Part shown: positions 1 to 64,000 of the stretch, in pieces
Layout of the letters: each line of letters opens with the position of its first letter
How positions within the stretch are numbered: position 1 is the first letter of the stretch
From: Escherichia coli
GTDB lineage: Bacteria; Pseudomonadota; Gammaproteobacteria; Enterobacterales; Enterobacteriaceae
Assembly: GCF_022846255.1 (NCBI RefSeq)
Contig: NZ_AP025682.1
Length of the DNA stretch: 64,000 nucleotides
Strand: one strand, 5' to 3'
Made by a program: the position numbers and the translations under genes
Notes under the pieces: model-generated
What the model was told of the DNA's origin: nothing
What the model saw: only the letters and a program-made list of their open reading frames with translations
Database searches by the model: none

Positions 1-597
1 GCTAAAGCCAATCATCAACAGGAAGCTTAAGCAGAGAATAACGATCGTCGGGTGACTGTTAACGAACTGGGTTAACGGCTTGCTGGCCATCAACATCAGG
101 CTGATAGCGATAACCACGGCGGCCATCATGACCAGTAAATGGTCGACCATCCCGACGGCGGTAATCACCGAGTCGAGTGAGAAGATGGCGTCCAGTACCA
201 CAATTTGTGTCACCACCCCCCAGAACTTCGCACCTTTGCGTTGGGTGGGGTTATTGCTGTCTTTCCCTTCCAGCCGTTCGTTCAGCTCCATCGTGGCTTT
301 GAACAACAGGAAGAAACCACCAAACAGCATGATTAAGTCGCGGGCGCTAAAGGTAAACGAGCGGAAGCTGAACAGTGGTTGAGTCAGGGTGACCAGCCAG
401 GAGATTGACGCCAGCAGTAACAGGCGCATTAACATCGCCAGCAGGAGCCCGGTAACCCGTGCGCGGTCGCGCTGCTTAGGCGGTAGTTTTTCGGCGAGGA
501 TGGCAATAAAGACCAGGTTATCAATGCCGAGGACCAGTTCGATCACAATCAGCGTGATTAATCCAGCCCAGATAGACGGATCGGCAATCCATTCCAT
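1..597 (-). CDS. yegH: TerC-family inner membrane protein, 5' portion only (gene runs off the window start)
   Basis: Minus-strand ATG at 597..595; translation [30 protein letters not shown]... is hydrophobic and TerC-like; no in-frame stop down to position 1; divergent from wza. Not in the ORF track because it has no stop in the window. Confidence 0.75.
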
Positions 598-1039
598 AGT
601 AAGTACAAAACCTATTCGTTGTATGACAAATGTCACAATTCGATCATGGATAAATCGGGGCAAAAATGCAATGTTGCAGCACTATTTATCTCATATTATT
701 TGAGGGTTATAACTTCACATTATCCCCGAATTATAAGTGGTAATAATAAAGCGTTATTTAAGAAATATCGCATGTGGAGACGCCATATTAAATATTGTCA
801 ACCTAAAGAAACTCCTAAAAACCATATTGAATGACACTTAATATAATTCTTAAAAATAGCCAATTGCCGAATTGTTACCTTGCCTGCTATTCCGTTAGCT
901 GTAACACTTCCTCCTGCATTATTGGAGAGCCAATATTCAATTACCATAATGTCACCTTATATTCGGAAATTAATTTCCGCAATAACCCTTTCTCATCAAC
1001 GACTGTATGCAGAGAGGGTTTGAAAAATTAAACTAAATC

Positions 1040-1078
1040 AGTGTGTTGGTAGCTAAAAAGCCAGGGGCGGTAGCGTGT
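1040..1078 (+). promoter_or_regulatory. JUMPstart element with ops site (GGCGGTAGCGTG at 1066..1077) in the cps leader
   Basis: Exact ops 12-mer inside a 39-bp block nearly identical to the block upstream of rfbB at 25204..25243; about 180 bp upstream of the wza start. Confidence 0.8.
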
Positions 1079-1255
1079 CTGGATGCCTGAAAGACCAGTC
1101 TGAATTATTCTGTCAATAGCCTGCGGATGAAATCAATTTTTTTAGGACTGATGCCAGTTAAATTTTTATTCAATTAACTGCAAGGTAAATGTGCATGGCG
1201 ACATTGCTATTAATAGTGCACAGGATAATTACTCTGCCAAAGTGATAAATAAACA

Positions 1256-2395
1256 ATGATGAAATCCAAAATGAAATTGATGCCATTATTGGTGTCAGTA
1301 ACCTTGATAAGCGGTTGCACAGTACTTCCGGGCAGCAATATGTCGACGATGGGGAAAGACGTCATCAAACAGCAGGACGCTGATTTCGACCTCGACAAAA
1401 TGGTGAATGTTTATCCGTTAACCCCGCGCCTGATTGATCAATTACGCCCACGACCCAACGTAGCGCGCCCCAATATGACGCTGGAAAGTGAGATCGCGAA
1501 TTACCAGTATCGCGTCGGGCCGGGGGACGTTCTTAATGTCACCGTCTGGGATCACCCGGAACTCACCACGCCAGCCGGTCAGTACCGCAGCTCCAGCGAC
1601 ACCGGCAACTGGGTACAGCCTGACGGCACCATGTTCTACCCGTATATCGGCAAGGTTCACGTCGTGGGGAAAACGCTCGCTGAAATCCGCAGTGATATTA
1701 CCGGGCGCTTAGCGACGTACATCTCTGACCCGCAGGTGGACGTTAATATCGCCGCCTTCCGCTCGCAAAAAGCCTATATCTCCGGTCAGGTGAATAAATC
1801 CGGTCAACAGGCGATTACCAACGTGCCTCTGACCATTCTCGACGCTATCAACGCCGCAGGTGGCCTGACCGACACCGCTGACTGGCGCAACGTGGTGCTA
1901 ACACACAATGGTCGTGAAGAGCGCATTTCTTTGCAGGCGCTGATGCAAAACGGCGACCTCAATCAGAACCGACTGCTTTACCCCGGCGATATTCTTTACG
2001 TGCCACGTAATGATGATCTGAAAGTGTTTGTGATGGGTGAAGTGAAGAAACAGAGCACCCTGAAAATGGACTTTAGCGGCATGACCCTGACTGAAGCCCT
2101 GGGCAATGCTGAAGGCATCGACATGACCACCTCCAACGCCAGCGGCATCTTTGTCATTCGTCCGCTGAAAGGCGAGAGCGGGCGTAACGGCAAGATTGCC
2201 AATATCTACCAGCTGGATATGTCCGATGCGACGTCGCTGGTAATGGCGACAGAATTCCGCCTGCAACCTTATGACGTGGTGTATGTCACCACCGCCCCGG
2301 TATCCCGCTGGAACCGTCTGATCAATCAGTTGCTGCCAACTATTAGCGGTGTCCGTTACATGACGGATACAGCCAGCGACATTCATAACTGGTAA
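1256..2395 (+). CDS. wza: Outer-membrane polysaccharide export lipoprotein (colanic acid)
   Basis: 379-aa ORF; N-terminus [21 protein letters not shown] has a lipoprotein signal with lipobox Cys; first gene of the cps operon. Confidence 0.95.
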
Positions 2396-2400
2396 TCGTC

Positions 2401-2844
2401 ATGTTTAACAACATTTTAGTTGTCTGTGTCGGCAATATTTGCCGTTCCCCGACGGCGGAACGCTTACTGCAACGTTATCACCCGGAGCTGAAAGTGGAGT
2501 CCGCTGGACTCGGCGCGCTGGTCGGTAAGGGCGCTGACCCTACTGCTATCAGCGTCGCCGCAGAACATCAACTGTCTCTGGAAGGTCACTGTGCACGGCA
2601 AATCAGCCGTCGCCTGTGTCGCAACTACGACCTGATTTTGACCATGGAAAAGCGCCATATCGAACGCTTATGCGAGATGGCACCTGAGATGCGCGGCAAA
2701 GTGATGCTGTTTGGTCACTGGGATAACGAATGTGAAATCCCCGATCCGTATCGCAAAAGCCGGGAAACGTTTGCAGCGGTGTACACATTACTTGAACGGT
2801 CTGCCCGCCAGTGGGCGCAGGCATTGAACGCAGAGCAGGTATAA
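2401..2844 (+). CDS. wzb: Low-molecular-weight protein-tyrosine phosphatase
   Basis: 147 aa; CVGNICRSP P-loop motif near the N-terminus; starts 5 bp after wza. Confidence 0.95.
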   Translation: MFNNILVVCVGNICRSPTAERLLQRYHPELKVESAGLGALVGKGADPTAISVAAEHQLSLEGHCARQISRRLCRNYDLILTMEKRHIERLCEMAPEMRGKVMLFGHWDNECEIPDPYRKSRETFAAVYTLLERSARQWAQALNAEQV

Positions 2845-2846
2845 GA

Positions 2847-5009
2847 ATGACAGAAAAAGTAAAACAACATGCCGCTCCGGTAACGGGCAGTGATGAAATC
2901 GATATTGGTCGCCTGGTCGGCACCGTCATTGAAGCGCGCTGGTGGGTGATTGGCATCACCGCTGTATTTGCCCTCTGTTCCGTGGTTTACACTTTCTTCG
3001 CCACGCCGATTTATAGTGCCGACGCACTGGTACAAATCGAGCAAAACAGTGGCAATTCGTTAGTGCAGGACATTGGTTCGGCATTAGCCAACAAACCGCC
3101 AGCATCGGACGCCGAGATCCAGTTGATTCGTTCGCGTCTGGTGCTTGGTAAAACGGTGGACGATCTCGACCTCGATATTGCGGTGAGCAAAAACACGTTC
3201 CCGATTTTCGGTGCGGGCTGGGATCGCCTGATGGGACGTCAGAACGAGACGGTGAAAGTGACCACCTTTAACCGCCCGAAAGAGATGGCGGATCGGGTGT
3301 TTACGCTTAATGTGCTTGATGACAAAAACTACACCCTGAGCAGTGATGGCGGCTTTAGCGCCCGTGGGCAAGCGGGCCAGATGCTGAAAAAAGAAGGCGT
3401 CACGCTGATGGTTGAAGCTATTCACGCCAGCCCGGGGAGTGAGTTTACCGTCACCAAATACTCCACGCTGGGGATGATCAACCAACTGCAAAACAGCCTG
3501 ACGGTAACGGAGAACGGCAAAGACGCAGGCGTACTGAGCTTGACTTATACCGGTGAAGATCGCGAACAGATCCGCGACATTCTTAACAGCATCGCCCGTA
3601 ACTATCAGGAGCAAAATATTGAGCGCAAATCGGCGGAAGCGTCGAAAAGCCTCGCCTTCCTCGCGCAACAGTTGCCGGAAGTACGTAGCCGCCTTGATGT
3701 TGCCGAAAACAAACTGAATGCCTTCCGTCAGGATAAAGATTCTGTTGATCTGCCGCTGGAAGCAAAAGCGGTGCTCGATTCGATGGTGAACATCGACGCG
3801 CAGTTGAACGAACTGACCTTTAAAGAGGCGGAAATCTCCAAGCTGTACACCAAAGTTCATCCGGCGTACCGCACGCTGCTGGAGAAACGGCAGGCGCTGG
3901 AAGACGAAAAAGCCAAACTTAATGGTCGCGTAACGGCGATGCCGAAAACCCAGCAGGAAATTGTCCGTCTGACCCGCGATGTCGAGTCTGGGCAGCAGGT
4001 CTATATGCAACTGCTGAATAAAGAGCAGGAGCTGAAAATCACCGAAGCCAGCACCGTCGGCGATGTGCGCATTGTTGACCCGGCAATCACCCAGCCAGGT
4101 GTACTGAAACCGAAGAAAGGGCTGATTATCCTTGGGGCGATTATCCTTGGCCTGATGCTCTCTATCGTGGGTGTGCTGCTGCGCTCGTTGTTTAATCGCG
4201 GTATCGAAAGCCCGCAGGTGCTGGAAGAACACGGTATCAGCGTCTATGCCAGCATCCCGCTGTCGGAGTGGCAGAAAGCGCGCGATAGCGTCAAAACCAT
4301 CAAAGGGATTAAACGCTATAAACAGAGCCAGCTACTGGCGGTGGGGAATCCAACCGATCTGGCGATTGAAGCCATCCGTAGTCTGCGTACCAGTCTGCAC
4401 TTCGCGATGATGCAGGCACAGAACAATGTGTTGATGATGACCGGGGTTAGCCCGTCAATCGGTAAAACCTTTGTCTGCGCCAACCTGGCGGCGGTGATTA
4501 GCCAGACCAATAAACGGGTGTTGTTGATCGACTGCGATATGCGCAAAGGCTACACCCACGAGCTGTTGGGCACTAATAACGTTAATGGCCTGTCGGAAAT
4601 TCTGATTGGTCAGGGCGATATTACTACCGCTGCTAAACCGACCTCTATTGCCAAATTTGATCTGATCCCGCGCGGTCAGGTTCCGCCAAATCCTTCTGAA
4701 CTGTTGATGAGCGAACGTTTTGCCGAACTGGTGAACTGGGCGAGTAAAAACTACGACCTGGTGTTGATTGATACGCCGCCGATTCTGGCAGTGACCGATG
4801 CGGCAATTGTTGGTCGTCATGTCGGAACCACGTTGATGGTGGCGCGTTATGCAGTCAACACATTGAAAGAAGTGGAAACCAGTCTGAGCCGCTTTGAGCA
4901 AAACGGTATTCCGGTGAAAGGGGTGATTCTGAACTCCATCTTCCGCCGCGCCAGCGCATATCAGGATTATGGCTATTACGAATACGAATATAAGTCGGAC
5001 GCGAAATAA
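2847..5009 (+). CDS. wzc: Tyrosine autokinase / polysaccharide co-polymerase (PCP-2a)
   Basis: Start taken at the ATG at 2847 (MTEKVKQH...) rather than the longer track ORF that overlaps wzb; Walker A SPSIGKT; Tyr-rich C-terminus YQDYGYYEYEYKSDAK. Confidence 0.93.
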   Translation: MTEKVKQHAAPVTGSDEIDIGRLVGTVIEARWWVIGITAVFALCSVVYTFFATPIYSADALVQIEQNSGNSLVQDIGSALANKPPASDAEIQLIRSRLVLGKTVDDLDLDIAVSKNTFPIFGAGWDRLMGRQNETVKVTTFNRPKEMADRVFTLNVLDDKNYTLSSDGGFSARGQAGQMLKKEGVTLMVEAIHASPGSEFTVTKYSTLGMINQLQNSLTVTENGKDAGVLSLTYTGEDREQIRDILNSIARNYQEQNIERKSAEASKSLAFLAQQLPEVRSRLDVAENKLNAFRQDKDSVDLPLEAKAVLDSMVNIDAQLNELTFKEAEISKLYTKVHPAYRTLLEKRQALEDEKAKLNGRVTAMPKTQQEIVRLTRDVESGQQVYMQLLNKEQELKITEASTVGDVRIVDPAITQPGVLKPKKGLIILGAIILGLMLSIVGVLLRSLFNRGIESPQVLEEHGISVYASIPLSEWQKARDSVKTIKGIKRYKQSQLLAVGNPTDLAIEAIRSLRTSLHFAMMQAQNNVLMMTGVSPSIGKTFVCANLAAVISQTNKRVLLIDCDMRKGYTHELLGTNNVNGLSEILIGQGDITTAAKPTSIAKFDLIPRGQVPPNPSELLMSERFAELVNWASKNYDLVLIDTPPILAVTDAAIVGRHVGTTLMVARYAVNTLKEVETSLSRFEQNGIPVKGVILNSIFRRASAYQDYGYYEYEYKSDAK

Positions 5010-5011
5010 CG

Positions 5012-5086
5012 AGGCCGGTTGCCCGATACCTGCATTCGCACCGCCCCGTAGGCCGGATAAGGCGTTCACGCCGCATCCGGCAAGCA
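5012..5086. repeat. REP (repetitive extragenic palindrome) in the wzc-wcaA spacer
   Basis: gtaggccggataaggcgttcacgccgcatccggcaag palindromic motif typical of E. coli REP. Confidence 0.7.
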
Positions 5087-5115
5087 AACCAGCTCATAAG
5101 CCGGGAGAACAACCT

Positions 5116-5955
5116 ATGAAAGACAATCCGCTGATTTCAATCTATATGCCGACCTGGAACCGCCAACAACTGGCGATTCGGGCGATAAAATCGGTCCTGC
5201 GCCAGGACTACAGTAACTGGGAGATGATCATCGTGGATGATTGCTCCACCTCCTGGGAACAACTCCAACAGTACGTCACCGCCCTCAACGATCCGCGTAT
5301 CACTTACATTCACAACGACATTAACAGCGGAGCGTGCGCGGTACGTAACCAGGCGATTATGCTGGCGCAAGGGGAATACATCACCGGGATCGATGATGAT
5401 GATGAATGGACACCCAACCGCCTGAGCGTCTTCCTCGCCCATAAACAGCAACTGGTCACAAACGCCTTTTTGTACGCTAACGACTACGTTTGCCAGGGCG
5501 AAGTCTATTCCCAACCGGCAAGTTTGCCGCTGTATCCCAAATCGCCGTATTCACGCCGCCTGTTTTACAAACGCAATATCATTGGCAATCAGGTCTTTAC
5601 CTGGGCGTGGCGTTTCAAAGAGTGCTTGTTCGATACCGAACTGAAAGCGGCACAGGATTACGACATCTTCCTGCGGATGGTGGTGGAGTACGGCGAACCG
5701 TGGAAAGTAGAAGAGGCGACGCAGATCCTGCATATCAATCACGGCGAAATGCAGATCACCTCGTCACCGAAAAAATTCTCCGGATACTTCCACTTTTACC
5801 GCAAGCACAAAGACAAATTCGACCGCGCCAGCAAAAAATATCAGCTGTTTACCCTCTACCAGATCCGCAATAAACGCATGACCTGGCGCACTTTGCTGAC
5901 GCTGCTGTCGGTGCGTAACGGCAAACGTCTGGCTGATGGTATTCGGGGGCGCTAA
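5116..5955 (+). CDS. wcaA: Colanic acid glycosyltransferase (GT2)
   Basis: Start taken at the ATG at 5116 (MKDNPLISIYMPTWNRQ...); the track ORF's 5' extension covers the REP spacer; GT2 motifs IYMPTWN and DDDDE. Confidence 0.9.
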   Translation: MKDNPLISIYMPTWNRQQLAIRAIKSVLRQDYSNWEMIIVDDCSTSWEQLQQYVTALNDPRITYIHNDINSGACAVRNQAIMLAQGEYITGIDDDDEWTPNRLSVFLAHKQQLVTNAFLYANDYVCQGEVYSQPASLPLYPKSPYSRRLFYKRNIIGNQVFTWAWRFKECLFDTELKAAQDYDIFLRMVVEYGEPWKVEEATQILHINHGEMQITSSPKKFSGYFHFYRKHKDKFDRASKKYQLFTLYQIRNKRMTWRTLLTLLSVRNGKRLADGIRGR

Positions 5956-5957
5956 AG

Positions 5958-6446
5958 ATGCTGGAAGATCTGCGCGCCAACAGCTGGAGTTTACGCCCGT
6001 GCTGCATGGTTCTCGCCTATCGCGCTGCTCATTTTTGTTCGGTGTGGCGCAAAAAGAACGTCCTCAACAATCTTTGGGCGGCCCCGCTGCTGGTGCTGTA
6101 TCGCATTATCACCGAATGCTTTTTCGGTTATGAAATCCAGGCCGCCGCGACCATTGGCCGACGCTTTACTATCCATCACGGTTACGCCGTAGTGATCAAT
6201 AAAAACGTGGTAGCGGGGGATGATTTCACCATTCGTCACGGCGTCACTATCGGCAATCGTGGTGCCGATAACATGGCATGTCCACACATTGGCAACGGCG
6301 TCGAACTCGGTGCCAACGTCATTATTCTTGGTGATATCACGATTGGTAACAACGTCACCGTGGGCGCGGGCAGCGTGGTGCTCGACTCTGTCCCGGACAA
6401 CGCGCTGGTGGTGGGAGAAAAAGCGCGAGTGAAGGTAATTAAATGA
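5958..6446 (+). CDS. wcaB: Colanic acid acetyltransferase (hexapeptide-repeat)
   Basis: 162 aa; left-handed beta-helix repeats (IGNRGADN, GNGVELGANVIILGDITIGNNVTVGAGSVV). Confidence 0.9.
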   Translation: MLEDLRANSWSLRPCCMVLAYRAAHFCSVWRKKNVLNNLWAAPLLVLYRIITECFFGYEIQAAATIGRRFTIHHGYAVVINKNVVAGDDFTIRHGVTIGNRGADNMACPHIGNGVELGANVIILGDITIGNNVTVGAGSVVLDSVPDNALVVGEKARVKVIK

Positions 6447-7660
6447 ATATTCTGCAATTTAATGTGCGACTGGCGGAAGGCGGGGCAGCAGGTGTGGCGT
6501 TAGATCTCCACCAGCGCGCGCTGCAACAGGGGCTGGCGTCACATTTTGTCTACGGCTACGGCAAAGGCGGCAAAGAGAGCGTCAGCCATCAGAACTATCC
6601 GCAGGTCATCAAACATACGCCACGGATGACCGCGATGGCGAACATTGCGTTGTTTCGTCTGCTTAATCGCGATCTGTTCGGCAATTTCAATGAGTTATAT
6701 CGCACCATTACTCGCACACCGGGCCCGGTGGTTCTGCATTTTCATGTGCTGCACAGCTACTGGTTGAATCTTAAGAGCGTGGTGCGCTTTTGCGAAAAAG
6801 TGAAAAACCATAAACCGGATGTCACTCTGGTCTGGACGCTACACGACCATTGGAGCGTTACCGGACGCTGCGCCTTTACCGACGGTTGCGAAGGCTGGAA
6901 AACGGGCTGCCAGAAATGCCCGACCTTAAATAACTATCCACCGGTAAAGATTGATCGCGCGCACCAGCTGGTGGCGGGCAAACGGCAGTTATTTCGCGAG
7001 ATGCTGGCGCTGGGCTGTCAGTTTATTTCCCCCAGCCAGCATGTGGCTGATGCTTTCAATAGTCTGTACGGTCCAGGGCGTTGCCGGATTATCAATAATG
7101 GCATTGATATGGCAACCGAAGCGATTCTGGCGGACTTGCCTCCGGTGCGCGAAACTCAGGGCAAGCCGAAAATCGCGGTGGTAGCGCATGACCTGCGTTA
7201 CGACGGCAAGACTAACCAGCAACTGGTGCGTGAGATGATGGCGCTGGGCGACAAAATCGAACTACATACCTTCGGTAAGTTCTCGCCGTTCACCGCTGGC
7301 AACGTGGTTAATCACGGCTTTGAAACTGACAAGCGCAAGTTGATGAGCGCGCTCAATCAGATGGATGCGCTGGTATTCAGTTCTCGCGTCGATAACTACC
7401 CACTGATTTTGTGTGAGGCGCTATCGATTGGTGTGCCGGTGATTGCCACCCATAGCGATGCGGCGCGGGAAGTGCTGCAAAAATCCGGTGGTAAAACCGT
7501 CAGCGAAGAAGATGTGCTGCAACTGGTGCAGTTAAGCAAACCGGAAATCGCACAGGCGATATTTGGTACCACGCTGGCTGAGTTCAGCCAGCGCAGCCGC
7601 GCCGCCTACAGTGGACAACAGATGCTGGAGGAGTATGTCAACTTCTATCAGAATCTGTAG
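6443..7660 (+). CDS. wcaC: Colanic acid glycosyltransferase
   Basis: 405 aa; 4-bp overlap with wcaB; operon position. Confidence 0.9.
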   Translation: MNILQFNVRLAEGGAAGVALDLHQRALQQGLASHFVYGYGKGGKESVSHQNYPQVIKHTPRMTAMANIALFRLLNRDLFGNFNELYRTITRTPGPVVLHFHVLHSYWLNLKSVVRFCEKVKNHKPDVTLVWTLHDHWSVTGRCAFTDGCEGWKTGCQKCPTLNNYPPVKIDRAHQLVAGKRQLFREMLALGCQFISPSQHVADAFNSLYGPGRCRIINNGIDMATEAILADLPPVRETQGKPKIAVVAHDLRYDGKTNQQLVREMMALGDKIELHTFGKFSPFTAGNVVNHGFETDKRKLMSALNQMDALVFSSRVDNYPLILCEALSIGVPVIATHSDAAREVLQKSGGKTVSEEDVLQLVQLSKPEIAQAIFGTTLAEFSQRSRAAYSGQQMLEEYVNFYQNL

Positions 7661-8855
7661 CTACCTGCTGCTGCCGCTGATCTACCTGCTGGTTAACGTT
7701 AAAATCGCCCAGCTTGGCGAAAGTTTCCCCATCACCATCGTCACTTTTTTACCTGTCTTGTTACTGCTGTTTTTAGAGCGCATCAGCGTTAAAAAATTGA
7801 TGATTGCCTTAGGGATTGGCGCGGGGCTCACGGCGTTTAACTACCTGTTTGGTCAGTCGTTGGATGCCAGTAAATATGTCACTTCAACCATGCTGTTTGT
7901 CTATATTGTGATCATTATTGGCATGGTGTGGAGTATTCGCTTTAAAACGATTTCTCCACACAACCATCGCAAGATATTACGTTTCTTTTATCTGGTGGTC
8001 GGGCTGGTGGTGGTGCTGGCGGCGGTGGAGATGGCGCAAATTATCCTCACCGGCGGTAGCAGTATTATGGAGTCGATTTCGAAATATCTGATTTACAGCA
8101 ACAGCTATGTGCTGAATTTCATTAAATTTGGCGGCAAGCGCACGACAGCACTTTATTTCGAACCGGCATTTTTCGCTCTGGCATTAATCTCAATTTGGCT
8201 CAGCATCAAACAGTTTGGTATCAAAACGCCTAAAACCGATGCTATGATTCTCGCAGGGATAATATTATCCGGATCGTTTTCAGGGGTTATGACCTTTATC
8301 CTGTTTTATTTGCTGGAGTGGGCATTTCAATATCTGAATAAAGAGGCGATTAAGAAAAAGTTACCGTTAGCATTGATTTCTCTGGCTGTATTCCTGGTTG
8401 GTGTGGTAATCGCGTTCCCTTATATTTCCACCCGTCTGGGCGATTTAGGTACAGAAGGATCGTCATCGTATTATCGTATTGTCGGTCCGCTGGTGATGGT
8501 CGGTTATTCTTTAACCCATATTGACGGTGTAGTCAGATTTGGCTCACTTTATGAATATGTCGCATCATTCGGAATATTTAACGGTGCGGATGTCGGAAAA
8601 ACCATAGACAATGGTTTGTATCTGCTGATTATTTATTTTTCCTGGTTCGCGGTGCTTTTATCACTGTGGTACATGGGGAAAGTGATAAAAATGATGATCA
8701 ACGCTTTTGGTGATAACCGCAATTTTCGCGTGCAATTATATCTTTTTACTCCGGTATCGCTGTTTTTTACCGGTTCGATATTTAGCCCGGAATATGCATT
8801 TTTAATCGTCTGTCCGTTTATTTTGCGAAAAGCGTTAAATATACACCCTAAATAA
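7635..8855 (+). CDS. wcaD: Putative colanic acid polymerase (Wzy-like polytopic membrane protein)
   Basis: Start taken at the ATG at 7635 (MSTSIRICSYLLLPLIYLL...); multiple predicted transmembrane helices; overlaps the wcaC 3' end by 26 nt. Confidence 0.85.
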   Translation: MSTSIRICSYLLLPLIYLLVNVKIAQLGESFPITIVTFLPVLLLLFLERISVKKLMIALGIGAGLTAFNYLFGQSLDASKYVTSTMLFVYIVIIIGMVWSIRFKTISPHNHRKILRFFYLVVGLVVVLAAVEMAQIILTGGSSIMESISKYLIYSNSYVLNFIKFGGKRTTALYFEPAFFALALISIWLSIKQFGIKTPKTDAMILAGIILSGSFSGVMTFILFYLLEWAFQYLNKEAIKKKLPLALISLAVFLVGVVIAFPYISTRLGDLGTEGSSSYYRIVGPLVMVGYSLTHIDGVVRFGSLYEYVASFGIFNGADVGKTIDNGLYLLIIYFSWFAVLLSLWYMGKVIKMMINAFGDNRNFRVQLYLFTPVSLFFTGSIFSPEYAFLIVCPFILRKALNIHPK

Positions 8856-8890
8856 TTCGAGTTGCAGGAAGTGGGTGAGCGAGGAAAACC

Positions 8891-8922
<32 letters not shown>

Positions 8923-8935
8923 TACGAGGTAAAAC

Positions 8936-9682
8936 ATGTTGCTTAGCATAATCACTGTCGCGTTTCGTAACCTCGAAGGAATAGTCAAAACACACGCCTC
9001 GCTGGCGCATCTGGCGCAGGCGGACGATATCAGCTTCGAATGGATTGTTGTTGATGGCGGTTCCAACGACGGCACCCGTGAGTATCTGGAAAATCTCAAT
9101 GGTATCTATAACCTACGCTTTGTCAGCGAGCCAGATAACGGTATCTACGACGCCATGAACAAAGGTATTGAAATGGCGCAAGGCAAGTTCGCGCTGTTTC
9201 TCAATTCAGGCGATATTTTTCATCAGGATGCCGCAAATTTTGTCCGTAAGTTAAAAATGCAAAAAGATAACGTGATGATCACCGGCGATGCGCTGCTGGA
9301 TTTTGGCGACGGGCATAAAATTAAACGTAGCGCCAAACCGGGTTGGTATATTTATCACAGCCTGCCCGCCAGTCATCAGGCGATATTTTTCCCGGTATCC
9401 GGCTTGAAAAAATGGCGTTATGACCTGGAATATAAAGTTTCTTCCGATTACGCGCTGGCGGCCAAAATGTATAAAGCTGGTTATGCATTTAGAAAACTCA
9501 ATGGCCTGGTGTCTGAATTTTCTATGGGTGGGGTATCAACCACCAATAATATGGAATTGTGTGCTGACGCCAAAAAAGTCCAAAGGCAGATATTACATGT
9601 GCCTGGCTTCTGGGCTGAATTATCCTGGCATTTACGCCAACGTACTACCTCAAAGACGAAAGCCTTATATAACAAAAGCTGA
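8936..9682 (+). CDS. wcaE: Colanic acid glycosyltransferase (GT2)
   Basis: 248 aa; GT2-like N-terminus ([13 protein letters not shown]..., [10 protein letters not shown]). Confidence 0.9.
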
Positions 9683-9697
9683 ATATAAGGGAAAACG

Positions 9698-10246
9698 ATG
9701 CAAGATTTAAGCGGTTTCTCGGTACCGAAAGGGTTCCGGGGCAGCAATGCTATTAAAGTGCAATTGTGGTGGGCGGTACAGGCAACAATATTTGCCTGGT
9801 CGCCACAAGTATTGTATCGCTGGCGGGCTTTTTTATTACGTTTATTCGGCGCAAAAATAGGAAAAAACGTAGTTATTCGTCCGTCAGTAAAAATTACCTA
9901 TCCGTGGAAATTAACTTTAGGTGATTACGCGTGGGTCGGCGATGAGGTCAATTTATATACCCTAGGTGAAATAACCATTGGCGCACATTCGGTGATATCG
10001 CAAAAAAGTTATTTATGCACCGGGAGCCACGACCATGCAAGTCAACATTTCACCATTAACGCCACGCCTATTGTGATAGGCGAGAAATGCTGGCTGGCGA
10101 CAGATGTTTTTGTTGCCCCTGGCGTCACGATCGGCAACGGCACCGTCGTGGGTGCGCGAAGCAGTGTTTTTAAATCGCTTCCGGCAAATGTGGTTTGCCG
10201 GGGGAACCCCGCAGTGGTGATACGCAAACGCGTTGAAACTGAATAA
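9698..10246 (+). CDS. wcaF: Colanic acid acetyltransferase (hexapeptide-repeat)
   Basis: 182 aa; hexapeptide repeats; operon position. Confidence 0.9.
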   Translation: MQDLSGFSVPKGFRGSNAIKVQLWWAVQATIFAWSPQVLYRWRAFLLRLFGAKIGKNVVIRPSVKITYPWKLTLGDYAWVGDEVNLYTLGEITIGAHSVISQKSYLCTGSHDHASQHFTINATPIVIGEKCWLATDVFVAPGVTIGNGTVVGARSSVFKSLPANVVCRGNPAVVIRKRVETE

Positions 10247-10272
10247 ATTCAAAAAATACAGAGGAATAAGAC

Positions 10273-11394
10273 ATGTCAAAAGTCGCTCTCATCACCGGTG
10301 TAACCGGACAAGACGGTTCTTACCTGGCAGAGTTTCTGCTGGAAAAAGGTTACGAGGTGCATGGTATTAAGCGTCGCGCATCGTCATTCAACACCGAGCG
10401 CGTGGATCACATTTATCAGGATCCGCACACCTGCAACCCGAAATTCCATCTGCATTATGGCGACCTGAGTGATACCTCCAACCTGACGCGCATTTTGCGT
10501 GAAGTACAGCCGGATGAAGTGTACAACCTGGGGGCAATGAGCCACGTTGCGGTTTCTTTTGAGTCACCGGAATATACCGCAGACGTTGATGCGATGGGTA
10601 CGCTGCGTCTGCTGGAGGCGATCCGCTTCCTCGGTCTGGAAAAGAAAACCCGTTTCTATCAGGCTTCCACCTCTGAACTGTATGGTCTGGTGCAGGAAAT
10701 TCCGCAGAAAGAAACCACGCCGTTCTATCCACGCTCTCCGTATGCGGTCGCCAAACTGTACGCCTACTGGATCACCGTTAACTACCGCGAATCCTACGGC
10801 ATGTACGCCTGTAACGGTATTCTCTTCAACCATGAATCCCCGCGCCGCGGCGAAACCTTCGTTACCCGCAAAATCACCCGCGCAATCGCCAACATCGCCC
10901 AGGGGCTGGAATCGTGCCTGTACCTCGGCAATATGGATTCCCTGCGTGACTGGGGCCATGCCAAAGACTACGTAAAAATGCAGTGGATGATGCTGCAACA
11001 GGAACAACCGGAAGATTTCGTTATTGCCACCGGCGTTCAGTACTCCGTACGTCAGTTCGTGGAAATGGCGGCAGCACAACTGGGCATCAAACTGCGCTTT
11101 GAAGGTACGGGCGTTGAAGAGAAGGGCATTGTGGTTTCCGTCACCGGGCATGACGCGCCGGGCGTTAAACCGGGCGATGTAATTATCGCCGTTGACCCGC
11201 GTTACTTCCGTCCGGCTGAAGTTGAAACGCTGCTCGGCGACCCGACCAAAGCACACGAAAAGCTGGGCTGGAAACCGGAAATCACCCTCAGAGAAATGGT
11301 ATCTGAAATGGTGGCTAATGACCTTGAAGCAGCGAAAAAACACTCTCTGCTGAAATCTCACGGCTACGACGTGGCGATCGCGCTGGAGTCATAA
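10273..11394 (+). CDS. gmd: GDP-mannose 4,6-dehydratase
   Basis: 373 aa; SDR Rossmann motif [15 protein letters not shown]; operon position. Confidence 0.95.
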
Positions 11395-11396
11395 GC

Positions 11397-12362
11397 ATGA
11401 GTAAACAACGCATTTTTATCGCTGGCCATCGCGGGATGGTCGGTTCTGCCATCAGGCGGCAGCTCGAACAGCGCGGTGATGTGGAACTGGTATTACGCAC
11501 CCGCGACGAACTGAACCTGCTGGACAGCCGCGCGGTGCATGATTTCTTTGCCAGCGAGCGCATTGACCAGGTCTATCTGGCGGCGGCGAAAGTAGGCGGC
11601 ATTGTTGCCAACAACACATATCCGGCAGATTTCATCTACCAGAACATGATGATTGAGAGCAACATCATTCACGCCGCGCATCAGAACGACGTCAACAAAC
11701 TGCTGTTTCTCGGATCGTCCTGTATCTACCCAAAACTGGCAAAACAGCCGATGGTAGAAAGCGAGCTGTTACAGGGCACGCTGGAGCCGACCAACGAGCC
11801 ATACGCCATTGCCAAAATCGCCGGGATCAAACTGTGCGAATCTTACAACCGCCAGTACGGACGCGATTACCGCTCTGTCATGCCGACCAACCTGTACGGG
11901 CCGCACGACAACTTCCATCCGAGTAATTCGCATGTGATCCCTGCATTGCTGCGTCGCTTCCACGAGGCGACGGCACAGAATGCACCGGACGTGGTGGTGT
12001 GGGGCAGCGGTACACCGATGCGCGAATTTCTGCACGTCGATGATATGGCGGCGGCGAGCATTCATGTGATGGAGCTGGCGCACGAAGTCTGGCTGGAGAA
12101 CACCCAACCGATGCTGTCGCACATTAACGTCGGCACGGGCGTTGACTGCACTATCCGCGAGCTGGCGCAAACCATCGCCAAAGTGGTGGGTTACAAAGGT
12201 CGGGTGGTTTTTGATGCCAGTAAACCGGATGGTACGCCGCGCAAACTGCTGGATGTGACGCGGTTGCATCAGCTTGGCTGGTATCACGAAATTTCACTGG
12301 AAGCGGGGCTTGCCAGCACTTACCAGTGGTTCCTTGAGAATCAAGACCGCTTTCGGGGGTAA
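11397..12362 (+). CDS. fcl: GDP-L-fucose synthase
   Basis: 321 aa; N-terminal NAD(P)-binding motif [11 protein letters not shown]; immediately after gmd. Confidence 0.95.
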
Positions 12363-12844
12363 TGATGTTTTTACGTCAGGAAGACTTTGCCACGGTAGTG
12401 CGCTCCACACCGCTTGTCTCTCTCGACTTTATTGTTGAGAACAGTCGCGGCGAGTTTCTGCTTGGCAAAAGAACCAACCGCCCGGCGCAGGGTTACTGGT
12501 TTGTGCCGGGAGGGCGCGTGCAGAAAGACGAAACGCTGGAAGCCGCATTTGAGCGGCTGACGATGGCGGAACTGGGGCTGCGTCTGCCGATAACAGCAGG
12601 CCAGTTTTACGGTGTCTGGCAGCACTTTTATGACGATAACTTCTCCGGCACGGATTTTACCACTCACTATGTGGTGCTCGGTTTTCGCTTCAGAGTAGCG
12701 GAAGAAGAGCTGTTACTGCCGGATGAGCAGCATGACGATTACCGCTGGCTGACGCCGGACGCGTTGCTCGCCAGTAACGATGTTCACGCTAACAGCCGCG
12801 CCTATTTTCTCGCTGAGAAGCGTGCCGGAGTACCCGGATTATGA
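12362..12844 (+). CDS. gmm: GDP-mannose mannosyl hydrolase (Nudix)
   Basis: 159/160 aa; Nudix box [23 protein letters not shown]; the start may be the second ATG at 12365. Confidence 0.9.
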
Positions 12845-14064
12845 AAATACTGGTCTACGGCATTAACTACTCGCCGGAGTTAACCGGCATCGGCAAATAC
12901 ACCGGAGAGATGGTTGAATGGCTGGCGGCGCAAGGTCATGAGGTGCGGGTTATTACCGCACCGCCTTACTACCCGCAGTGGCAGGTGGGCGAGAACTATT
13001 CCGCCTGGCGGTACAAACGGGAAGAGGGGGCCGCCACGGTGTGGCGCTGCCCGCTGTACGTGCCAAAACAGCCGAGCACCCTGAAACGCCTGTTGCATCT
13101 CGGCAGTTTTGCCGTCAGCAGTTTTTTCCCGTTGATGGCGCAACGTCGCTGGAAGCCGGATCGCATTATCGGCGTAGTGCCAACGCTGTTTTGCACGCCA
13201 GGAATGCGCCTGCTGGCGAAACTGTCTGGTGCGCGCACGGTGCTCCATATTCAGGATTACGAAGTGGACGCCATGCTGGGGCTGGGCCTTGCCGGAAAAG
13301 GTAAAGGCGGCAAAGTGGCACAGCTGGCAACGGCGTTCGAACGTAGCGGACTGCATAACGTCGATAACGTCTCCACGATTTCGCGTTCGATGATGAATAA
13401 AGCTATCGAAAAAGGCGTGGCGGCGGAAAACGTCATCTTCTTCCCCAATTGGTCGGAAATCGCCCGTTTTCAACATGTTGCAGACGCCGATGTTGACGCC
13501 CTTCGTAACCAGCTTGGCCTGCCGGATAACAAAAAAATCATTCTTTACTCCGGCAATATTGGTGAAAAGCAGGGACTGGAAAACGTTATTGAAGCTGCCG
13601 ATCGCCTGCGCGATGAACCGCTGATTTTTGCCATTGTCGGGCAGGGCGGCGGCAAAGCGCGGCTGGAAAAAATGGCGCAGCAGCGTGGACTGCGCAACAT
13701 GCAATTTTTTCCGCTGCAATCGTATGACGCTTTACCCGCACTGCTGAAGATGGGGGATTGCCATCTGGTGGTGCAAAAACGCGGCGCGGCAGATGCCGTA
13801 TTGCCGTCGAAACTGACCAATATTCTGGCGGTAGGCGGTAACGCGGTGATTACCGCAGAAGCCCACACAGAACTGGGGCAGCTTTGCGAAACCTTTCCGG
13901 GCATTGCGGTTTGCGTGGAACCGGAATCGGTCGAGGCGCTGGTGGCGGGGATTCGTCAGGCGTTCCTGCTGCCCAAACACAACACGGTGGCACGTGAATA
14001 TGCCGAACGCACGCTCGATAAAGAGAACGTGTTACGTCAATTTATAAATGATATTCGGGGATAA
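12841..14064 (+). CDS. wcaI: Colanic acid glycosyltransferase (GT4)
   Basis: 407 aa; 4-bp overlap with gmm; operon position. Confidence 0.9.
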
Positions 14065-14066
14065 TT

Positions 14067-15503
14067 ATGGCGCAGTCGAAACTCTATCCAGTTGTGATGG
14101 CAGGTGGCTCCGGTAGCCGCTTATGGCCGCTTTCCCGCGTACTTTACCCCAAGCAGTTTTTATGCCTGAAAGGCGATCTCACCATGCTGCAAACCACCAT
14201 CTGCCGCCTGAACGGCGTGGAGTGCGAAAGCCCGGTGGTGATTTGCAATGAGCAGCACCGCTTTATTGTCGCGGAACAGCTGCGTCAACTGAATAAACTC
14301 ACCGAGAACATTATTCTCGAACCGGCAGGGCGTAACACTGCACCGGCCATTGCGCTGGCGGCGCTGGCGGCAAAACGTCATAGCCCGGAGAGCGACCCGT
14401 TAATGCTGGTCTTGGCGGCGGATCATGTGATTGCCGACGAAGACGCGTTCCGTGCCGCCGTGCGTAATGCCATGCCGTATGCCGAAGCGGGTAAGCTGGT
14501 CACCTTCGGCATTGTGCCGGATCTACCTGAAACCGGATATGGCTATATTCGTCGCGGTGAAGTGTCGGCGGGCGAGCAGGATACGGTGGCCTTTGAAGTG
14601 GCGCAGTTTGTCGAAAAACCGAATCTGGAAACCGCTCAGGCCTATGTGGCAAGCGGCGAATATTACTGGAACAGCGGTATGTTCCTGTTCCGTGCCGGAC
14701 GCTATCTCGAAGAACTGAAAAAATATCGCCCGGATATTCTCGATGCCTGCGAAAAAGCGATGAGCGCCGTCGATCCGGATCTCGATTTTATTCGTGTGGA
14801 TGAAGAAGCGTTTCTGGCCTGCCCGGAAGAGTCGGTGGATTACGCGGTCATGGAACGCACGGCAGATGCCGTTGTGGTGCCGATGGATGCAGGCTGGAGC
14901 GATGTCGGCTCCTGGTCCTCTTTATGGGAGATCAGCGCCCACACCGCCGAGGGCAACGTTTGCCATGGCGATGTGATTAATCACAAAACTGAAAACAGCT
15001 ATGTGTATGCCGAATCTGGCCTGGTCACCACCGTCGGGGTGAAAGATTTGGTGGTAGTGCAGACCAAAGATGCGGTGCTGATTGCCGACCGTAATGCGGT
15101 GCAGGATGTGAAAAAAGTGGTCGAGCAGATCAAAGCTGATGGTCGCCATGAGCATCGGGTGCATCGCGAAGTGTATCGTCCGTGGGGCAAATATGACTCT
15201 ATCGACGCGGGCGACCGCTATCAGGTGAAACGCATCACCGTGAAACCGGGCGAAGGCTTGTCAGTACAGATGCACCATCACCGCGCGGAACACTGGGTAG
15301 TGGTCGCGGGAACGGCAAAAGTCACTATTGACGGTGATATCAAACTGCTTGGTGAAAACGAGTCCATTTATATTCCGCTGGGGGCGACGCACTGCCTGGA
15401 AAACCCGGGGAAAATTCCGCTCGATTTAATTGAAGTGCGCTCCGGCTCTTATCTCGAAGAGGATGATGTGGTGCGCTTCGCGGATCGCTACGGACGGGTG
15501 TAG
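14067..15503 (+). CDS. cpsB: Mannose-1-phosphate guanylyltransferase
   Basis: 478 aa; N-terminal nucleotidyltransferase motif [17 protein letters not shown]-terminal cupin domain. Confidence 0.95.
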
Positions 15504-15603
15504 CCGTTGAATAATCAACCGGATTAATTCTCCGGTAAATAACGAAAAAACAAAATTGGCCGTTTCGGTCAGGGCCAACTATTGCCTGAAAAAGGGTAAC
15601 GAC

Positions 15604-16974
15604 ATGAAAAAATTAACCTGCTTTAAAGCCTATGATATTCGCGGGAAATTAGGCGAAGAACTGAATGAAGATATCGCCTGGCGCATTGGTCGCGCCTATG
15701 GCGAATTTCTCAAACCGAAAACCATTGTGTTAGGCTGTGATGTCCGCCTCACCAGCGAAACCTTAAAACTGGCGCTGGCGAAAGGTTTACAGGATGCGGG
15801 CGTCGATGTGCTGGATATTGGCATGTCCGGCACCGAAGAGATCTATTTCGCCACGTTCCATCTCGGCGTGGATGGTGGCATTGAAGTTACCGCCAGCCAT
15901 AACCCGATGGATTACAACGGCATGAAGCTGGTGCGCGAGGGGGCCCGCCCGATCAGCGGTGATACCGGACTGCGCGATGTCCAGCGTCTGGCAGAAGCCA
16001 ACGACTTCCCTCCCGTTGATGAAACCAAACGCGGTCGCTATCAGCAAATCAATCTGCGTGACGCTTACGTTGATCACCTGTTCGGTTATATCAACGTCAA
16101 AAACCTCACGCCGCTCAAGCTGGTGATCAACTCCGGGAACGGCGCAGCGGGTCCGGTGGTGGACGCCATCGAAGCCCGCTTTAACGCCCTCGGCGCACCT
16201 GTGGAATTGATCAAAGTGCACAACACGCCGGACGGCAATTTCCCCAACGGTATTCCTAACCCGCTGCTGCCAGAATGTCGCGACGACACTCGCAATGCGG
16301 TCATTAAACACGGCGCGGATATGGGCATTGCCTTTGATGGCGATTTTGACCGCTGTTTCCTGTTTGACGAAAAAGGGCAGTTTATCGAGGGTTACTACAT
16401 TGTCGGTTTGCTGGCAGAAGCGTTCCTCGAAAAAAATCCCGGCGCGAAGATCATCCACGATCCACGTCTCTCCTGGAACACCGTTGATGTGGTGACTGCC
16501 GCAGGTGGCACGCCGGTAATGTCGAAAACCGGACACGCCTTTATTAAAGAACGTATGCGCAAGGAAGACGCCATCTACGGTGGCGAAATGAGCGCCCACC
16601 ATTACTTCCGTGATTTCGCTTACTGCGACAGCGGCATGATCCCATGGCTGCTGGTGGCCGAACTGGTGTGCCTGAAAGGAAAAACGCTGGGCGAACTGGT
16701 GCGCGACCGGATGGCAGCGTTTCCGGCAAGCGGTGAGATCAACAGCAAACTGGCGCAACCCGTTGAGGCGATTAACCGCGTCGAACAGCATTTTAGCCGT
16801 GAGGCGCTGGCGGTGGATCGCACCGATGGCATCAGTATGACCTTTGCCGACTGGCGCTTTAATCTGCGCTCCTCCAACACCGAACCGGTGGTGCGGTTGA
16901 ATGTGGAATCGCGCGGTGACGTGCCGCTGATGGAAGCGCGAACGCGAACTCTGCTGACGTTGCTGAACGAGTAA
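15604..16974 (+). CDS. cpsG: Phosphomannomutase
   Basis: Start taken at the ATG at 15604 ([14 protein letters not shown]...), giving 456 aa; phosphohexomutase active-site motif TASHNP. Confidence 0.93.
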
Positions 16975-17028
16975 TGTCGGATCTTCCCTTACCCCACTGC
17001 GGGTAAGGGGCTAATAACAGGAACAACG

Positions 17029-18423
17029 ATGACAAATCTAAAAAAGCGCGAGCGAGCGAAAACCAATGCATCGTTAATCTCTATGGTGCAACGCTTTTCA
17101 GATATCACCATCATGTTTGCCGGACTATGGCTGGTTTGCGAAGTGAGCGGACTGTCATTCCTCTACATGCACCTGTTGGTGGCGCTGATTACGCTGGTGG
17201 TGTTCCAGATGCTGGGCGGCATCACCGATTTTTATCGCTCATGGCGCGGTGTTCGGGCATCGACAGAATTTGCTCTGTTGCTACAAAACTGGACGTTAAG
17301 CGTGATTTTCAGCGCCGGACTGGTGGCGTTTAACAATGATTTCGACACGCAACTGAAAATCTGGCTGGCGTGGTATGGACTGACCAGCATCGGACTGGTG
17401 GTTTGCCGTTCGTGTATTCGCATTGGGGCGGGCTGGCTGCGTAATCATGGCTATAACAAACGCATGGTCGCCGTAGCGGGGGATTTAGCCGCCGGACAAA
17501 TGCTGATGGAAAGCTTCCGTAATCAGCCGTGGTTAGGGTTTGAAGTGGTGGGCGTTTACCACGACCCGAAACCGGGCGGCGTTTCTAACGACTGGGCGGG
17601 CAATCTGCAACAACTGGTCGAGGATGCGAAAGCGGGCAAGATTCATAACGTCTATATCGCGATGCAGATGTGCGACGGCGCGCGAGTGAAAAAACTGGTC
17701 CATCAACTGGCGGACACCACCTGTTCGGTGCTGCTGATCCCCGATGTCTTTACCTTCAACATTCTCCATTCCCGTCTCGAAGAGATGAACGGCGTACCGG
17801 TGGTGCCGCTGTATGACACGCCGCTTTCCGGGGTTAACCGCCTGCTAAAACGTGCGGAAGATATTGTGCTGGCGACGCTTATTCTGCTGCTGATCTCCCC
17901 GGTGCTGTGCTGTATTGCGCTGGCGGTAAAACTCAGTTCACCAGGACCGGTTATTTTCCGCCAGACTCGCTATGGCATGGATGGCAAGCCGATCAAAGTG
18001 TGGAAGTTCCGTTCGATGAAAGTGATGGAGAACGACAAAGTGGTGACCCAGGCGACGCAGAACGATCCGCGCGTCACCAAAGTGGGGAACTTTCTGCGCC
18101 GCACCTCGCTGGATGAATTGCCGCAGTTTATCAATGTGCTGACCGGGGGGATGTCGATTGTCGGTCCACGTCCGCACGCGGTGGCGCATAACGAACAGTA
18201 TCGCCAGCTCATTGAAGGCTACATGCTGCGCCATAAAGTGAAACCGGGCATTACCGGTTGGGCGCAGATTAACGGCTGGCGCGGCGAAACCGACACGCTG
18301 GAGAAAATGGAAAAACGCGTCGAGTTCGACCTTGAGTACATCCGCGAATGGAGCGTCTGGTTCGATATCAAAATCGTTTTCCTGACGGTATTCAAGGGCT
18401 TCGTTAACAAAGCGGCATATTGA
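17029..18423 (+). CDS. wcaJ: UDP-glucose:undecaprenyl-phosphate glucose-1-phosphate transferase
   Basis: 464 aa; N-terminal transmembrane segments plus C-terminal bacterial sugar-transferase domain (PGITGWAQINGWRGETD). Confidence 0.93.
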   Translation: MTNLKKRERAKTNASLISMVQRFSDITIMFAGLWLVCEVSGLSFLYMHLLVALITLVVFQMLGGITDFYRSWRGVRASTEFALLLQNWTLSVIFSAGLVAFNNDFDTQLKIWLAWYGLTSIGLVVCRSCIRIGAGWLRNHGYNKRMVAVAGDLAAGQMLMESFRNQPWLGFEVVGVYHDPKPGGVSNDWAGNLQQLVEDAKAGKIHNVYIAMQMCDGARVKKLVHQLADTTCSVLLIPDVFTFNILHSRLEEMNGVPVVPLYDTPLSGVNRLLKRAEDIVLATLILLLISPVLCCIALAVKLSSPGPVIFRQTRYGMDGKPIKVWKFRSMKVMENDKVVTQATQNDPRVTKVGNFLRRTSLDELPQFINVLTGGMSIVGPRPHAVAHNEQYRQLIEGYMLRHKVKPGITGWAQINGWRGETDTLEKMEKRVEFDLEYIREWSVWFDIKIVFLTVFKGFVNKAAY

Positions 18424-18424
18424 T

Positions 18425-19903
18425 ATGAGCTTACGTGAAAAAACCATCAGCGGCGCGAAGTGGTCGGCGATTGCCACGGTGATCATCATCGGCCTCGGGC
18501 TGGTGCAAATGACCGTGCTGGCGCGGATTATCGACAACCACCAGTTCGGTTTGCTGACTGTGTCGCTGGTGATTATCGCGTTGGCAGATACACTTTCTGA
18601 CTTCGGTATCGCTAACTCGATTATTCAGCGAAAAGAAATCAGCCACCTTGAACTCACCACGCTGTACTGGCTGAACGTTGGGCTGGGGCTTGTGGTGTGC
18701 GTGGCGGTGTTTTTGTTGAGTGATCTCATCGGTGACGTGCTGAATAACCCGGACCTGGCACCGTTGATTAAAACATTGTCGCTGGCGTTTGTGGTGATCC
18801 CCCACGGGCAGCAGTTCCGCGCGTTGATGCAAAAAGAGCTGGAGTTCAACAAAATCGGCATGATCGAAACCAGCGCGGTGCTGGCGGGCTTCACTTTTAC
18901 GGTGGTTAGCGCCCATTTCTGGCCACTGGCGATGACCGCGATCCTCGGTTATCTGGTCAATAGTGCGGTAAGAACGCTGCTGTTTGGCTACTTTGGTCGC
19001 AAAATTTATCGCCCCGGTCTGCATTTCTCGCTGGCGTCGGTGGCACCGAACTTACGCTTTGGTGCCTGGCTGACGGCGGACAGCATCATCAACTATCTCA
19101 ATACCAACCTTTCAACGCTGGTGCTGGCGCGTATTCTCGGCGCGGGCGTGGCAGGGGGATACAACCTGGCGTACAACGTGGCCGTTGTGCCGCCGATGAA
19201 GCTGAACCCAATCATCACCCGCGTGTTGTTTCCGGCATTTGCCAAAATTCAGGACGACACCGAAAAGCTGCGCGTTAACTTCTACAAGCTGCTGTCGGTA
19301 GTGGGGATTATCAACTTTCCGGCGCTGCTGGGGCTGATGGTGGTGTCGAATAACTTTGTACCGCTGGTCTTTGGTGAGAAGTGGAACAGCATTATTCCGG
19401 TGCTGCAATTGCTGTGTGTGGTGGGGCTGCTGCGCTCAGTGGGGAACCCGATTGGTTCGCTGCTGATGGCGAAAGCGCGGGTCGATATCAGCTTTAAATT
19501 CAACGTATTCAAAACCTTTCTGTTTATTCCGGCGATTGTTATTGGTGGGCAGATGGCGGGCGCAATCGGCGTCACGCTTGGCTTCCTGCTGGTGCAGATT
19601 ATCAACACCATTCTGAGCTATTTCGTGATGATTAAACCGGTTCTTGGTTCCAGTTATCGCCAGTACATCCTGAGTTTGTGGCTGCCGTTTTACCTCTCGC
19701 TGCCGACGCTGGTGGTTAGTTCTGCGCTGGGCATTGTGCTGAAAGGGCAACTGGCGCTGGGGATGCTGCTGGCGGTGCAAATAACCGCGGGCGTGCTGGC
19801 GTTTGTGGTGATGATTGTGCTGTCACGCCATCCGCTGGTAGTGGAAGTGAAGCGTCAGTTTTGTCGCAGCGAAAAAATGAAAATGCTTTTACGGGCGGGG
19901 TGA
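18425..19903 (+). CDS. wzxC: Colanic acid repeat-unit flippase (MOP/Wzx family)
   Basis: 492 aa polytopic membrane protein; operon position. Confidence 0.9.
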   Translation: MSLREKTISGAKWSAIATVIIIGLGLVQMTVLARIIDNHQFGLLTVSLVIIALADTLSDFGIANSIIQRKEISHLELTTLYWLNVGLGLVVCVAVFLLSDLIGDVLNNPDLAPLIKTLSLAFVVIPHGQQFRALMQKELEFNKIGMIETSAVLAGFTFTVVSAHFWPLAMTAILGYLVNSAVRTLLFGYFGRKIYRPGLHFSLASVAPNLRFGAWLTADSIINYLNTNLSTLVLARILGAGVAGGYNLAYNVAVVPPMKLNPIITRVLFPAFAKIQDDTEKLRVNFYKLLSVVGIINFPALLGLMVVSNNFVPLVFGEKWNSIIPVLQLLCVVGLLRSVGNPIGSLLMAKARVDISFKFNVFKTFLFIPAIVIGGQMAGAIGVTLGFLLVQIINTILSYFVMIKPVLGSSYRQYILSLWLPFYLSLPTLVVSSALGIVLKGQLALGMLLAVQITAGVLAFVVMIVLSRHPLVVEVKRQFCRSEKMKMLLRAG

Positions 19904-19975
19904 ATGGCTGTTTTCGGTTCCGGCAACGAACACAACAAACATAGCCTCACCTGGCATCAAATTTATGAGGAAAAA

Positions 19976-21256
19976 ATGAAATTACTTATTCTGGGCAACC
20001 ACACTTGCGGCAATCGCGGCGACAGCGCCATCTTGCGCGGCTTACTTGATGCCATCAACATCCTCAATCCACACGCCGAAGTGGACGTGATGAGTCGCTA
20101 TCCGGTCAGTTCTTCCTGGCTGCTCAACCGTCCGGTAATGGGCGATCCGCTGTTCCTGCAAATGAAACAACACAACAGCGCGGCGGGCGTGGTTGGGCGC
20201 GTTAAAAAAGTTCTCCGTCGCCGCTACCAGCACCAGGTATTGCTCTCACGCGTCACCGACACTGGCAAGCTGCGTAATATCGCCATCGCCCAGGGATTCA
20301 CCGACTTCGTGCGCCTGCTGTCAGGTTACGACGCCATTATTCAGGTCGGCGGATCGTTTTTTGTCGATCTCTACGGCGTTCCGCAGTTTGAACATGCGCT
20401 TTGCACGTTTATGGCGAAAAAGCCGCTGTTTATGATTGGTCACAGCGTCGGCCCGTTCCAGGATGAGCAATTTAACCAACTGGCGAACTACGTATTCGGT
20501 CACTGCGACGCGCTGATCCTGCGCGAATCGGTCAGCCTTGAACTGATGAAACGCAGCAATATCACCACCGCAAAAGTCGAACATGGCGTCGATACCGCGT
20601 GGCTGGTCGATCACCACACCGAAGACTTCACCGCCAGCTATGCCGTTCAACACTGGCTGGACGTTGCCGCACAACAGAAAACGGTGGCCATTACCCTGCG
20701 CGAACTGGCACCGTTTGACAAACGTCTCGGCACCACCCAACAAGCGTATGAAAAAGCCTTTGCCGGGGTGGTCAATCGCATTCTCGATGAAGGGTATCAG
20801 GTGATTGCGCTCTCCACCTGTACGGGCATCGACAGCTATAACAAAGACGACCGCATGGTGGCGCTCAATCTGCGCCAGCACATCAGCGATCCTGCCCGTT
20901 ACCACGTAGTGATGGATGAACTCAACGATCTGGAAATGGGCAAAATTCTCGGTGCCTGTGAACTCACCGTTGGTACGCGCCTGCACTCTGCCATTATCTC
21001 GATGAACTTTGCCACTCCGGCGATTGCCATCAACTACGAACATAAATCCGCCGGGATCATGCAACAACTGGGGCTACCAGAGATGGCAATTGATATCCGT
21101 CATTTATTAGACGGCAGCCTGCAAGCGATGGTTGCGGATACCTTAGGTCAGCTTCCGGCGCTGAACGCACGACTTAACGAAGCTGTCAGTCGCGAACGTC
21201 AGACGGGAATGCAGATGGTGAAATCTGTGCTTGAACGCATCGGGGAGGCAAAATGA
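19976..21256 (+). CDS. wcaK: Colanic acid pyruvyl transferase
   Basis: Start taken at the ATG at 19976 (MKLLILGNHTCGNRGDSAILRGL...), giving 426 aa. Confidence 0.88.
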   Translation: MKLLILGNHTCGNRGDSAILRGLLDAINILNPHAEVDVMSRYPVSSSWLLNRPVMGDPLFLQMKQHNSAAGVVGRVKKVLRRRYQHQVLLSRVTDTGKLRNIAIAQGFTDFVRLLSGYDAIIQVGGSFFVDLYGVPQFEHALCTFMAKKPLFMIGHSVGPFQDEQFNQLANYVFGHCDALILRESVSLELMKRSNITTAKVEHGVDTAWLVDHHTEDFTASYAVQHWLDVAAQQKTVAITLRELAPFDKRLGTTQQAYEKAFAGVVNRILDEGYQVIALSTCTGIDSYNKDDRMVALNLRQHISDPARYHVVMDELNDLEMGKILGACELTVGTRLHSAIISMNFATPAIAINYEHKSAGIMQQLGLPEMAIDIRHLLDGSLQAMVADTLGQLPALNARLNEAVSRERQTGMQMVKSVLERIGEAK

Positions 21257-22473
21257 AGGTCGGCTTCTTTTTACTGAAATTTCCGTTGTCGTCGGAAACC
21301 TTCGTCCTCAATCAAATTACCGCGTTTATTGATATGGGCTTTGAAGTGGAGATTGTCGCGCTGCAAAAAGGCGACACACAAAACACCCACGCGGCATGGA
21401 CGAAATACAACCTTGCCGCCAGAACCCGCTGGTTACAGGACGAACCTGCGGGCAAAGTGGCGAAACTGCGCCACCGCGCCAGCCAGACCTTACGCGGCAT
21501 TCATCGTAAAAATACCTGGCAGGCGCTCAACCTCAAACGCTATGGTGCTGAGTCGCGGAACCTGATTTTGTCTGCCATTTGCGGTAAGGTCGCAACACCG
21601 TTTCATGCCGATGTCTTTATCGCTCATTTTGGCCCTGCGGGGGTAACCGCAGCAAAACTACGCGAACTGGGTGTCATTCGCGGCAAAATTGCCACTATCT
21701 TCCACGGTATTGATATCTCCAGTCGGGAGGTGCTCAACCACTACACTCCCGAATATCAGCAACTGTTCCGCCGTGGCGACCTGATGCTACCGATCAGCGA
21801 TCTGTGGGCCGGAAGGCTGCAAAAAATGGGATGCCCGAGGGAAAAAATCGCCGTATCGCGCATGGGCGTGGACATGACGCGCTTTAGCCCGCGTCCGGTG
21901 AAAGCGCCCGCAACACCGCTGGAAATCATTTCCGTCGCACGCTTAACCGAGAAAAAAGGCCTGCATGTGGCGATTGAAGCCTGCCGTCAGTTGAAAGAGC
22001 AGGGCGTGGCATTTCGCTATCGCATCCTCGGCATTGGTCCGTGGGAACGACGCCTGCGCACCCTCATCGAACAATATCAACTGGAAGATGTGGTGGAGAT
22101 GCCGGGCTTTAAACCGAGCCACGAAGTGAAAGCGATGCTAGACGACGCGGATGTCTTCCTGTTGCCATCGGTTACAGGTGCGGATGGCGATATGGAAGGT
22201 ATTCCGGTGGCGCTGATGGAAGCGATGGCGGTCGGTATTCCGGTGGTTTCTACTCTGCATAGCGGAATTCCTGAACTGGTGGAGGCCGATAAATCCGGCT
22301 GGTTGGTGCCTGAGAACGATGCTCGCGCACTGGCGCAACGACTGGCGGCGTTTAGCCAACTGGACACCGACGAACTGGCTCCGGTCGTCAAACGTGCTCG
22401 CGAAAAAGTCGAACACGATTTTAACCAGCAGGTGATCAATCGAGAACTCGCCAGCTTGCTGCAGGCTTTATAG
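21253..22473 (+). CDS. wcaL: Colanic acid glycosyltransferase (GT4)
   Basis: 406 aa; 4-bp overlap with wcaK; GT4-type C-terminal [20 protein letters not shown]. Confidence 0.9.
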
Positions 22474-22483
22474 AGGAGAACGC

Positions 22484-23878
22484 ATGCCATTTAAAAAACT
22501 CTCCCGACGCACGTTCCTGACGGCAAGCTCGGTGCTTGCCTTCCTCCATACGCCTTTCGCCCGTGCAATTCCCGCTCAACAAAGCGTTAACATTAACGAC
22601 TACAACCCTCACGACTGGATCGCCTCATTTAAACAAGCCTTCAGCGAAGGGCAAACGGTCGTCGTGCCTGCCGGATTGGTTTGTGACAATATCAACACTG
22701 GCATCTTCATTCCTTCTGGCAAAACGTTACACATCCTCGGAAGCCTGCGCGGCAACGGTAGAGGGCGATTTGTCTTACAGGACGGCAGCCAGGTGACAGG
22801 GGAGGAGGGCGGCAGTATGCATAACATCACCCTGGATGTGCGTGGTTCTGACTGCACCATCAAAGGGCTGGTGATGAGCGGCTTTGGCCCGGTGACGCAG
22901 ATCTATATCGGCGGCAAAAACAAACGGGTCATGCACAACCTGACCATCGATAACCTGACCGTTAGCCACGCTAATTACGCCATCTTACGCCAGGGATTTC
23001 ATAACCAGATAATCGGTGCCAACATCACCAACTGTAAGTTCAGCGACTTACAGGGCGACGCTATTGAATGGAACGTGGCGATTAACGACAGTGATATTTT
23101 GATATCCGACCATCTCATTGAGCGCATTAACTGTACCAACGGCAAAATCAACTGGGGCATCGGCATAGGTCTTGCGGGAAGCACTTATGATAACAACTAC
23201 CCGGAAGACCAGGCAGTGAAAAACTTTGTCGTGGCGAATATCACGGGATCGGATTGTCGGCAACTGATCCATGTTGAAAATGGTAAACATTTTGTTATTC
23301 GTAATATCAAAGCCCGTAATATCACGCCGGATTTCAGTAAGAAAGCAGGTATTGATAACGCCACAGTTGCTATTTATGGTTGTGACAACTTTGTGATTGA
23401 TAATATTGAAATGATTAATAGTGCCGGGATGTTAATCGGCTATGGGGTAATTAAAGGCAAATATCTCTCGATACCGCAGAATTTCCGAGTGAATGATATT
23501 CAACTGGATAATACTCATCTTGCTTATAAATTGCGCGGCATTCAAATCTCCGCCGGGAATGCTGTCTCCTTTGTGGCGCTGACTAACATTGAGATGAAGC
23601 GTGCGTCGCTTGAGCTACACAACAAACCGCAACATCTTTTTATGCGCAATATCAATGTGATGCAGGAATCCTCAGTTGGACCCGCATTGAGCATGAACTT
23701 TGACATGCGCAAAGACGTTCGAGGCGTTTTTATGGCGAAAAAAGAAACACTGCTGTCTCTTGCAAATGTTCATGCGGTGAATGAAAAAGGACAAAGCTCC
23801 GTCGATATCGACAGGATTAATCACCATATTGTTAATGTGGCAAAGATTAACTTTAGATTGCCGGAACGGAGAGAGTAG
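22484..23878 (+). CDS. wcaM: Colanic acid biosynthesis protein (predicted beta-helix fold)
   Basis: 464 aa; Tat-like signal ([14 protein letters not shown]); last gene of the cps operon. Confidence 0.88.
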
Positions 23879-24052
23879 ATTTGCGACCATTCCTGGAAAA
23901 ATGGAGCCATACTTAGGAACAATGCTACTGCAATCCACAACGAAGCGGCGTAACATCACAAGTAATTCAGTAATCAATTCAGGGTAATTGATGCTGGCGA
24001 AAAAAATCGAACAAGCTATAATTCAGCAACCATTTTACAGGTGGATGAAATA

Positions 24053-24946
24053 ATGACGAATTTAAAAGCAGTTATTCCTGTAGCGGGTCTTGGGATGCAT
24101 ATGTTGCCTGCCACTAAGGCGATTCCCAAAGAGATGCTACCGATCGTCGACAAGCCAATGATTCAGTACATCGTTGACGAGATTGTGGCTGCAGGGATCA
24201 AAGAAATCCTCCTGGTAACTCACGCTTCCAAGAACGCGGTCGAAAACCACTTCGACACCTCTTATGAATTAGAATCTCTCCTTGAACAGCGCGTGAAGCG
24301 TCAACTGCTGGCGGAAGTACAGTCCATTTGCCCGCCGGGCGTGACAATTATGAACGTGCGTCAGGGCGAACCTTTAGGTTTGGGCCACTCCATTTTATGT
24401 GCACGACCTGCCATTGGTGACAATCCATTTGTCGTGGTGCTGCCAGACGTTGTGATCGACGACGCCAGCGCCGACCCGCTGCGCTACAACCTTGCTGCCA
24501 TGATTGCGCGCTTCAACGAAACGGGCCGCAGCCAGGTGCTGGCAAAACGTATGCCGGGTGACCTCTCTGAATACTCTGTCATCCAGACCAAAGAGCCGCT
24601 GGACCGCGAAGGTAAAGTCAGCCGCATTGTTGAATTCATCGAAAAACCGGATCAGCCGCAGACGCTGGACTCAGACATCATGGCCGTTGGTCGCTATGTG
24701 CTTTCTGCCGATATTTGGCCGGAACTTGAACGCACTCAGCCTGGTGCATGGGGGCGTATTCAGCTGACTGATGCCATTGCCGAACTGGCGAAAAAACAGT
24801 CCGTTGATGCCATGCTGATGACCGGCGACAGCTACGACTGCGGTAAAAAAATGGGTTATATGCAAGCGTTCGTGAAGTATGGACTACGCAACCTCAAAGA
24901 AGGGGCGAAGTTCCGTAAAGGGATTGAGAAGCTGTTAAGCGAATAA
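24053..24946 (+). CDS. galF: UTP-glucose-1-phosphate uridylyltransferase-like regulatory subunit
   Basis: 297 aa from the ATG at 24053 ([32 protein letters not shown]...); the track ORF starts at an upstream GTG. Confidence 0.93.
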
Positions 24947-25203
24947 TGAAAATCTGACCGGATGTAACGGTTGATAAGAAAATTATAACGGCAGTGAAGA
25001 TTAGCGGCGAAAGTAATTTGTTGCGAATTTTCCTGCCGTTGTTTTATATAAACAATCAGAATAACAACGACTTAGCAATAGGATTTTAGTCAAAGTTTTC
25101 CAGGATTTTCCTTGTTTCCAGAGCGGATTGGTAAGACAATTAGCGCTTGAATTTTTCGAGTTAAGCGCGAGTGGGTAACGCTCGTCACATCGTAGGAATG
25201 CAT

Positions 25204-25243
25204 GCAGTGCTCTGGTAGCTGTAAAGCCAGGGGCGGTAGCGTG
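25204..25243 (+). promoter_or_regulatory. JUMPstart element with ops site (GGCGGTAGCGTG at 25232..25243) in the O-antigen operon leader
   Basis: 39-bp block cagtgctctggtagctgtaaagccaggggcggtagcgtg, about 75 bp upstream of rfbB; near-identical to the cps-leader copy. Confidence 0.85.
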
Positions 25244-25318
25244 CATTAATACCTCTATTAATCAAACTGAGAGCCGCTTATTTCACAGCATGCTCTGAAG
25301 TAATATGGAATAAATTAA

Positions 25319-26404
25319 GTGAAGATACTTGTTACTGGGGGCGCAGGATTTATTGGTTCTGCTGTAGTTCGTCACATTATAAATAATACGCAGGATAGTG
25401 TTGTTAATGTCGATAAATTAACGTACGCCGGAAACCTGGAATCACTTGCTGATGTTTCTGACTCTGAACGCTATGTTTTTGAACATGCGGATATTTGCGA
25501 TGCTGCTGCAATGGCGCGGATTTTTGCTCAGCATCAGCCGGATGCAGTGATGCACCTGGCTGCTGAAAGCCATGTGGATCGTTCAATTACAGGCCCTGCG
25601 GCATTTATTGAAACCAATATTGTTGGTACTTATGTCCTTTTGGAAGCGGCTCGCAATTACTGGTCTGCTCTTGATGGCGACAAGAAAAATAGCTTCCGTT
25701 TTCATCATATTTCTACTGACGAAGTCTATGGTGATTTGCCTCATCCTGACGAAGTAAATAATAAAGAACAATTACCCCTCTTTACTGAGACGACAGCTTA
25801 CGCGCCTAGTAGTCCTTATTCCGCATCAAAAGCATCCAGCGATCATTTAGTCCGCGCGTGGAAACGTACCTATGGTTTACCGACTATTGTGACTAACTGT
25901 TCGAATAACTACGGTCCTTATCACTTTCCGGAAAAATTGATTCCACTAGTAATTCTTAATGCTCTGGAAGGTAAGGCATTACCTATTTATGGCAAAGGGG
26001 ATCAAATTCGTGACTGGCTGTATGTTGAAGATCATGCGCGTGCGTTATATACCGTAGTTACTGAAGGTCAAGCGGGTGAAACCTATAACATTGGCGGACA
26101 CAACGAAAAGAAAAACATCGATGTTGTGCTGACTATTTGTGATTTGTTGGACGAGATAGTCCCGAAAGAGAAATCTTATCGTGAGCAAATTACTTATGTT
26201 GCTGATCGCCCAGGGCATGATCGCCGTTATGCGATTGATGCTGAGAAGATTGGTCGCGAATTGGGATGGAAACCACAGGAAACGTTTGAGAGTGGGATTC
26301 GTAAAACGGTGGAATGGTATTTGGCTAATGCAAAATGGGTTGATAATGTGAAAAGTGGTGCCTATCAATCGTGGATTGAACAGAACTATGAGGGCCGCCA
26401 GTAA
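25319..26404 (+). CDS. rfbB: dTDP-glucose 4,6-dehydratase
   Basis: 361 aa; GTG start; [20 protein letters not shown]ossmann motif. Confidence 0.95.
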
Positions 26405-27303
26405 TGAATATCCTCCTTTTTGGCAAAACAGGGCAGGTAGGTTGGGAACTACAGCGTGCTCTGGCACCTCTGGGTAATTTGATTGCTCTTGATGTTCACT
26501 CCACTGATTACTGTGGTGATTTTAGTAACCCTGAAGGTGTGGCTGAAACAGTCAAAAGAATTCGACCTGATGTTATTGTTAATGCTGCGGCTCACACCGC
26601 AGTAGATAAGGCTGAGTCAGAACCCGAATTTGCACAATTACTCAATGCGACTAGCGTTGAATCAATTGCAAAAGCGGCAAATGAAGTTGGGGCTTGGGTA
26701 ATTCATTACTCAACTGACTACGTATTCCCTGGAAATGGCGACACGCCATGGCTGGAGATGGATGCAACCGCACCGCTAAATGTTTACGGTGAAACCAAGT
26801 TAGCTGGAGAAAAAGCATTACAAGAGCATTGTGCGAAGCACCTAATTTTCCGTACCAGCTGGGTCTATGCAGGTAAAGGAAATAATTTCGCCAAAACGAT
26901 GTTGCGTCTGGCAAAAGAGCGTGAAGAACTAGCCGTTATTAATGATCAGTTTGGTGCGCCAACAGGTGCTGAACTGCTGGCTGATTGTACGGCACATGCC
27001 ATTCGTGTCGCACTGAATAAACCGGATGTCGCAGGCTTGTACCATTTGGTAGCCAGTGGTACCACAACCTGGTACGATTATGCTGCGCTGGTTTTTGAAG
27101 AGGCGCGCAATGCAGGCATTCCTCTTGCACTCAACAAGCTCAACGCAGTACCAACAACTGCCTATCCTACACCAGCTCGTCGTCCACATAACTCTCGCCT
27201 TAATACAGAAAAATTTCAGCAGAATTTTGCGCTTGTATTGCCTGACTGGCAGGTTGGTGTGAAACGCATGCTCAACGAATTATTTACGACTACAGCAATT
27301 TAA
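26404..27303 (+). CDS. rfbD: dTDP-4-dehydrorhamnose reductase
   Basis: 299 aa; overlaps the rfbB stop (ATGA-type junction). Confidence 0.95.
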   Translation: MNILLFGKTGQVGWELQRALAPLGNLIALDVHSTDYCGDFSNPEGVAETVKRIRPDVIVNAAAHTAVDKAESEPEFAQLLNATSVESIAKAANEVGAWVIHYSTDYVFPGNGDTPWLEMDATAPLNVYGETKLAGEKALQEHCAKHLIFRTSWVYAGKGNNFAKTMLRLAKEREELAVINDQFGAPTGAELLADCTAHAIRVALNKPDVAGLYHLVASGTTTWYDYAALVFEEARNAGIPLALNKLNAVPTTAYPTPARRPHNSRLNTEKFQQNFALVLPDWQVGVKRMLNELFTTTAI

Positions 27304-27360
27304 TAGTTTTTGCATCTTGTTCGTGATGGTGGAGCAAGATGAATTAAAAGGAATGATGAA

Positions 27361-28239
27361 ATGAAAACGCGTAAAGGTATTATTTTAGCGGGTGGTTCTG
27401 GTACTCGTCTTTATCCTGTGACTATGGTCGTCAGTAAACAGCTATTACCTATATATGATAAACCGATGATCTATTATCCGCTTTCTACACTGATGTTAGC
27501 GGGTATTCGCGATATTCTGATTATTAGTACGCCACAGGATACTCCTCGTTTTCAACAACTGCTGGGTGACGGTAGCCAGTGGGGCCTGAATCTTCAGTAC
27601 AAAGTGCAACCGAGTCCGGATGGTCTTGCGCAGGCATTTATTATCGGTGAAGAGTTTATTGGTGGTGATGATTGTGCTTTGGTACTTGGTGATAATATCT
27701 TCTACGGTCACGACCTGCCTAAGTTAATGGATGCCGCTGTTAACAAAGAAAGTGGTGCAACGGTATTTGCCTATCACGTTAATGATCCTGAACGCTATGG
27801 TGTCGTTGAGTTTGATAAAAACGGTACGGCGATCAGCCTGGAAGAAAAACCGCTACAACCAAAAAGTAATTATGCGGTAACCGGGCTTTATTTTTATGAT
27901 AACGACGTTGTCGAAATGGCGAAAAATCTTAAGCCTTCTGCCCGCGGTGAACTGGAAATTACCGATATTAACCGTATCTATATGGAACAAGGGCGTTTAT
28001 CTGTTGCCATGATGGGGCGTGGTTATGCGTGGTTAGACACGGGGACACATCAGAGCCTGATTGAGGCAAGCAACTTTATTGCAACAATTGAAGAGCGTCA
28101 GGGGCTGAAAGTTTCCTGCCCGGAAGAAATTGCTTACCGTAAAGGGTTTGTTGATGCTGAGCAGGTGAAAGTATTAGCTGAACCTCTGAAAAAAAATGCT
28201 TATGGTCAGTATCTGCTGAAAATGATTAAAGGTTATTAA
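27361..28239 (+). CDS. rfbA: Glucose-1-phosphate thymidylyltransferase
   Basis: 292 aa; [16 protein letters not shown] motif. Confidence 0.95.
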
Positions 28240-28243
28240 TAAA

Positions 28244-28792
28244 ATGAACGTAATTAAAACAGAAATTCCTGATGTACTGATTTTTGAACCGAAAGTTTTT
28301 GGTGATGAGCGTGGTTTCTTTTTTGAGAGCTTTAACCAGAAGGTTTTTGAGGAAGCTGTAGGCCGCAAAGTTGAATTTGTTCAGGATAACCATTCGAAGT
28401 CTAGTAAAGGTGTTTTACGCGGGCTGCATTATCAGTTGGAACCTTATGCACAAGGAAAATTGGTGCGTTGCGTTGTCGGTGAAGTTTTTGACGTAGCTGT
28501 TGATATTCGTAAATCGTCATCGACTTTTGGCAAATGGGTTGGGGTGAATTTATCTGCTGAGAATAAGCGGCAATTGTGGATTCCTGAGGGATTTGCACAT
28601 GGTTTTTTAGTGCTGAGTGAGACGGCGGAGTTTTTGTATAAGACGACAAATTATTATCATCCTCAGAGTGATAGAGGAATAAAATGGGATGATCCAAGTA
28701 TCAATATTTCATGGCCAGTCGATTCACAAGTGCTGCTATCAGCTAAAGATAATAAGCATCCTCCATTAACAAAGATTGAAATGTATAGTTAA
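28244..28792 (+). CDS. rfbC: dTDP-4-dehydrorhamnose 3,5-epimerase
   Basis: 182 aa; cupin-fold RmlC (FGDERGFFFESF..., RGLHYQ). Confidence 0.93.
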   Translation: MNVIKTEIPDVLIFEPKVFGDERGFFFESFNQKVFEEAVGRKVEFVQDNHSKSSKGVLRGLHYQLEPYAQGKLVRCVVGEVFDVAVDIRKSSSTFGKWVGVNLSAENKRQLWIPEGFAHGFLVLSETAEFLYKTTNYYHPQSDRGIKWDDPSINISWPVDSQVLLSAKDNKHPPLTKIEMYS

Positions 28793-28823
28793 GATCACGA
28801 TAAATCTTGGAAGGGTTGCAAAA

Positions 28824-30062
28824 TTGAATAAAATAGTGAGCAAAAGTGAAATAAGGAACGTAATCCACAATGCTGGCTATATGATGATTACTCAGATAGC
28901 TTTATATGTTGCACCATTATTTATACTGAGTTATCTGTTAAAAACACTGGGGGTTGCACAGTTTGGTAATTATGCCTTAATACTATCAATCGTTGCATAT
29001 TTACAGATTATAACGGATTATGGTTTTTCTTTTAGTGCAAGTCGTGCGATCTCACAGAATAGAGAGGACAAAGAATATATATCAAAAATTTATCTGTCAA
29101 CTATGACTATCAAGTTGGCGATATGCGCTTTCTTATTCTTATTGCTCATGCTATTTTTAAATCTTTTGCCTGTGCAAGCTGAATTAAAACAAGGAATATT
29201 ATATGGATATCTTCTTGTAATAGGAAATACTTTCCAACCACAATGGTTTTTCCAAGGTATCGAAAAATTAAAAATCATAGCCCTTTCTAATGTTATATCA
29301 AGATGCGCCGCGTGTTTACTTGTATTTATCTATGTGAGGAATAGCGAGGATTTACAAAAAGCACTTTTAGTACAGTCACTTCCATTAGTAATTTCTGCGA
29401 TTGGATTAAATATATTTATATTGAAATATATCAATATTATTTTTCCGGAAAAAAAATTATTTAAGGTAATTTTAAAAGAAGGTAAGGATTTTTTTCTTGC
29501 ATCACTTTATTCTGTTATTCTCAATAATAGTGGCATTTTTCTATTAGGGATTTTTACTAATCCTGTTATTGTTGGTGTATATGCCGCCGCTGAAAAGATA
29601 GTCAAGGCCGTATTGTCGCTATTTACACCACTGACGCAAGCTATATATCCTTATAATTGTCGTAAGTTTTCACTATCCGTATTTGACGGCATTGAGGCAG
29701 CAAAAAAAACTGGTATACCAATTATAATTTTAGCATTTATAGCTGCTGTTATCGTTGCAATTACCTTACCTGTTGCAATCGACTATCTTAATTTTCCAAA
29801 AGAAACAATTTTTGTAGGTCAAATATTAAGTGCATGGATCTTTTTTGGTGTTCTTAATAATGTATTCGGCATTCAGATATTGAGTGCATCAGGAAGAAGT
29901 AAAATATATAGTAGGATGGTATTCGTATCAGCGCTTATAACATTACTTTTGATTACTCTATTATTGCAGTTTTGTAACGCCACTGGAGTGGCATGTGCAA
30001 TATTATTGGGTGAAATGTTCTTATCAATATTGTTACTTAAGCGATATAAAAAAATAATTTAA
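28824..30062 (+). CDS. wzx: O-antigen flippase (Wzx)
   Basis: Polytopic membrane protein in an AT-rich gene; start uncertain: TTG at 28824 (MNKIVSKSEIRNV...) preferred over the track ORF start at 28776, which overlaps rfbC. Confidence 0.8.
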   Translation: MNKIVSKSEIRNVIHNAGYMMITQIALYVAPLFILSYLLKTLGVAQFGNYALILSIVAYLQIITDYGFSFSASRAISQNREDKEYISKIYLSTMTIKLAICAFLFLLLMLFLNLLPVQAELKQGILYGYLLVIGNTFQPQWFFQGIEKLKIIALSNVISRCAACLLVFIYVRNSEDLQKALLVQSLPLVISAIGLNIFILKYINIIFPEKKLFKVILKEGKDFFLASLYSVILNNSGIFLLGIFTNPVIVGVYAAAEKIVKAVLSLFTPLTQAIYPYNCRKFSLSVFDGIEAAKKTGIPIIILAFIAAVIVAITLPVAIDYLNFPKETIFVGQILSAWIFFGVLNNVFGIQILSASGRSKIYSRMVFVSALITLLLITLLLQFCNATGVACAILLGEMFLSILLLKRYKKII

Positions 30063-30071
30063 GGAATAGTT

Positions 30072-31199
30072 ATGAAGAAGTTATTATTAGTGTTCGGTAC
30101 TAGGCCTGAAGCAATAAAGATGGCCTCTATCATTGAATTATTAAAAAAAGATTGTAGATTCGAATATAAAATATGTGTGACAGGCCAACATAAAGAGATG
30201 CTTGATCAAGTTATGCAAGTATTTGATGTTAAACCTGATTATAATTTACGGATTATGCAGCCTGGGCAAACATTAGTATCTGTAGCAACAAATATACTCT
30301 CACGGTTAAGTGAAGTTTTAATTATAGAAAAGCCAGATATTATACTTGTGCATGGGGATACAACGACTACCCTTGCTGCTACTTTAGCTGGGTATTACCA
30401 CCAAATAAAAGTTTGTCATGTGGAAGCAGGATTAAGAACAGGGGATATTTACTCTCCTTGGCCTGAAGAGGGCAATCGTAAAGTTACAGGGGCATTAGCA
30501 TGTATTCATTTCGCCCCAACAGAGAGATCAAAAGATAATCTCCTGAGGGAGGGGGTCAAAGTAAATAATATATTTGTAACGGGTAATACCGTCATCGACT
30601 CTTTATTTATTGCAAAAGATATCATAGATAATGACCCTAATATAAAGAACGCTTTACATAATAAATTTAATTTTCTTGATAAAAGCCGACGAGTAGTACT
30701 TATAACAGGTCATCGAAGAGAAAATTTCGGGAAAGGTTTTGAAGATATATGCTTTGCAATAAAGGAATTAGCTTTCATTTATCCTAATGTAGATTTTATT
30801 TATCCGGTGCATCTTAATCCCAATGTAATGGAACCAGTACATCGTATATTAGATAATATATGTAATATTTACCTTATTGAGCCCTTGGATTATTTGCCTT
30901 TTGTTTATTTAATGAATGAGTCATATTTAATATTGACTGATTCAGGGGGGATACAAGAAGAAGCGCCTTCGTTAGGTAAACCGGTTTTGGTTATGCGTGA
31001 TACTACTGAACGCCCTGAGGCGGTTGAGGCTGGTACTGTTGTATTAGTGGGGACTTCTAAGATAAAAATAGTAAATAAAGTAACGGAGCTATTAAACAAT
31101 GCTGATATCTACAATGCTATGTCTCTGTTACATAATCCATATGGCGATGGAACAGCTGCTCAAAAAATTCTTAATGTGCTCGCCCAAGAGCTAATTTAA
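30072..31199 (+). CDS. UDP-N-acetylglucosamine 2-epimerase (non-hydrolysing, WecB/MnaA-like)
   Basis: 375 aa; N-terminal LLVFGTRPEAIKMA and HGDTTTTLAATLAGYY, HVEAGLRTGD motifs. Confidence 0.85.
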   Translation: MKKLLLVFGTRPEAIKMASIIELLKKDCRFEYKICVTGQHKEMLDQVMQVFDVKPDYNLRIMQPGQTLVSVATNILSRLSEVLIIEKPDIILVHGDTTTTLAATLAGYYHQIKVCHVEAGLRTGDIYSPWPEEGNRKVTGALACIHFAPTERSKDNLLREGVKVNNIFVTGNTVIDSLFIAKDIIDNDPNIKNALHNKFNFLDKSRRVVLITGHRRENFGKGFEDICFAIKELAFIYPNVDFIYPVHLNPNVMEPVHRILDNICNIYLIEPLDYLPFVYLMNESYLILTDSGGIQEEAPSLGKPVLVMRDTTERPEAVEAGTVVLVGTSKIKIVNKVTELLNNADIYNAMSLLHNPYGDGTAAQKILNVLAQELI

Positions 31200-31213
31200 T
31201 TTAAGCTAAAAAT

Positions 31214-32278
31214 ATGTTATTAATTATTGCTGATTATCCAAACGAAATGAATATGCGCGAGGGAGCTATGCAACGAATAGATGCGATAGACTCTCTCATT
31301 CGAGATCGCAAGCGAGTGTATTTGAATATTTCATTCAAAAAGCATCTAGTTCGCTCAAATAGTTCCTTTAATAATGTTATAGTTGAAAATCTAAATGCAA
31401 TTATTCACAGAAACATCATAAAACAGTACATGCAAAAATCAACAACTATATATGTTCATTCTGTTTATAATTTATTAAAGGTTATAACGCTCATTGATCT
31501 AAAAAAAACAATTCTTGATATACATGGTGTTGTACCGGAAGAACTTTTGGCAGATAATAAAAAATTACTTAGTAAAGTATATAACATGGTGGAAAAAAAA
31601 GGTGTCCTTGGATGCAAAAAATTAATACACGTCAGTACAGAAATGCAAAAACACTATGAAGCAAAATATGGAGTAAACTTGGCTGAAAGGTCAATAGTGC
31701 TCCCGATTTTTGAATATAAAAATATAACCCAATCGCAAAACAAATGGACAGAAAATAAAATACGAAGTATCTATCTTGGAGGATTACAAACATGGCAAAA
31801 TATTGATAAAATGATTCAAATTTGTGATGACACAGTGATAAACAATGAAGCAGGTAAGTATGAATTCAACTTTTTCATCCCACAGAGTAACTTGGAAGGG
31901 TTTATAGATAAATATTCGTTAAAATTACATAATATCAATGCTAATGCATCTACGCTATCACGTGATGAAGTAATTCCCTTTCTAAAAGAATGTCATATTG
32001 GTTTTGTATTGCGCGATGATATAATAGTAAACAGAGTTGCGTGCCCTACAAAATTGGTTGAATATTTAGAGTGTGGTGTCGTTCCAGTTGTGCTCTCCCC
32101 ACTTATAGGTGATTTTTATTCGATGGGATATCAATACATTACTACAGAGGAAATGGCTAACAGAAGTATAAGTTTGTTGGATCTTGAAAAAATGGCTGCA
32201 CATAATTTACAAATTTTGACTTCTTATCAGAAGAGAACCTACAAGGCACAGAAAGAACTTATTGCTCAACTGTGCTGA
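31214..32278 (+). CDS. Putative O-antigen glycosyltransferase (GT-B/GT4-like)
   Basis: 354 aa; AT-rich; C-terminal PTKLVEYLECGVVPVV resembles the GT4 donor-binding region; position in the O-antigen cluster. Confidence 0.6.
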   Translation: MLLIIADYPNEMNMREGAMQRIDAIDSLIRDRKRVYLNISFKKHLVRSNSSFNNVIVENLNAIIHRNIIKQYMQKSTTIYVHSVYNLLKVITLIDLKKTILDIHGVVPEELLADNKKLLSKVYNMVEKKGVLGCKKLIHVSTEMQKHYEAKYGVNLAERSIVLPIFEYKNITQSQNKWTENKIRSIYLGGLQTWQNIDKMIQICDDTVINNEAGKYEFNFFIPQSNLEGFIDKYSLKLHNINANASTLSRDEVIPFLKECHIGFVLRDDIIVNRVACPTKLVEYLECGVVPVVLSPLIGDFYSMGYQYITTEEMANRSISLLDLEKMAAHNLQILTSYQKRTYKAQKELIAQLC

Positions 32279-32329
32279 ATTTTTTACATATATAAAATTA
32301 TGTAAGCATATCGCTGGTCAGGTAATTGT

Positions 32330-33334
32330 ATGCGTATCAAATATAAAGATAACGGTTATATATTATGTTTTCTATTATGTTTCATTTTGAGCTACTTAGT
32401 TTTACTCAAATCTGACTACTTTCCTGCTGATTTTCTGCCATATACAGAAATATACGATGGGACATACGGAGAAATCAATAATATTGAGCCTGCCTTTTTA
32501 TATTTAACACGGTTGTTTCATTATTTAAATTTCCCCTATATATTTTTTGCAATGTTAGTTTGTGCCTTATGTTTAAGTTGGAAAATAAAATATGCAAGAA
32601 AAATAATTAAAGATAGTTATATATATTTATTCTTGTATGTATATGTATCATTTTATGTGTTTTTGCATGAAATGACTCAATTGCGCATAGCAATTGCAGT
32701 CACTATGTGCTATGTGTCGGTTTATTATTACTTTTATAAAAATTGTATTAAACATGCACTGCCATGGATGGTGTTGGCTATTTTGTTTCATTACAGCGCC
32801 TTGCTTTTATTTATGTCATTATTTATATACAGTTATAGGAGGTTATTAATAGTAATTATAGGGTTTGTAATATGTATGAGCTTTTTAAACGTGTATGCAG
32901 ATACAATTGCACTATATTTGCCAAATGAAAAAATAGTAAATTATTTATATAGTATTTCATCATCATTAGACAATAGAAATGATTTGGCAATATTCAACCT
33001 GAATAATATAATATTTTTATCAATATTTATTTTGATCTTTTATCTTAGCCGATATATAAAATTAAATGATAATGAGGCGAAGTTTATTAAGTATGTGCAA
33101 TGTTCAGGAATATTAGCCTTTTGTATTTTCTTTCTGGCTAGTGGAGTCCCGGTCATTGCTTATCGAACTGCAGAGTTGCTGCGAATATTTTATCCGATGG
33201 CTTTAGTATTAATCCTTTCGCATATAAAAAATAATAATATGCGTTATTTTATTGCAGTCATTATAGTTATCCTTTCAGGCTTAATGTTGTTTATAACACT
33301 AAGGGCTGTATCAATAGTTGGTCAAGGATTATAA
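32330..33334 (+). CDS. wzy: Putative O-antigen polymerase (Wzy)
   Basis: 334 aa, very hydrophobic with about 10 predicted transmembrane helices; very AT-rich; typical position in the cluster. Confidence 0.7.
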   Translation: MRIKYKDNGYILCFLLCFILSYLVLLKSDYFPADFLPYTEIYDGTYGEINNIEPAFLYLTRLFHYLNFPYIFFAMLVCALCLSWKIKYARKIIKDSYIYLFLYVYVSFYVFLHEMTQLRIAIAVTMCYVSVYYYFYKNCIKHALPWMVLAILFHYSALLLFMSLFIYSYRRLLIVIIGFVICMSFLNVYADTIALYLPNEKIVNYLYSISSSLDNRNDLAIFNLNNIIFLSIFILIFYLSRYIKLNDNEAKFIKYVQCSGILAFCIFFLASGVPVIAYRTAELLRIFYPMALVLILSHIKNNNMRYFIAVIIVILSGLMLFITLRAVSIVGQGL

Positions 33335-34295
33335 AATGAATGTTGCTATTTTGTTGTCTACGTATAATGGCGAAAAATATTTAGAGGAACAACTGGATTC
33401 ATTGCTGCTTCAAAGTTATCAGGATTTTGTAGTGTATATCCGTGATGACGGATCATCTGATAGAACTGTAAATATAATAAACCAATACGTAATGAAAGAT
33501 AACAGATTTATTAACGTGGGTAATTCAGAAAATCTTGGTTGTGCTGCTTCGTTTATTAATTTATTAAGAAATGCTTCAGCCGATATTTATATGTTTTGTG
33601 ACCAAGATGATTATTGGCTTCCGAATAAATTACAGCGTGCTGTGGATTATTTTTCGGCTATTGATCCTTTACAACCTACCTTGTATCATTGCGATCTAAG
33701 CGTTGTTGATGAAAAACTTAATATTATACAAAATTCATTTTTGCAGCATCAGAAAATGTCAGCGTATGATTCAATGAGAAAAAATAATCTTTTCATACAA
33801 AATTTTGTTGTTGGTTGTTCATGTGCTGTTAATGCTTCACTTGCGGAATTTGTTCTTTCGCGAATTGGAGAGCAGCATGTAAAAATGATAGCTATGCATG
33901 ACTGGTGGTTAGCCGTGACTGCAAAACTTTTTGGTCGAATCCATTTTGATAATACTCAAACGATTCTTTATCGACAACATCAGGGCAATGTATTAGGTGC
34001 AAAATCATCAGGTATGATGCGTTTTATTCGATTAGGATTAAATGGGCAAGGGATTTCGCGAGTAGTATCTTTTAGAAAAAAAGTTTGTGCGCAAAATAAG
34101 CTTCTTTTAGATGTCTATGATAAAGAGTTAAATCTTGAGCAAAAAAAATCTATCAGGCTTGTAATTGAGGGCCTTAAAGAGAACTCTTCAATTGCTGACC
34201 TTTTAAAATGTTTCTATCATGGTAGCTATATGCAAGGTTTTAAACGTAATCTTGCCTTAATATATTCAGTTCTTTACACAAAAAAAAGAAGATAG
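33318..34295 (+). CDS. Glycosyltransferase family 2
   Basis: NVAILLSTYNGEKYLEEQLDSLLLQSY...IRDDGSSDRT GT2 signature; start could be the ATG at 33336. Confidence 0.8.
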   Translation: MVKDYKMNVAILLSTYNGEKYLEEQLDSLLLQSYQDFVVYIRDDGSSDRTVNIINQYVMKDNRFINVGNSENLGCAASFINLLRNASADIYMFCDQDDYWLPNKLQRAVDYFSAIDPLQPTLYHCDLSVVDEKLNIIQNSFLQHQKMSAYDSMRKNNLFIQNFVVGCSCAVNASLAEFVLSRIGEQHVKMIAMHDWWLAVTAKLFGRIHFDNTQTILYRQHQGNVLGAKSSGMMRFIRLGLNGQGISRVVSFRKKVCAQNKLLLDVYDKELNLEQKKSIRLVIEGLKENSSIADLLKCFYHGSYMQGFKRNLALIYSVLYTKKRR

Positions 34296-34304
34296 TGTAT
34301 CCTT

Positions 34305-35369
34305 ATGAAAAAAATTGCTATTATCGGTACTGTTGGCATACCAGCATCATATGGCGGATTTGAAACATTAGTTGAAAATTTAACAAGATACAATTCCTCG
34401 GGAGTTGAATATAATGTTTTTTGTTCATCGTTTCACTACAAATCCCACCAAAAAAAACATAATGGGGCCCGTTTAATTTATATTCCGCTTAAAGCCAATG
34501 GATGGCAGAGCATTGCGTATGACATAATTTCGTTAGCATATTCTATTTTTTTGAAGCCTGATGTGATTCTGATTTTAGGGGTTTCTGGTTGTTCATTTTT
34601 GCCTTTCTTCAAACTCTTAACACGCGCTAAGTTTATTACTAATATTGATGGCTTGGAATGGCGAAGAGATAAATGGAATTCAAAAGTGAAACGTTTCTTA
34701 AAATTTTCAGAAAAAATCGCAGTTCAATATTCGGATGTCGTTATTACGGATAATGAGGCAATTTCTGAGTACGTTTTTAACGAGTATAATAAAGATAGCC
34801 GAGTTATTGCCTATGGAGGGGATCATGCATGGTTAAATACTGAGGATGTATTTACAACAAGAAATTATAAAAGCGATTACTACCTTTCTGTATGTCGTAT
34901 CGAACCCGAAAACAATGTAGAATTAATTTTAAAAACATTTTCAAAGCTAAAATATAAAATAAAATTTATTGGAAATTGGAATGGCAGCGAGTTTGGAAAG
35001 AAACTTAGGCTGCATTATTCTAACTATCCAAATATTGAAATGATTGATCCGATTTATGATCTTCAACAATTATTTCACTTACGAAATAATTGCATAGGAT
35101 ATATACATGGTCATTCGGCTGGAGGAACAAACCCTTCTTTAGTCGAGGCAATGCATTTTAGTAAACCTATATTTGCATATGATTGTAAGTTTAATAGGTA
35201 CACTACTGAAAATGAAGCATGTTATTTTTCTAATGAATCTGACCTCGCAGAGAAAATCATAATGCATTGTGAGCTATCATTAGGTGTCTCTGGCACGAAA
35301 ATGAAAGAAATTGCTAACCAGAAATACACTTGGAGACGAATAGCAGAAATGTATGAGGATTGCTATTAA
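34305..35369 (+). CDS. Glycosyltransferase (GT1/GT4 with DUF1972-like N-terminus)
   Basis: 354 aa; N-terminal KIAIIGTVGIPASYGGFETLVENL; last gene before gnd. Confidence 0.75.
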   Translation: MKKIAIIGTVGIPASYGGFETLVENLTRYNSSGVEYNVFCSSFHYKSHQKKHNGARLIYIPLKANGWQSIAYDIISLAYSIFLKPDVILILGVSGCSFLPFFKLLTRAKFITNIDGLEWRRDKWNSKVKRFLKFSEKIAVQYSDVVITDNEAISEYVFNEYNKDSRVIAYGGDHAWLNTEDVFTTRNYKSDYYLSVCRIEPENNVELILKTFSKLKYKIKFIGNWNGSEFGKKLRLHYSNYPNIEMIDPIYDLQQLFHLRNNCIGYIHGHSAGGTNPSLVEAMHFSKPIFAYDCKFNRYTTENEACYFSNESDLAEKIIMHCELSLGVSGTKMKEIANQKYTWRRIAEMYEDCY

Positions 35370-35473
35370 CTCTGTTAAACTTCAAATCTTTTACAATATA
35401 TGGCATGACTATAAGCGCATTAATTGTTTTTCAAGCCGCTCTCGCGGTGACCACCCCCTGACAGGAGTAAACA

Positions 35474-36880
35474 ATGTCAAAGCAACAGATCGGCGTCGTC
35501 GGTATGGCAGTGATGGGGCGCAACCTTGCGCTCAACATCGAAAGCCGTGGTTATACCGTCTCTATTTTCAACCGTTCCCGTGAAAAGACGGAAGAAGTGA
35601 TTGCCGAAAATCCAGGCAAGAAACTGGTTCCTTACTATACGGTGAAAGAGTTTGTTGAATCTCTGGAAACGCCTCGTCGCATCCTGTTAATGGTGAAAGC
35701 AGGTGCAGGCACGGATGCTGCTATTGATTCCCTCAAACCATATCTCGATAAAGGTGACATCATCATTGATGGTGGCAATACCTTCTTCCAGGACACCATT
35801 CGTCGTAACCGTGAACTTTCTGCCGAAGGCTTTAACTTCATTGGTACCGGTGTCTCCGGTGGTGAAGAAGGCGCGCTGAAAGGTCCTTCTATTATGCCTG
35901 GTGGGCAGAAAGAAGCCTATGAACTGGTTGCACCAATCCTGACCAAAATCGCCGCAGTAGCTGAAGACGGGGAGCCATGCGTTACCTATATTGGTGCCGA
36001 TGGCGCAGGCCATTATGTGAAGATGGTTCACAACGGTATTGAATACGGCGATATGCAGCTGATTGCTGAAGCCTATTCTCTGCTTAAAGGTGGCTTGAAC
36101 CTTTCCAACGAAGAACTGGCGCAGACCTTTACCGAGTGGAATAACGGTGAACTGAGCAGCTACCTGATTGACATCACTAAAGACATCTTCACTAAAAAAG
36201 ATGAAGACGGTAACTACCTGGTTGATGTGATTCTGGATGAAGCGGCTAACAAAGGTACCGGTAAATGGACCAGCCAGAGCGCGCTGGATCTCGGTGAACC
36301 GCTGTCGCTGATTACCGAGTCTGTGTTTGCACGTTATATCTCTTCTCTGAAAGATCAGCGTGTTGCCGCATCTAAAGTTCTCTCTGGCCCGCAAGCGCAG
36401 CCAGCAGGCGATAAAGATGAGTTCATCGAAAAAGTTCGCCGTGCACTGTATCTGGGCAAAATCGTTTCTTACGCTCAGGGCTTCTCTCAACTGCGTGCGG
36501 CGTCTGAAGAGTACAACTGGGATCTGGACTACGGCGAAATCGCGAAGATTTTCCGTGCTGGCTGCATCATCCGTGCGCAGTTCCTGCAGAAAATCACCGA
36601 TGCTTATGCCGAAAATCCGCAGATCGCTAACCTGCTGCTGGCTCCGTACTTCAAGCAAATCGCCGATGACTACCAGCAGGCGCTGCGCGATGTCGTCGCT
36701 TACGCGGTACAGAACGGTATCCCGGTTCCGACCTTCGCCGCTGCGGTTGCCTATTATGACAGCTACCGCGCCGCTGTTCTGCCTGCGAACCTGATCCAGG
36801 CACAGCGTGACTATTTCGGTGCGCATACTTATAAGCGCATTGATAAAGAAGGTGTGTTCCATACCGAATGGCTGGATTAA
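35474..36880 (+). CDS. gnd: 6-phosphogluconate dehydrogenase (decarboxylating)
   Basis: 468 aa; [21 protein letters not shown]ossmann N-terminus; conserved position between the O-antigen cluster and ugd. Confidence 0.97.
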
Positions 36881-36906
36881 TCTGATTTAATCAACAATAA
36901 AATTGA

Positions 36907-36937
36907 GGCCCGGCGTATATTATGCCGGGTTTTTTTT
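36907..36937 (+). terminator. Rho-independent terminator after gnd
   Basis: ggcccggcgtatattatgccggg hairpin followed by an 8-T tract. Confidence 0.8.
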
Positions 36938-37118
36938 ACCAATTATCTTATAGACTAAATTTCACTGCTTAATATTAACTTAATAAATATCAGCTATTCT
37001 TATAAAGAAATTCTGAATTGTTTTTCGTTGCGTTGACCATCTTACAACGTAGCGTTAAAACTTTTAACTCTTATCAGGATGCTAAAAACATCATGATTCA
37101 CAGTTAAGTTAATTCTGA

Positions 37119-38294
<1,176 letters not shown>

Positions 38295-38303
38295 CATCCT
38301 GTT

Positions 38304-38336
38304 ATCAGGGCTATTTACGCCCTGATTGTCTTTTGT
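38304..38336 (+). terminator. Rho-independent terminator after ugd
   Basis: atcagggctatttacgccctgat hairpin followed by a T-rich run. Confidence 0.7.
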
Positions 38337-38439
38337 TACTTGCGTAACAATTCATTATTTTTATCAATTATCCTATAGCATTCATGAGGATTATCGCTAA
38401 ACTATGCGGACTTGGAAATTTCCGTCAGTTAGGGTAATG

Positions 38440-39420
38440 ATGAGAGTAGAAAATAATAATGTTTCTGGGCAAAACCATGACCCGGAACAGATTGATTTGA
38501 TTGATTTACTAGTGCAGTTGTGGCGTGGCAAGATGACAATCATCATTTCCGTCATTGTGGCTATTGCCCTGGCTATTGGATATTTGGCAGTAGCGAAGGA
38601 GAAATGGACGTCAACAGCAATTATCACTCAGCCCGATGTGGGGCAAATTGCTGGCTATAACAATGCCATGAATGTTATCTATGGTCAGGCTGCACCGAAA
38701 GTATCGGATTTGCAGGAGACGTTAATTGGTCGCTTCAGTTCTGCCTTCTCTGCATTAGCAGAAACGCTGGATAATCAGGAAGAACCAGAAAAACTTACCA
38801 TCGAACCTTCTGTTAAGAACCAGCAATTACCATTGACTGTTTCTTATGTTGGGCAAACTGCAGAGGGCGCACAAATGAAGTTGGCCCAATACATTCAGCA
38901 AGTTGACGATAAAGTGAATCAAGAGTTAGAAAAGGATCTCAAGGACAACATTGCTCTGGGACGGAAAAACTTGCAGGACTCTTTAAGAACGCAGGAAGTG
39001 GTTGCGCAGGAGCAGAAAGATCTGCGTATCCGTCAGATTCAGGAAGCGTTGCAGTATGCGAATCAGGCGCAGGTGACAAAACCGCAGATTCAACAGACTG
39101 GCGAAGATATCACACAAGATACGTTGTTCCTTTTGGGGAGCGAAGCGCTGGAGTCGATGATTAAGCATGAGGCGACCCGTCCGTTGGTGTTCTCACCAAA
39201 CTACTATCAGACTCGTCAAAACCTGCTTGATATCGAAAGCTTAAAGGTTGATGATCTTGATATTCATGCTTACCGCTATGTAATGAAACCGACGTTACCT
39301 ATTCGTCGTGATAGCCCGAAAAAGGCAATTACCTTGATTCTGGCGGTGCTGCTGGGTGGCATGGTTGGCGCGGGGATTGTGCTGGGGCGTAATGCTCTAC
39401 GCAATTACAACGCGAAGTAA
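38440..39420 (+). CDS. wzzB: O-antigen chain-length determinant (PCP-1)
   Basis: Start taken at the ATG at 38440 (MRVENNNVSGQ...), giving 326 aa; N- and C-terminal transmembrane helices flanking a coiled-coil periplasmic domain. Confidence 0.9.
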   Translation: MRVENNNVSGQNHDPEQIDLIDLLVQLWRGKMTIIISVIVAIALAIGYLAVAKEKWTSTAIITQPDVGQIAGYNNAMNVIYGQAAPKVSDLQETLIGRFSSAFSALAETLDNQEEPEKLTIEPSVKNQQLPLTVSYVGQTAEGAQMKLAQYIQQVDDKVNQELEKDLKDNIALGRKNLQDSLRTQEVVAQEQKDLRIRQIQEALQYANQAQVTKPQIQQTGEDITQDTLFLLGSEALESMIKHEATRPLVFSPNYYQTRQNLLDIESLKVDDLDIHAYRYVMKPTLPIRRDSPKKAITLILAVLLGGMVGAGIVLGRNALRNYNAK

Positions 39421-39436
39421 TCTTTTCGGTTTTAAA

Positions 39437-39475
39437 GAAAAAGGGCAGGGTGGTGACACCTTGCCCGTTTTTTTG
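39437..39475. terminator. Bidirectional rho-independent terminator between wzzB and the his operon
   Basis: A-tract, then gggcagggtggtgacaccttgccc hairpin, then T-tract; followed by a REP-like palindrome ccggatgcggcaacaatatcgcatccg. Confidence 0.75.
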
Positions 39476-39515
39476 CCGGATGCGGCAACAATATCGCATC
39501 CGCTTACCCCGCAAC

Positions 39516-40120
39516 TCACTGATGCCGTTTACGCAGGTTCTCAATTACCGTCGTTAAATCCAGCCCCTGATCCTGCAACAACACCAGCAGGTGATACATC
39601 AAATCAGATGCCTCGTTGGTCAGCTCAAAGCGGTCATGTACCGTCGCGGCCAGCGCGGTTTCCACGCCTTCTTCGCCTACTTTCTGCGCAATGCGTTTGG
39701 TGCCGCTGGCATACAGTTTGGCAGTGTAGGAGGTTTCCGGGTCGGCAGATTTACGTTCGGCGAGCAGTTGTTCCAGTTGATACAGGAACAGCCACTGGTG
39801 AGCGGTGTCGCCGAAGCAGCTGCTGGTGCCTTTGTGGCAGGTTGGCCCGATGGGATTCGCCAGCACCAGTAACGTGTCGTTGTCGCAGTCCGGGGCAATA
39901 CTCACTACGTTGAGGAAATTGCCCGACGTTTCGCCTTTGGTCCACAGTCGCTGTTTAGTGCGCGAGAAGAAGGTGACTTTGCCGCTTTCGAGGGTTTTGT
40001 CTAAGGCTTCCGGGTTCATATAGCCCAGCATTAGCACTTCGCCGGATACCGCGTGTTGCACAATCACCGGCATAAGTCCGTCGGTTTTTTCCCAGTCCAG
40101 TTCGCGACGTTGTTGTTCTG

Positions 40121-40127
<7 letters not shown>
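39516..40127 (-). CDS. hisI: Bifunctional phosphoribosyl-AMP cyclohydrolase / phosphoribosyl-ATP pyrophosphatase
   Basis: 203 aa; last gene of the his operon. Confidence 0.95.
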
Positions 40128-42205
<2,078 letters not shown>

Positions 42206-42206
<1 letters not shown>

Positions 42207-43272
42207 TACAGCACTCCTTTTGACGAGGGCAGGGTGTCGCCTTCCACGCGGATGGCCTGGCGCAGGGTGCGACCAAAGGCTTTGAACAGGCTCTCTACAC
42301 GGTGATGATCGTTTTTACCTTTGGTTTTCAGGTGTAGCGTCACGCCCATAGTGTAAGAGAGCGAACGGAAGAAGTGCTCGATCATTTCAGTGCTGAGATC
42401 GCCCACGCGCTGGTAGGTAAATTCGGCTTTATATTCCAGGTGCGGGCGACCAGAGATATCCAGCGCGCAGCGGGCAAGGCATTCGTCCATCGGCAGCACA
42501 AAACCAAAGCGACAAATACCGCGTTTATCGCCGAGGGCAATTTTTAACGCTTCGCCCAGCGCCAGGCCGGTATCTTCGACGGTGTGGTGATCGTCGATAT
42601 AGAGGTCGCCTTTGACGTTGATTTCCATGCGGAAACCGCCGTGGGTGGCGATCTGATCCAGCATGTGATCAAAGAAGCCAACGCCGGTGTTAATCTTGCT
42701 GCCACCTTCACGATCCAGCCACACCTGGACGTCAATTTGCGTCTCTTTGGTGTTGCGCACTACGTGGGCGTAACGGTCTCGTTTAGTGAGTTGCTCGCCA
42801 ATCATCGGCCAGTTCAGGGTTTCGCGGTCGTAGCGTAAACCATTAATACCCATGTTTTCCGCCAGTTGAATATCGGTCGCGCGATCGCCAATCACATAAC
42901 TGTTGGCACGATCCATCGCTTGCTCAGCGAGATAACGCTCCACCAGTTTTACTTTCGGTTTACGGCAGTCGCACTCATCTGCGGGCAGGTGCGGACAAAT
43001 CAGCACTTCATCAAACTGCACGCCTTGCGAGGTGAAGATCTGCATCATCAGGTTGTGCGGTCCATCAAAATCCGCCTGCGGGAAACTTTGTGTTCCCAGA
43101 CCATCCTGATTAGTGATCATCACCAGTTTGTAGCCCGCTTTTTGCAGCTTCAGCAGTTCCGGGATCACGCCCGGTTCAAAGGCGAGTTTGTCAAAACGGT
43201 CCACCTGAAAATCACTCGGCGGTTCGCTAATCAGGGTTCCATCGCGATCGATAAAAAGATACTTCTGACTCA

Positions 43273-43273
<1 letters not shown>
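42206..43273 (-). CDS. hisB: Bifunctional histidinol-phosphatase / imidazoleglycerol-phosphate dehydratase
   Basis: 355 aa from [14 protein letters not shown] (HAD motif); start overlaps the hisC stop. Confidence 0.95.
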
Positions 43274-45644
<2,371 letters not shown>

Positions 45645-45649
45645 GGCGA

Positions 45650-46549
45650 TCACTCCATCATCTTCTCAATCGGCAGGACCAGGATTGAACTGGCACCCAG
45701 CGCTTTCAGTTTTTCCATGGTTTCCCAGAACAGGGTTTCGCTGCTGACCATGTGCATCGCTACGCGCTGTTGATCACCCGCCAGCGGCAGAATAGTTGGG
45801 CGTTCGGCACCTGGCAGCAGGGCGATGACTTCATCCAGACGTTCGGTCGGTGCGTGCATCATGATGTATTTTGATTCGCGCGCCTGGATCACACCCTGAA
45901 TACGGGTCAGCAGTTTGTCGATCAGTTGCTGTTTGGATTCTTCCATTTCGCCATCGCGTTGGATCAGGCAAGCTTTCGAGCGGTAGATAACTTCGACTTC
46001 GCGCAGGCCGTTTGCTTCCAGCGTGGCACCGGTGGAAACCAGATCGCAAATCGCATCCGCCAGTCCGGCACGCGGGGCGACTTCAACAGAACCGTTCAGT
46101 AAGCAGGATTTAAAAGAGATGCCTTTCTGGTCGAGATAACGCTTGAGCAGGTGAGGATAAGAGGTGGCGATACGTTTACCGTTTAAGGAGAGCGGGCCGT
46201 CCCAGGCTTCATCAACCGGCGTTGCCAGTGAAAGTCGGCAGCCGCCAAAATCCAGACGACGCAGGGTAAAGTAGCGCGGATCTTCACCCTGGGCGCGGCG
46301 GTTAAGCAGCTCTTCTTCCAGCACGTTTTCGCCGATAATCCCAAGGTCTACCACGCCATCCATTACCAGACCGGGAATGTCGTCGTCACGCACGCGCAGA
46401 ATATCAATCGGCATGTTTTCTGCCATCGCGATCAGGCGCTGGGTGTGAAGATTGATTTTAATGCCACAGCGCGCCAGCAATTCGCGTGAATCATCACTTA
46501 AACGGCCGGATTTCTGCATAGCTATGCGTAAACGAGTGTTGTCTGTCAT
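45650..46549 (-). CDS. hisG: ATP phosphoribosyltransferase
   Basis: 299 aa from [17 protein letters not shown]...; the track ORF's 13-codon upstream extension lies in the attenuator region. Confidence 0.95.
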
Positions 46550-46585
46550 TTTGTTATTCCTCTTTAAACCTGTCTGAACCGTTAT

Positions 46586-46626
46586 CAACCGCGCAATAAA
46601 AAAGCCCCCGGAAGGTGATCTTCCGG
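46586..46626 (-). terminator. his attenuator (rho-independent terminator hairpin)
   Basis: Minus-strand gagaaagcccccggaagatcaccttccgggggcttttttat between hisL and hisG. Confidence 0.9.
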
Positions 46627-46694
46627 GGGCTTTCTCATGCGTTCATGCACCACTGGAAGATCTGAATGTCTTCCAGCACACATCGCCTGAAAGA

Positions 46695-46745
46695 CTAGTC
46701 AGGATGATGGTGATGATGGTGGTGTTTAAATTGAACGCGTGTCAT
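46695..46745 (-). CDS. hisL: his operon leader peptide
   Basis: Minus-strand atgacacgcgttcaatttaaacaccaccatcatcaccatcatcctgactag encodes MTRVQFKHHHHHHHPD with 7 consecutive His codons; too short for the ORF track. Confidence 0.95.
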   Translation of the reverse strand: MTRVQFKHHHHHHHPD

Positions 46746-46783
46746 AAAAGTCTCTGTGAATGTTTATTCAACTGATGTCTTTT

Positions 46784-46813
46784 AACCTAAACCACTTTCA
46801 CGTTAGAAAGCAA
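46784..46813 (-). promoter_or_regulatory. Putative his promoter (-35 TTGCTT, -10 TAGGTT on the minus strand)
   Basis: Hexamers with about 18-bp spacing, roughly 40-70 bp upstream of hisL; AT-rich UP-like tract further upstream. Confidence 0.6.
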
Positions 46814-46967
46814 GGGCTTTTTTATATATTTTATGGCAATGGATTTGTTTAATGAATGAGCGGGGAAAGGAGGGGGCCTGGAGTGACTACGTTAGAAAAG
46901 AAATCGTGAAAATATGTCTTTAAAACCCTCAAGAACATTGTGTTCTGTAACTAAAGTGGGCTTTGTT

Positions 46968-47072
46968 CCTGCCGGATGCGGCGTGAATGCCTTATCTGGT
47001 CTACAAATGTTGCGTAAATTCAATATATTGATGTTTTTGTAGGACTGATAAGCGGAGCGCATCAGGCAATGG
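46968..47072. repeat. Two REP elements in the hisL-yeeZ spacer
   Basis: gccggatgcggcgtgaatgccttatctgg and gtaggactgataagcggagcgcatcaggc palindromic REP-type motifs. Confidence 0.65.
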
Positions 47073-47171
47073 TATATTTGCTAACCGTTTCGATTTCATT
47101 CATAGAATGAATTGTCAGTTTTGATACGCTAGCGTAGCCTTATAGATCTTAGGTGTATCAGGAGATAACGG

Positions 47172-47996
47172 ATGAAAAAGGTCGCAATTGTCGGGTTAGG
47201 GTGGTTAGGCATGCCGCTGGCGATGTCACTTTCAGCGCGAGGCTGGCAAGTCACCGGGAGTAAAACCACACAAGATGGTGTCGAAGCGGCCCGAATGAGT
47301 GGCATTGATAGCTATCTGCTTCGCATGGAGCCTGAGTTAGTTTGCGATTCTGACGATCTGGATGCCCTGATGGATGCCGATGCGCTGGTCATTACGCTTC
47401 CGGCACGTCGTAGCGGCCCCGGCGATGAGTTCTATTTACAAGCGGTACAAGAGTTAGTGGATAGCGCGCTGGCTCATCGTATTCCCCGCATTATTTTCAC
47501 CAGCTCAACGTCTGTCTATGGCGACGCGCAAGGCACGGTGAAAGAAACTACCCCGCGTAATCCGGTAACCAACAGTGGAAGAGTATTAGAAGAACTCGAA
47601 GACTGGCTGCACAATTTACCCGGTACTTCGGTCGATATTCTGCGTCTTGCGGGCCTTGTCGGACCGGGACGTCATCCCGGACGCTTCTTTGCCGGAAAAA
47701 CCGCGCCTGATGGTGAACATGGTGTTAATTTAGTCCATTTAGAAGATGTTATTGGCGCTATCACTCTGTTGTTACAGGCACCTAAAGGCGGACACATCTA
47801 TAATATATGTGCGCCAGCTCACCCTGCGCGTAATGTTTTCTATCCGCAGATGGCCCGTTTACTGGGGCTGGAACCTCCGCAGTTCAGAAATAGTCTGGAC
47901 AGCGGCAAAGGTAAGATTATTGATGGCAGTCGGATTTGTAATGAACTGGGGTTTGAATACCAGTATCCCGATCCGCTGGTAATGCCGCTGGAGTAA
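47172..47996 (+). CDS. yeeZ: NAD(P)-binding epimerase/dehydratase-like protein
   Basis: 274 aa; MKKVAIVGLGWLGMPLA Rossmann N-terminus; AGGAG RBS upstream. Confidence 0.85.
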   Translation: MKKVAIVGLGWLGMPLAMSLSARGWQVTGSKTTQDGVEAARMSGIDSYLLRMEPELVCDSDDLDALMDADALVITLPARRSGPGDEFYLQAVQELVDSALAHRIPRIIFTSSTSVYGDAQGTVKETTPRNPVTNSGRVLEELEDWLHNLPGTSVDILRLAGLVGPGRHPGRFFAGKTAPDGEHGVNLVHLEDVIGAITLLLQAPKGGHIYNICAPAHPARNVFYPQMARLLGLEPPQFRNSLDSGKGKIIDGSRICNELGFEYQYPDPLVMPLE

Positions 47997-48041
47997 ACGA
48001 TCACGCCAGCAGGACGCCGCATGCACTGCAAGGGGGCGTGT

Positions 48042-48971
48042 ATGAAACCACTGCTGGATGTGTTGATGATCCTCGATGCCTTAGAAAAAGAAGGCAGTTT
48101 TGCGGCGGCGTCGGCCAAACTCTACAAGACGCCGTCCGCTCTGAGTTACACCGTTCACAAGCTGGAAAGCGACCTTAATATTCAATTGCTTGATCGTAGC
48201 GGTCACCGCGCTAAATTCACCCGCACCGGAAAAATGTTATTAGAGAAAGGGCGGGAAGTTCTGCATACCGTGCGGGAACTGGAAAAGCAGGCGATCAAAC
48301 TGCATGAAGGCTGGGAAAACGAGCTGGTGATTGGCGTGGACGACACGTTTCCTTTTTCTCTGCTTGCGCCACTGATTGAAGCTTTTTATCAACATCATAG
48401 CGTGACGCGCCTGAAGTTTATCAATGGCGTACTCGGTGGTTCCTGGGATGCCCTGACTCAGGGGCGAGCGGATATTATTGTTGGCGCGATGCATGAGCCA
48501 CCATCTTCCAGTGAATTTGGTTTCTCGCGGTTGGGCGATCTGGAACAAGTCTTTGCGGTCGCGCCTCATCATCCGTTAGCCCAGGAAGAAGAGCCGTTAA
48601 ACCGTCGTATCATTAAGCGATATCGGGCGATTGTGGTGGGGGACACTGCGCAGGCAGGCGCTTCTACGGCCTCACAACTTCTCGACGAACAAGAAGCCAT
48701 TACCGTTTTCGATTTTAAAACCAAGCTGGAGCTGCAAATTAGCGGCCTCGGCTGCGGCTATTTACCCCGTTATCTGGCGCAACGTTTTCTCGATAGTGGC
48801 GCGTTAATCGAGAAGAAAGTGGTCGCCCAAACTCTCTTTGAACCCGTCTGGATTGGCTGGAATGAACAGACCGCAGGGCTTGCCAGCGGCTGGTGGCGGG
48901 ATGAAATTTTAGCAAATAGTGCGATCGCCGGTGTTTATGCAAAATCTGATGACGGAAAATCAGCCATTTAA
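48042..48971 (+). CDS. yeeY: LysR-family transcriptional regulator
   Basis: Start taken at the ATG at 48042 (MKPLLDVLMILDALEKEGSFAAASAKLYKTPSALSYTVHKLE, an HTH), giving 309 aa. Confidence 0.85.
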   Translation: MKPLLDVLMILDALEKEGSFAAASAKLYKTPSALSYTVHKLESDLNIQLLDRSGHRAKFTRTGKMLLEKGREVLHTVRELEKQAIKLHEGWENELVIGVDDTFPFSLLAPLIEAFYQHHSVTRLKFINGVLGGSWDALTQGRADIIVGAMHEPPSSSEFGFSRLGDLEQVFAVAPHHPLAQEEEPLNRRIIKRYRAIVVGDTAQAGASTASQLLDEQEAITVFDFKTKLELQISGLGCGYLPRYLAQRFLDSGALIEKKVVAQTLFEPVWIGWNEQTAGLASGWWRDEILANSAIAGVYAKSDDGKSAI

Positions 48972-49237
48972 AGAAAAATTATTATGACAAGCCTCTCATT
49001 CTCTTGTCATTTCCCCCCCATTTAGGCACAATGCGCCGCTGTCAAAAAATGACTAAAAACCGACGTTTCATCAGCGTCGGTTATTTTTTGCTTCAAACCA
49101 ATCATTCATACCAAGAGGCCGGGCTTCGTACCGGATAGATATTTACTAAAAATCGACAGTTGTTGTCGCTGAGGAATCCAAAAAAATGGGGCAATTTTTT
49201 GCTTACGCGACGGTTATCACCGTAAAGGAGAATGACC

Positions 49238-50596
49238 ATGTCGCATAACGTTACTCCAAACACCTCTCGCGTGGAATTGCGTAAAACGCTTACGTTAGTT
49301 CCGGTTGTAATGATGGGTCTTGCCTATATGCAGCCGATGACGCTGTTTGATACTTTTGGTATCGTTTCAGGCCTCACGGATGGTCATGTGCCGACAGCCT
49401 ATGCGTTCGCATTGATTGCGATCCTGTTTACGGCTCTGAGCTACGGGAAGCTGGTCCGCCGCTATCCTTCTGCTGGCTCTGCATACACTTACGCCCAGAA
49501 ATCCATTAGCCCGACTGTCGGCTTTATGGTGGGTTGGTCTTCTCTGCTCGACTATCTGTTCGCGCCGATGATCAACATTCTGCTGGCGAAAATCTATTTT
49601 GAAGCTCTGGTGCCTTCCATTCCATCGTGGATGTTTGTGGTGGCGCTGGTGGCCTTTATGACCGCCTTTAACCTGCGTAGTCTGAAATCCGTAGCGAACT
49701 TCAACACTGTAATCGTCGTGTTGCAGGTAGTGCTGATCGCGGTGATCCTGGGCATGGTTGTTTATGGCGTATTTGAAGGTGAAGGAGCGGGTACGCTGGC
49801 GAGCACTCGTCCGTTCTGGTCTGGCGATGCGCATGTTATCCCGATGATTACCGGGGCGACAATCCTGTGCTTCTCCTTTACCGGCTTTGACGGCATCAGC
49901 AACCTGTCGGAAGAAACCAAAGATGCAGAGCGCGTGATCCCGCGTGCGATTTTCCTGACCGCGCTGATTGGCGGCATGATCTTCATCTTTGCAACTTACT
50001 TCCTGCAGCTGTACTTCCCGGATATCTCTCGCTTTAAAGATCCGGATGCGTCACAGCCTGAAATCATGCTGTACGTTGCGGGTAAAGCGTTCCAGGTTGG
50101 CGCGCTGATCTTCTCCACCATTACCGTACTGGCGTCCGGTATGGCGGCGCACGCAGGCGTTGCGCGTCTGATGTACGTAATGGGTCGTGACGGCGTGTTC
50201 CCGAAAAGCTTCTTCGGTTATGTACACCCGAAATGGCGTACTCCGGCGATGAATATCATCCTGGTTGGCGCGATTGCCCTGCTGGCAATCAACTTTGACC
50301 TGGTAATGGCAACGGCGCTGATTAACTTTGGTGCGTTGGTGGCGTTCACCTTCGTTAACCTGTCGGTCATCTCGCAGTTCTGGATCCGTGAGAAGCGTAA
50401 CAAGACGCTGAAAGATCACTTCCAGTATCTGTTCCTGCCGATGTGTGGTGCGCTGACCGTTGGTGCGCTGTGGGTTAACCTGGAAGAAAGCTCAATGGTT
50501 CTGGGTCTGATCTGGGCTGCTATCGGTCTGATTTACCTGGCATGCGTAACCAAGAGCTTCCGTAACCCGGTTCCGCAGTACGAAGACGTAGCATAA
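49238..50596 (+). CDS. plaP: Putrescine importer (APC family amino acid/polyamine permease)
   Basis: 452 aa from [16 protein letters not shown]...; 12 predicted transmembrane helices. Confidence 0.85.
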
Positions 50597-50614
50597 TCAT
50601 CTTTTCTAATAATC

Positions 50615-50652
50615 AACCGGAGTCGAATGAATATTTGGCTCCGGTTTTTTTA
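50615..50652 (+). terminator. Rho-independent terminator after plaP
   Basis: ccggagtcgaatgaatatttggctccgg hairpin followed by a 7-T tract. Confidence 0.8.
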
Positions 50653-50774
50653 TTCTTTTTTATCGAAATCCTCATTAATAACCATTTGTTCTAATTTAGA
50701 GAATTTGGTTATTGGTCTGCATTCCACCAGTCATGAATAATTTCCTTATTAACATTCATCTGGTTAATTAATTT

Positions 50775-51833
50775 ATGTTTTCAATGATATTAAGCGGGCT
50801 AATTTGTGGTGCTCTGCTGGGATTTGTCATGCAGCGTGGGCGTTTTTGCCTGACAGGTGGTTTTCGCGATATGTATGTCGCGAAAAATAATCGCATGTTT
50901 TACGCCTTGCTGATTGCAATTTCGGTACAAAGCGTGGGGGTTTTTGCGTTAATTCAGGCGGGCCTACTGACTTACGAAGCCGGGGCGTTCCCGTGGCTTG
51001 GTACTGTTATAGGTGGGTATCTTTTCGGGCTGGGAATTGTTCTGGCGGGTGGATGTGCCACCGGGACCTGGTATCGCGCGGGTGAGGGATTGATCGGCAG
51101 TTGGATCGCGCTTTTCACTTATATGGTGATGAGTGCGGTGATGCGTTCTCCACACGCCAGTGGTTTAAATCAAACCTTGCAGCACTACACTACTGAACAT
51201 AACTCTATTGCTGATACTTTTAATTTGTCTGTGTGGCCGTTGGTTGCCGTTTTGCTGGTGATAACGCTCTGGGTGGTGATGAAAGAGTTGAAGAAGCCAA
51301 AACTCAAAGTCGCGACCTTACCGCCGCGCCGAACCGGGATCGCTCATATTCTGTTTGAAAAACGCTGGCATCCCTTTGTCACAGCTGTACTCATCGGTTT
51401 GATTGCGCTTTTAGCCTGGCCCCTGAGTGAAGCAACCGGACGTATGTTTGGGTTAGGCATCACTTCCCCAACGGCCAATATTCTGCAATTTCTGGTCGCG
51501 GGTGACGTGAAATACATTAACTGGGGCGTTTTCCTGGTGTTAGGGAGCTTCGTGGGGTCATTTATTGCCGCCAAAGCGAGCCGTGAGTTCCGCGTTCGCG
51601 CTGCTGATGCACAAACAACATTACGTAGCGGGTTAGGTGGTGTACTGATGGGCTTCGGTGCCAGCATTGCAGGTGGTTGCTCTATCGGTAATGGACTGGT
51701 CATGACTGCAATGATGACCTGGCAGGGCTGGATTGGCCTTGTATTTATGATTCTCGGAGTCTGGACTGCGTCCTGGCTTGTGTATGTTCGACCGCAGCGT
51801 AAGGCGCGACTGGCAACTGCTGCGGCAAATTAA
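50775..51833 (+). CDS. yeeE: YeeE/YedE-family inner membrane transporter (thiosulfate uptake)
   Basis: 352 aa; internally duplicated membrane protein with conserved Cys motifs (GRFCLTGG, GGCSIGNG). Confidence 0.85.
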   Translation: MFSMILSGLICGALLGFVMQRGRFCLTGGFRDMYVAKNNRMFYALLIAISVQSVGVFALIQAGLLTYEAGAFPWLGTVIGGYLFGLGIVLAGGCATGTWYRAGEGLIGSWIALFTYMVMSAVMRSPHASGLNQTLQHYTTEHNSIADTFNLSVWPLVAVLLVITLWVVMKELKKPKLKVATLPPRRTGIAHILFEKRWHPFVTAVLIGLIALLAWPLSEATGRMFGLGITSPTANILQFLVAGDVKYINWGVFLVLGSFVGSFIAAKASREFRVRAADAQTTLRSGLGGVLMGFGASIAGGCSIGNGLVMTAMMTWQGWIGLVFMILGVWTASWLVYVRPQRKARLATAAAN

Positions 51834-51846
51834 GTAAGGTGTAAAG

Positions 51847-52074
51847 ATGGCGATTAAAAAGCTGGATGTGGTGACGCAGGTCTGTCCGTTTCCACTCATA
51901 GAAGCAAAAGCAGCACTGGCAGAAATGGCCAGCGGCGATGAGTTGGTAATTGAGTTTGATTGCACCCAGGCAACTGAAGCAATCCCACAGTGGGCGGCAG
52001 AAGAAGGACATGCCATCACCGATTATCAGCAGATTGGCGATGCAGCGTGGAGCATCACCGTTCAAAAAGCCTGA
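51847..52074 (+). CDS. yeeD: TusA-like sulfurtransferase
   Basis: 75 aa; CPFPLIEAK (CPxP) motif; adjacent to yeeE. Confidence 0.88.
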   Translation: MAIKKLDVVTQVCPFPLIEAKAALAEMASGDELVIEFDCTQATEAIPQWAAEEGHAITDYQQIGDAAWSITVQKA

Positions 52075-52083
52075 CTCAAAATT

Positions 52084-52112
52084 GTCCTCCGCCGTACCAG
52101 CGGCGGAGGCTT
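52084..52112. terminator. Bidirectional terminator between convergent yeeD and sbcB
   Basis: cctccgccgtaccagcggcggagg perfect hairpin. Confidence 0.7.
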
Positions 52113-52116
52113 CACA

Positions 52117-53544
52117 TTAGACAATCTCTTCCGCGTACTGCCAAAGCGCTTTTAACAGCGCCACTTTTTCTTTATCGTCGGCATACAGCTGCGCCAGCAT
52201 CTGAATCTCTTCTGCATAGCCTTGTAAAAACTCGGGTGTGAAGACCTGGCGGCGGTGCTCAAGCCAGCGTTGCTGCTCGTTGTCATCTAACGTGCCGGGG
52301 AAGTTGCGGGCGCGGTAGTTGAACAGGAGTTTCTCGATACGCTTATCAACAAAGGTGATATCCAGAGCCGGTAAATTACGCGGTTCAGTCTCCAGCACGA
52401 TTTTCATTGCTGCACGATCGGCGTCGCTAAAAAAGCCATTATAAAGCTGTGCATCTACATTATCTGATGGTGTAAACGGTTCAGCTTCTGCAAAAATTGC
52501 CACAACTTTGTCGCGTACTTGCGGGTTTTCGCGCAACACTTTCAGGTTATCCAGGCAGTGTTGACGAGCAATCCCTAAACGCTCAGCGTCTTCCGGGCGT
52601 AGCGTATTCGCCTGGGCCAGTACCGGACATTTATTGATATGCACCAGCTTAACCGGAACGGCGGCGTTATCGCCAAGATCGGCTTTTGCGGTATATAAAC
52701 GCTCGCGCAATGTGTCGCTATCCAGCTCCAGTAATGGTGAAATGTCTCCTGCCAAATCCACCATAATTACGGCATTGCGATTTTCAGGATGCCACGCCAG
52801 CGGTGCCACCCAGCTGGTATTGCCACGCCATGCCCCAAACATTCCGGAAACGTGAACCAGGGGTTTCATCTGCGGAACATCAATCAACGCCATCAGTTTG
52901 TGTTTATTACGATGGGTAAAGAGATAATCAAACAGGCGTGGCTGACGCGTTTTTACCAGTTTCGCCATCGCAATAGTGGCGTACACATCAGCCATCGCAT
53001 CGTGGGCGTTGCTATGTTCAATACCATTCGCTTTGGTTAAATGCTCAAGGCGAAAGCTCGGTAGACCGTCATCATTTTCAGGCCAGTTTATTCCTTCCGG
53101 GCGCAGGGCATAACAGGCACGCATAACATCCAGTAAATCCCAGCGCGAGTTATCATGCTGCCAGCTCCAGGCGTAAGGATCGTAGAAATTACGATAAAAA
53201 ACGTTGCGTGTGACTTCATCGTCGAAACGCACATTGTTGTAGCCCAGAATACAGGTCTTCGGTACGGTAAAAAGCGAGTGAATACGGGCGGCAAACGCGG
53301 CTTCGTTTTCTCCTTTCGCCCGTGCTTCCTGCGGGGTAATACCGGTAATTAATACTGCTCCAGGCTGGGGTAAATAGTCATCCGCGGGCTTGCAGTAAAA
53401 GACTTCGGGTTCGCCGATGACATTGAATTCGTTATCAGTGCGAATGGCTGCGAACTGTGCAGGGCGATCTAACGCGGGGTGCGTTCCAAAGGTTTCGTAA
53501 TCGTGAAACAAAAAGGTAGATTGTTGCTTACCGTCATTCATCAT
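52117..53544 (-). CDS. sbcB: Exodeoxyribonuclease I
   Basis: 475 aa from MMNDGKQQSTFLFHDYETFGTHPALDRPAQFAAIRTD... (DnaQ-like exonuclease motif). Confidence 0.95.
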   Translation of the reverse strand: MMNDGKQQSTFLFHDYETFGTHPALDRPAQFAAIRTDNEFNVIGEPEVFYCKPADDYLPQPGAVLITGITPQEARAKGENEAAFAARIHSLFTVPKTCILGYNNVRFDDEVTRNVFYRNFYDPYAWSWQHDNSRWDLLDVMRACYALRPEGINWPENDDGLPSFRLEHLTKANGIEHSNAHDAMADVYATIAMAKLVKTRQPRLFDYLFTHRNKHKLMALIDVPQMKPLVHVSGMFGAWRGNTSWVAPLAWHPENRNAVIMVDLAGDISPLLELDSDTLRERLYTAKADLGDNAAVPVKLVHINKCPVLAQANTLRPEDAERLGIARQHCLDNLKVLRENPQVRDKVVAIFAEAEPFTPSDNVDAQLYNGFFSDADRAAMKIVLETEPRNLPALDITFVDKRIEKLLFNYRARNFPGTLDDNEQQRWLEHRRQVFTPEFLQGYAEEIQMLAQLYADDKEKVALLKALWQYAEEIV

Positions 53545-53752
53545 TAGGTTAAATCCGTTATTTCTGCTGTCTGCCAGAGTATCAAATATCACCGTGCTAA
53601 TCAGCTTTAGCGCGACAATTTGGCAGCGAGTGGCAACAGATCATGTCAGATAAAAATGAGATAGTAGTCACATTTTCTTGCACTTTATTCCAGCCAGTTC
53701 ATAAGTATTTCCGTAAAAAGAACAGCTATTTGAAACACCTGAGGGTTTGCTG

Positions 53753-54919
53753 TTGAAACGCCGTCTTATTATTGCTGCTTCTTTGTTCGTTTTTAATTTA
53801 TCGTCTGGTTTTGCGGCGGAAAACATTCCTTTTTCACCTCAGCCTCCAGAGATTCATGCCGGGTCCTGGGTATTGATGGATTACACCACCGGTCAGATTC
53901 TCACCGCGGGTAATGAGCATCAACAGCGCAATCCCGCCAGCCTGACAAAGCTGATGACGGGCTATGTCGTGGATCGTGCTATCGATAGTCATCGCATTAC
54001 GCCAGACGATATTGTCACCGTGGGGCGTGATGCGTGGGCGAAAGATAATCCGGTGTTTGTCGGTTCTTCACTGATGTTTTTGAAAGAGGGCGATCGCGTA
54101 TCGGTACGTGATTTAAGCCGTGGTTTAATTGTGGATTCCGGAAATGACGCTTGTGTTGCACTGGCTGACTATATTGCCGGTGGGCAACGGCAGTTTGTTG
54201 AAATGATGAACAACTATGCCGAGAAGCTGCATCTCAAGGATACGCATTTTGAAACAGTGCATGGTCTGGATGCACCTGGCCAGCATAGCTCGGCTTATGA
54301 TTTAGCTGTGCTTTCTCGCGCTATCATCCACGGCGAGCCCGAGTTTTATCATATGTACAGTGAGAAAAGCCTCACCTGGAACGGTATCACCCAGCAAAAC
54401 CGTAACGGGTTATTGTGGGATAAAACCATGAATGTTGACGGCCTGAAAACGGGTCATACTTCTGGTGCCGGGTTTAATCTCATTGCTTCGGCTGTAGATG
54501 GGCAGCGTCGTCTCATTGCAGTGGTAATGGGGGCTGACAGCGCAAAAGGTCGTGAGGAAGAGGCAAGAAAATTACTGCGTTGGGGTCAACAAAACTTTAC
54601 TACGGTGCAAATTTTGCACCGTGGGAAAAAGGTTGGTACGGAACGCATCTGGTATGGCGATAAAGAAAATATCGCCCTGGGAACGGAACAAGAGTTCTGG
54701 ATGGTGCTACCGAAAGCCGAAATTCCACATATCAAAGCCAAATATACCCTTGATGGTAAAGAACTCACCGCGCCAATTAGCGCCCATCAGCGGGTAGGGG
54801 AAATTGAACTTTACGACCGTGATAAACAGGTGGCGCACTGGCCGCTGGTTACCCTGGAATCTGTCGGGGAAGGCAGCATGTTTTCCCGGCTGAGTGATTA
54901 TTTCCACCATAAGGCCTGA
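53753..54919 (+). CDS. dacD: D-alanyl-D-alanine carboxypeptidase (PBP6b)
   Basis: 388 aa with a TTG start; SxxK (ASLTK), SGN and KTG motifs; signal peptide. Confidence 0.9.
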   Translation: MKRRLIIAASLFVFNLSSGFAAENIPFSPQPPEIHAGSWVLMDYTTGQILTAGNEHQQRNPASLTKLMTGYVVDRAIDSHRITPDDIVTVGRDAWAKDNPVFVGSSLMFLKEGDRVSVRDLSRGLIVDSGNDACVALADYIAGGQRQFVEMMNNYAEKLHLKDTHFETVHGLDAPGQHSSAYDLAVLSRAIIHGEPEFYHMYSEKSLTWNGITQQNRNGLLWDKTMNVDGLKTGHTSGAGFNLIASAVDGQRRLIAVVMGADSAKGREEEARKLLRWGQQNFTTVQILHRGKKVGTERIWYGDKENIALGTEQEFWMVLPKAEIPHIKAKYTLDGKELTAPISAHQRVGEIELYDRDKQVAHWPLVTLESVGEGSMFSRLSDYFHHKA

Positions 54920-55003
54920 CCTTTCTTTTGCAGCAGACTGGCAGGAGTGCGAGTCTGCTCGCATAATCAACACTCATTCCTTGTGGTTTTAATATTGCAA
55001 CTA

Positions 55004-55023
55004 TACTGTATATAAAAACAGTA
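55004..55023 (+). promoter_or_regulatory. LexA (SOS) box upstream of sbmC
   Basis: tactgtatataaaaacagta matches the CTGT-N8-ACAG SOS-box consensus, 15 bp upstream of the sbmC ATG. Confidence 0.85.
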
Positions 55024-55037
55024 TTAATGGGGGCGTC

Positions 55038-55511
55038 ATGAACTACGAGATTAAGCAGGAAGATAAACGTACCGTTGCAGGTTTCCATCTCGTTGGCCCG
55101 TGGGAACAGACGGTAAAGAAAGGCTTTGAGCAGTTGATGATGTGGATAGATAGCAAAAATATTGTGCCGAAGGAGTGGGTTGCTGTCTATTACGACAATC
55201 CAGATGAAACACCCGCCGAAAAATTACGCTGCGACACCGTCGTGACGGTGCCGAATAACTTTACGCTCCCCGAAAACAGTGAGGGCGTCATTCTGACAGA
55301 AATTTCAGGTGGTCAGTATGCGGTGGCGGTGGCTCGTGTAGTCGGTGATGATTTTGCTAAACCCTGGTATCAGTTCTTTAATAGCCTCTTGCAGGACAGT
55401 GCCTATGAAATGTTACCAAAGCCCTGCTTCGAGGTTTACTTGAACAATGGCGCGGAAGATGGGTACTGGGATATCGAAATGTATGTTGCGGTGCAGCCAA
55501 AACATCACTAA
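55038..55511 (+). CDS. sbmC: DNA gyrase inhibitor (GyrI-like)
   Basis: 157 aa; [24 protein letters not shown]... Confidence 0.93.
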
Positions 55512-55708
55512 TTCATCTCAGGGCGGTGTGTTGACGCGAAGACCACTCTTTTTTTGAAAGCGAAAAGAGTAAGATGCGCCTTTCAAATTTTTCGCTCCTG
55601 CCGGGAAATTACACTGTTCCCGGTATGTCCGTCGGATAACTCAGAGGCGCGCCTTCTGGCCGACAGATGTGTTATGAGCGCTTTTAATCTTCATTACGGA
55701 GTTTCTGC

Positions 55709-56767
55709 GTGCGTGCCGATAAGTCATTAAGCCCGTTTGAAATCCGGGTATACCGCCATTACCGCATTGTGCATGGTACTCGGGTCGCGCTGGCATTCCT
55801 GCTCACTTTTCTCATTATCCGCCTGTTTACTATCCCGGAAAGCACCTGGCCGCTGGTCACCATGGTGGTGATTATGGGGCCAATCTCGTTCTGGGGGAAC
55901 GTTGTCCCTCGTGCCTTCGAACGTATTGGCGGTACGGTGTTGGGTTCGATTTTAGGTCTTATCGCTCTGCAACTGGAGTTAATTTCGTTACCGCTGATGT
56001 TAGTCTGGTGCGCGGCGGCGATGTTTCTTTGCGGTTGGCTGGCGCTGGGCAAGAAACCGTATCAAGGATTATTGATTGGGGTGACGCTGGCAATTGTTGT
56101 GGGTTCCCCGACAGGTGAAATTGATACGGCGTTATGGCGAAGCGGCGATGTGATCCTCGGCTCTTTACTGGCAATGTTGTTTACCGGTATCTGGCCACAA
56201 CGGGCGTTCATCCACTGGCGCATTCAACTGGCGAAAAGTCTGACCGAGTATAATCGGGTCTATCAATCTGCATTCTCACCGAACTTACTCGAACGCCCAC
56301 GTCTGGAAAGCCATCTACAAAAACTGCTGACCGATGCCGTGAAAATGCGTGGGCTGATTGCGCCCGCCAGCAAAGAAACCCGTATTCCAAAATCGATATA
56401 TGAAGGTATCCAGACCATTAACCGCAATCTGGTTTGTATGCTGGAGTTGCAAATCAATGCATACTGGGCCACGCGCCCCAGCCATTTCGTGTTATTGAAC
56501 GCGCAAAAACTTCGTGATACCCAGCACATGATGCAGCAAATACTGCTGAGCCTTGTTCATGCGCTGTACGAAGGTAATCCGCAGCCGGTTTTTGCCAATA
56601 CGGAAAAATTGAACGATGCTGTGGAAGAGCTGCGTCTGTTGCTTAATAACCACCATGACCTGAAGGTTGTGGAAACACCAATCTATGGTTATGTGTGGCT
56701 GAACATGGAAACGGCGCATCAGCTTGAGTTGCTATCGAATCTGATTTGCCGGGCCTTGCGCAAATAA
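55709..56767 (+). CDS. yeeA: FUSC-like inner membrane protein
   Basis: 352 aa with a GTG start; several transmembrane segments. Confidence 0.85.
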   Translation: MRADKSLSPFEIRVYRHYRIVHGTRVALAFLLTFLIIRLFTIPESTWPLVTMVVIMGPISFWGNVVPRAFERIGGTVLGSILGLIALQLELISLPLMLVWCAAAMFLCGWLALGKKPYQGLLIGVTLAIVVGSPTGEIDTALWRSGDVILGSLLAMLFTGIWPQRAFIHWRIQLAKSLTEYNRVYQSAFSPNLLERPRLESHLQKLLTDAVKMRGLIAPASKETRIPKSIYEGIQTINRNLVCMLELQINAYWATRPSHFVLLNAQKLRDTQHMMQQILLSLVHALYEGNPQPVFANTEKLNDAVEELRLLLNNHHDLKVVETPIYGYVWLNMETAHQLELLSNLICRALRK

Positions 56768-56938
56768 TTCCTGAACTTCAGAATCATCTTGCTGCTGCTT
56801 CGATTCAGCAAGGATAAAGGGTATGATAGTGAAAAGGGATAAAAGCATTGTCATCTGCGGCAGCTATGAGTAATGTTGGCCCTATCGAATAGCGGTTGCT
56901 TAAACGAATCCGACTCTCACATTATCAGGGGTATAAAA

Positions 56939-57268
56939 ATGGAAACTACCAAGCCTTCATTCCAGGACGTACTGGAATTTGTTCGTCTGTTCCGTCGTAA
57001 GAACAAACTGCAACGTGAAATTCAGGACGTTGAGAAAAAGATCCGTGACAACCAGAAGCGCGTCCTGTTGCTGGACAACCTGAGCGATTACATCAAGCCA
57101 GGGATGAGCGTTGAAGCAATCCAGGGCATCATCGCCAGCATGAAAGGTGACTATGAAGATCGCGTTGACGATTACATCATCAAAAATGCCGAGCTCTCCA
57201 AAGAACGCCGCGATATCTCCAAAAAGCTGAAAGCTATGGGCGAAATGAAAAACGGCGAAGCGAAGTAA
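56939..57268 (+). CDS. yeeX: DUF496-family protein
   Basis: 109 aa from [18 protein letters not shown]...; the track ORF carries an N-terminal extension. Confidence 0.85.
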
Positions 57269-57282
57269 TTCCTGTTTTATTC

Positions 57283-57310
57283 AATGAGGGTTGCCCGGCA
57301 ACCCTCATTG
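57283..57310 (+). terminator. Hairpin terminator after yeeX
   Basis: caatgagggttgcccggcaaccctcattg perfect inverted repeat. Confidence 0.7.
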
Positions 57311-57368
57311 CTCATTGATTCTTATCTGTGTATCACCGTCATCATTCTCATCTGAGAACCTATCGAAA

Positions 57369-57590
57369 TTAGCGGCAGCCTTCTTCTGTATGCAGCAAGG
57401 CAAAAAGTTCTGTAACTCCATTGTTATTAACCGCACTGGTTACTAACACGTTGTGCGCTCCAGCTTCCCGTAACCAACATTTCACCAAAGATATTTGTTC
57501 CATGCTGGCTAAATCTGCTTTGGTTACTACTCCAATGACCGGGTGATTCATGGCCCGGTAGGGCGTTTTTACCTCTAATTCCTGCTTCAG
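57369..57590 (-). pseudogene. yoeF: C-terminal fragment of a PduV/EutP-family GTPase gene (yoeF-like remnant)
   Basis: Minus-strand translation ...PVIGVVTKADLASMEQISLVKCWLREAGAHNVLVTSAVNNNGVTELFALL carries the G4 motif TKAD but the N-terminal P-loop half is missing; the 5' side is replaced by IS66-type sequence. Confidence 0.6.
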
Positions 57591-57599
57591 CGCTGAGAT

Positions 57600-57781
57600 T
57601 CCTGCTTGTTGCCGGAAAAGCAGGCACCTGCCGTCTGAACGGTATCGATCCGGAAGCGTATCTGCGCCATATTCTGAGCATACTGCCGGAATGGCCCTCC
57701 AACCGTGTTGACGAACTCCTGCCATGGAACGTAGTTCTCACCAATAAATAAGCGTCAATATGGTGCTCCGTTGACGCTTAC
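57600..57781 (+). mobile_element. 3' remnant of an IS66-family insertion sequence (transposase C-terminus plus terminal inverted repeat)
   Basis: Plus-strand frame encodes ...AGKAGTCRLNGIDPEAYLRHILSILPEWPSNRVDELLPWNVVLTNK* (stop at 57749..57751), followed by an element end ...gttgacgcttac (reverse complement GTAAGCG..., IS66-type terminus) at 57770..57781. Confidence 0.7.
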
Positions 57782-57982
57782 TTTAATCCGTTTTCTGAGC
57801 TTAGATTTTTCTGTTCCTACCCAGACCGTGGATTTGGAATTCATTTTTTGTCAGGTCAATGCTAATCGTTAAAACGGCCATAACGCACCTCCACTGGAAG
57901 GTTTATCAGTAATATCCTACCGTTGCTTCATGGTCGGGGCGTCCATTCCATTATTATCGGTTTTCCTTTCTGTTTATAAATG

Positions 57983-58010
57983 AAAACGCCAGCTGTATTC
58001 AGGCTGGCGT
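57983..58010 (-). terminator. Rho-independent terminator downstream of yeeW
   Basis: Minus strand gacgccagcctgaatacagctggcg hairpin followed by TTTTC. Confidence 0.65.
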
Positions 58011-58165
58011 CAGGGGAAATGAAGCCTGTTGAGTGAGATTCACCGGTTCTGGTGCAGAAGCTGCAGATGGCGCAGGGTAAGGACATCTTCTCTTGCCTGC
58101 TTAATACAGGACAACAGTGCTGTTTCTGTGGTTAATGGCACTATACCCTGCATCACTGCATTGTC

Positions 58166-58360
58166 TTACAGCAACTGGTGAGGGCTGGCATAAGTTGCCG
58201 GTGTTTCGGTAGAGTCACGGTCATCCACCACGCGGAGTGAATAACCGTTTTCAGCGGCCTTATTAATCAGTTCAGTGATATTAACACCATCAATGTCAAC
58301 GACAATGTGCCCCATATCCAGCGCCTGTACGTTAACGCTGTCGGCTTCCAGTGTCATCAT
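58166..58360 (-). CDS. yeeW: CP4-44-type small protein YeeW
   Basis: 64 aa (MMTLEADSVNVQALDMGH...); its ATG overlaps the stop of the cbtA reading frame. Confidence 0.75.
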   Translation of the reverse strand: MMTLEADSVNVQALDMGHIVVDIDGVNITELINKAAENGYSLRVVDDRDSTETPATYASPHQLL

Positions 58361-58730
58361 TTCGCCTCCGGATACTTACCCAGGGTAATGTTATTTACCG
58401 TTCTGTAATTGTCGCGGGTCATCAGGCCGGTCGCCCTGCGAGCCCGGAGGATATCGATGCTGTTTATTAACTGAGAGCGGGTACAGGCGCTGAATCCCGG
58501 CTGGTCGGTAGCACCAGCGCGTATTTTTCCACGAGAAAGTTCACCGCATCACACAGTGAAATGCCTGCCTCAATATGCTGCTCAATCACACGTTCATCGG
58601 CAAAAGGTGTGTCATTCTGTGTGAGGCCATAGTGCTGGTCCAGCAGTCGGGACAGCAGTATCTGCCAGATTTCAACAGGAGACGGGCGAGAACTGGCCGC
58701 CTGCCCGGGTAATACAGGTAATGTTTTCAT
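58357..58730 (-). pseudogene. cbtA: CbtA (YeeV) toxin gene, frameshifted
   Basis: The first 71 codons ([35 protein letters not shown]...LVEKYALV) are followed by a frame change near 58510..58512; the -1 frame continues [51 protein letters not shown] and ends on the TGA overlapping the yeeW ATG, while the current frame stops at 58467. Confidence 0.75.
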
Positions 58731-58818
58731 ACTGAAGATTTTCCTGATATGCAGATATAAAAATGGAAAAGTGGCGTGGTGAAAACACCAGGCCGTAGCA
58801 GAAGGCTATTCTGGAGAG

Positions 58819-59187
58819 TTAATTTTTCATTTCGGGCGTCGGATAAACAGCCAGATAAACGTAACCACAACTGCTGAGGGTATCGGCTTTGCAGGTCAGC
58901 CCTTTTGCATACAGCGTGACGGTATGCTGATGGCGGGGATTCAGTTCACCGCTGGTGAGCATGAGCTCCAGTTGTTTCATCAGCAGCGGAAAGGCCTGGT
59001 CCAGGTGGTACGCATCTGCATCGCTGAACAGGCCTCTGATACCGGCGCGGTCGGCAAGGTAATGCAACCGGTTACCCTCCTGCACCAGACGTGCCCCGAA
59101 ACAGGGCGTCACGGTGCAGGGCAGCCCCCACCAGGGGCGGTCGTGATTGTCGTCGGGAAGTGTTGTCCCGGGGAGTGTGTCTGACAC
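58819..59187 (-). CDS. cbeA: CbeA (YeeU) antitoxin
   Basis: 122 aa (MSDTLPGTTLPDDNHDRPWWGLPCTVTPCFGARLVQEG...). Confidence 0.85.
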   Translation of the reverse strand: MSDTLPGTTLPDDNHDRPWWGLPCTVTPCFGARLVQEGNRLHYLADRAGIRGLFSDADAYHLDQAFPLLMKQLELMLTSGELNPRHQHTVTLYAKGLTCKADTLSSCGYVYLAVYPTPEMKN

Positions 59188-59262
59188 GATAAAATCCTCA
59201 CAGAAAATCGGTTAAGAATGGTCCGGTAGTGGCGATAATTCTGCTCATCAGAATGCCCTGAC

Positions 59263-59484
59263 TCAGTTCAGGGTGACACTCATCAGGCGGACATACGGGC
59301 CAAAACTGTCCTTACGGCGTTCAGCAAACACGGCAAGAACGCCGGGAATATCCTGCACTTCACGACCGGTATACGCTTCAGCGCTGCCGTGCCAGCGGTA
59401 CTTACCGGTACAGAACGGAAAAAGACGGGATGCAGGATGCTGTTGGTGAATACGCATGGCTTCACCACGGGTGATAATTTTCAT
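59263..59484 (-). CDS. yeeT: DUF987-family protein YeeT
   Basis: 73 aa (MKIITRGEAMRIHQQHP...). Confidence 0.8.
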   Translation of the reverse strand: MKIITRGEAMRIHQQHPASRLFPFCTGKYRWHGSAEAYTGREVQDIPGVLAVFAERRKDSFGPYVRLMSVTLN

Positions 59485-59546
59485 GATGGGATACCTCTGA
59501 AGACAGAAGATAAAAGTGAAAACAAGTGTGATGTAGTTGTGACGGG

Positions 59547-60038
59547 TTAAAGCAGACCGTGTTCCGCAAAGGAGAAAACCTGGTTGCCACCGACTATCAG
59601 ATGGTCCGGCACCCGGATATCCACCAGGGCCAGTGCCTGTACCAGACGTTCGGTGATAAGCCGGTCTGCCTTACTGGGTGTGACTTCACCGGACGGGTGA
59701 TTGTGTGCCAGCACCACGGCAGCGGCATTGTGATACAGGGCGCGTTTAATCACTTCCCGGGGATGGACTTCCGTGCGGTTGATGGTGCCGGTGAAGAGGG
59801 TTTCACCGGCAATCAGCTGATTCTGGTTGTTCAGATACAGCACCCGGAATTCTTCACGCTCCAGTCCCGCCATGTTCAGAATCAGCCATTCCCGTGCCGC
59901 ACGGGTGGAGGTGAAGGGCACGCCGGGTTCATGAAGATGGCGGTCCAGGGTTTTCAGGGCCCGCAGAATGAGGCTGCGCTCGCCGGGCGTCATCTCTCCT
60001 GGCAGAAAGGAAAGTTGTTGCATTGTGCTTCTCTCCAT
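59547..60038 (-). CDS. yeeS: RadC-like JAB-domain protein (UPF0758)
   Basis: JAMM motif HNHPSGEVTPSKAD; the start may be the internal ATG (MQQLSFL...). Confidence 0.85.
   Translation of the reverse strand: MERSTMQQLSFLPGEMTPGERSLILRALKTLDRHLHEPGVPFTSTRAAREWLILNMAGLEREEFRVLYLNNQNQLIAGETLFTGTINRTEVHPREVIKRALYHNAAAVVLAHNHPSGEVTPSKADRLITERLVQALALVDIRVPDHLIVGGNQVFSFAEHGLL

Positions 60039-64000: not shown

What the first reader, a model, noticed from the sequence alone, without database searches (positions are those of the whole stretch)
1040..1078. Two near-identical JUMPstart/ops elements mark RfaH-dependent leaders of both polysaccharide operons: cps copy
The 39-bp block with the ops 12-mer GGCGGTAGCGTG lies about 180 bp upstream of wza and is almost identical to the copy upstream of rfbB (25204..25243). 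This indicates both the roughly 23-kb cps operon and the O-antigen operon depend on RfaH antitermination for distal gene expression.
Basis: partly seen in the sequence, partly recalled or inferred. Interest (0 to 1): 0.3.

Follow-up and report, generated by a model that had tools for sequence, protein, structure and literature searches.

The report
Known JUMPstart/ops site before wza
This is the well-known 39-base JUMPstart/ops signal in the leader of the E. coli colanic acid (wza-wcaM) operon, with a twin in front of the O-antigen operon; it loads the elongation factor RfaH onto RNA polymerase so that these long operons are transcribed to the end, and it is ordinary and already described.

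Summary
The exact ops 12-mer GGCGGTAGCGTG occurs twice in the 64-kb window, at 1066-1077 and 25232-25243. Both copies are on the sense strand, inside Rfam JUMPstart (RF01707) matches at 1039-1077 (53.8 bits) and 25205-25243 (60.0 bits; gathering score 35). The two 39-mers are 34/39 identical, with the last 21 bases identical, and their flanks are unrelated.

The window is E. coli with an O1-type O-antigen cluster. The first copy lies 178 nt before wza, the start of the 22.6-kb wza-wcaM colanic acid operon. The second lies 75 nt before rfbB.

The same two ops sites in E. coli CFT073 are listed as RfaH ChIP-seq targets (PMC9765446). The O-antigen site is bound in wild type. The wza site is bound only once H-NS/StpA silencing of its promoter is removed.

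In 31 other Enterobacterales genomes carrying a JUMPstart-type match, wza-wzb-wzc follows in 23 of 29 usable loci.

RfaH dependence of distal cps genes is less directly documented than for rfb. The coordinates are off by one base. Verdict: already known (Hobbs & Reeves 1994; Stout 1996), low interest.

The parts
1039..1077 (+). JUMPstart element, cps (colanic acid) copy: CAGTGTGTTGGTAGCTAAAAAGCCAGGGGCGGTAGCGTG
   Evidence: Rfam RF01707, 53.8 bits against a gathering score of 35, model positions 1-38 of 38; sequence read
1066..1077 (+). ops 12-mer GGCGGTAGCGTG (RfaH loading and pause site) on the non-template strand of the cps leader
   Evidence: Exact match; identical to the CFT073 wza ops listed with RfaH ChIP signal
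25205..25243 (+). JUMPstart element, O-antigen (rfb) copy: CAGTGCTCTGGTAGCTGTAAAGCCAGGGGCGGTAGCGTG
   Evidence: Rfam RF01707, 60.0 bits; identical to the K-12, CFT073 and ATCC 11775 copies
25232..25243 (+). ops 12-mer of the O-antigen leader
   Evidence: Exact match; the CFT073 equivalent binds RfaH in wild type
1256..23878 (+). Colanic acid operon wza-wzb-wzc-wcaABCDEF-gmd-fcl-gmm-wcaI-cpsB-cpsG-wcaJ-wzxC-wcaKLM (22.6 kb), the transcription unit served by the first ops
   Evidence: ORFs; RefSeq annotation of 97-99% identical DNA in ATCC 11775 and CFT073
25319..35369 (+). O1-type O-antigen operon rfbBDAC-wzx-wecB-GT-wzy-GT-GT (about 10 kb, 31-45% GC), served by the second ops
   Evidence: ORFs; annotation of ATCC 11775 (O1 family wzx/wzy) at matching coordinates; composition
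880..907 (+). Candidate cps promoter (TTGCCT, 16 nt, TAACAC, with TG two bases upstream). It would start a leader of about 340 nt with JUMPstart near +125 to +163. Inferred, not mapped.
   Evidence: This block is conserved upstream of wza in Escherichia, Enterobacter, Kluyvera, Atlantibacter and Citrobacter while its surroundings diverge. These bases were not part of the search pattern.
804..851 (+). Two conserved A/T-rich blocks resembling the RcsAB box consensus TaAGaatatTCctA (10/14 each): TAAAGAAACTCCTA at 804-817 and TAATATAATTCTTA at 838-851, the second on the opposite strand. Candidate Rcs activation sites of the cps promoter.
   Evidence: Conservation in the alignment. The consensus is recalled from Wehland & Bernhard 2000 (cited in PMC9976346) and the match was counted by eye; binding was not tested.
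5052..5081 (+). REP-type G+C-rich hairpin in the wzc-wcaA gap. Candidate internal barrier that RfaH-modified polymerase reads through.
   Evidence: Sequence and fold. PMC3673037 states that RfaH is required for genes downstream of wzc. The link to this particular hairpin is my inference.

Best explanation
Bases 1039-1077 are the JUMPstart element of the colanic acid (cps/wca) operon leader. Its 3' end is the ops site GGCGGTAGCGTG.

Proposed mechanism:
1. Transcription starts at an Rcs-activated, H-NS-silenced promoter upstream. I infer this to be about 880-907, with the start near 915.
2. When RNA polymerase reaches ops it pauses, and the ops bases of the exposed non-template DNA strand are presented as a small hairpin.
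3. RfaH, the specialised NusG paralog, recognises this DNA, opens up, and binds the polymerase in place of NusG.
4. The modified polymerase resists pausing, backtracking, Rho-dependent termination and H-NS/StpA roadblocks. RfaH's C-terminal domain recruits a ribosome to genes with weak Shine-Dalgarno sites.
5. The polymerase therefore reaches the end of the 22.6-kb operon.

The copy at 25205-25243 does the same for the low-GC O1 O-antigen operon. There the transcript start, mapped by homology to CFT073, lies near 25165, 67 nt before ops.

Shown here: the presence, strand, position and family membership of both elements; their identity to experimentally RfaH-bound sites; and the conserved linkage to wza across Enterobacterales. 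Taken from the literature: RfaH binding and its mechanism. Inferred: the cps promoter position and which internal barriers are overcome.
For: Sequence: the exact ops 12-mer occurs twice and only twice, both copies on the sense strand of leaders. Both are full-length Rfam JUMPstart matches well above the gathering score. The copies are 34/39 identical within unrelated flanks, which points to a discrete shared element rather than a duplicated region.

Context: wza-wcaM and rfbB-led operons lie directly downstream on the same strand.

Experiment in a close relative: the cps copy differs from CFT073, K-12 and ATCC 11775 by one base outside ops, and the rfb copy is identical. CFT073 ChIP-seq lists exactly these sites as RfaH-bound, with the signal absent in delta-rfaH and RfaH staying on polymerase through the transcription unit (PMC9765446).

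Comparison: a scan of one genome per species found the JUMPstart-type pattern only in Enterobacterales. In 23 of 29 loci with usable downstream DNA, wza-wzb-wzc followed on the same strand. In Escherichia whittamii, Citrobacter, Atlantibacter, Kluyvera and Enterobacter the spacing matches that seen here.

Against: No experiment exists on this strain, and rfaH is not in the window. In CFT073 the wza site showed RfaH signal only in a delta-hns delta-stpA background, so under ordinary laboratory conditions the element is idle. ChIP shows recruitment, not that distal cps genes fail without RfaH. The primary papers on that point (Stout 1996; Navasa 2014) could not be read, and PMC3673037 hedges with 'presumably cps'. 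The cps transcript start is inferred from conservation only; the generic promoter scan instead picked a 9/12 match at 923-950. Conservation inside the element across the 31 loci is circular, because those bases were the search pattern.
Confidence: 0.91

Rival explanations
1. The conserved block works mainly as an RNA structure in the leader (the hairpin drawn in the Rfam 'JUMPstart RNA' model), affecting mRNA stability or translation rather than loading RfaH through DNA.
For: The Rfam model contains a 5-bp stem, UGGU(A)/(G)CCAG-type, that both copies can form. The cps copy keeps the outer pair as U-G where the rfb copy has C-G. The rfb leader folds somewhat better than shuffles (z -2.28).
Against: Minimum-energy folds of the two copies in their own context differ and do not use the Rfam stem. 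The cps copy is no more stable than shuffled sequence (z -0.42). The only variation seen in the stem is one-sided, and the comparative set fixed the stem bases by construction, so covariation could not be tested. Published work places recognition in the non-template DNA strand (Artsimovitch & Landick 2002, cited in PMC9765446).
Confidence: 0.04
2. The cps copy is a vestigial or idle relic. Colanic acid expression is governed only by RcsAB at the promoter, and distal genes do not need RfaH.
For: No RfaH or polymerase signal at wza in wild-type CFT073 in rich medium. The cps operon has ordinary GC content (52-56%), unlike the low-GC rfb cluster that is a typical H-NS/Rho target. One source says only 'presumably cps'.
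Against: The ops is exact. The linkage to wza holds across many genera with diverged flanks. RfaH does load at this site once the promoter fires. Other papers state dependence.
Confidence: 0.04
3. The two blocks match by chance, or are left over from a recent duplication or gene conversion between the two leaders, without function.
For: An 8-mer ops core alone is not rare: five copies in the window against 1.5 expected.
Against: The full 12-mer is expected 0.29 times even with one mismatch allowed, yet occurs exactly twice, both in leaders. Rfam E-values are 1e-9 to 1e-11. Similarity ends sharply at the element edges. The same element sits before wza and rfbB in distant genera.
Confidence: 0.01

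Closest known systems
JUMPstart sequence (Hobbs & Reeves 1994; Rfam RF01707) containing the ops element (Nieto, Bailey, Hughes & Koronakis 1996-97)
   Same: Length of 39 bases, full-length model match, exact ops 12-mer, sense-strand position in the untranslated leader of a long surface-polysaccharide operon.
   Different: Nothing of substance. The E. coli copies have one more base in the loop than the Rfam consensus. This strain has G instead of A at 1045.
The cps/wca leader JUMPstart of E. coli K-12 (Stout 1996) and the wza ops of CFT073 (PMC9765446)
   Same: Same locus and same distance to wza. 38 of 39 bases are identical to both, including the whole ops and the following 28 bases.
   Different: One base (1045). 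wza and wzb are intact here, whereas the CFT073 RefSeq record marks them as pseudogenes.
The rfb (O-antigen) JUMPstart downstream of galF (Wang et al. 1998; Marolda & Valvano 1998)
   Same: The copy at 25205-25243 is identical to those of K-12, CFT073 and ATCC 11775. RfaH is bound in wild-type CFT073.
   Different: The operon behind it differs by serotype: O1 here, O6 in CFT073.
Group 1 capsule (K30) cps leader with JUMPstart and an internal stem-loop after wzc (Rahn & Whitfield 2003; recalled from memory)
   Same: wza-wzb-wzc come first, followed by a G+C-rich hairpin and then the biosynthesis genes.
   Different: Here the hairpin is a REP-type element, variable between strains. Its role as an attenuator in the colanic acid operon was not tested.

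Membership tests
JUMPstart (Rfam RF01707) | Covariance-model score at or above the curated gathering score (35 bits) over the full model | tested here: met
   53.8 bits (1039-1077) and 60.0 bits (25205-25243), model positions 1-38 of 38
JUMPstart / ops | ops core GGCGGTAG, extended consensus RGGCGGTAGYNT, at the 3' end of the element | tested here: met
   gGGCGGTAGCGTg in both copies; consensus as quoted in PMC3101779
JUMPstart / ops | ops lies on the non-template (sense) strand, upstream of the first gene of the operon | tested here: met
   Both copies are on the + strand, 178 nt before wza and 75 nt before rfbB, and both operons are on the + strand
JUMPstart / ops | ops lies downstream of the transcription start, that is, it is transcribed | tested here: inconclusive
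   rfb: the CFT073 transcription-unit start is 67 nt upstream of ops, and the gap-free alignment places it near window 25165. cps: no mapped start was available; conserved promoter-like blocks at 880-907 lie upstream of ops, and a sigma-70 ChIP peak upstream of wza is reported for delta-hns delta-stpA CFT073.
RfaH regulon | RfaH physically associates with elongating polymerase from the ops site onward | not testable with these tools
   Published for the identical sites of CFT073 (PMC9765446); not measured for this strain
RfaH regulon | Loss of RfaH or ops lowers expression of promoter-distal genes (polarity) | not testable with these tools
   Stated for O-antigen (Wang et al. 1998, cited) and for cps. 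The primary cps papers were not readable.
RfaH regulon | The genome encodes RfaH | not testable with these tools
   rfaH lies elsewhere on the E. coli chromosome and is not in this window. It is expected because the window is 97-99% identical to E. coli strains.
Colanic acid (wca/cps) gene cluster | Gene order wza-wzb-wzc-wcaA...wcaM between yegH and galF | tested here: met
   The ORF series is collinear with RefSeq-annotated ATCC 11775 and CFT073 at 96-99% DNA identity

The most novel reading that the evidence does not exclude
The upstream half of JUMPstart is not needed for the published RfaH-ops contact. It includes a second GGTAGC hexamer at 1048-1053 that repeats the GGTAGC inside ops (1069-1074). 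This half might carry a separate function, for example a second protein or RNA signal, or setting up the pause. A second possibility is that the sense-strand ops-core 8-mers inside wcaD (8052) and wcaI (13827) act as RfaH reloading points in the 22.6-kb operon. Nothing found here supports either idea. The intragenic sites lack the conserved T11, and PMC9765446 saw no RfaH loading at intragenic ops-like sites.
Probability: 0.05. Interest if true: 0.35.

Novelty: already known. Interest (0 to 1): 0.07.

Why it matters
It matters only as correct annotation. It marks where RfaH loads on the two adjacent surface-polysaccharide operons, colanic acid and O1 antigen, of this E. coli. It explains how a 22.6-kb and a low-GC 10-kb operon can be transcribed to the end, and it predicts that an rfaH mutant would lose both polymers. 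All of this is established for E. coli K-12, CFT073 and relatives, so no open question becomes newly testable.

Tried and rejected
1. The genome-contig scan was run with a 5-base spacer between GGTAGC and GCCAGG. The 31 loci found still showed the wza linkage. However, conservation inside the element in these loci is circular, and stem covariation could not be assessed.
2. Stout 1996 (PMC178186) and Navasa 2014 (FEBS Lett) are not held in the library. The mapped cps transcript start and the direct rfaH-mutant data for colanic acid are therefore taken only from citing papers.
3. The generic sigma-70 and terminator scans found no more sites than shuffled sequence and no convincing intrinsic terminator inside the cps operon. 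They do not locate the promoter or the barriers RfaH overcomes.
4. RNA folding of the two copies gave different structures and no significant stability for the cps copy. I therefore rejected an RNA-structure mechanism as the main explanation.
5. I considered chance or a duplicated segment and rejected both.

Full report
OBSERVATION

The sequence at 1039-1077 reads CAGTGTGTTGGTAGCTAAAAAGCCAGGGGCGGTAGCGTG. The sequence at 25205-25243 reads CAGTGCTCTGGTAGCTGTAAAGCCAGGGGCGGTAGCGTG.

The exact 12-mer GGCGGTAGCGTG is found at 1066-1077 and 25232-25243, both on the + strand. Even with one mismatch allowed these are the only two matches in 64 kb, against 0.29 expected by chance. The two 39-mers share 34 of 39 bases and their last 21 bases are identical. 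In an alignment with 40-50 bases of flank on either side, similarity ends at the edges of the element.

Rfam's JUMPstart model (RF01707) matches both copies over its full length. The scores are 53.8 and 60.0 bits (E 1.6e-9 and 2.6e-11) against a gathering score of 35.

Otherwise the description is right.

CONTEXT

The window is E. coli. The wza region is at least 95% identical in 4811 of 5426 complete genomes, and best (99.8%) in B2 strains such as CFT073 and Nissle. The galF-rfbB region is 100% identical to several strains, including ATCC 11775.

ORFs and RefSeq annotation of collinear DNA give the following map:

| Feature | Window position |
|---|---|
| yegH (minus strand) | up to about 597 |
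| wza | 1256-2395 |
| wzb, wzc, wcaA-F, gmd, fcl, gmm, wcaI, cpsB, cpsG, wcaJ, wzxC, wcaK, wcaL | between wza and wcaM |
| wcaM | ends at 23878 |
| galF | 24053-24946 |
| rfbBDAC plus O1-family wzx/wzy and glycosyltransferases | 25319-35369 |
| gnd, ugd, wzzB, then the his operon | downstream of 35369 |

The first ops therefore ends 178 nt before wza, at the head of a 22.6-kb operon. The second ends 75 nt before rfbB, at the head of an operon of about 10 kb whose central genes are only 31-35% GC.

TRANSFER OF EXPERIMENTAL EVIDENCE

The cps copy differs from those of K-12 MG1655, CFT073 and ATCC 11775 at a single base (G at 1045 instead of A). This base lies outside ops, and the 28 bases after ops are the same. 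The rfb copy is identical in all three strains.

PMC9765446 (mBio 2022) mapped RfaH by ChIP-seq in CFT073. Its Data set S2 lists ops GGCGGTAGCGTG at 2424955-2424966 (wza, untranslated region, RfaH signal yes) and at 2400391-2400402 (O-antigen operon, RfaH signal yes). My coordinate conversion of the CFT073 locus puts the window's two sites on exactly these positions.

That paper reports the following:
- RfaH stays with the polymerase throughout the transcription units.
- The signal is lost in delta-rfaH.
- The O-antigen site is used in wild type.
- wza-wcaM is a 'cryptic' RfaH target, seen only in delta-hns delta-stpA, because H-NS silences initiation in rich medium.

For the O-antigen unit, the transcript start is given 67 nt upstream of ops. 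This corresponds to about 25165 in the window through a gap-free alignment.

Other papers agree. One describes the wca operon as transcribed through a JUMPstart-RfaH antitermination mechanism, citing Stout 1996 and Hobbs & Reeves 1994 (PMC9976346). One states that RfaH is required for genes downstream of wzc (PMC3673037). [quoted passage not shown] Wang et al. 1998 showed O-antigen regulation by RfaH through JUMPstart (cited in PMC12212991).

COMPARATIVE EVIDENCE

I ran one scan of a genome per species with GGTAGC-N5-GCCAGGGGCGGTAGCGTG. The spacer was one base shorter than in E. coli, which was my error. The scan returned 31 loci, all in Enterobacterales: Enterobacter, Citrobacter, Kluyvera, Atlantibacter, Escherichia whittamii, Pantoea, Erwinia, Mixta, Tatumella, Brenneria, Serratia, Rahnella and others.

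| Genes within 4 kb downstream, same strand | Loci |
|---|---|
| wza-wzb-wzc (two of them after two galF-like genes) | 23 |
| rfbB | 3 |
| Two galF-like genes, no wza within the 3.6 kb held | 1 |
| No match to the query proteins (Rahnella) | 2 |
| Too short to assess | 2 |

In the genera closest to E. coli the spacing between ops and wza matches that of the window.

An alignment of these leaders shows diverged sequence around the element. The invariance inside the element is by construction, because those bases were the search pattern, and I do not count it as evidence.

Three conserved blocks lie outside the searched pattern:
- 804-817 and 838-851, each matching 10/14 of the RcsAB box consensus as I recall it.
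- 880-907 (TTGCCT, 16 nt, TAACAC, with an upstream TG), a plausible activator-dependent promoter.
- 1220-1255, immediately before the wza start codon, which has no good Shine-Dalgarno sequence.

If the promoter is at 880-907, the leader is about 340 nt and JUMPstart sits at roughly +125 to +163. This is inference; the mapped start in Stout 1996 could not be read.

MECHANISM

The mechanism is taken from established work on RfaH: Artsimovitch & Landick 2002; Belogurov et al. 2009; Burmann et al. 2012; Zuber et al. 2018; Kang et al. 2018. The first is cited and the others are from my own knowledge.

1. Polymerase pauses at ops.
2. The non-template ops DNA forms a short hairpin that RfaH reads.
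3. RfaH's domains separate, and its N-terminal domain replaces NusG on the polymerase.
4. Pausing, backtracking and Rho-dependent termination are suppressed, and the refolded C-terminal domain recruits the ribosome.

PMC9765446 adds that the main obstacle overcome in vivo is the H-NS/StpA filament.

For the cps operon, candidate internal obstacles are the intergenic gaps carrying REP-type hairpins, for example 5052-5081 between wzc and wcaA. These gaps are also the only places where the window fails to align with related strains. The simple terminator scan found nothing above chance within the operon.

RIVALS

An RNA-structure role is not supported. The two copies fold differently in context, and the cps copy is no more stable than shuffles. 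Chance and segmental duplication are excluded. A vestigial cps copy is unlikely, given the conserved wza linkage and the ChIP signal. However, no polarity measurement was available to me for cps.

VERDICT

The element is already known at this very locus, so interest is low.

Noticed in passing
window 5052-5081 (wzc-wcaA gap); also gaps 5013-5101, 8842-8930, 15502-15535, 19909-19962: REP-type G+C-rich hairpin (GCCGGATAAGGCGTTCACGCCGCATCCGGC) between wzc and wcaA. The listed intergenic gaps are the only stretches of the cps cluster that do not align with ATCC 11775 or CFT073, so the intergenic repeats vary between strains.
   Followed up: partly
window 15550-15599 (+): Rfam 'algC RNA' motif (RF02929, 78.2 bits) in the gap between cpsB (manC) and cpsG (manB) inside the colanic acid operon.
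   Followed up: no
window 46596-46719 (-) and 49017-49091 (+): Histidine operon leader (RF00514, 131.6 bits) ahead of hisG, and the enterobacterial sRNA STnc240 (RF02074, 68.2 bits) further on. Both are expected for this E. coli region.
   Followed up: no
window 479-486, 8052-8059, 13827-13834 (+): Three further copies of the ops core GGCGGTAG. The one at 479 lies within the span of yegH, which is on the opposite strand. Those at 8052 and 13827 are on the sense strand inside wcaD and wcaI. All three diverge in the 3' part (GGCGGTAGTTTT, GGCGGTAGCAGT, GGCGGTAGGCGG). Five cores against 1.5 expected is only mildly enriched. PMC9765446 saw no RfaH loading at intragenic ops-like sites.
   Followed up: partly
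window 1045: Single-base difference inside the cps JUMPstart, upstream of the stem and of ops: G here, A in K-12 MG1655, CFT073 and ATCC 11775.
   Followed up: yes
window about 798-947 (-): RefSeq annotates a 49-aa 'hypothetical protein' (WP_162829205.1) on the opposite strand in related strains. It lies directly over the conserved RcsAB-box-like and promoter-like blocks of the cps leader, so it is probably an over-call on regulatory DNA.
   Followed up: no
window 804-817, 838-851, 880-907, 1220-1255: Blocks conserved across Escherichia, Enterobacter, Kluyvera, Atlantibacter and Citrobacter upstream of wza: two RcsAB-box-like sites, a promoter-like TTGCCT/TGTAACA pair, and the 35 bases before the wza ATG, which lack a clear Shine-Dalgarno sequence.
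   Followed up: partly
window 28000-34000: The O1-type O-antigen genes are 31-35% GC, against 52-56% for most of the colanic acid operon. This is typical of horizontally acquired, H-NS-targeted DNA.
   Followed up: no
window 1256-2844 versus L001 (CFT073): wza and wzb are intact ORFs here (379 and 147 aa), but the CFT073 RefSeq record flags them as a frameshifted or internal-stop pseudogene. The resequencing table of PMC9765446 lists single-base insertions at those positions, which suggests errors in the old reference.
   Followed up: no

Follow-up and report, generated by a model that had tools for sequence, protein, structure and literature searches.

The wcaC/wcaD junction of the colanic-acid (cps/wca) operon is, in all probability, part of the normal annotated architecture of that operon, with wcaD starting at ATG 7635 from a Shine-Dalgarno (SD) sequence of its own and with a junction that is frozen across the family. 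WcaD synthesis would begin with the help of the invariant GGAGGA that is embedded in the last wcaC codons. The bases of the overlap are held by two reading frames, and those just upstream by the ribosome binding site (RBS) and a conserved C-terminal motif of WcaC; it is probably because of these constraints together that the junction is frozen.

The window, the whole 64,000 nt stretch of Escherichia coli DNA that was analysed, contains the colanic-acid operon, then galF, and then an O1-type O-antigen cluster. When 21 K-12 proteins were mapped onto the window, all were found, in the K-12 order and with 95-100% amino acid identity. The order is wza-wzb-wzc-wcaABCDEF-gmd-fcl-gmm-wcaI-cpsB-cpsG-wcaJ-wzxC-wcaKLM, then galF, and the cps operon extends from the start of wza at 1256 to the end of wcaM at 23878. 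Membership of the colanic acid operon is evident from this gene order, is supported by the annotation of close genomes, and is marked by a JUMPstart/ops element in the wza leader (Rfam RF01707 at 1039-1077, 53.8 bits). The coordinates of the junction features are collected in Table 1. WcaC matches TIGR04015 at 898 bits (cut-off 785) and WcaD matches TIGR04010 at 872 bits (cut-off 590), both at equivalog level. The wcaC gene runs from ATG 6443 to TAG 7658-7660, and 402 of its 405 encoded amino acids are identical to those of K-12.

Table 1. Features at the wcaC/wcaD junction and at other close junctions of the cps operon
Feature	Position	Strand	Basis or remark
wcaB, colanic acid acetyltransferase	5958..6446	+	TGA stop overlaps wcaC ATG
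wcaB/wcaC ATGA 4-nt overlap	6443-6446	+	coordinates; -4 kept in 75/77 species
wcaC, GT4 glycosyltransferase, 405 aa	6443..7660	+	NCBIfam TIGR04015 equivalog, full length
Rejected wcaD start, TTG, 98-nt overlap	7563..7565	+	no SD; in-frame stops in relatives
Predicted RNA hairpin	7618..7658	+	folding, -15.7 kcal/mol
Most conserved 42-nt stretch	7619..7660	+	rank 1/959 windows, 81-sequence 1-kb alignment
wcaD Shine-Dalgarno UGGAGGA	7626..7632	+	2-nt spacer before AUG; anti-SD duplex -9.3 kcal/mol
wcaD, Wzy-type colanic acid polymerase, 406 aa	7635..8855	+	TIGR04010 equivalog; same start in K-12 and PGAP
Dual-coding overlap, 26 nt	7635..7660	+	wcaD in +1 frame relative to wcaC
fcl stop and gmm start, TAATGATG	12360..12367	+	1-nt overlap or 2-nt gap by ATG choice
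gmm/wcaI ATGA 4-nt overlap	12841..12844	+	coordinates; same in K-12
wcaK/wcaL ATGA 4-nt overlap	21253..21256	+	coordinates; same in K-12

The first-pass annotation had placed the wcaD start 26 nt within wcaC, and its coordinates agree with those of K-12 MG1655 and of PGAP. On the minus strand of the MG1655 genome sequence (NC_000913.3), wcaC (b2057) lies at 2130853-2132070 and wcaD (b2056) at 2129661-2130878, so that the curated K-12 start site and the 26-nt overlap (2130853-2130878) match exactly, with start and stop codons unchanged. The overlap is also the same in two PGAP-annotated genomes. Across 7592-7667 every base of the window is the same in K-12, STEC299 and Ecol_881, and the differences from K-12 MG1655 are synonymous, strain-level changes outside the junction. 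WcaD has 406 amino acids in the window versus 405 in K-12, because an approximately 70-nt palindromic insert follows the gene in the window. A blastn search with this short, split wcaD/wcaE element, which bears on the question of a multi-copy ERIC/IRU sequence, matched the same locus only. The 26 nt of the overlap translate as the WcaC C-terminus, (Y)VNFYQNL and the stop, and as the WcaD N-terminus, MSTSIRICS.

Both open reading frames are real and the wcaD start is conserved and uniquely supported, making this a genuine co-directional overlapping pair. Long phase-1 overlaps between co-directional genes are a common class, and this is one of them. Among co-directional bacterial gene pairs, about 15% overlap (PMC6728339), and of all overlaps about 45% are of 4 nt and about 15% of 1 nt, the remainder being longer with decaying frequency (PMC3887535). 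The junction is already known, being annotated in this way in K-12, and is ordinary for bacterial operons. The reference wcaD annotation is confirmed and little else is at stake.

The wcaD locus was compared across 80 species that belong to more than 20 named Enterobacteriaceae genera, including Salmonella, Citrobacter, Enterobacter, Kluyvera, Buttiauxella, Cedecea, Kosakonia, Mangrovibacter and Franconibacter, giving 81 sequences with the window. The wcaD ATG is kept in all 81, and the wcaC stop is TAG throughout, with an overlap of 26 nt in 80 of the 80 species. This agreement of start, stop and overlap across species is a stronger proof than any single genome could provide. The duplex of the wcaD SD with the anti-SD is the third strongest of 21 starts (20 cps genes and galF). 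Its 2-nt spacer is below the usual optimum, and the motif is invariant in the 81 sequences, the synonymous sites of wcaC included. Only ATG 7635 has an SD, the alternative wcaD starts scoring -3.5 or worse. A full-text search found no literature combining wcaD with initiation-site or N-terminal methods, and wcaC, wcaD and gmm are not listed in the one N-terminomics supplement consulted.

An alternative start overlapping wcaC by 98 nt had also been mentioned, and TTG 7563 is indeed the start of the longest open reading frame. The wcaD frame is open from this codon in this strain and its first ATG is 7635, so a longer WcaD beginning at TTG 7563, or at GTG 7611, might be considered. Neither codon has an SD. 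The TTG (-72) and the GTG (-24) are missing from many of the 80 species, two of which have no alternative wcaD start codon at all, and in-frame stops are present at -42 or -60 of the wcaD ATG in 7 of the 80 (named Citrobacter, Cedecea and Mangrovibacter species, an Enterobacter sp. and an unclassified member of the Enterobacteriaceae). Position 1 of TIGR04010 corresponds to residue 1 of the ATG 7635 protein, leaving the 24-aa TTG extension unmatched, and both K-12 and PGAP use the other start. The longer WcaD is effectively refuted.

Long overlaps are at times annotation errors, and the start of WcaD could in principle have been mis-called, with the true start beyond the wcaC stop and the overlap absent. 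The wcaD frame lacks ATG, GTG and TTG codons from 7638 to 7757; the next candidate is TTG 7758, 41 codons downstream and lacking an SD. Its use would remove the N-terminal MS(R/T)SIRICSYLLLPLIYLL, which is conserved in the 81 sequences, and the segment that would be lost is still recognisable in homologues of 41-45% identity. This makes it very unlikely that WcaD begins beyond the wcaC stop. TTG 7563, GTG 7611 and TTG 7758 were all rejected on the evidence of SD, conservation and next available start, and ATG 7635 is strongly supported as the start of wcaD.

The junction is also the most conserved part of its surroundings. In the alignment centred on the wcaD start, 7619-7660 has a mean column entropy of 0.088 bit versus a median of 0.574, and the longest invariant run is the 14 nt CAGATGCTGGAGGA at 7619-7632, directly upstream of the wcaD ATG. 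Third positions have a mean entropy of 0.07-0.10 bit in the overlap, compared with about 1.2 bit in wcaC and wcaD coding sequence on either side. Within E. coli, the 42-mer 7619-7660 is identical in 4724 of the 4733 genomes carrying it; for two flanking control 42-mers the corresponding counts are 864 of 3838 and 2814 of 3423. Few changes in the overlap can be doubly silent, because a third position in one frame is a first or second position in the other, and the conservation of the junction is the expected outcome of dual coding and an embedded RBS. The WcaC tail is itself conserved as protein in distant relatives, ending in SGQQMLEEYVNFYQNL before the stop in the window versus SGNKMLAEYSGVYENI, SGNMMLKEYMKIYETI and SPNTMFNSYMNIYK in the relatives. 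Dual coding, the SD and this conserved tail account for the conservation without an RNA structure.

WcaD proper forms a tight family with identity of at least 83%, and the next relatives mostly have 45% or less, with one at 50%. The overlap with a WcaC-like gene is of 14 nt in the 45% and 41% homologues, which keep the position of the stop but start four codons further on. It is of 26 nt, from gene coordinates alone, in the 50% homologue, and is a 4-nt GTGA in the 31% homologue. Since these more distant wcaC/wcaD-like pairs still overlap, at differing lengths, the comparison indicates that the wcaC-wcaD overlap is old and that only in the Enterobacteriaceae colanic-acid clusters is its length fixed exactly.

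Close spacing is found at many junctions of the operon. Of the 1- and 4-nt overlaps between adjacent genes claimed in the first-pass annotation, those of wcaB/wcaC, gmm/wcaI and wcaK/wcaL (-4) stand, but the 1-nt overlap of fcl and gmm requires the first ATG (12362), the start in the 160-aa sequence of PDB 1RYA. With the second ATG (12365), which is the choice of RefSeq for K-12 (NP_416555.2, 159 aa), of PGAP and of the NCBIfam model, there is a 2-nt gap. The short intergenic gaps were recovered at 1-5 nt on mapping the K-12 proteins, with +2 at wzb/wzc, wcaA/wcaB, gmd/fcl and wcaI/cpsB, +1 at wcaJ/wzxC and +5 at wza/wzb. Besides the ATGA pairs, seven junctions have spacings of +1 to +5 nt and intragenic SD motifs. 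Across genera, the -26 spacing of wcaC/wcaD is kept in 80/80 species, -4 at wcaB/wcaC in 75/77 and +2 at wcaA/wcaB in 70/77; the wcaD/wcaE, wcaE/wcaF and wcaF/gmd spacers are freely variable. Because the first two of these spacings are so widely kept, the overlap pattern is no chance artefact of ORF calling.

Efficient translational coupling has been described at stop/start spacings of -4 to +3 nt, a larger overlap lowering it sharply, and more than a larger gap does (PMC12548453). Of 14 native pairs tested, five of them from E. coli, 13 were coupled (PMC12548453; PMC6728339). The wcaB/wcaC, gmm/wcaI, wcaK/wcaL, wzb/wzc, wcaA/wcaB, gmd/fcl, fcl/gmm, wcaI/cpsB and wcaJ/wzxC junctions all have spacings in the range for termination-reinitiation, and for fcl/gmm this is so with either ATG. 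The suggestion that tight spacing in the operon reflects coupling therefore fits the -4, -1, +1 and +2 junctions, where it would be a reasonable, if generic and conventional, reading, but the -26 junction that had been highlighted falls outside the efficient range (PMC12548453). At the -4, +1 and +2 junctions ordinary coupling probably keeps output proportional along the approximately 22-kb mRNA. The ATGA of wcaB/wcaC, gmm/wcaI and wcaK/wcaL is shared with known ATGA/TGATG coupled pairs, such as trpE-trpD and the five E. coli pairs of Huber et al. 2019 (PMC6728339). Coupling in the cps operon, unlike that of these canonical short-overlap pairs, is suggested by the spacing, and wcaC/wcaD lies beyond -4 to +3.

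At -26, initiation would most likely rely on the SD of wcaD itself. One systematic reporter series found zero coupling at -25 nt (PMC12548453), and published reporter data of this kind argue against efficient termination-reinitiation at the wcaC/wcaD junction; an overlap at such a spacing need not imply that form of coupling. If the two genes are coupled, unfolding of a structure at the RBS or SD-assisted backward re-initiation is the more likely route. Phage coat-lysis pairs at -38 and -50 couple through unfolding or backward scanning (PMC12548453), and coupling of the unfolding type is an established mechanism (PMC6728339; PMC12548453). The long negative spacing of wcaC/wcaD is shared with the MS2 and fr coat-lysis pairs (-50 and -38 nt), atpHA and rpmI-rplT (PMC12548453, PMC6728339). 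As in these systems, the wcaD RBS is predicted to be buried, with the other arm of the hairpin in the upstream open reading frame, and wcaC/wcaD may work like the RNA-unfolding class. Unlike them, the wcaD hairpin is a prediction that shows no covariation and has a stability common in the operon.

In the predicted hairpin, the SD and the bases upstream of it are paired with wcaD codons 3-8, which are also the last wcaC codons. The loop contains the AUG, and the last base of the 3' arm is the U of the wcaC UAG. For each of the 80 other species the prediction is the same fold, with energies from -10 to -16.3 kcal/mol. The predicted energy for opening the wcaD RBS, 14.2 kcal/mol, is the joint highest of the 21 genes, the lowest being those of wza (1.8), wcaJ (2.2) and gmd (5.0). 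Of the 41-nt windows in the operon, 2.6% are at least as stable as the hairpin, in 77 separate places. No covariation was found in sets of 25 and 81 sequences, in which the core is invariant; 10 of the 15 pairs never vary, and the three varying pairs change on one side only, with R opposite U. Most of the invariance in the 5' arm can be attributed to the SD and to the conserved QMLEEY motif, one synonymous site (7621) being left unexplained. When the 45% homologue, L084, was mapped by eye onto the E. coli hairpin, only 9 of the 15 pairs could form, and its start is shifted by four codons, so that an ancient RNA structure would gain no support from it. There were no Rfam matches in 7300-8000 at the gathering score, and a scan of the wcaC/wcaD junction found no promoter-like or terminator-like sites. 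The hairpin is a thermodynamic prediction, and any role of it at the wcaD RBS would be putative.

It is possible that translation of wcaC gates access to the wcaD SD, which the predicted hairpin would hide. A ribosome ending wcaC at 7658-7660 would occupy the 3' arm, leaving the SD and AUG single-stranded behind it. With the hairpin melted, de novo initiation or a short backward re-initiation could take place before refolding. Initiation that depends on upstream translation in such a way has been described (PMC6728339).

It may instead be that the overlap is neutral and plays no part in regulation, with wcaD initiated de novo from its SD independently of wcaC translation, and with a start or stop codon that drifted into an overlap which dual coding then froze. 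This has an appreciable chance of being correct, though one clearly short of even. The SD is strong and invariant, the reporter series gave no coupling at -25 nt (PMC12548453), and the distribution of lengths among long phase-1 overlaps can be reproduced by neutral models (PMC3887535). In addition, the four-codon shift of the start in distant homologues, with its 14-nt overlap, indicates that the exact length is non-essential. However, with a predicted 14.2 kcal/mol to open, the RBS would be one of the least accessible in the operon, which would hinder independent initiation, and ribosomes elongating on wcaC must cross it, making some interplay unavoidable.

The converse reading, that the hairpin in the 42-nt junction (7619-7660) acts as a conserved translational throttle tying WcaD synthesis strictly to the translation of WcaC, at a lower level, is a tentative one that the folding predictions make conceivable and on balance rather doubtful. 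If true, it would represent conserved translational control of a Wzy polymerase, with modest impact.

Internal SD sequences stimulate +1 frameshifting in prfB. As wcaD is in the +1 frame and the SD-like GGAGGA lies upstream of the overlap, a programmed +1 frameshift giving a WcaC-WcaD fusion protein could be imagined for this junction. No slippery or hungry-codon motif is present in 7635-7657, where there are ordinary sense codons throughout, and the data are accounted for by a conserved ATG whose SD geometry is correct. Distant homologues also differ in how long the overlap is and in frame relation, including the 4-nt GTGA. With the shift motif absent and an independent wcaD start conserved, the fusion was rejected as wholly improbable.

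The normal annotated architecture, with wcaD initiated within wcaC, may be of use to those re-engineering the operon. Recoding or separating wcaC and wcaD would affect the wcaD RBS, the C-terminus of WcaC and, possibly, a regulatory hairpin.

Down-tuning of Wzy polymerases through rare 5' codons and low basal expression has been reviewed (PMC12004945), and WcaD is also of the Wzy type. Its RBS has a short spacer and a predicted structure, and codon 6 of wcaD, read by eye, is the rare AGA or AGG in the junctions of the 81 species. In contrast to the down-tuned polymerases, wcaD has just one such codon, imposed on it by the overlapping wcaC frame.

Several E. coli genomes of serogroup O1, Ecol_881 and MS6198 among them, match the window at 100% identity from position 23792 onward (compared up to 44000). 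In the part before this (1-23791), the cps operon has ~98% identity to the same genomes, with the final difference, as tested to 44000, being at position 23791. Third codon positions account for 82% of the mismatches to these genomes in the cps operon, so the two segments (1-23791 and 23792-44000) form a natural recombination mosaic. Its breakpoint lies between wcaM and galF.

Within the operon, the gap between wcaD and wcaE is 80 nt, as against 10 nt in K-12, due to the presence of a palindromic insert of ~70 nt (8856-8925) with a predicted fold of -24.5 kcal/mol. Because of this insert the last residues of WcaD are altered, the protein being 406 aa rather than the 405 aa of K-12. Out of 5426 complete genomes of E. 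coli, approximately 730 carry the insert at the same locus, and blastn matches to it are at the wcaD/wcaE locus only. Its ends presumably resemble ERIC/IRU repeats. The intergenic spacer between wzxC and wcaK (19904-19975) is highly variable in length between strains: the window has 72 nt, K-12 has 275 nt, and strain STEC299 has 660 nt. This variation suggests that repeat or mobile elements have been gained and lost here.

A perfect 9 bp inverted repeat is present inside wcaC (7572-7593; GCTGGCTGA-GTTC-TCAGCCAGC). Its hairpin is among the most stable local ones of the operon, at about -20 kcal/mol (41-nt windows at 7553-7576), and its sequence is without conservation in other genera.

For five genes, the K-12/PGAP starts are 12 to 147 nt downstream of those of the longest ORFs. 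Taking the longest-ORF starts of wzc and wcaA would generate spurious overlaps of 34 nt (wzb/wzc) and 41 nt (wzc/wcaA), respectively.

Gene starts and Rfam matches in the window
Feature	Position	Longest-ORF start	K-12/PGAP start	Context	Source
wzc		2811	2847		
wcaA		4969	5116		
cpsG		15556	15604		
wcaK		19904	19976		
galF		24041	24053		
JUMPstart element	1039-1077			upstream of wza	Rfam
algC RNA motif	15550-15599			immediately upstream of cpsG	Rfam
JUMPstart element	25205-25243			upstream of rfb cluster	Rfam
His operon leader	46596-46719			minus strand	Rfam
sRNA STnc240	49017-49091				Rfam

A wcaC/wcaD locus of Enterobacteriaceae type was also found in the contig CACSKA010000001.1, labelled 'Chryseobacterium sp. 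18061'; probably the assembly bears a wrong label or is contaminated. Its WcaD has 91% identity to that of the window.

Follow-up and report, generated by a model that had tools for sequence, protein, structure and literature searches.

What does the short element between galF and rfbB do for the O-antigen genes, where does transcription of these genes begin, and how far does it reach? These questions are raised by a locus in a 64,000-nucleotide stretch of Escherichia coli DNA (contig NZ_AP025682.1), referred to here as the window. A previous sequence-only reading had placed a JUMPstart/ops element at 25204–25243 and regarded it as the likely start of an O-antigen transcription unit running through the AT-rich serotype-specific genes to gnd. 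The element was correctly identified. The site is a textbook JUMPstart/ops element, already known and ordinary, and it is very probably where RfaH is loaded for the O-antigen (rfb/wb) operon in this E. coli O1 strain. The features of the region are listed in Table 1.

Table 1. Features mapped in the window, with coordinates, strand and the basis of each assignment.
Feature	Coordinates	Strand	Basis
Second JUMPstart, with identical ops at 1066–1077, upstream of wza (colanic acid operon)	1039–1077	+	Rfam, 53.8 bits
galF, UTP-glucose-1-phosphate uridylyltransferase GalF	24053–24946	+	NCBIfam TIGR01105, 689 bits
galF intrinsic terminator: imperfect hairpin 24985–25042 (AUAACGGCAG...CUGCCGUUGU) and T-run	24985–25049	+	Fold, conservation, K-12 3′ ends
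O-antigen promoter block: GGATTTTCCTTGTTTC (25103–25118), 9 variable nt, TTGGTAAGACAATT (25128–25141)	25103–25141	+	Footprinting
Predicted −35 (TTGTTT), 17-nt spacer, predicted −10 (GACAAT)	25112–25117, 25135–25140	+	Putative hexamers
Predicted start (G) of the O-antigen operon, 170-nt leader	25149	+	K-12 start via ungapped 372-bp alignment
Leader stem-loop, 7 bp, loop GGGUA	25167–25185	+	Fold
JUMPstart, 39 nt, CAGTGCTCTGGTAGCTGTAAAGCCAGGGGCGGTAGCGTG	25205–25243	+	Rfam RF01707
JUMPstart hairpin, arms 25212–25216 (CUGGU) and 25226–25230 (GCCAG), loop AGCUGUAAA	25212–25230	+	Covariation
ops 12-mer, G1–G12	25232–25243	+	Exact match; base roles from PMC5995543
Cluster-specific leader segment	25244–25318	+	Similarity to other alleles ends at 25244
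O1 cluster: rfbB, rfbD, rfbA, rfbC, wzx, wecB, GT2, wzy, GT2, DUF1972 glycosyltransferase	25319–35369	+	NCBIfam and RefSeq
gnd	35474–36880	+	Annotation
ugd	37128–38294	+	Annotation
wzzB	38440–39420	+	Annotation
Terminator-like hairpin after ugd	38304–38326		Terminator scan
Terminator-like hairpin after wzzB	39443–39466		Terminator scan

The sequence, position, strand, family membership and conservation of the element, as well as the anatomy of the spacer around it, were established directly in the window. The segment 25204–25243 reads GCAGTGCTCTGGTAGCTGTAAAGCCAGGGGCGGTAGCGTG, and its final 12 bases are an exact ops 12-mer, GGCGGTAGCGTG, on the + strand of the galF–rfbB spacer; that spacer (24947–25318) measures 372 bp, as had been proposed. 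The Rfam covariance model for JUMPstart matched over its whole length (model positions 1–38 of 38) with 60.0 bits, against a gathering score of 35, and an E-value of 2.6e-11; it was the only Rfam family to match the spacer at E ≤ 1. The left end proposed earlier was one base too far 5′, giving 40 nt instead of the 39 of the canonical Hobbs & Reeves element. In addition to the full-length model match, a stem-loop is present 5′ of ops and the site lies just upstream of a polysaccharide cluster, both features of the JUMPstart family. The 12-mer satisfies the ops consensus GGCGGTAGnnTG and is the same as that of the validated rfaQ, wza and O-antigen sites of strain CFT073. All the key bases are there: C25234 (C3), G25236 (G5), T25237 (T6), G25239 (G8), T25242 (T11) and G25243 (G12).

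The pattern GGCGGTAGNNTG, searched on both strands, occurs twice in the window against 0.10 expected, a count reached by one of 100 dinucleotide-preserving shuffles. Each exact copy is in the sense orientation and falls within a non-coding polysaccharide operon leader. No ops-like site with a single mismatch was found in the 64 kb. With up to two mismatches allowed, there were 10 matches (the two exact copies and eight with exactly two mismatches) against 4.84 expected, the two-mismatch sites being at chance level. The element is also widespread among E. coli. Matches to the spacer were obtained by megablast in at least 2954 of 5426 complete genomes, and the 39-mer is at least 99% identical in at least 2178 complete genomes, and 100% identical in K-12 strains. 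With the segment from promoter to ops (25100–25243) as a blastn query, at least 4283 of the 5426 genomes were matched, at least 3773 of them over at least 80% of its length. These genome counts are lower bounds, limited by search sensitivity.

Such numbers bear on whether the 12-mer could be a chance occurrence without function. An ops is just 12 nt long, and RfaH leaves 34 ops-like sites in CFT073 coding regions unbound (PMC9765446), but a chance site would have to coincide with a 60-bit JUMPstart match in which it is embedded, with a match from promoter to ops shared by most of the complete genomes searched, and with an identical site occupied by RfaH in CFT073, besides exceeding the expected count in two sense-strand operon leaders. 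The chance reading is effectively refuted by the conservation and ChIP data, and we give it practically no credence.

The genes on either side place the element at the head of an O1 cluster. rfbB (dTDP-glucose 4,6-dehydratase; 795 bits in NCBIfam) begins with a GTG at 25319, and the cluster is followed by gndA, ugd and wzzB on the + strand, then by the his operon on the opposite strand; all the genes from ops to wzzB are co-oriented. Gene names were taken from the RefSeq annotation of the near-identical FDAARGOS_497 locus (coordinates shifted by +8946 to those of the window), where wzx and wzy are named as 'O1 family O-antigen flippase/polymerase'. The FDAARGOS_497 spacer is 100% identical, and 24000–41318 differs by 1 nt. 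The G+C content is 0.52 in galF, drops to 0.40 in the spacer (49% for the whole window), and is 0.433 in rfbBDAC, 0.322 from wzx to the last glycosyltransferase gene and 0.51 in gnd. It is 0.26–0.36 across 28500–35500, with the minimum of 0.26 reached in single 500-nt windows. The rfaH gene, normally present in E. coli genomes, is not within the 64-kb window.

Downstream of galF, the first feature of the spacer is an imperfect hairpin followed by a T-run. The hairpin has a minimum free energy of −30.3 kcal/mol (z −5.99), and none of 200 shuffles was as stable. It is closed by the inverted repeat AACGGCAG (24987–24994) and CUGCCGUU (25032–25039), after which comes UUUUAUAU. A hairpin with differing inner-stem sequences is kept in seven of eight divergent E. 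coli alleles. In K-12, galF transcripts have 3′ ends at NC_000913.3:2113334, 2113335 and 2113341 (SMRT-Cappable-seq, PMC6131387). The K-12 spacer is collinear with that of the window (372 bp, 15 mismatches, no gaps), and the three ends map to 25046, 25045 and 25039, inside the U-run. Fold stability, conservation and the K-12 3′ ends together identify this structure as the intrinsic terminator of galF. The AT-rich promoter-like sequence previously noted in the spacer must therefore be divided: a promoter is indeed found there, but the most AT-rich stretch (TTGCGA...TATATAA, 25021–25052) is the 3′ arm of the galF terminator with its T-run.

The promoter block was found by phylogenetic footprinting, not by consensus matching. 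A scan of 24500–25800 with the sigma-70 consensus gave no promoter within the spacer; its single hit (24924–24953) straddles the end of galF, and shuffled sequences gave more. Eight galF-downstream spacers were aligned, namely O1 (the window), K-12-like O16, CFT073 O6, IAI39 O7, O113, O111 and two others, and the alignment showed three islands of conservation: the terminator, the promoter block and JUMPstart. All eight spacers, which average 55% column identity, share the promoter block unchanged, and together with JUMPstart it forms the only invariant islands downstream of the terminator. Its core, CTTGTTTC-N9-TTrGGnnGACAATT, was also found 83–107 nt upstream of ops in E. albertii, Enterobacter cloacae, Pseudescherichia vulneris, Lelliottia and another Escherichia sp. 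The hexamers TTGTTT and GACAAT are the putative sigma-70 elements; they match the consensus weakly (3/6 and 4/6) and were missed by the consensus scan.

Start sites mapped in other strains agree with this placement. The K-12 operon b2041|b2040|b2039|b2038 (rfbB–rfbC) has a capped 5′ end at NC_000913.3:2113231 (SMRT-Cappable-seq, PMC6131387), which corresponds to 25149 in the window, 83 nt upstream of ops and 9 nt past the −10. In CFT073, an RNA-seq-predicted start lies 67 nt upstream of an identical ops, with a sigma-70 ChIP peak there according to the authors (PMC9765446). The equivalent window position is about 25165, 16 nt from the K-12-derived 25149. The O7 leader is reportedly 173 nt long, which would place the start near 25146, 3 nt from the K-12 value. 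None of these start estimates falls downstream of ops, the one finding that the sequence-only reading had named as contrary to its proposal; they all lie 67–86 nt upstream. A conserved weak sigma-70 promoter in the spacer thus probably drives the operon, with a start near 25149. The unit does begin in the spacer, but ops is not the start itself: it would act on elongation, at +84 in a leader of 170 nt.

In K-12, some transcripts reach the O-antigen genes from further upstream. Read-through transcripts covering galF–rfbB–rfbD originate from galF starts 2114351 and 2114416 (SMRT-Cappable-seq, PMC6131387), and since some K-12 galF transcripts pass the terminator, the spacer promoter is the main but not the sole source of transcripts crossing ops. 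It could be argued from these transcripts, and from the failure of the consensus scan to find a good sigma-70 promoter in the spacer, that most O-antigen transcription is read-through from galF promoters, in which case the spacer would lack a significant promoter and ops would serve transcripts begun at galF. We consider this highly improbable. The same data set contains the separate capped start at 2113231 for rfbB–rfbC, and the terminator hairpin is strong (z −5.99). For galF start 2114351 (the first of its two listings), 45 reads end at the terminator and 4 within 50 bp downstream of it, while 19 pass. In the CFT073 spacer, moreover, a start is predicted and a sigma-70 peak is seen, and the promoter block does not vary between alleles or genera.

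The distance from the −10 to ops is 87–96 nt in all eight aligned alleles, and 91 nt in five of them. In the window, 9 nt separate the −10 from the predicted start, a distance among the longer ones usually seen. The leader stem-loop (−10.2 kcal/mol, z −2.29) has a counterpart at the same position, with a differing sequence, in seven of the eight alleles; its covariation support is modest, the alignment being uncertain there. The leader as a whole folds marginally better than shuffles (z −1.74). A long stem between AUGCAUGCA and UGCGUGCAU that would enclose JUMPstart was discarded, as it relies on sequence 3′ of ops that is unshared among serotypes. Three small open reading frames were likewise rejected as coding: ATG 25198 (6 codons) and ATG 25202–TAA 25249 (15 codons) are absent from the E189 and O113 alleles, and a minus-strand 81-aa ORF (25001–25246) spans indel-rich variable sequence. 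The ops element lies on the same strand as rfbB, with 75 nt between its end and the rfbB start codon; the GTG start of rfbB is preceded, 9 nt upstream, by a weak GGA only as Shine-Dalgarno sequence.

The mechanism by which RfaH is loaded at ops has been described in detail elsewhere. The 12-mer is a consensus, backtrack-stabilised pause at U11, where the non-template strand forms a hairpin closed by C3:G8 and T6 flips out to occupy a pocket in the N-terminal domain of RfaH, with G5 packed beside it; changes at G4, G5, A7 or G8 abolish RfaH recruitment (PMC5995543). Once recruited, RfaH stays bound across the operon, excludes NusG, suppresses Rho-dependent termination, lowers pausing and recruits the ribosome (PMC2871177, PMC6391919), the latter on mRNAs without Shine-Dalgarno elements (PMC6391919). 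The ops fragment upstream of rfbB in K-12 (DH5alpha) is the ops element of the ops+ lux reporter, which it makes dependent on RfaH and in which RfaH variants were assayed in vivo (PMC2871177).

RfaH binding at the O-antigen operon was directly observed in CFT073. By ChIP-seq, RfaH is bound from the ops of the O-antigen leader, and from wzx through gndA, ugd and wzzB; upon deletion of rfaH, RNA polymerase occupancy 5.4 kb downstream falls to 0.1–0.34 of the wild type or less, and the operon is coated with H-NS–StpA (PMC9765446). RfaH occupancy and dependence, the transcription start and the galF 3′ ends, which were obtained in CFT073 and K-12 on identical or almost identical sequence, would carry over to the O1 strain.

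The published mechanism probably applies to the window site unmodified. Transcription would start near 25149 at the weak sigma-70 promoter downstream of the galF terminator, and RNA polymerase would pause at U11 of ops (25242) after about 94 nt. The exposed non-template GGCGGTAGCGTG would then fold into the C3:G8 mini-hairpin and offer G5 and T6 to the RfaH N-terminal domain. Remaining on the polymerase, RfaH would exclude NusG, with Rho-dependent termination suppressed and pausing reduced, and its refolded C-terminal domain would recruit a ribosome to the Shine-Dalgarno-poor rfbB start; a GTG start with only GGA before it fits compensation by RfaH for a missing Shine-Dalgarno element (PMC6391919). 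The polymerase would in this way cross about 10 kb of AT-rich, H-NS-prone serotype genes and continue into gnd–ugd–wzzB. An ops at this position explains how an AT-rich, horizontally exchanged surface-antigen operon of relevance to pathogens escapes Rho/NusG polarity and H-NS roadblocks.

The downstream end of the unit had been set at gnd. For the serotype-specific block itself, gnd is correct as the end. Transcription through this block is supported by the co-orientation of its genes, by its drop in G+C and by the terminator scan, which from ops to the end of gnd gave only weak, chance-level candidates inside genes, with no convincing intrinsic terminator before gnd. The first convincing terminators in the window follow ugd and wzzB. 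A hard end at gnd did not stand, as RfaH extends through wzzB in CFT073 and gnd of K-12 has its own capped start at 2101324 (PMC6131387). As in CFT073, RfaH-modified polymerase probably runs past gnd in the O1 strain.

The gain from this analysis is one of annotation: the regulatory layout of the window now comprises the terminator of galF, the promoter with its predicted start, the leader, the site of RfaH loading and the second site at wza. It brings no new biology, and the sole point that goes beyond the known picture is what the covarying hairpin of JUMPstart does. This hairpin, like the rest of the conserved 5′ two-thirds of the element, falls outside the published RfaH–ops mechanism.

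Rfam and Weinberg et al. (PMC2864571) both list JUMPstart among RNA motifs, with a stem-loop that is conserved. We examined the stem in 75 distinct sequences from Enterobacterales, Aeromonas, Shewanella, Vibrionaceae and Idiomarinaceae, chosen by taxon and not by structure. They came from a scan of species-representative genomes with an exact pattern, which gave at least 120 loci; about one third of these were chance matches in unrelated GC-rich genomes, and were excluded by taxon. Among the matches listed, JUMPstart-like elements were found in Enterobacterales, Aeromonas, Shewanella, Vibrionaceae, Idiomarinaceae and Pseudoalteromonas. In the 75 sequences, 94.1% of the cells of the 5-bp stem are paired, and four of the five pairs are changed on both sides (51 cells). 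The covariation score of the stem is 0.484, against 0.197 ± 0.021 for shuffles (0 of 500 reach it) and at most 0.195 for slid partners. G-U pairs are frequent in the stem, which makes the structure specific to the sense strand. In the JUMPstart-like sequences recovered, the last base of the stem is always 12 nt upstream of the U11 pause, although the search pattern permitted 4–12 nt of slack. JUMPstart alone shows no extra stability against shuffles (z −0.03), so that the case for the hairpin rests on covariation and not on stability, and the minimum-energy fold of the wza copy differs.

The hairpin opens the possibility that JUMPstart is also, or mainly, an RNA element: the nascent hairpin behind the ops-paused polymerase would tune RfaH loading, or would bind another factor. 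Acting as a pause hairpin in the exit channel, or as a block on extensive backtracking, it could tune the time window and the geometry of recruitment. This reading deserves some weight but is, in our judgement, unlikely. The strong covariation across gammaproteobacterial orders, with all controls lower, the sense-strand specificity given by the G-U pairs, the fixed 12-nt distance from stem to U11 and the listing as an RNA motif with a stem-loop in Rfam and by Weinberg et al. (PMC2864571) all argue for it, and the published RfaH studies have used the 12-mer alone, with the other 27 nt left unaccounted for. Against it, ops has been described as a backtrack-stabilised class II pause that operates with no hairpin upstream, and in vitro the 12-mer is enough to recruit RfaH. 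Taken in one sequence, the hairpin has no exceptional stability, the wza copy folds otherwise, a sense-strand hairpin could equally form in the non-template DNA, and no experiment on the role of the hairpin was found in the literature searched. The more specific proposal, that the 5′ two-thirds of JUMPstart form a functional nascent-RNA hairpin at the exit channel that prolongs the pause or caps backtracking, and so makes a composite pause module with ops, is more doubtful still. If true, hairpin and ops together would set the efficiency of RfaH loading, a layer beyond the model based on the 12-mer only.

Similarity between serotypes ends at 25244, directly after ops, in CFT073 O6, O113, O111, E189 and 95-3192, and many of the E. 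coli spacer matches in a spread sample end at query positions 296–300 (window 25242–25246). The 3′ edge of ops is the familiar left boundary of the exchangeable O-antigen cassette. The window is itself a mosaic with respect to FDAARGOS_497, with 1 nt different in the O-antigen region and about 282 nt in the colanic acid region. The exact coincidence of this edge with the end of similarity, and the mosaic structure, might be taken to mean that the element is kept mainly as a left recombination junction for swapping O-antigen clusters, with regulation secondary. This is very unlikely: a junction needs neither an exact 12-mer, nor a covarying hairpin, nor a fixed strand, and the same element precedes wza, while in CFT073 ops is also found before hly, kps and rfaQ, none of which are such swapped cassettes. 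RfaH occupancy and dependence are, furthermore, directly shown in CFT073, and the boundary is simply the end of an obligatory conserved leader.

The second JUMPstart of the window, upstream of wza, is of the same family and has an identical ops, but its 5′ half differs from that of the rfbB copy at 6 of 27 positions, and its ops lies 190 nt from the start codon instead of 87 nt at rfbB. The 190-nt distance is the same in CFT073, where the wza ops is bound by RfaH only when hns and stpA are deleted, initiation being otherwise silenced (PMC9765446).

The rfbB leader of K-12 (rfb operon b2041–b2037) has the same collinear 372-bp spacer with its 15 mismatches, an identical promoter block and JUMPstart, and shares rfbBDAC. 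K-12 is O16 with a defective cluster, whereas in the window rfbC is followed by an intact O1 cluster. The leader of CFT073 (O6) contains the same parts through 25243, namely spacer, promoter block, leader hairpin and JUMPstart/ops, with scattered substitutions upstream and an identical JUMPstart; it diverges right after ops, where its first gene, wzx, follows at 59 nt, compared with 75 nt for rfbB in the window. The O7 wb cluster (Marolda & Valvano 1998, J Bacteriol 180:3070) has the same layout: its promoter lies between galF and rmlB/rfbB, and stem-loops and JUMPstart/ops are found in its untranslated leader. The O7 allele of IAI39 can be aligned along all 372 bp, retains the same islands, and is about 88% identical over 25100–25243. 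Finally, the hlyCABD, kps and rfaQ operons have the same 12-nt consensus in their 5′ leaders and the same RfaH mechanism; in CFT073, the hly and kps 12-mers are variants (GCATG, GCATA), and their spacing to the first gene differs (PMC9765446).

The AT-rich stretch of the galF-rfbB spacer that a sequence-only reading had described as promoter-like is mostly the strong intrinsic terminator of galF. In K-12, the 3' ends of galF transcripts correspond to window positions 25039-25046, and read-through from galF into rfbB-rfbD is measurable (PMC6131387). Coordinates of this terminator and of the other features are listed in the table below.

A short stem-loop was mapped to the O-antigen leader, and hairpins of different sequence are found at the same place in 7/8 divergent E. 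coli alleles. It may correspond to the "stem-loop I" described for O7 by Marolda and Valvano (1998). Two tiny ORFs overlap the JUMPstart; neither ATG is preceded by a Shine-Dalgarno sequence and both ORFs are missing in the E189 and O113 spacer alleles. They were judged to have arisen by chance.

Features mapped in and around the O-antigen and colanic acid clusters
Feature	Position	Strand	Details
galF intrinsic terminator	24985-25049		hairpin of three helices, 25 paired positions, z -5.99
Leader stem-loop	25167-25185		~18 nt downstream of the inferred O-antigen start
Tiny ORFs (two)	25198-25249	+	ATG 25198, 6 codons; ATG 25202, 15 codons, TAA 25249
Second JUMPstart	1039-1077		ops 1066-1077, 12-mer identical to the O-antigen-leader ops
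Near-perfect sigma-70 consensus in wzy	32984-33012	+	TTGGCA, 17 nt, TATAAT; 11/12
algC RNA motif	15550-15599	+	Rfam, 78 bits
Histidine operon leader	46596-46719	-	Rfam, full-length, 131.6 bits
STnc240, enterobacterial sRNA	49017-49091	+	Rfam, full-length, 68.2 bits

The second JUMPstart heads the colanic acid operon, and its ops lies 190 nt before the wza start codon (ATG 1256). In CFT073, RfaH was bound to the counterpart of this ops only when hns and stpA were both mutated (PMC9765446). Further into the colanic acid cluster, the algC RNA motif occupies the gap between cpsB (manC) and cpsG (phosphomannomutase).

The two sides of galF differ in their relatedness to E. coli FDAARGOS_497: a single base is different over window 24000-41318 (the O-antigen/gnd/ugd/wzzB/his side), versus ~282 over 8947-24000 (the colanic acid side). 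This imbalance points to a mosaic window, made by recombination near galF.

Within wzy, whose G+C content is 26-30%, the sigma-70 match is of the type of spurious intragenic promoter expected for AT-rich, H-NS-bound DNA. Across the O-antigen cluster, promoter-like matches show no excess (51, against 48.4 in shuffles).

Finally, the matches listed from the scan of species-representative genomes for JUMPstart-like patterns include loci in "Arthrobacter sp. GMC3" (L074; NZ_PJIO01000035.1, a contig of 4155 bp with coverage of ~2) and in an "Erysipelotrichia" MAG (L102; SAAR01000054.1), where an E. coli-type O-antigen promoter block and a JUMPstart are both present with 91 nt between them. In L074 each element is the exact E. 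coli consensus. These elements are most likely Enterobacteriaceae DNA contaminating, or mis-binned into, the two assemblies.

Follow-up and report, generated by a model that had tools for sequence, protein, structure and literature searches.

An intact Wzx/Wzy-dependent O1A antigen operon in an Escherichia coli chromosome resembling those of ST648 and ST38

The O1A cluster of Escherichia coli is known from reference strain G1632/U5-41 (GenBank GU299791), from APEC O1 (O1:K1:H7; NC_008563), and from the ST648 strains MS6198 (O1:H6, phylogroup F; PMC8281228) and Ecol_881 (PMC9174282). The O1a operon versions of ST59, ST95, and ST38, only a few SNPs apart, have been shown by NMR to be O1a (PMC11237799). 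The O1 non-A clusters (CB11070/CB13533/CB14293 and the A47 mosaic; Delannoy et al. 2017) have the same 5′ part, rmlBDAC-wzx-mnaA-GT, and their antigen carries the same ManNAc-(1→2)-Rha branch, but their wzx and wzy genes are only ~54% and ~45 to 48% identical, respectively, to those of O1A. In K-12, the same chromosomal slot is occupied by the O16 cluster, rfbBDAC-rfbX-glf-wbbHIJK-wbbL::IS5. Outside E. coli, a fully syntenic O-antigen cluster, rmlBDAC-wzx-epimerase-WekM-Wzy(EpsG)-GT2-DUF1972-gnd, is found in Citrobacter freundii (CP048382 and related contigs).

The window analyzed here, a 64,000-nucleotide stretch of an E. coli contig (NZ_AP025682.1), contains the O1A cluster in the same position, between galF and gnd, with all ten genes in the known order, rmlBDAC-wzx-mnaA-wekM-wzy-wekN-wekO (Table 1). 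The six-gene core (6,594 bp) shows 100% nucleotide identity to Ecol_881, MS6198, ECONIH1, and others and 99.9% identity to APEC O1, and at least 80% of the region is present at 99.3% identity or more in 91 of 5,426 complete genomes. APEC O1 differs by ~10 SNPs over the six genes, and its record has frameshifts in mnaA and wekM that are absent from the window; there is no difference of substance within the cluster. All four Rml proteins are identical (100%) to those of APEC O1, and wzx is 99.5 to 100% identical to the APEC O1 and ST648 versions. The length from rmlB to wekO, 10,051 bp, agrees with that of the published 10.05-kb ST648 O1a operon (PMC11237799). In RefSeq, the identical DNA is annotated as encoding an “O1 family O-antigen flippase” and an “O1 family O-antigen polymerase.” All three oligonucleotides of the wzyO1A qPCR assay, the two primers and the probe (PMC5293828, Table 1), match without mismatches, with the target at 33117 to 33206 in wzy. 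An earlier note on this DNA had recognized the O1 gene order and proposed serogroup O1; both hold, and the serogroup call can be narrowed to O1A. The same note's exclusion of the K-12 O16 cluster is also borne out: no K-12 sequence aligns to positions 28,694 to 35,442, and glf, wbbH-L, and IS5 are missing. Whereas RmlB, RmlD, and RmlA are 94 to 97.5% identical to the K-12 proteins, identity falls to 70% for RmlC and to 28.5% between Wzx and RfbX. The C. freundii cluster is a sister cluster and not the same allele, as its six serogroup-specific proteins are only 53 to 74% identical to those in the window.

The core consists of six plus-strand open reading frames (ORFs) at 28.8 to 35.4 kb, between rfbBDAC and gnd, which overlap or are separated by no more than ~50 nucleotides. 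As the earlier note had described, it is AT-rich: GC content in the region of the individual ORFs is 0.26 to 0.36 across 28.5 to 35.5 kb, compared with 0.50 to 0.56 in the wca/galF flank and 0.41 to 0.46 in rfbBDAC, and returns to 0.49 in gnd. All six ORFs exist (28776-30062, 30072-31199, 31214-32278, 32330-33334, 33318-34295, and 34305-35369), but the RefSeq starts of two of them differ. For wzx, the TTG at 28776 gives the longest possible frame, overlapping rfbC, and RefSeq uses the GTG at 28836; wekN starts at 33336 instead of 33318. All ten operon ORFs, as well as JUMPStart, gnd, ugd, and wzzB, are intact and identical to those in many clinical O1 isolates. Very probably, the region is the half that determines the serogroup in an intact O1A operon of the Wzx/Wzy-dependent type, located in a chromosome segment that is not of K-12 background.

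Table 1. Features of the O1A locus and its surroundings (positions in the window)
Feature	Position	Strand	Description	Basis
O1-genome-matching segment	23792-58965		One mismatch each to ST648 Ecol_881 and ST38 strain 144	Mismatch maps
O1A cassette, ~13.5 kb	23873-37339		Common to ST95 APEC O1	Mismatches vs NC_008563
galF	24053-24946	+	Upstream boundary gene of O-antigen locus	RefSeq annotation of identical DNA
JUMPStart, 39 bp	25205-25243	+	5′ of rmlB	Read from sequence
ops site GGCGGTAG	25232-25239	+	Inside JUMPStart	ops pattern match
rmlB	25319-26404	+	dTDP-L-rhamnose pathway	ORF, RefSeq annotation of identical Ecol_881 DNA
rmlD	26404-27303	+	dTDP-L-rhamnose pathway	ORF, RefSeq annotation of identical Ecol_881 DNA
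rmlA	27361-28239	+	dTDP-L-rhamnose pathway	ORF, RefSeq annotation of identical Ecol_881 DNA
rmlC	28244-28792	+	dTDP-L-rhamnose pathway	ORF, RefSeq annotation of identical Ecol_881 DNA
wzx	28836-30062	+	O1-type O-unit flippase	PF01943, RefSeq
mnaA (RefSeq: wecB)	30072-31199	+	Non-hydrolysing UDP-GlcNAc 2-epimerase, makes UDP-ManNAc	TIGR00236, 1F6D
wekM	31214-32278	+	Divergent GT-B (GT4-like) glycosyltransferase	Homologues, predicted fold
wzy	32330-33334	+	O1A O-antigen polymerase	PF14897, qPCR target, RefSeq
wekN	33336-34295	+	GT2 (inverting, GT-A) glycosyltransferase	PF00535
wekO	34305-35369	+	DUF1972 + GT1 (GT4-type) transferase	DUF1972, PF00534, Cps2T model
gnd	35474-36880	+	Downstream boundary gene	RefSeq annotation of identical DNA
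ugd	37128-38294	+	Downstream boundary gene	RefSeq annotation of identical DNA
wzzB	38440-39420	+	Chain-length regulator	RefSeq annotation of identical DNA

Searches of Pfam, NCBIfam, and homologues support the gene functions named in the earlier note (Wzx, 2-epimerase, glycosyltransferase, Wzy, GT2, and DUF1972). Wzx matches PF01943 (E = 3.5e-41), and Wzy matches the EpsG family PF14897 (1.4e-30). MnaA scores 503.7 bits against TIGR00236 (cut-off, 210) and matches the E. coli UDP-GlcNAc 2-epimerase WecB (1F6D) with an E value of 2.2e-150. JUMPStart with its ops site would act as the signal for RfaH antitermination, as expected for an O-antigen operon. In the proposed pathway, the operon would be read from this leader, RmlBDAC would supply dTDP-L-Rha, MnaA would convert UDP-GlcNAc to UDP-ManNAc, and WecA would make GlcNAc-PP-undecaprenol. 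WekO is predicted to add β-L-Rha-(1→4) to the GlcNAc, WekN both α-L-Rha-(1→3) residues, and WekM the β-D-ManNAc-(1→2) side branch. The pentasaccharide would then be flipped by Wzx and polymerized by Wzy, with chain length set by WzzB and ligation to the core by WaaL; wecA and waaL, like any modifying genes carried on prophages, are located beyond the window. We infer the assignment of each transferase to its bond. The fit of GT families to bond stereochemistry rests on established CAZy mechanisms: GT2 enzymes are inverting and turn dTDP-β-L-Rha into α-Rha, and GT4/GacB enzymes are retaining and yield β-Rha (PMC6802508). The structure of the O1A repeat unit is that given in Table 1 of PMC11148006.

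WekO combines an N-terminal DUF1972 domain (7e-34) with a C-terminal Glycos_transf_1 domain (PF00534; 2.6e-08), as do streptococcal GacB and Streptococcus pneumoniae WchF (Cps2T). It aligns end to end with the NCBIfam model “beta 1-4 rhamnosyltransferase Cps2T” (5.4e-68), although its score of 229.6 bits is below the equivalog cut-off of 500, and contains a GGTNPSLVE motif, which corresponds to the GGTNP(G/S)LLE motif of GacB/WchF (PMC6802508). WekO, which comes from a Gram-negative O-antigen context, is a candidate GacB/Cps2T-like β-1,4-rhamnosyltransferase that would transfer the first Rha onto GlcNAc-PP-undecaprenol; the predicted product, β-L-Rha-(1→4)-GlcNAc-PP-Und, would be exactly that of the GacB reaction. 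WekN matches PF00535 (3.5e-24) and, in NCBIfam, only generic GT2 models, each below its cut-off. It is a candidate α-1,3-rhamnosyltransferase that would form both Rha-Rha bonds, and O1 is listed among the clusters in which a single GT probably forms two such linkages (PMC7685785).

WekM is more divergent. On its own, it matches GT4 only at E = 0.015; among 40 homologues, however, 15 match PF13439, 13 match PF13579, and 7 match PF00534. The best solved matches of its AlphaFold2 model (pLDDT, 94.6) are the GT-B enzymes GlgM, BshA, MshA, WaaG, and OtsA. The earlier label “GT4-like” is thus confirmed by the homologues and the predicted fold. WekM is a GT-B enzyme rather than a “family 2” transferase, and none of the 40 homologues matches GT2. 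In all seven loci compared in other genera (Citrobacter, Salmonella, Aeromonas, Comamonas, Pedobacter, Acinetobacter, and Iodobacter), a PF02350 epimerase gene is located immediately 5′ of the WekM homologue, which supports a candidate role of WekM as a ManNAc transferase. There is a tension, in that the nearest structural relatives of WekM are retaining GT-B enzymes, whereas β-ManNAc can be formed from UDP-α-ManNAc only with inversion. Unless enzymes of the WekM family are inverting in spite of their GT4-like fold, the assignment of transferases to bonds is incomplete.

This mismatch is a point for a different wiring, in which the side branch is made by WekN, an inverting GT2 enzyme suited to turning UDP-α-ManNAc into β-ManNAc, and one or both Rha-Rha bonds by WekM. 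Such a swap is unlikely. It leaves a stereochemical problem in place, because a retaining WekM could not turn dTDP-β-L-Rha into α-L-Rha either. Besides the constant epimerase adjacency, a complete rml set was not found in the fetched flanks of four of the seven loci, so that WekM would hardly act as a rhamnosyltransferase there; the wzx-mnaA-GT module is also kept in the O1 variants, all of which have the ManNAc branch (PMC5293828). With respect to the antigen itself, O1 is genetically heterogeneous, the 5′ genes through the first GT are common to all its variants (PMC5293828), and a look-alike Salmonella cluster shows that this module can join other 3′ halves. However, the exact wzyO1A matches and the wzx sequence effectively refute a non-A variant of O1 (of the O1B/O1C type or like the A47 mosaic), with Gal replacing one Rha; neither the forward primer nor the probe for O1non-A wzx was found with up to three mismatches allowed, and the last gene encodes a Cps2T-like DUF1972 protein, a predicted Rha transferase, as expected for β-Rha-(1→4)-GlcNAc. 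Such a variant would escape tools or vaccines based on O1A. It is also quite improbable that the strain is O1A by sequence and yet does not display the antigen, being rough or modified through defective or modifying genes located elsewhere, in which case genotype would overstate phenotype. Precedents include a Pfizer survey in which 6 of 41 genotypic O1 isolates did not react with O1a antiserum, 4 of the 6 making truncated LPS (PMC11237799), degraded O1A clusters such as that of CRECJHTL34, truncated by IS1, and the frameshifted APEC O1 record. The integrity of the operon, its leader, and its neighboring genes in the window argues against it.

The preferred reading, an intact O1A operon, also bears on the surrounding chromosome, which the earlier note took for a K-12-like backbone. 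A K-12-like (phylogroup A) chromosome with only the O-antigen locus swapped would fit the gene order (yegH-wca-galF-rfb-gnd-ugd-wzz-his-yeeZ...), which is that of MG1655, and the RmlB and RmlD proteins, 96.7 to 97.5% identical to those of K-12. It is nevertheless hardly credible, and that part of the earlier description is not sustained. Every aligned flank shows 5 to 92 mismatches per kb to MG1655, or roughly 1 to 9%, yefM-yoeB (between hisL and yeeZ in K-12) is absent, and neither flank has a K-12 relative among its best matches. The last 4 kb (60 to 64 kb) do not align in the K-12 DNA fetched, and K-12 differs in content beyond 60 kb; in ST38 strain 144, this stretch encodes antirestriction, DUF932, patatin-like phospholipase, and RdcB proteins. 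In contrast, the sole mismatch to Ecol_881 (ST648, phylogroup F), compared from 23,792 to 48,990, is at 44985, and the sole mismatch to strain 144, compared from 23,792 to about 58.9 kb, is at 29379. Gene order, common to the four backbones compared (K-12, ST648, ST38, and ST95), is the only K-12-like feature, and the cluster sits in an ST648/ST38-type chromosome.

The last upstream mismatch to both Ecol_881 and strain 144 is at 23791, and this left edge, in the 3′ end of wcaM, is a recombination junction. The colanic-acid side (1 to 23.8 kb) is a mosaic: no full-length match above ~98% was found in the 5,426 complete genomes, and the colanic-acid cluster is ~2% diverged from that of every O1 genome examined. 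ST95 (phylogroup B2) has in common with the window only the ~13.5-kb galF-ugd cassette, comprising the end of wcaM, galF, the operon, gnd, and the start of ugd, with 13 mismatches to APEC O1 and flanks that are ~2 to 5% different. In this general sense, the earlier idea of an exchanged O-antigen locus stands.

The cluster is, then, an already known one, the gene set that builds the well-known O1A surface sugar of E. coli, which is a current vaccine target.

The O-antigen cluster of this stretch is, as judged from its sequence, O1A, and every defining feature of that type that could be tested is present. In a megablast comparison with 5,426 complete E. coli genomes, positions 28776-35369 have a match in 101, of which 91 carry 80% or more of the region at ≥99.3% identity. 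Ecol_881, an ST648 reference (PMC9174282), MS6198, which is on record as O1:H6, ST648, phylogroup F (PMC8281228), ECONIH1, and many others carry it at 100% identity, and APEC O1 (O1:K1:H7) carries it at 99.9%. The wzx and wzy genes are thus nearly the same as in APEC O1 and MS6198, strains whose O1 type was assigned by serology or in silico, and RefSeq names both products "O1 family." The span from rmlB to wekO, 10,051 bp, agrees with the "10.05 kb" operon reported to be identical among ST648 O1 blood isolates; its versions in ST59, ST95, and ST38 are a few single-nucleotide polymorphisms apart and are O1a by nuclear magnetic resonance (PMC11237799).

Because O1 is genetically heterogeneous, with O1A distinct from several O1non-A clusters (PMC5293828), the published assays for the two were run in silico. 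The oligonucleotides of the wzyO1A quantitative PCR assay, designed on the O1A reference G1632/GU299791 (Delannoy 2017, PMC5293828), match with 0 mismatches at 33117-33143 (forward primer), 33145-33171 (probe), and 33182-33206 (reverse primer). The forward primer and probe for the O1non-A wzx have no match in the window with up to 3 mismatches allowed, and the two results together effectively exclude an O1non-A variant. As printed in Table 1 of that paper, the "reverse primer" matches the + strand, so the table gives it in the sense orientation. The K-12 O16 rfb cluster (glf, wbbH-L, IS5 in wbbL) is likewise rejected, as MG1655 has no alignment across 28,694-35,442 and its RfbX is only 28.5% identical to the Wzx of the window. 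The earlier note had proposed an O1-type cluster distinct from that of K-12. Both statements hold, the former on the strength of the identity to O1 genomes, the RefSeq names, and the exact wzyO1A matches, and a BLAST search with the 28.8-35.4 kb region returns O1 genomes such as MS6198 and APEC O1 at 99.9 to 100%.

The ORF map and the annotation of the identical Ecol_881 DNA give the gene order of O1A, rmlB-rmlD-rmlA-rmlC-wzx-mnaA-wekM-wzy-wekN-wekO, between galF and gnd (gene names from PMC11237799; see the table). The GC fraction is 0.50 to 0.56 in the colanic acid/galF flank, 0.41 to 0.46 in rfbBDAC, 0.26 to 0.36 at 28.5-35.5 kb, and 0.49 in gnd, so that the AT-rich core and the six-gene layout described from the sequence alone are both borne out. 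The TTG at 28776 merely opens the longest ORF of wzx; on identical DNA, RefSeq uses the GTG at 28836.

Features of the O1A cluster and its surroundings (ORF, longest reading frame; coordinates, feature or gene as annotated)
Feature	ORF	Coordinates	Strand	Evidence
JUMPStart		25205-25243		39 bp, canonical; ops at 25232-25239
rfbB, rfbD, rfbA, rfbC		25319-28792		
wzx	28776-30062	28836-30062	+	PF01943 (Polysacc_synt), 3.5e-41
mnaA	30072-31199	30072-31199	+	TIGR00236, 503.7 bits; E=2e-150 to E. coli WecB 1F6D
wekM	31214-32278	31214-32278	+	GT-B/GT4-like by homologues and predicted fold
wzy	32330-33334	32330-33334	+	EpsG PF14897, 1.4e-30
wekN	33318-34295	33336-34295 (RefSeq start)	+	PF00535 GT2, 3.5e-24, residues 5-163
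wekO	34305-35369	34305-35369	+	DUF1972 PF09314, 7e-34 (residues 1-173); Glycos_transf_1 PF00534, 2.6e-08 (residues 186-319)
gnd		35474-36880		
wzzB		38440-39420		RefSeq annotation of identical DNA

MnaA far exceeds the equivalog cut-off of the WecB/MnaA model TIGR00236 (210.15 bits), and the model of the hydrolysing enzyme NeuC scores 108.8 bits on it, below its own cut-off of 235.9. A search of NCBIfam assigns none of Wzx, WekM, and Wzy to a family. The components of a Wzx/Wzy-dependent pathway are all in place: a flippase, a polymerase, a nearby wzzB, and a JUMPStart/ops leader, from which RfaH-dependent read-through is expected. Scanning 24.9-37.2 kb for promoters and terminators gave no excess over shuffled controls (47 versus 45.3 and 8 versus 7.9), and the results were therefore left unused. 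Matches to ops (GGCGGTAG) also occur upstream of wza, at 1066-1073 and 479-486, and the window as a whole has 5, against 1.5 expected by chance; the one at 1066 probably belongs to the JUMPStart of the colanic acid operon.

The O1A unit is ->3)[beta-D-ManNAc-(1->2)]-alpha-L-Rha-(1->3)-alpha-L-Rha-(1->3)-beta-L-Rha-(1->4)-beta-D-GlcNAc-(1-> (PMC11148006). With WecA priming with GlcNAc, three glycosyltransferases would be left for four bonds, and O1 has been listed among the clusters in which one transferase probably forms two Rha-Rha bonds (FEMS review, PMC7685785). Neighbourhood and fold evidence permit a reasoned and testable assignment of the three enzymes. WekO, by analogy to GacB/Cps2T, would form the beta-L-Rha-(1->4)-GlcNAc bond, as retention from dTDP-beta-L-Rha yields a beta product. 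WekN, whose PF00535 (CAZy GT2/Glycos_transf_2) match is above threshold, could make both alpha-1,3 Rha-Rha bonds, a role that fits since GT2 enzymes invert. WekM would then add the beta-ManNAc branch, as its gene neighbourhood suggests. The finished unit would be flipped by Wzx and polymerised by Wzy, with WzzB setting the chain length and WaaL, encoded elsewhere, ligating the chain to the core.

WekO has the architecture of GacB and WchF (Cps2T), with an N-terminal DUF1972 domain and a GT1-type C-terminal domain. Its alignment with the NCBIfam model "beta 1-4 rhamnosyltransferase Cps2T" (NF046071; E=5.4e-68) runs over the full length and scores 229.6 bits, below the equivalog cut-off of 500, and WekO is for this reason described here as a GacB/Cps2T-like homologue rather than filed as Cps2T. 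Its motif GGTNPSLVE differs by a single conservative L-to-V change from the GGTNP(G/S)LLE of GacB and WchF (PMC6802508). For GacB, retaining GlcNAc beta-1,4-rhamnosyltransferase activity has been demonstrated (PMC6802508).

The gene that follows the epimerase, wekM, is the sole uncertain call. RefSeq labels its product (WP_000924430.1) "glycosyl transferase family 2." Taken alone, WekM has only a subthreshold GT4 match in Pfam (E=0.015), and neither Pfam nor NCBIfam has a model specific to its family. A database search finds 508 homologues; in a sample of 40, PF13439 is detected in 15 sequences, PF13579 in 13, and PF00534 in 7 (E≤0.001), and a GT2 match is found by Pfam neither in WekM nor in any of the 40. 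Sequence searches of the PDB return nothing meaningful for WekM as a single sequence and, for the 40-sequence profile, a best E value of 0.5, to unrelated glycan-binding proteins. The AlphaFold2 model built on the 40-sequence alignment is of very high confidence (pLDDT 94.6, pTM 0.89) and, together with the GT4 N-domain and GT1 C-domain signals among the homologues, fits the layout of two Rossmann-like domains expected of GT-B/GT4-like enzymes. Foldseek searches show that the solved folds closest to this model are all GT-B, namely GlgM, glycogen synthase, OtsA, BshA, MshA, and WaaG (E values of about 1e-11 to 1e-9, TM scores of 0.55 to 0.66). The predicted fold of WekM is thus GT-B rather than GT-A. 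From the Pfam matches of the homologues and this fold, the description of the transferase as GT4-like in the earlier note proves correct, and the product is misnamed in RefSeq.

Directly upstream of the WekM homologue, a PF02350 2-epimerase gene is present in all 7 of the loci examined (Citrobacter, Salmonella, Aeromonas, Comamonas, Pedobacter, Acinetobacter, and Iodobacter), and in 4 of these a complete rml set is absent from the fetched flanks, which argues for ManNAc as the sugar transferred. So does the retention of the wzx-mnaA-GT module in O1 variants, all of which have a ManNAc branch (PMC5293828). There is a stereochemical tension in this assignment: the formation of beta-ManNAc from UDP-alpha-ManNAc needs inversion, so WekM would have to invert although its predicted fold is closest to those of retaining GT4/GT5/GT20 enzymes. 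Swapped roles, with WekN forming the beta-ManNAc branch and WekM one or both Rha-Rha bonds, were weighed and judged unlikely, given the epimerase adjacency and because a retaining WekM could not form alpha-L-Rha from dTDP-beta-L-Rha either.

Outside E. coli, a fully syntenic cluster, rmlBDAC-wzx-epimerase-WekM-Wzy-GT2-DUF1972-gnd, occurs in Citrobacter freundii (CP048382; also in a Logan contig), and its six specific proteins share 53 to 74% amino acid identity with those of the window; the DUF1972 gene is split in CP048382. A Salmonella cluster has only the wzx-mnaA-wekM module in common with that of the window. Among the E. coli records, the RefSeq entry of the O1 reference strain APEC O1 (NC_008563, 21297-23501) shows a frameshift in wecB/mnaA and divides wekM between two ORFs. 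Both genes are intact in the window, and the APEC O1 defects could be sequencing errors of an early record or genuine pseudogenes. NZ_CP087289.1 (APEC 16-1068), a 5,269-bp record found among plasmid records, consists wholly of O1A cluster DNA (a wzx-to-wekO fragment) and seems to be a product of misassembly, not a true plasmid. Isolate CRECJHTL34 (NZ_CM192843.1, 13244-15602) retains an O1A remnant in which IS1 takes the place of the DNA from the end of rfbA to mid-wekN, so that part of wekN and the whole of wekO survive; the isolate is presumably rough.

The locus had also been read as an exchanged O-antigen cluster in a K-12-like backbone. In general terms the exchange stands, as the cassette is common to unrelated lineages; the recipient is not K-12-like. 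MG1655 differs from the window flanks by 5 to 92 mismatches in every aligned kilobase, with block identities of 97.2%, 96.5%, 92.9%, 97.0%, and 97.9%, and the yefM-yoeB pair, which lies between hisL and yeeZ in K-12, is replaced in the window by about 220 nt (46877-47095). Window positions 60-64 kb have no alignment in the K-12 DNA compared. In contrast to K-12, two O1 genomes, of ST648 and ST38, are nearly identical to the window downstream of wcaM, with a single mismatch each over 23,792-48,990 (Ecol_881, ST648) and from 23,792 to about 58.9 kb (strain 144, ST38), and the flank at 39.5-64 kb is 99.8% identical to Ecol_881, strain 144, and SMS-3-5, the last an ST354 strain (PMC9174282). Near-identity to APEC O1 (ST95) is limited to about 23,873-37,339, with 13 mismatches, and the flanks differ by about 2 to 5%. 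The near-identity to ST95 is confined to the cassette, from galF to the start of ugd, and that to ST648 and ST38 extends further. The O1A cassette has thus passed from lineage to lineage among unrelated strains, and the recombination junctions at the locus are a textbook case of O-antigen exchange.

Several other features of the downstream flank deserve mention. The yefM-yoeB pair is also present in APEC O1 and is missing from the ST648 and ST38 genomes as from the window, and a REP-like sequence lies at 46971-47004. The - strand of 60000-64000 carries island genes for an antirestriction protein, a DUF932 protein, two hypothetical proteins, and a patatin-like phospholipase, and the start of an RdcB-family gene, without a counterpart at the same site in K-12; in strain 144 the corresponding DNA likewise has genes for antirestriction, DUF932, and patatin-like phospholipase proteins and an RdcB gene. 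At 58966-59829, inside a CP4-44-like cbeA/yeeT/yeeS block, 37 mismatches to strain 144 fall within less than 900 bp, the surrounding DNA being otherwise identical, as if a paralogous copy of the island had been the donor in a gene conversion.

Identity falls steeply upstream of a sharp junction within the 3' end of wcaM (23791/23792), and the colanic acid cluster (end of yegH, wza to wcaM, 1-23791) is a recombination mosaic. Relative to ST648 it is almost identical at 14-21 kb and about 2 to 5% diverged at 1-14 and 21-23.8 kb. Among the 5,426 complete genomes, none matches the whole 24 kb at more than 98.0%; the best match is 98.2% for the first 13.5 kb and 97.8% for wcaK-wcaM. An artefact as the source of this divergence of about 2% is ruled out, because third codon positions hold 375 of the 467 wca-region mismatches (80%) and short pieces of the region are identical (100%) to other lineages; on these sequence grounds the divergence is natural. 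The source strain may belong to a lineage outside those sampled, in which a colanic acid cluster with no full-length match above about 98% joins an ST648/ST38-like segment at the 3' end of wcaM. Between wcaD and wcaE there is a 77-nt intergenic insert (8843-8919), absent from K-12 and ST648 and present in about 723 complete genomes, which may resemble a short ERIC/IRU repeat.

Taken as a whole, the observation is confirmed and its interpretation supported in part: the gene functions and the O1 assignment are right, and the K-12 backbone is wrong. The cluster itself offers nothing new to specialists, as the same allele, base for base, has been described in ST648 and ST38 isolates; the additions are modest, comprising the non-K-12 backbone with its recombination junctions, the corrected name of WekM, and the proposed assignment of transferases to bonds. 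More tentatively, and with somewhat less than even confidence, WekM may typify a widespread, uncharacterised family of inverting GT-B ManNAc transferases, epimerase-adjacent and often mislabelled "family 2," and the source strain may, separately, belong to an unsampled recombinant lineage. Candidate glycoconjugate vaccines include O1A, a major O type among invasive extraintestinal E. coli, and because it is a vaccine antigen, the distinction of O1A from O1non-A is useful for typing and for estimates of vaccine coverage.

Follow-up and report, generated by a model that had tools for sequence, protein, structure and literature searches.

The his leader is built from three successive helices (A:B, C:D, and E:F) and two antiterminator helices, a scheme that differs from the 1:2, 2:3, and 3:4 pairings of the trp leader. 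Its logic is shared with the trp, thr, leu, phe, and ilv attenuators, each of which places a short open reading frame rich in cognate codons ahead of an intrinsic terminator and alternative hairpins that overlap one another, and in which the position of the ribosome sets the fold (PMC10989985). What separates the his leader from these attenuators is the sensor codons and the sequences themselves. Within the same leader lies the his pause, a Class I signal from which RNA polymerase is released once a translating ribosome unfolds the hairpin of the pause, and which in this way couples transcription to translation (PMC4227799, PMC5842316). Few regulatory RNAs have been studied as thoroughly as the his attenuator and the his pause, and finding intact copies of them provides no new knowledge.

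Here we discuss the his control region in a 64,000-nt stretch of Escherichia coli DNA (the window). Coordinates written in descending order refer to the minus strand. We put at about 97% the probability that the whole region is the wild-type E. coli version of the canonical enterobacterial his attenuator, in which the ribosome mediates control of transcription. It is thus an already known element, a textbook control region that is real and complete but not new. The original prediction, made by reading the sequence, had described the attenuation unit as complete and intact, and this description is borne out by the K-12 identity, the match to an Rfam model, the RefSeq annotation, and the conservation of mutually exclusive pairings. 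Positions 46877..46497 are identical to K-12 MG1655 2089864..2090244 at 381 of 381 nt; the stretch spans the promoter, the leader, and the start of hisG, and in K-12 it carries the annotations hisL (b2018) and hisG (b2019). The sequence shared with K-12 reaches from 132 nt 5′ of the hisL ATG as far as the beginning of hisG. The leader peptide, segments A to F, the terminator with its 14-bp stem and 5-nt loop, and the pause RNA are all shared with the K-12/Salmonella his leader, and the control region shows no difference. The Rfam model RF00514 (His_leader) covers 46719..46596 (minus strand) from model position 1 to 126 of 126, with 131.6 bits against a gathering threshold of 49 (E = 5.3e-23). 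By comparison, the Thr_leader model reaches just 22.8 bits here against a gathering threshold of 55. Other Rfam matches below gathering (RcsR1, NsiR1, several miRNA families) were set aside together with Thr_leader, and all of them are centred on the palindromic terminator.

Downstream, and on the same strand as the leader, eight full-length open reading frames pass the NCBIfam equivalog cut-offs and form hisG-D-C-B-H-A-F-I (46549..39516). The first of these, hisG, is identified by TIGR00070 and has its ATG at 46549. When a 241-nt query comprising the promoter and the leader was searched against 5,426 complete E. coli genomes, it was found in 5,423 of them, with at least 99% identity in 4,991; RefSeq labels on the matches read "hisL: his operon leader peptide" and "His leader region". 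In a few E. coli genomes the his leader region is multi-copy, occupying up to six places per genome, with one place plasmid-borne, and the record of NEB_Turbo carries the label "His leader region (x2)". The value of the present result is that of a quality check, in that it identifies the window as a segment of the E. coli chromosome whose his control region and operon are intact and of wild type. With intact cis elements and an intact operon, histidine prototrophy and normal cis-regulation are to be expected. The suggestion that the unit indicates normal regulation of the his operon is therefore sound for the cis elements, and the inference goes no further than these.

The leader peptide is encoded at 46745..46695, where hisL starts with an ATG at 46745 and ends with a UAG stop at 46697..46695. 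The open reading frame, annotated as hisL in RefSeq, translates to MTRVQFKHHHHHHHPD followed by the stop, which agrees with the original reading of 16 residues with seven consecutive histidines. The run of seven His codons lies at 46724..46704 and is taken as the sensor at which the ribosome stalls when His-tRNA is scarce. A run of this type, (CAY)7, is unique to hisL within the 64-kb window and was seen in none of 100 shuffles. Translation of hisL has already been reported for K-12. A mechanically called open reading frame of 32 aa (46683..46585, minus strand) and a TTG-extended version of hisG starting at 46588 were both rejected; each overlaps the attenuator helices, and the RefSeq hisG starts at the ATG at 46549.

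Upstream of hisL, the putative promoter (hisLp) consists of a -35 hexamer, TTGCTT (46813..46808), an 18-nt spacer, and a -10 hexamer, TAGGTT (46789..46784), directly 3′ of which is the A/T-rich discriminator AAAAGAC (46783..46777). Both hexamers are identical in K-12. In an alignment of 67 upstream regions, TTGC of the -35 hexamer is at least 80% conserved across genera, while the -10 hexamer shows at least 95% conservation in TAG and 60-95% in GTT. TTGC and TAGGTT keep a fixed spacing across genera, and the length of the 5′ UTR is variable. An A-tract at 46823..46817 is also at least 80% conserved in these 67 regions and might act in the manner of an UP element. We infer the hexamer assignment from the conservation across genera, the K-12 identity, and the position of +1; a search of the available literature found no paper that gives the his promoter hexamers explicitly. 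In Salmonella, ppGpp control of the his promoter has been placed in the -10 hexamer and the discriminator (PMC10989985). The promoter hexamers that the original prediction noted upstream are present and conserved, but their match to the consensus is weak, and at 46784..46813 they fall outside 46586..46745 and do not belong to the attenuator itself.

The transcription start can be deduced from published DnaA-box coordinates. Only if +1 is the A at 46776 (minus strand) do the sites +46-56, +126-134, and +187-195, in the numbering of PMC10989985, map exactly, namely to 46731..46721, 46651..46643, and 46590..46582. This start places the -10 hexamer 8 nt upstream of +1 and agrees with a reported leader RNA of approximately 180 nt (PMC10989985). 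Moreover, the attenuator region has been given as +1 to +182, with the leader ending at approximately +182 in NET-seq (PMC13192712), and with +1 at 46776 this region ends at 46595.

The E:F helix, that is, the terminator hairpin (46633..46601), has 14 bp, nine of them G-C, and a predicted free energy of -26.9 kcal/mol. Arm E (46633..46620) is AAAGCCCCCGGAAG, the loop is AUCAC (46619..46615), and arm F (46614..46601) is CUUCCGGGGGCUUU, as in the published description of the his terminator as a 14-bp stem with a 5-nt loop (PMC10989985). The U-tract UUUUUUAUU, with the termination point, lies at 46603..46595, and its first three U residues double as the end of arm F. In the leader alignment the T-run of this tract is invariant across genera. 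From the end of the U-tract to the hisG ATG at 46549 there are 46 nt. The GC-rich hairpin and U-run that had been noticed ahead of hisG are present, and the interval 46586..46745 takes in hisL, the terminator, and a small number of further bases. On the opposite strand (46595..46635, plus strand), the palindromic hairpin follows an A-rich GAGAAAG, and the His_leader model gives 31.9 bits, which is below gathering. It is doubtful that the his terminator works in both directions, as the tail on the plus strand is merely CTTTCTC.

A generic promoter and terminator scan of 46400..47300 reported neither the his promoter nor the his terminator. The promoter was missed because each hexamer matches the consensus at just three of six positions and so stays below the scan threshold, and the terminator was missed because extension of the stem consumes the U-run through A-U and G-U pairs. 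The sole outputs of the scan were a weak hairpin in hisG and promoter-like sites at 47051..47022 (minus strand) and 47000..47029 (plus strand), inside the REP-containing filler upstream of the his promoter that is described below. These were dismissed as chance matches, the counts being equal to the shuffle expectation. The silence of the scan is a limitation of the tool and not an absence of the elements, and generic consensus scans of this kind may overlook even textbook promoters and terminators.

The original prediction did not mention the his pause signal, although the signal is integral to the mechanism. It occupies 46703..46675 and consists of the pause hairpin CCUGA/UCAGG (46703..46686) and CGAUGUGUGCU, with the paused RNA 3′ end at U46675. 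All 29 positions match RNA29 of the hisPEC cryo-EM scaffold, the transcript of which ends at the pause site in the structure of paused E. coli RNA polymerase (PMC5842316). The 29-nt RNA of the paused complex thus appears verbatim in the window, whereas the synthetic scaffold departs from the natural sequence at a few positions of its downstream DNA (GGAAGAGATTCAGAG in hisPEC and GGAAGACATTCAGAT in the window). The pause hairpin has 5 bp and an 8-nt loop, is positioned 11 nt upstream of the paused 3′ end, and has a predicted free energy of -4.6 kcal/mol. The UAG stop of hisL sits in the loop, and the 5′ arm corresponds to the Pro-Asp codons. Both the hairpin and the sequence have the features of a Class I hairpin-stabilised pause, and the element is the his pause signal.

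In the leader, the helices of the terminator state are A:B (46712..46699 / 46690..46677; 12 bp, -11.7 kcal/mol), C:D (46675..46669 / 46660..46654; 7 bp, -7.3 kcal/mol), and E:F. Arm A overlaps the last His codon and the Pro and Asp codons of hisL. The antiterminator state would instead comprise B:C (46695..46685 / 46679..46668; 11 bp, -10.6 kcal/mol) and D:E (46662..46649 / 46630..46617; 12 bp, -15.2 kcal/mol), the latter of which ties up arm E in its 3′ half. The whole leader folds at -77.6 kcal/mol (z = -5.95) and is strongly structured, with the terminator present. When the complete leader was folded with a 28-nt ribosome footprint placed at every codon, the terminator formed at all positions. 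Plain minimum free energy folding of the complete transcript is hence non-discriminating as a test of the switch, since the terminator always forms. It was replaced by folding of nascent RNA, because the outcome of attenuation is settled before the polymerase has made arm F. Here, the 3′ end was set at 46615, just before arm F, and the 28-nt footprint was again placed at each codon.

Folded in this way, the RNA without a ribosome forms A:B (12 bp) and C:D (7 bp), leaving arm E unpaired. When the A-site of the ribosome sits within the His run (codons 7 and 9-13), the fold changes to B:C (7-9 bp) plus D:E (12 bp), and arm E becomes sequestered. With the ribosome at codon 16 or at the stop, C:D (8 bp) forms and arm E is free again. 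Overall, D:E forms with ribosomes on codons 5-15 before arm F has been made. As soon as arm F has grown to 5 nt, the antiterminator stays the minimum free energy structure only for ribosomes on His codons 11-12. These folds show the classical mutually exclusive terminator and antiterminator pairings, between which the position of the ribosome chooses in silico. Given that the terminator wins in folds of the complete leader and that the antiterminator range becomes narrow once arm F has reached 5 nt, the switch operates kinetically, through trapping, which is beyond equilibrium folding tools. The proposal that folding of 46550..46745 would confirm the alternative structures consequently held in part: a plain fold gives the terminator only, while the antiterminator emerges in nascent RNA that carries a ribosome footprint. 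Simple equilibrium folding cannot expose the antiterminator of an attenuator.

To what extent are these pairings conserved? A collection of species-representative genomes was searched with a pattern of six His codons followed by Pro-Asp, which gave 120 loci. Of these, 71 have a short open reading frame that ends in HHHHHH(H)PD and a stop; that the His run is conserved in the alignment follows from the search itself, since the pattern demanded the six His codons and Pro-Asp. The genera include Yersinia, Citrobacter, Enterobacter, Serratia, Pantoea, Erwinia, Pectobacterium, Photorhabdus, Proteus, Morganella, Edwardsiella, Hafnia, and Aeromonas. The pairings were scored in 66 distinct leaders, comprising that of the window and 65 others. 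Cells of the alignment were paired at 97.2% in the terminator state and 96.6% in the antiterminator state, compared with 37-56% in controls in which the partners were slid by 1-3 columns, a comparison that is biased toward the tested structures because these were derived from the window sequence. The individual helices range from 95.1% (A:B) and 95.4% (D:E) to 97.9% (B:C), 98.3% (C:D), and 98.4% (E:F).

Most pairs never vary. Changes on both sides are seen for four pairs of the terminator state and three of the antiterminator state, and the latter count is no greater than in shuffles (110/500). In E:F, the compensatory changes are CG to UA in 21 sequences and GC to AU in 13, and in D:E they are GC to AU in 11-12 sequences. 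The C to U change in arm E is matched by a G to A change in arm F in 21 sequences and forms a G.U pair with arm D in 18. Similarly, an A to G change in arm C, present in 15 sequences, gives G.U pairs with both B and D. Variation in the leader is confined to changes that both pairing states tolerate.

The combined data can be accommodated in the following model, where pausing, ribosome coupling, in vivo termination, and ppGpp stimulation are drawn from literature on the identical K-12 or the Salmonella sequence (PMC10989985, PMC13192712, PMC4227799, PMC5842316). Transcription would start at A46776 from a σ70 promoter of weak consensus that is stimulated by ppGpp (TTGCTT, 18 nt, TAGGTT). RNA polymerase would transcribe hisL and the A:B segment and then pause at U46675, where the pause hairpin of 5 bp would hold it. 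The ribosome that translates hisL would melt this hairpin, because its 5′ arm is formed by the Pro-Asp codons, and free the polymerase, such that transcription and translation become synchronised. If charged tRNA-His is plentiful, the ribosome would reach the UAG and cover B; C:D would then pair, leaving E free to form E:F once F has been made. With E:F formed, the polymerase would terminate in the U-tract at 46603..46595 and yield a leader RNA of approximately 180 nt. When charged tRNA-His is in short supply, the ribosome would stall at 46724..46704, covering A but not B, and B:C and D:E would pair. F would then be without a partner, and the polymerase would read through into hisGDCBHAFI. In the case of no translation, A:B, C:D, and E:F would all form and termination would be maximal. 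Readthrough in vivo that depends on histidine and His-tRNA is known from the literature for the identical K-12 sequence, and by analogy the same behaviour would be expected here.

Could the hairpin and U-run simply be an intrinsic terminator or insulator, with a His-rich open reading frame that is there by coincidence, is untranslated, and senses no amino acid? In favour of this view, the terminator has a very high stability (-26.9 kcal/mol) and prevails in all equilibrium folds. A plain terminator, however, would have no gene to terminate upstream on the minus strand, since yeeZ is divergent. Nor does coincidence account for (CAY)7, which is unique in 64 kb with none expected, or for the 71 loci of other genera, where the MTRVQF-like N-terminus, the stop codon, and the position were not imposed by the search. 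Furthermore, the arms are placed such that the position of the ribosome can pick between two conserved pairing schemes, and PMC10989985 and PMC13192712 show, for the identical sequence, that a translating ribosome is required. Taken together, these points leave this alternative with a probability close to nil. The leader might, on the other hand, be an attenuator and in addition function in trans, as the approximately 180-nt RNA or as the 16-aa HisL peptide, for instance as a small regulatory RNA or by titrating proteins that bind tRNA-His. In keeping with such a role, the leader is made constitutively, with only approximately 18% readthrough when ppGpp is at its basal level (PMC13192712), it has a strong predicted structure (z = -5.95), and according to older proposals it resembles tRNA-His and binds the same proteins (cited in PMC10989985). 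Neither the sequence nor the comparisons made indicate a target in trans, however, and the double pairing constraint fully explains the extreme conservation of the arms. The matches to sRNA families in Rfam (RcsR1 at 25.6 against 60 bits, and others) all fall well short of gathering and have the terminator hairpin at their centre. We regard an extra function in trans as very improbable.

The alternative that deserves most weight, though still an unlikely one, is that the attenuator is additionally, or even mainly, an RNA switch that depends on DnaA. Genetic and RIP data in K-12 suggest that DnaA is needed for full attenuation (PMC10989985), and by virtue of the K-12 identity the four proposed DnaA boxes are present in the window (46731..46721, 46651..46643, and 46590..46582). 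Each box, however, has two mismatches to the 9-mer consensus, and the authors of PMC10989985 themselves use the words "possible" and "might bind". Sites with at most two mismatches number seven in the 230-nt leader, compared with 4.3 ± 2.0 after shuffling and 4.3 ± 2.8 for 230-nt stretches elsewhere in the window, and since seven such sites are reached by 14-19% of the controls, support from the sequence is no better than chance. The sequence taken by itself would thus neither support nor exclude a DnaA switch. The ribosome-mediated model accounts for the anatomy of the leader without DnaA, and ribosome-mediated attenuation is the reading that we prefer.

The only feature near the locus that departs from K-12 lies upstream of the promoter. 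In K-12, the yefM-yoeB toxin-antitoxin operon is situated between yeeZ and hisL, whereas in the window this operon is absent and a 217-nt filler with REP-type palindromes (46878..47094) stands in for K-12 2089206..2089863 (658 nt). The two arrangements diverge 64 nt upstream of the his -35 hexamer. The filler arrangement, scored at a query coverage of at least 80%, is present in 1,193 of 5,423 complete E. coli genomes (approximately 22%), and the rest have yefM-yoeB. The his promoter is sensitive to supercoiling, and for this reason it is conceivable that loss of the divergent yefM-yoeB promoter shifts basal his expression quantitatively. This would constitute a natural regulatory polymorphism outside the leader sequence, an idea that we consider a long shot.

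Within the filler, the REP-type sequence GCCGGATGCGGCGTGAA is found at 46971..46987 (plus strand) and again at 5065..5081 (minus strand) of the window, two copies compared with 0.01 expected, and an imperfect inverted repeat is formed by 46991..47007 and 47036..47052. Beyond the filler, the open reading frame at 47172..47996 (plus strand) is yeeZ, annotated in RefSeq as an SDR family oxidoreductase of 274 aa; it gave no NCBIfam match at E ≤ 1e-20. At the other end of the operon, three large open reading frames on the plus strand (468, 388, and 338 aa; 35474..39420) converge on the end of hisI. On the K-12 map these would correspond to gnd, ugd, and wzzB, in which case the O-antigen cluster would presumably lie further upstream in the window.

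Follow-up and report, generated by a model that had tools for sequence, protein, structure and literature searches.

The DNA considered here is a single 64,000-nucleotide stretch of Escherichia coli, referred to throughout as the window, in which the start of the his operon lies next to yeeZ, with the two read in opposite directions (Table 1). Positions 18369..64000 of the window are collinear with strain FDAARGOS_497 at 99.6% identity, the 901-bp stretch round the hisL–yeeZ spacer is 100% identical to that strain, and the O-antigen cluster of FDAARGOS_497 is annotated with O1-family wzx and wzy. On the left-hand side of the spacer, hisL contains seven His codons in a row and adjoins an Rfam match that scores 131.6 bits (gathering score, 49; E = 6e-23), which places it among the His leaders; on the right-hand side, yeeZ is followed by yeeY. 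The spacer itself runs from 46746 to 47171 and measures 426 bp, with hisL ending at 46745 and yeeZ starting from 47172, and is thus not of the 425 bp first claimed for it. We note that a different toxin–antitoxin (TA) pair, the type IV pair cbeA/cbtA of a CP4-44-like prophage remnant, maps from FDAARGOS_497 to window positions ~58357-59187 (minus strand); cbtA is annotated as frameshifted in FDAARGOS_497, this being the annotation of a relative at 99.6% identity.

Table 1. Features in and around the hisL–yeeZ spacer, in window coordinates.
Feature	Position	Strand	Basis
hisG, ATP phosphoribosyltransferase, first structural gene of the his operon	45650..46549	-	ORF list; FDAARGOS_497 annotation of the identical stretch
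His operon leader/attenuator RNA	46596..46719	-	Rfam RF00514
hisL, leader peptide gene (MTRVQFKHHHHHHHPD)	46695..46745	-	sequence reading; mapped RefSeq annotation
Left segment common to both alleles, with the his promoter	46746..46884		K-12 and outgroup alignments
Allele-specific 210-bp segment	46885..47094		alignments to K-12
REP1 (GCCGGATGCGGCGTGAATGCCTTATCTGGTCTAC)	46971..47004	+	pattern search
Linker between the inverted REPs, 34 nt	47005..47038		sequence reading
REP2 (GCCTGATGCGCTCCGCTTATCAGTCCTAC), inverted relative to REP1	47039..47067	-	pattern search; inverted-repeat arms
Right segment common to both alleles, the yeeZ upstream region	47095..47171	+	K-12 alignment
Candidate yeeZ promoter, TTGTCA – 17 nt – TAGCCT	47112..47117 and 47135..47140	+	
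AGGAG ribosome-binding site of yeeZ	47160..47164	+	
yeeZ, SDR-family oxidoreductase	47172..47996	+	ORF; Pfam Epimerase 2.5e-12; RefSeq annotation

The original prediction was that this spacer holds no reading frame resembling YefM or YoeB, the partners of a TA module of K-12, and the TBLASTN search proposed as a check returned no match above chance in the window. With the K-12 proteins as queries against the whole window (word size 2, E up to 1000), YefM gave zero matches within 46746..47171 even at this permissive threshold, and the best match of YoeB in the spacer had E = 59; anywhere in the window, the best match of each protein had E = 0.31, which is at chance level. The same queries run on the K-12 locus gave E values of 2e-54 and 4e-56. 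Queries of the plasmid type of YefM and YoeB produced no TBLASTN match in the window either. At the level of protein domains, none of the seven open reading frames of at least 20 aa that lie in or overlap the spacer matched Pfam PhdYeFM_antitox (PF02604) or YoeB_toxin (PF06769), the controls being K-12 YefM (6e-28) and K-12 YoeB (2.8e-43). The yefM operator is a pair of TGTACA palindromes that precedes the antitoxin gene; this operator, ttgtacaatgaactgtaca, is found in K-12 and in plasmid-borne yefM–yoeB copies, and in the alignment to K-12 the operator stretch finds no counterpart anywhere in the window spacer. Neither the YoeB mRNA interferase nor the YefM antitoxin is encoded at the hisL–yeeZ locus of the window. 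The possibility that the spacer conceals a TA remnant, degraded or otherwise hidden, was considered as well, and was rejected on the strength of the permissive TBLASTN, the plasmid-type queries, the Pfam search, and the shuffle-controlled local alignments described below.

The annotation of K-12 MG1655 places yefM and yoeB precisely at the hisL–yeeZ junction, as the original prediction had it, in a spacer of 867 bp, leaving a length gap of 441 bp (867 - 426). The K-12 locus (b2017/b4539) occupies the same chromosomal junction as the window spacer, and its flanks match: the 132 bp adjoining hisL (46746..46877) are 100% identical between the two, and the 77 bp on the yeeZ side are 98.7% identical. 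Beyond the 132 bp, a further seven bases are still alignable (cctggag in the window vs ctaagag in K-12), with ctaagag also present in other genomes that carry the allele of the window. Between the shared breakpoints, the yefM–yoeB pair of K-12 sits in a segment of 651 bp, in place of which the window has 210 bp that bear a BIME and lack the TGTACA repeats of the operator as well as both genes. These two middle segments are unrelated by local alignment, scoring 20 where shuffled sequences average 18.8 ± 2.4, with 94 of 300 shuffles reaching this score. A possible homology between the 86 bp that precede REP1 and the K-12 sequence upstream of yefM was also followed up, and was judged not significant (p = 0.034 under a gap-permissive scheme, p = 0.57 under a stricter one). 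Since the window has its own 210 bp where K-12 has 651 unrelated bp, the two alleles differ by a substitution between shared breakpoints and not by a plain insertion or deletion. The notion of an accessory TA insertion that is absent here thus stands only in part: the TA module is absent, accessory, and acquired, but what separates the strains is not the simple presence or absence of an insertion, and the alignment that was meant to locate the indel boundaries did locate boundaries, but those of a substitution.

The K-12 segment can be divided into a first ~70-79 bp with no recognized source, followed by the compact yefM–yoeB module (promoter/operator and two open reading frames), with 5 bp only between the yoeB stop codon and the sequence common with the other allele. 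The left breakpoint in K-12 is spanned by a perfect palindrome, GCTAAGAGGAC-T-GTCCTCTTAGC, the left arm of which lies in DNA common to both alleles; speculatively, this palindrome may have been left behind when the two sequences were joined.

The window-specific segment, for its part, is composed of 86 bp with no recognizable feature, the BIME, and a final 27 bp. Both of the REP elements originally reported for the spacer were recovered, and both fall inside these 210 bp: the REP1-type pattern has two matches in the 64-kb window, the second at 5048..5081, and the REP2 pattern has one, with 0 matches in 100 shuffles in either case. The elements are imperfect palindromes that match the E. coli REP consensus and occur in multiple copies, and together they form a BIME, with inverted REP arms, a conserved linker motif, and a unit that recurs elsewhere. 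Specifically, other E. coli genomes carry a copy of the REP–linker–REP unit (~81% identity) between cmoB and torZ, two genes that converge; REP1 aligns to the REP1 of this cmoB–torZ BIME, the linker core AATTCAAT.TATTG is kept, and we therefore assign the window BIME to a dispersed BIME family. Partial matches at ~81% to this unit are the best match in a further 737 genomes, and both of those inspected sit between cmoB and torZ.

The linker also contains the IHF-core-like motif ATCAATATATTG (47021..47032, minus strand), which we take to fit the IHF core consensus of BIME-1/RIP elements and which would make this a putative IHF site. In its two inverted REPs and its 34-nt linker with the IHF-core-like ATCAANNNNTTG motif, the window BIME appears to resemble the BIME-1/RIP type; unlike that type, it lies between divergent promoters (those of his and yeeZ), the usual site being at gene 3' ends, such as that between cmoB and torZ, and several of its REP stem positions are mutated (GGTCTAC, GGACTGA). 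The BIME at 46971-47067 is thus unusually placed, with the closest relative found (81%) at the usual convergent-gene site. Considered as RNA, the BIME does not fold more stably than shuffled sequence (z = -0.72), an Rfam scan of the spacer returned the His leader only and no small RNA, and a promoter/terminator scan yielded inside the BIME only two promoter-like sites, which is no more than in shuffles.

The distribution of the two alleles was then surveyed in 5426 complete E. coli genomes, a sample of sequenced isolates that is heavily biased, using a 658-bp K-12-specific segment and a 217-bp window-specific segment as queries. The TA segment is present nearly full-length in 4212 of the 5426 genomes, a figure that rises to 4218 if matches of any kind are counted, and it is invariably chromosomal; the window's segment is present full-length in 1196, among them O157:H7 and BL21 derivatives (Rosetta2), and as a contiguous window-type spacer in 1193. 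The counts sum to 5414 of the 5426 genomes, and the TA and BIME alleles are therefore essentially mutually exclusive and cover nearly all genomes. Sequence identity within E. coli ranges from 96.3 to 100% for the BIME segment and from 95.4 to 100% for the TA segment. The expectation that the locus varies between strains was accordingly well founded (~4212 TA vs 1196 window-type genomes): Escherichia has two major alleles that exclude each other, the window has the one with the BIME and without the TA genes, and this is ordinary variation among strains. The same numbers bear on an assembly or sequencing artefact that dropped the TA genes from the window, for which we found no support and which we consider to have a negligible chance of being correct, as the contiguous spacer recurs, identical or nearly so, in 1193-1196 complete, independent genomes as well as in another three Escherichia species, and the same state has been published for O157 Sakai (PMC3158064).

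Two of the surveyed genomes stand apart. MEI4BO-21 (NZ_CM149565.1) has a his region with ~85% identity to the window and a spacer of 178 bp, as found in enterics other than Escherichia, and no yeeY lies between its yeeZ and plaP; its his–yeeZ segment has apparently been imported from another genus. HH97 (GCF_028201635.1; NZ_CP116409.1, 2161406-2162054) has a hisL–yeeZ spacer of 649 bp that is unique among the 5426 genomes. This spacer resembles the K-12 cassette (73-77% identity, with many small indels, the operator intact, and the open reading frames broken), and it also resembles the right half of the window BIME, even though the K-12 cassette and the BIME are unrelated. It is probable that the HH97 spacer represents a blended consensus of the two alleles; otherwise, it would be a one-off decayed TA copy. 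The appearance of this spacer as an intermediate is what favors decay in situ, in which the 210-bp segment would be an ancient yefM–yoeB module that eroded and was later colonized by REPs. We regard such a history as very improbable: the window and K-12 segments share no similarity beyond chance, TBLASTN and Pfam are negative, and HH97 is a singleton in 5426 genomes, in which small indels and base-by-base mixing are those expected of a mixed-read consensus, and the flanks of which are ~100% identical to those of the normal alleles, unlike what a 25%-diverged ancient remnant would show.

Outside E. coli, we scanned 80 loci identified with a YeeZ query, at one genome per species and with E. fergusonii not among them. 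Both genes were recovered from 74 Enterobacteriaceae outside Escherichia, including Salmonella, Citrobacter, Enterobacter, Klebsiella, Kluyvera, and Raoultella; all 74 have 350-383 bp between the start of hisG and the start of yeeZ, and all lack the TA genes as well as the BIME segment. The homology of the left segment of the window to other genera stops near 46823. From there, a piece of ~60 bp (46824-46884) with a G-rich AAAGGAGGGGG run is found in Escherichia only, in both alleles; its start lies ~10 bp upstream of the predicted his -35 hexamer, and it is absent from the 74 other Enterobacteriaceae genomes. A transposition signature around the insertion specific to Escherichia, in the form of a target-site duplication or terminal inverted repeats, was sought and rejected, as AATGAAT flanks both sides, but the right copy is homologous to the outgroups.

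Within Escherichia, the BIME allele (with ~622 bp from hisG to yeeZ) is present in E. albertii, Escherichia sp. E1V33, Escherichia sp. MOD1-EC7003, and E. coli E69, and the TA allele (1063 bp) in E. whittamii. The identity of the BIME segment to that of the window is 87.6% in E. albertii, 91.9% in MOD1-EC7003, and 96.7% in E1V33, and the E. albertii value, lying outside the range of 96.3-100% seen in E. coli, fits an allele inherited from before the two species parted. Between E. whittamii and K-12, the TA segments share 96.8% identity, a value inside the E. coli range of 95.4-100%. We are thus inclined to regard the BIME allele as having come first in Escherichia and the TA allele as the derived one, with our preference for this order kept slight by the use of one genome per species and by E. 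fergusonii not having been recovered. Recombination between Escherichia species in the hisL–yeeZ region could mimic an old BIME allele, and the two alleles may also have arisen through two independent insertions at one site.

As for where the TA module comes from, copies of yefM–yoeB with 84-86% DNA identity to K-12 are carried by plasmids, namely an IncF plasmid of Citrobacter sp. TSA-1, where the copy sits between traT and traD, pEM148 of E. marmotae, and Salmonella plasmids. The homology between plasmids and K-12 extends from ~64-75 bp upstream of yefM, with the TGTACA repeats included, exactly to the yoeB stop codon. These boundaries fit the transferable unit described for chromosomal type II TA systems, which comprises the promoter/operator and the open reading frames without a terminator (Ramisetty et al. 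2016, PMC5120126). Taking this together with the absence of the genes from the 74 non-Escherichia genomes, the presence of the same promoter-plus-TA module on plasmids points to yefM–yoeB being an acquired module.

A further aspect of the history emerges from the sequences flanking the allele-specific segment. The window is closer in its flanks to K-12, which carries the other allele (100% identity in the left shared segment, 98.4% in hisG, and 98.9% in yeeZ), than to E69, which carries the same allele (96.4%, 95.5%, and 94.7%, respectively), and both alleles are represented among laboratory strains, with TA in K-12 and BIME in BL21/Rosetta2. The middle segment is therefore decoupled from its flanks, and this pattern in the alignments shows what would be recombination breakpoints very near the allele-specific segment. 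Such decoupling is to be expected at a locus that adjoins the his/O-antigen region, where the DNA flanking the O-antigen cluster is exchanged from lineage to lineage (PMC3158064; PMC5359238).

Taking these observations into account, we consider it highly probable that an ancestral-type BIME allele, the acquisition of the TA module in its place, and recombinational spread jointly explain the state of the window. The yefM–yoeB module would have been gained from the mobile gene pool and would have taken the place of the BIME segment in some Escherichia lineage, after which both alleles would have moved between lineages by homologous recombination near the his–O-antigen hot spot.

There is a lesser, though still appreciable, chance that the absence in the window is a secondary loss at the level of the strain, its recent ancestors having had yefM–yoeB and having lost it through recombinational import of the BIME allele, for example, together with his/O-antigen DNA. 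Such a loss does not conflict with a greater overall age of the BIME allele, and it would account for flanks that are near-identical to those of the K-12 TA allele up to the breakpoints and less like those of E69; the TA allele is, in addition, the majority state in E. coli. However, the same pattern would result if the TA allele had recombined into K-12-like backgrounds. The loss of a type II TA system by replacement is, moreover, expected to be counter-selected through post-segregational toxicity, which we count against secondary loss. The published exchange of regions flanking the O-antigen cluster (PMC3158064, PMC5359238) again speaks in its favor.

A further reading, which we deem unlikely, is that the TA and BIME alleles constitute a long-lived trans-species polymorphism with fixed breakpoints, in which yefM–yoeB behaves as an addictive allele. 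What speaks for it is confined to the coexistence of the alleles across species and their shuffling onto different flanks. If it were true, replacement by the BIME allele would trigger YoeB toxicity and thus bias the exchange of alleles near the his/O-antigen hot spot, which could explain the ~78% frequency of the TA allele.

Returning to acquisition followed by recombinational spread as our preferred explanation, the substitution leaves the his side of the junction as it is in K-12. We take the his promoter to comprise a -10 hexamer at 46784..46789 and a -35 hexamer at 46808..46813, both on the minus strand, and this predicted promoter and the attenuator are unchanged in the window allele, with the 132 bp upstream of hisL identical to K-12. 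On the yeeZ side, the outgroup alignment shows that 'ttgtcag' and 'gcgtagcctta' are retained from one genus of Enterobacteriaceae to another, and we infer from this that TTGTCA-17-TAGCCT would be the yeeZ promoter; our consensus promoter scan did not list this candidate. In K-12, co-transcription of yeeZ with yefM–yoeB has been suggested in print. With no yefM promoter present in the window, yeeZ receives no read-through from it and would have to depend on its own conserved upstream region, and the suggested co-transcription is impossible in the BIME allele.

The presence/absence polymorphism of the TA module between hisL and yeeZ is already known, having been in print since 2011, when Iguchi et al. 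(PLoS One 6:e23250, PMC3158064) described O157:H7 Sakai as lacking yefM/yoeB between yeeZ and hisL. The same study notes that REP sequences occur between yeeZ and hisL and depicts indels containing REPs in this region (PMC3158064). The window and Sakai thus agree in the locus and in its TA-less, REP-bearing state, with the 217-bp segment of the window found in O157:H7 genomes at 96.3% identity, that is, at a few percent divergence. The window, however, comes from a different background, near FDAARGOS_497 (99.6%; O1-family wzx/wzy). What our analysis adds is the exact breakpoints and the nature of the change as a substitution, the counts in 5426 genomes, the states of the outgroups, and the plasmid-borne counterpart of the TA module.

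Presence or absence of a chromosomal TA module between core genes reportedly also occurs at the folA–apaH junction, where ccdO157 is said to have been described by Mine and colleagues in Genetics in 2009. As at hisL–yeeZ, a type II TA system lies there between core genes in some E. coli and a short unrelated spacer in others; unlike it, that case involves another TA family and another locus, and decaying TA copies are not seen at hisL–yeeZ apart from the doubtful HH97.

Given what is known of type II TA systems and of the his–O-antigen neighborhood, none of these findings comes as a surprise, and their significance is small. They do offer a clean example of a compact promoter-plus-TA module, shared with plasmids, that stands in place of a BIME between core genes. 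Furthermore, strains of the window type, which include O157:H7 and BL21 derivatives, are without YefM–YoeB at this locus, which is of relevance wherever the TA set of K-12 or CFT073 is assumed, as in studies of persistence, stress, and virulence.

Follow-up and report, generated by a model that had tools for sequence, protein, structure and literature searches.

Escherichia coli initiates 83% of its genes at AUG, 14% at GUG and 3% at UUG, and reporter assays place initiation from GUG and UUG at 10–100% of that from AUG (Hecht et al., 10.1101/063800). Selection generally favours AUG, and sub-optimal start codons tend to be compensated by stronger Shine-Dalgarno (SD) sequences; the net output of genes with a non-ATG start therefore need not be low (Belinky et al., PMC5622118). 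In K-12 MG1655 (NC_000913.3), dacD (b2010), yeeA (b2008), rfbB (b2041) and cbeA (b2004) are the same genes, in the same order, as in the DNA analysed here, a 64,000-nt stretch of an E. coli chromosome referred to below as the window. Their start codons are also the same, and the surrounding sequence is the same or nearly so. The K-12 dacD context reads ...GAGGGTTTGCTG TTG AAA..., the start being the second TTG of TTG CTG TTG; yeeA reads ...GGAGTTTCTGC GTG..., rfbB reads ...AATAAATTAA GTG..., and cbeA begins with GTG.

The window contains the colanic acid cluster, the O1 O-antigen cluster, the his operon and the genes sbcB-dacD-sbmC-yeeA, the last stretch being 100% identical to many E. coli chromosomes. 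The O1 cluster is made up of galF, rfbBDAC, wzx, wecB, a glycosyltransferase gene, wzy, two more glycosyltransferase-type genes (one of them annotated as DUF1972 only) and gnd. Positions 24000–36900 match the O-antigen cluster of O1 strains at 100% identity, and the DNA identity to the O1A-type cluster is 100% over the whole of rfbBDAC-wzx-wecB-GT-wzy-GT-GT-gnd. K-12 differs in carrying an O16 cluster, whose flippase gene rfbX starts with ATG. K-12 also has the yefM-yoeB toxin-antitoxin pair between hisL and yeeZ, whereas the window lacks it (46746–47171) and has a hisL-yeeZ gap of about 430 bp.

Annotated starts were placed on the window by alignment to a related RefSeq genome, with every start mapped. 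The coordinates of one RefSeq genome were not used directly, since the window is not identical to it (99.4% over 8930–64000 and 97.8% over the first 8.8 kb). The gene order in this closely related genome is colanic acid cluster, O1 cluster, ugd, wzzB and his operon, followed by yeeZ, yeeY, plaP, tsuAB, sbcB, dacD, sbmC, yeeA, tmaR and a CP4-44-like island. The less similar part of the window (1–8930, wza to wcaD) has an 84-bp coordinate offset relative to the genome that matches the rest, and its lower identity is consistent with mosaic recombination in the neighbourhood of the capsule and O-antigen loci.

The GTG and TTG starts in the window are real, ordinary and already present in the reference annotation. 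Those of dacD, yeeA, rfbB, cbeA and wzx can with high confidence be regarded as near-cognate initiation codons of the usual bacterial kind, on E. coli genes that are well known. A first-pass annotation of the sequence had assigned such starts to dacD, yeeA, rfbB and wzx, pointing to TTG 53747, TTG 53753, GTG 55709, GTG 25319 and TTG 28824. Every one of these codons is found at its place, and all four genes have conserved N-termini that are incompatible with any downstream ATG. That gene list was correct as far as it went and missed a fifth member, cbeA, on the minus strand (GTG, first base 59187). The features concerned are as follows.

25319–25321, plus strand: rfbB initiation codon GTG, with an in-frame TAA (25316–25318) immediately upstream
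28824–28826, plus strand: wzx candidate start TTG, the choice of the first-pass annotation and of the 412-aa call P0001, favoured by SD geometry
28836–28838, plus strand: wzx candidate start GTG, the RefSeq choice (CDS 28836–30062, 408 aa), at the homology-backed position
53741–53745, plus strand: dacD SD, GAGGG, at -12 to -8 from the start; anti-SD duplex -6.1 kcal/mol
53747–53749, plus strand: in-frame TTG upstream of the dacD start, not a conserved start by comparison of 80 loci and by SD spacing
53753–53755, plus strand: dacD initiation codon TTG, the second of two (RefSeq, K-12, conservation and SD spacing)
53753–54919, plus strand: dacD CDS, PBP6b, a DD-carboxypeptidase (NCBIfam equivalog NF008489 and RefSeq annotation)
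55698–55701, plus strand: yeeA SD, GGAG; -6.1 kcal/mol, 6 nt from the end of the pairing to the GTG
55709–55711, plus strand: yeeA initiation codon GTG; no earlier codon following the in-frame TAA at 55685 is start-capable
59185–59187, minus strand: cbeA initiation codon GTG (RefSeq annotation mapped; the same in K-12)

Non-ATG starts are not unusually frequent here. By the mapped RefSeq annotation, 60 of the 65 complete CDSs in the window begin with ATG, four with GTG (rfbB, wzx, yeeA and cbeA) and one with TTG (dacD). The non-ATG share is thus 5/65 (7.7%) versus about 17% genome-wide in E. coli, which would give about 11. Enrichment was rejected (P(X≥5)=0.99); this value and its counterpart (P(X≤5)=0.026) come from a single comparison with a literature rate, among operon genes that are not independent, and are to be read as 'not enriched' only. 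Apart from careful annotation, the presence of these starts has little consequence.

Initiator tRNA recognises GUG and UUG through a first-position mismatch, under proofreading by IF3. At the genes considered here, initiator fMet-tRNA would read the GUG or UUG in the P site on a 30S subunit placed by an SD 6–8 nt upstream, and the protein would begin with fMet whichever start codon is present. The starts used in this scheme would be TTG 53753 for dacD, GTG 55709 for yeeA, GTG 25319 (with a weak SD) for rfbB, GTG 59187 on the minus strand for cbeA, and either 28836 or 28824 for wzx. From general knowledge, initiation at these codons is expected to be less efficient than at ATG. The first-pass annotation had said as much, and its statement holds in general, given the reporter range of 10–100% of AUG; for these particular genes it is an assumption carried over from reporter studies. 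Both dacD and yeeA have good SDs (-6.1 kcal/mol each). No direct experimental mapping of initiation at these genes was found in the literature searched, and dacD, yeeA, rfbB and cbeA are all absent from the TRAINSPOTTER N-terminomics supplements.

The one start whose exact position is in question is that of wzx. Its in-frame candidates are TTG 28776, TTG 28824, GTG 28836, ATG 28881 and ATG 28884. The two ATGs are excluded, since a start at 28881 or 28884 would delete SKSEIRNVIHNAGY, residues conserved in homologues; TTG 28776 lacks an SD and falls in an overlap with the rfbC end. RefSeq uses GTG 28836 in every record checked (O1 family O-antigen flippase Wzx, WP_157658977.1). TTG 28824 lies in frame four codons upstream, the window reading TTG AAT AAA ATA GTG with the frame open throughout. 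The start is non-ATG either way, and the two codons are given roughly equal weight.

Initiation at TTG 28824 would yield a 412-aa protein (MNKIVSKSEIRN...), with the ribosome placed by the SD-like GGAAGGG at 28809–28815 and the O1 allele having gained a four-codon N-terminal extension relative to its homologues. This has close to an even chance of being correct. It is the only wzx candidate with a usable SD (-6.0 kcal/mol, 8 nt before the TTG), none being found within range for GTG 28836; where close homologues have a weak GGAA ahead of the GTG, the window reads TGAA. A separate gene caller also arrived at the 412-aa product P0001, which has 262 member sequences in a large protein collection. 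Against this stand the consistency of RefSeq and the DNA of homologues from nine lineages, in which the wzx start lies at most one codon from the 28836 position. The start codon is GTG in five lineages (L085/86, L087/88, L089, L090 and L100), TTG in one (Salmonella, L091/92) and ATG in two (L099 and L101), L098 being ambiguous. The three closest lineages read TTG GAA TGA AAA GTG, so that in them the equivalent of TTG 28824 runs directly into a stop codon and cannot serve as a start. TTG is in addition generally a weaker start than GTG, and A/U-rich leaders can support SD-less initiation. Variation within the species cannot discriminate between the two codons, the 91 E. coli genomes that carry this wzx 5' region being at least 99% identical there. 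The choice of TTG 28824 in the first-pass annotation is therefore backed by its SD and opposed by homology and by the RefSeq use of GTG 28836, and dual initiation is possible. The choice adds or removes four residues in front of the first hydrophobic, presumed transmembrane, segment, an uncertainty that matters only for N-terminal fusions or expression constructs of the flippase. The protein matches PF01943 (Polysacc_synt) and PF13440, as precomputed on the 100%-identical P0001; the NCBIfam HMM scan gave no match for Wzx at 1e-20.

Translation of dacD from TTG 53753 gives a 388-aa precursor, MKRRLIIAAS..., and the protein matches NF008489 over its full length (profile positions 1–389) at 848.6 bits versus a cutoff of 610. 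TTG 53747 and TTG 53753 share one reading frame, that of the dacD ORF of 388 or 390 codons. To compare them, 80 orthologous loci of Enterobacteriaceae were aligned, one per species, from Escherichia, Salmonella, Citrobacter, Enterobacter, Klebsiella, Kluyvera, Kosakonia and other genera, with 79–99% protein identity. TTG stands at the 53753 position in 80/80 loci, with AAA as the next codon in all 80. Bases -12 to -8 are GAGGA in 78 loci, GAGGG in one and AAGGA in one, the window itself having GAGGG. As an internal control, the 22 other columns of invariant Leu in the alignment use four to six codons apiece, and only 1 of the 185 degenerate invariant-residue columns is fixed to a single codon, probably codon 2 (AAA). 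Because TTG is fixed in every locus while other invariant leucines vary among four to six codons, 53753 behaves as a start codon; it is constrained as a triplet, the pattern of an initiation codon and not of a Leu codon.

Initiation at the first TTG, either alone (a 390-aa precursor, MLLKRR...) or together with the second, is very unlikely. The codon at 53747 is start-capable and in frame and is the one picked by a longest-ORF rule, its equivalent is ATG in 36/80 species, and the 389 positions of the NCBIfam DacD profile imply extra N-terminal residues in some seed sequences. The equivalent position is, however, start-capable in only 43/80 loci: beside the 36 ATG codons it reads ATA in 20, TTG in 7, TTA in 6, ATT in 5, ACA in 2, and ACG, GTT, TTT and CTG in one each, which leaves 37/80 orthologues without a start codon there. 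Geometry argues in the same direction. The anti-SD pairing ends 7 nt before 53753 and 1 nt before 53747, a spacing of 1 nt being too close for P-site placement. The dacD start in both RefSeq and K-12 is likewise 53753. Since the upstream codon is TTG in only 7/80 loci, the tandem TTGs are a lineage-specific coincidence. The first-pass annotation was accordingly right that dacD begins with TTG, while the two TTGs it listed are not equivalent, only 53753 being conserved and properly spaced from the SD. N-terminal proteomics, which it had proposed as a check, cannot separate the two candidates, because they differ only within the signal peptide, whose expected cleavage should leave an identical mature protein; PBP6b has been purified without its signal peptide (Peters et al., PMC4916385). 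The literature search found no paper that joins dacD with a TTG start codon, and no toeprint, translation-initiation-site profiling or nascent N-terminus for the dacD start.

In the 36 species with ATG two codons upstream of the conserved dacD TTG (L012–L022 and others), that ATG lies about 2 nt past the SD. It is probably not the real dacD start, and gene callers would be likely to pick it, giving a 390-aa DacD in those genomes. The annotation of dacD should run from the second TTG. These species, together with the different calls made for wzx by two gene callers, bear out the earlier remark that such starts are easy to misannotate.

DacD synthesis at neutral pH is 6–29 molecules per generation, and the protein is induced 30- to 100-fold at pH 5, largely via transcription (PMC4916385). 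The invariant weak TTG fits the very low PBP6b synthesis reported, and its invariance across the Enterobacteriaceae suggests that a weak start is tolerated or maintained in a gene expressed at a very low level. The codon is invariant in 80 species although the rest of the gene is saturated at its synonymous sites; a one-base change to ATG or GTG was never seen in the 80 loci, whereas the start of the neighbouring yeeA did switch. Beyond mere tolerance, selection might actively keep the TTG as a translational throttle on a DD-carboxypeptidase needed only at acidic pH, a tentative reading that is rather doubtful at present. Under it, initiation would possibly be sensitive to IF3 or to growth conditions, and a change of TTG to ATG in dacD would be deleterious. 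The genes infC and pcnB, whose non-AUG starts are regulatory, resemble dacD in combining a sub-optimal start with a product that is low or controlled. The likeness is an analogy only: any feedback or IF3 dependence of dacD would be conjectural, and the start of infC and pcnB is the non-canonical AUU (as reviewed by Hecht et al., 10.1101/063800), unlike that of dacD with its canonical near-cognate UUG. As a sub-optimal start conserved across a whole family, the weak TTG is a minor example, but one open to testing.

Farther upstream of dacD, a CCGTAAAAAG-like motif at 53705–53716, about 40 nt from the start, is visibly conserved in most of the 80 loci, and the sequence between it and the SD is variable across loci. 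The motif could be a promoter or a regulator site of the acid-induced dacD promoter. A simple sigma-70 scan gave no match at the motif, and a promoter and terminator scan of the region upstream of dacD returned nothing on the plus strand.

The GTG starts of yeeA and rfbB are secure. For yeeA, 76 of the dacD loci reach far enough downstream to cover the start. The equivalent codon is GTG in 74 of them, ATG in one (Salmonella enterica subsp. arizonae) and TTG in one (Superficieibacter), the very set of substitutions that a start codon permits. Nearly all 76 loci carry GGAG, spaced 6–8 nt from the start codon; the encoded N-terminus RADKSLSPFEIR is conserved across the 76, and in 15/76 an in-frame stop immediately precedes the start. 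In the window, the nearest in-frame stop is seven codons upstream, with no start-capable codon in between. The FUSC-family name of YeeA comes from the RefSeq annotation only, the NCBIfam scan having given no match at 1e-20. Most non-Escherichia genera (L011–L084) keep a TACAAT hexamer, a near-consensus -10 box, about 30–35 nt before the start of yeeA; the window has a TTATGAG-like sequence at this position.

The rfbB GTG is the only start-capable codon between the in-frame stop and the conserved N-terminal domain, in which the nucleotide-binding GxxGxxG motif begins at residue 7. K-12 has GTG at this position, as do four other divergent E. coli alleles, one of them with unrelated upstream sequence. 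The product matches NF007490 (dTDP-glucose 4,6-dehydratase RfbB) at 795.4 bits versus a cutoff of 649, with residues 1–361 aligned to profile positions 1–361. The rfbB SD is weak (-3.3 kcal/mol).

A general displacement of these starts to downstream ATGs, with the GTG and TTG calls being annotation artefacts, can be dismissed as extremely improbable: the only support found for it is that gene callers generally tend to over-extend ORFs, and the next in-frame Met of dacD comes at about residue 44 of the 390-aa translation, past the signal peptide region, yeeA has no Met in roughly its first 50 residues and a conserved N-terminus in 76 loci, the rfbB GxxGxxG motif is reached already at residue 7, and ATG 28881 of wzx would drop the conserved SKSEIRNVIHNAGY. 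The ortholog alignment named in the first-pass annotation as a way to reveal downstream ATG starts gave them no support.

Several further elements lie near rfbB. A two-codon ORF, ATG GAA TAA (25305–25313), is separated from the rfbB GTG by 5 nt and overlaps the weak SD-like GGA; its ATGGAATAA string is kept in 4/5 other E. coli rfbB alleles examined, and the adjacent bases vary. About 75 nt upstream of rfbB is a JUMPStart-like sequence (25205–25243) with an ops element, GGCGGTAGCGTG, whose core GGCGGTAG occupies 25232–25239. A second JUMPStart-like copy, with its ops core at 1066–1073, lies about 180 nt upstream of wza. RfaH antitermination sites are expected in the O-antigen and colanic acid operons, and the two copies are these sites. 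Three further GGCGGTAG matches (479, 8052 and 13827) are without flanking JUMPStart sequence.

The GTG of cbeA is preceded by an SD, GAGGA, with a pairing energy of -6.0 kcal/mol and a spacing of 6 nt. Positions 57300–64000 of the window carry what remains of a CP4-44-like island, several of its genes being degraded; in the island of the related genome, cbtA is annotated as frameshifted, alongside a partial transposase and DUF957 fragments.
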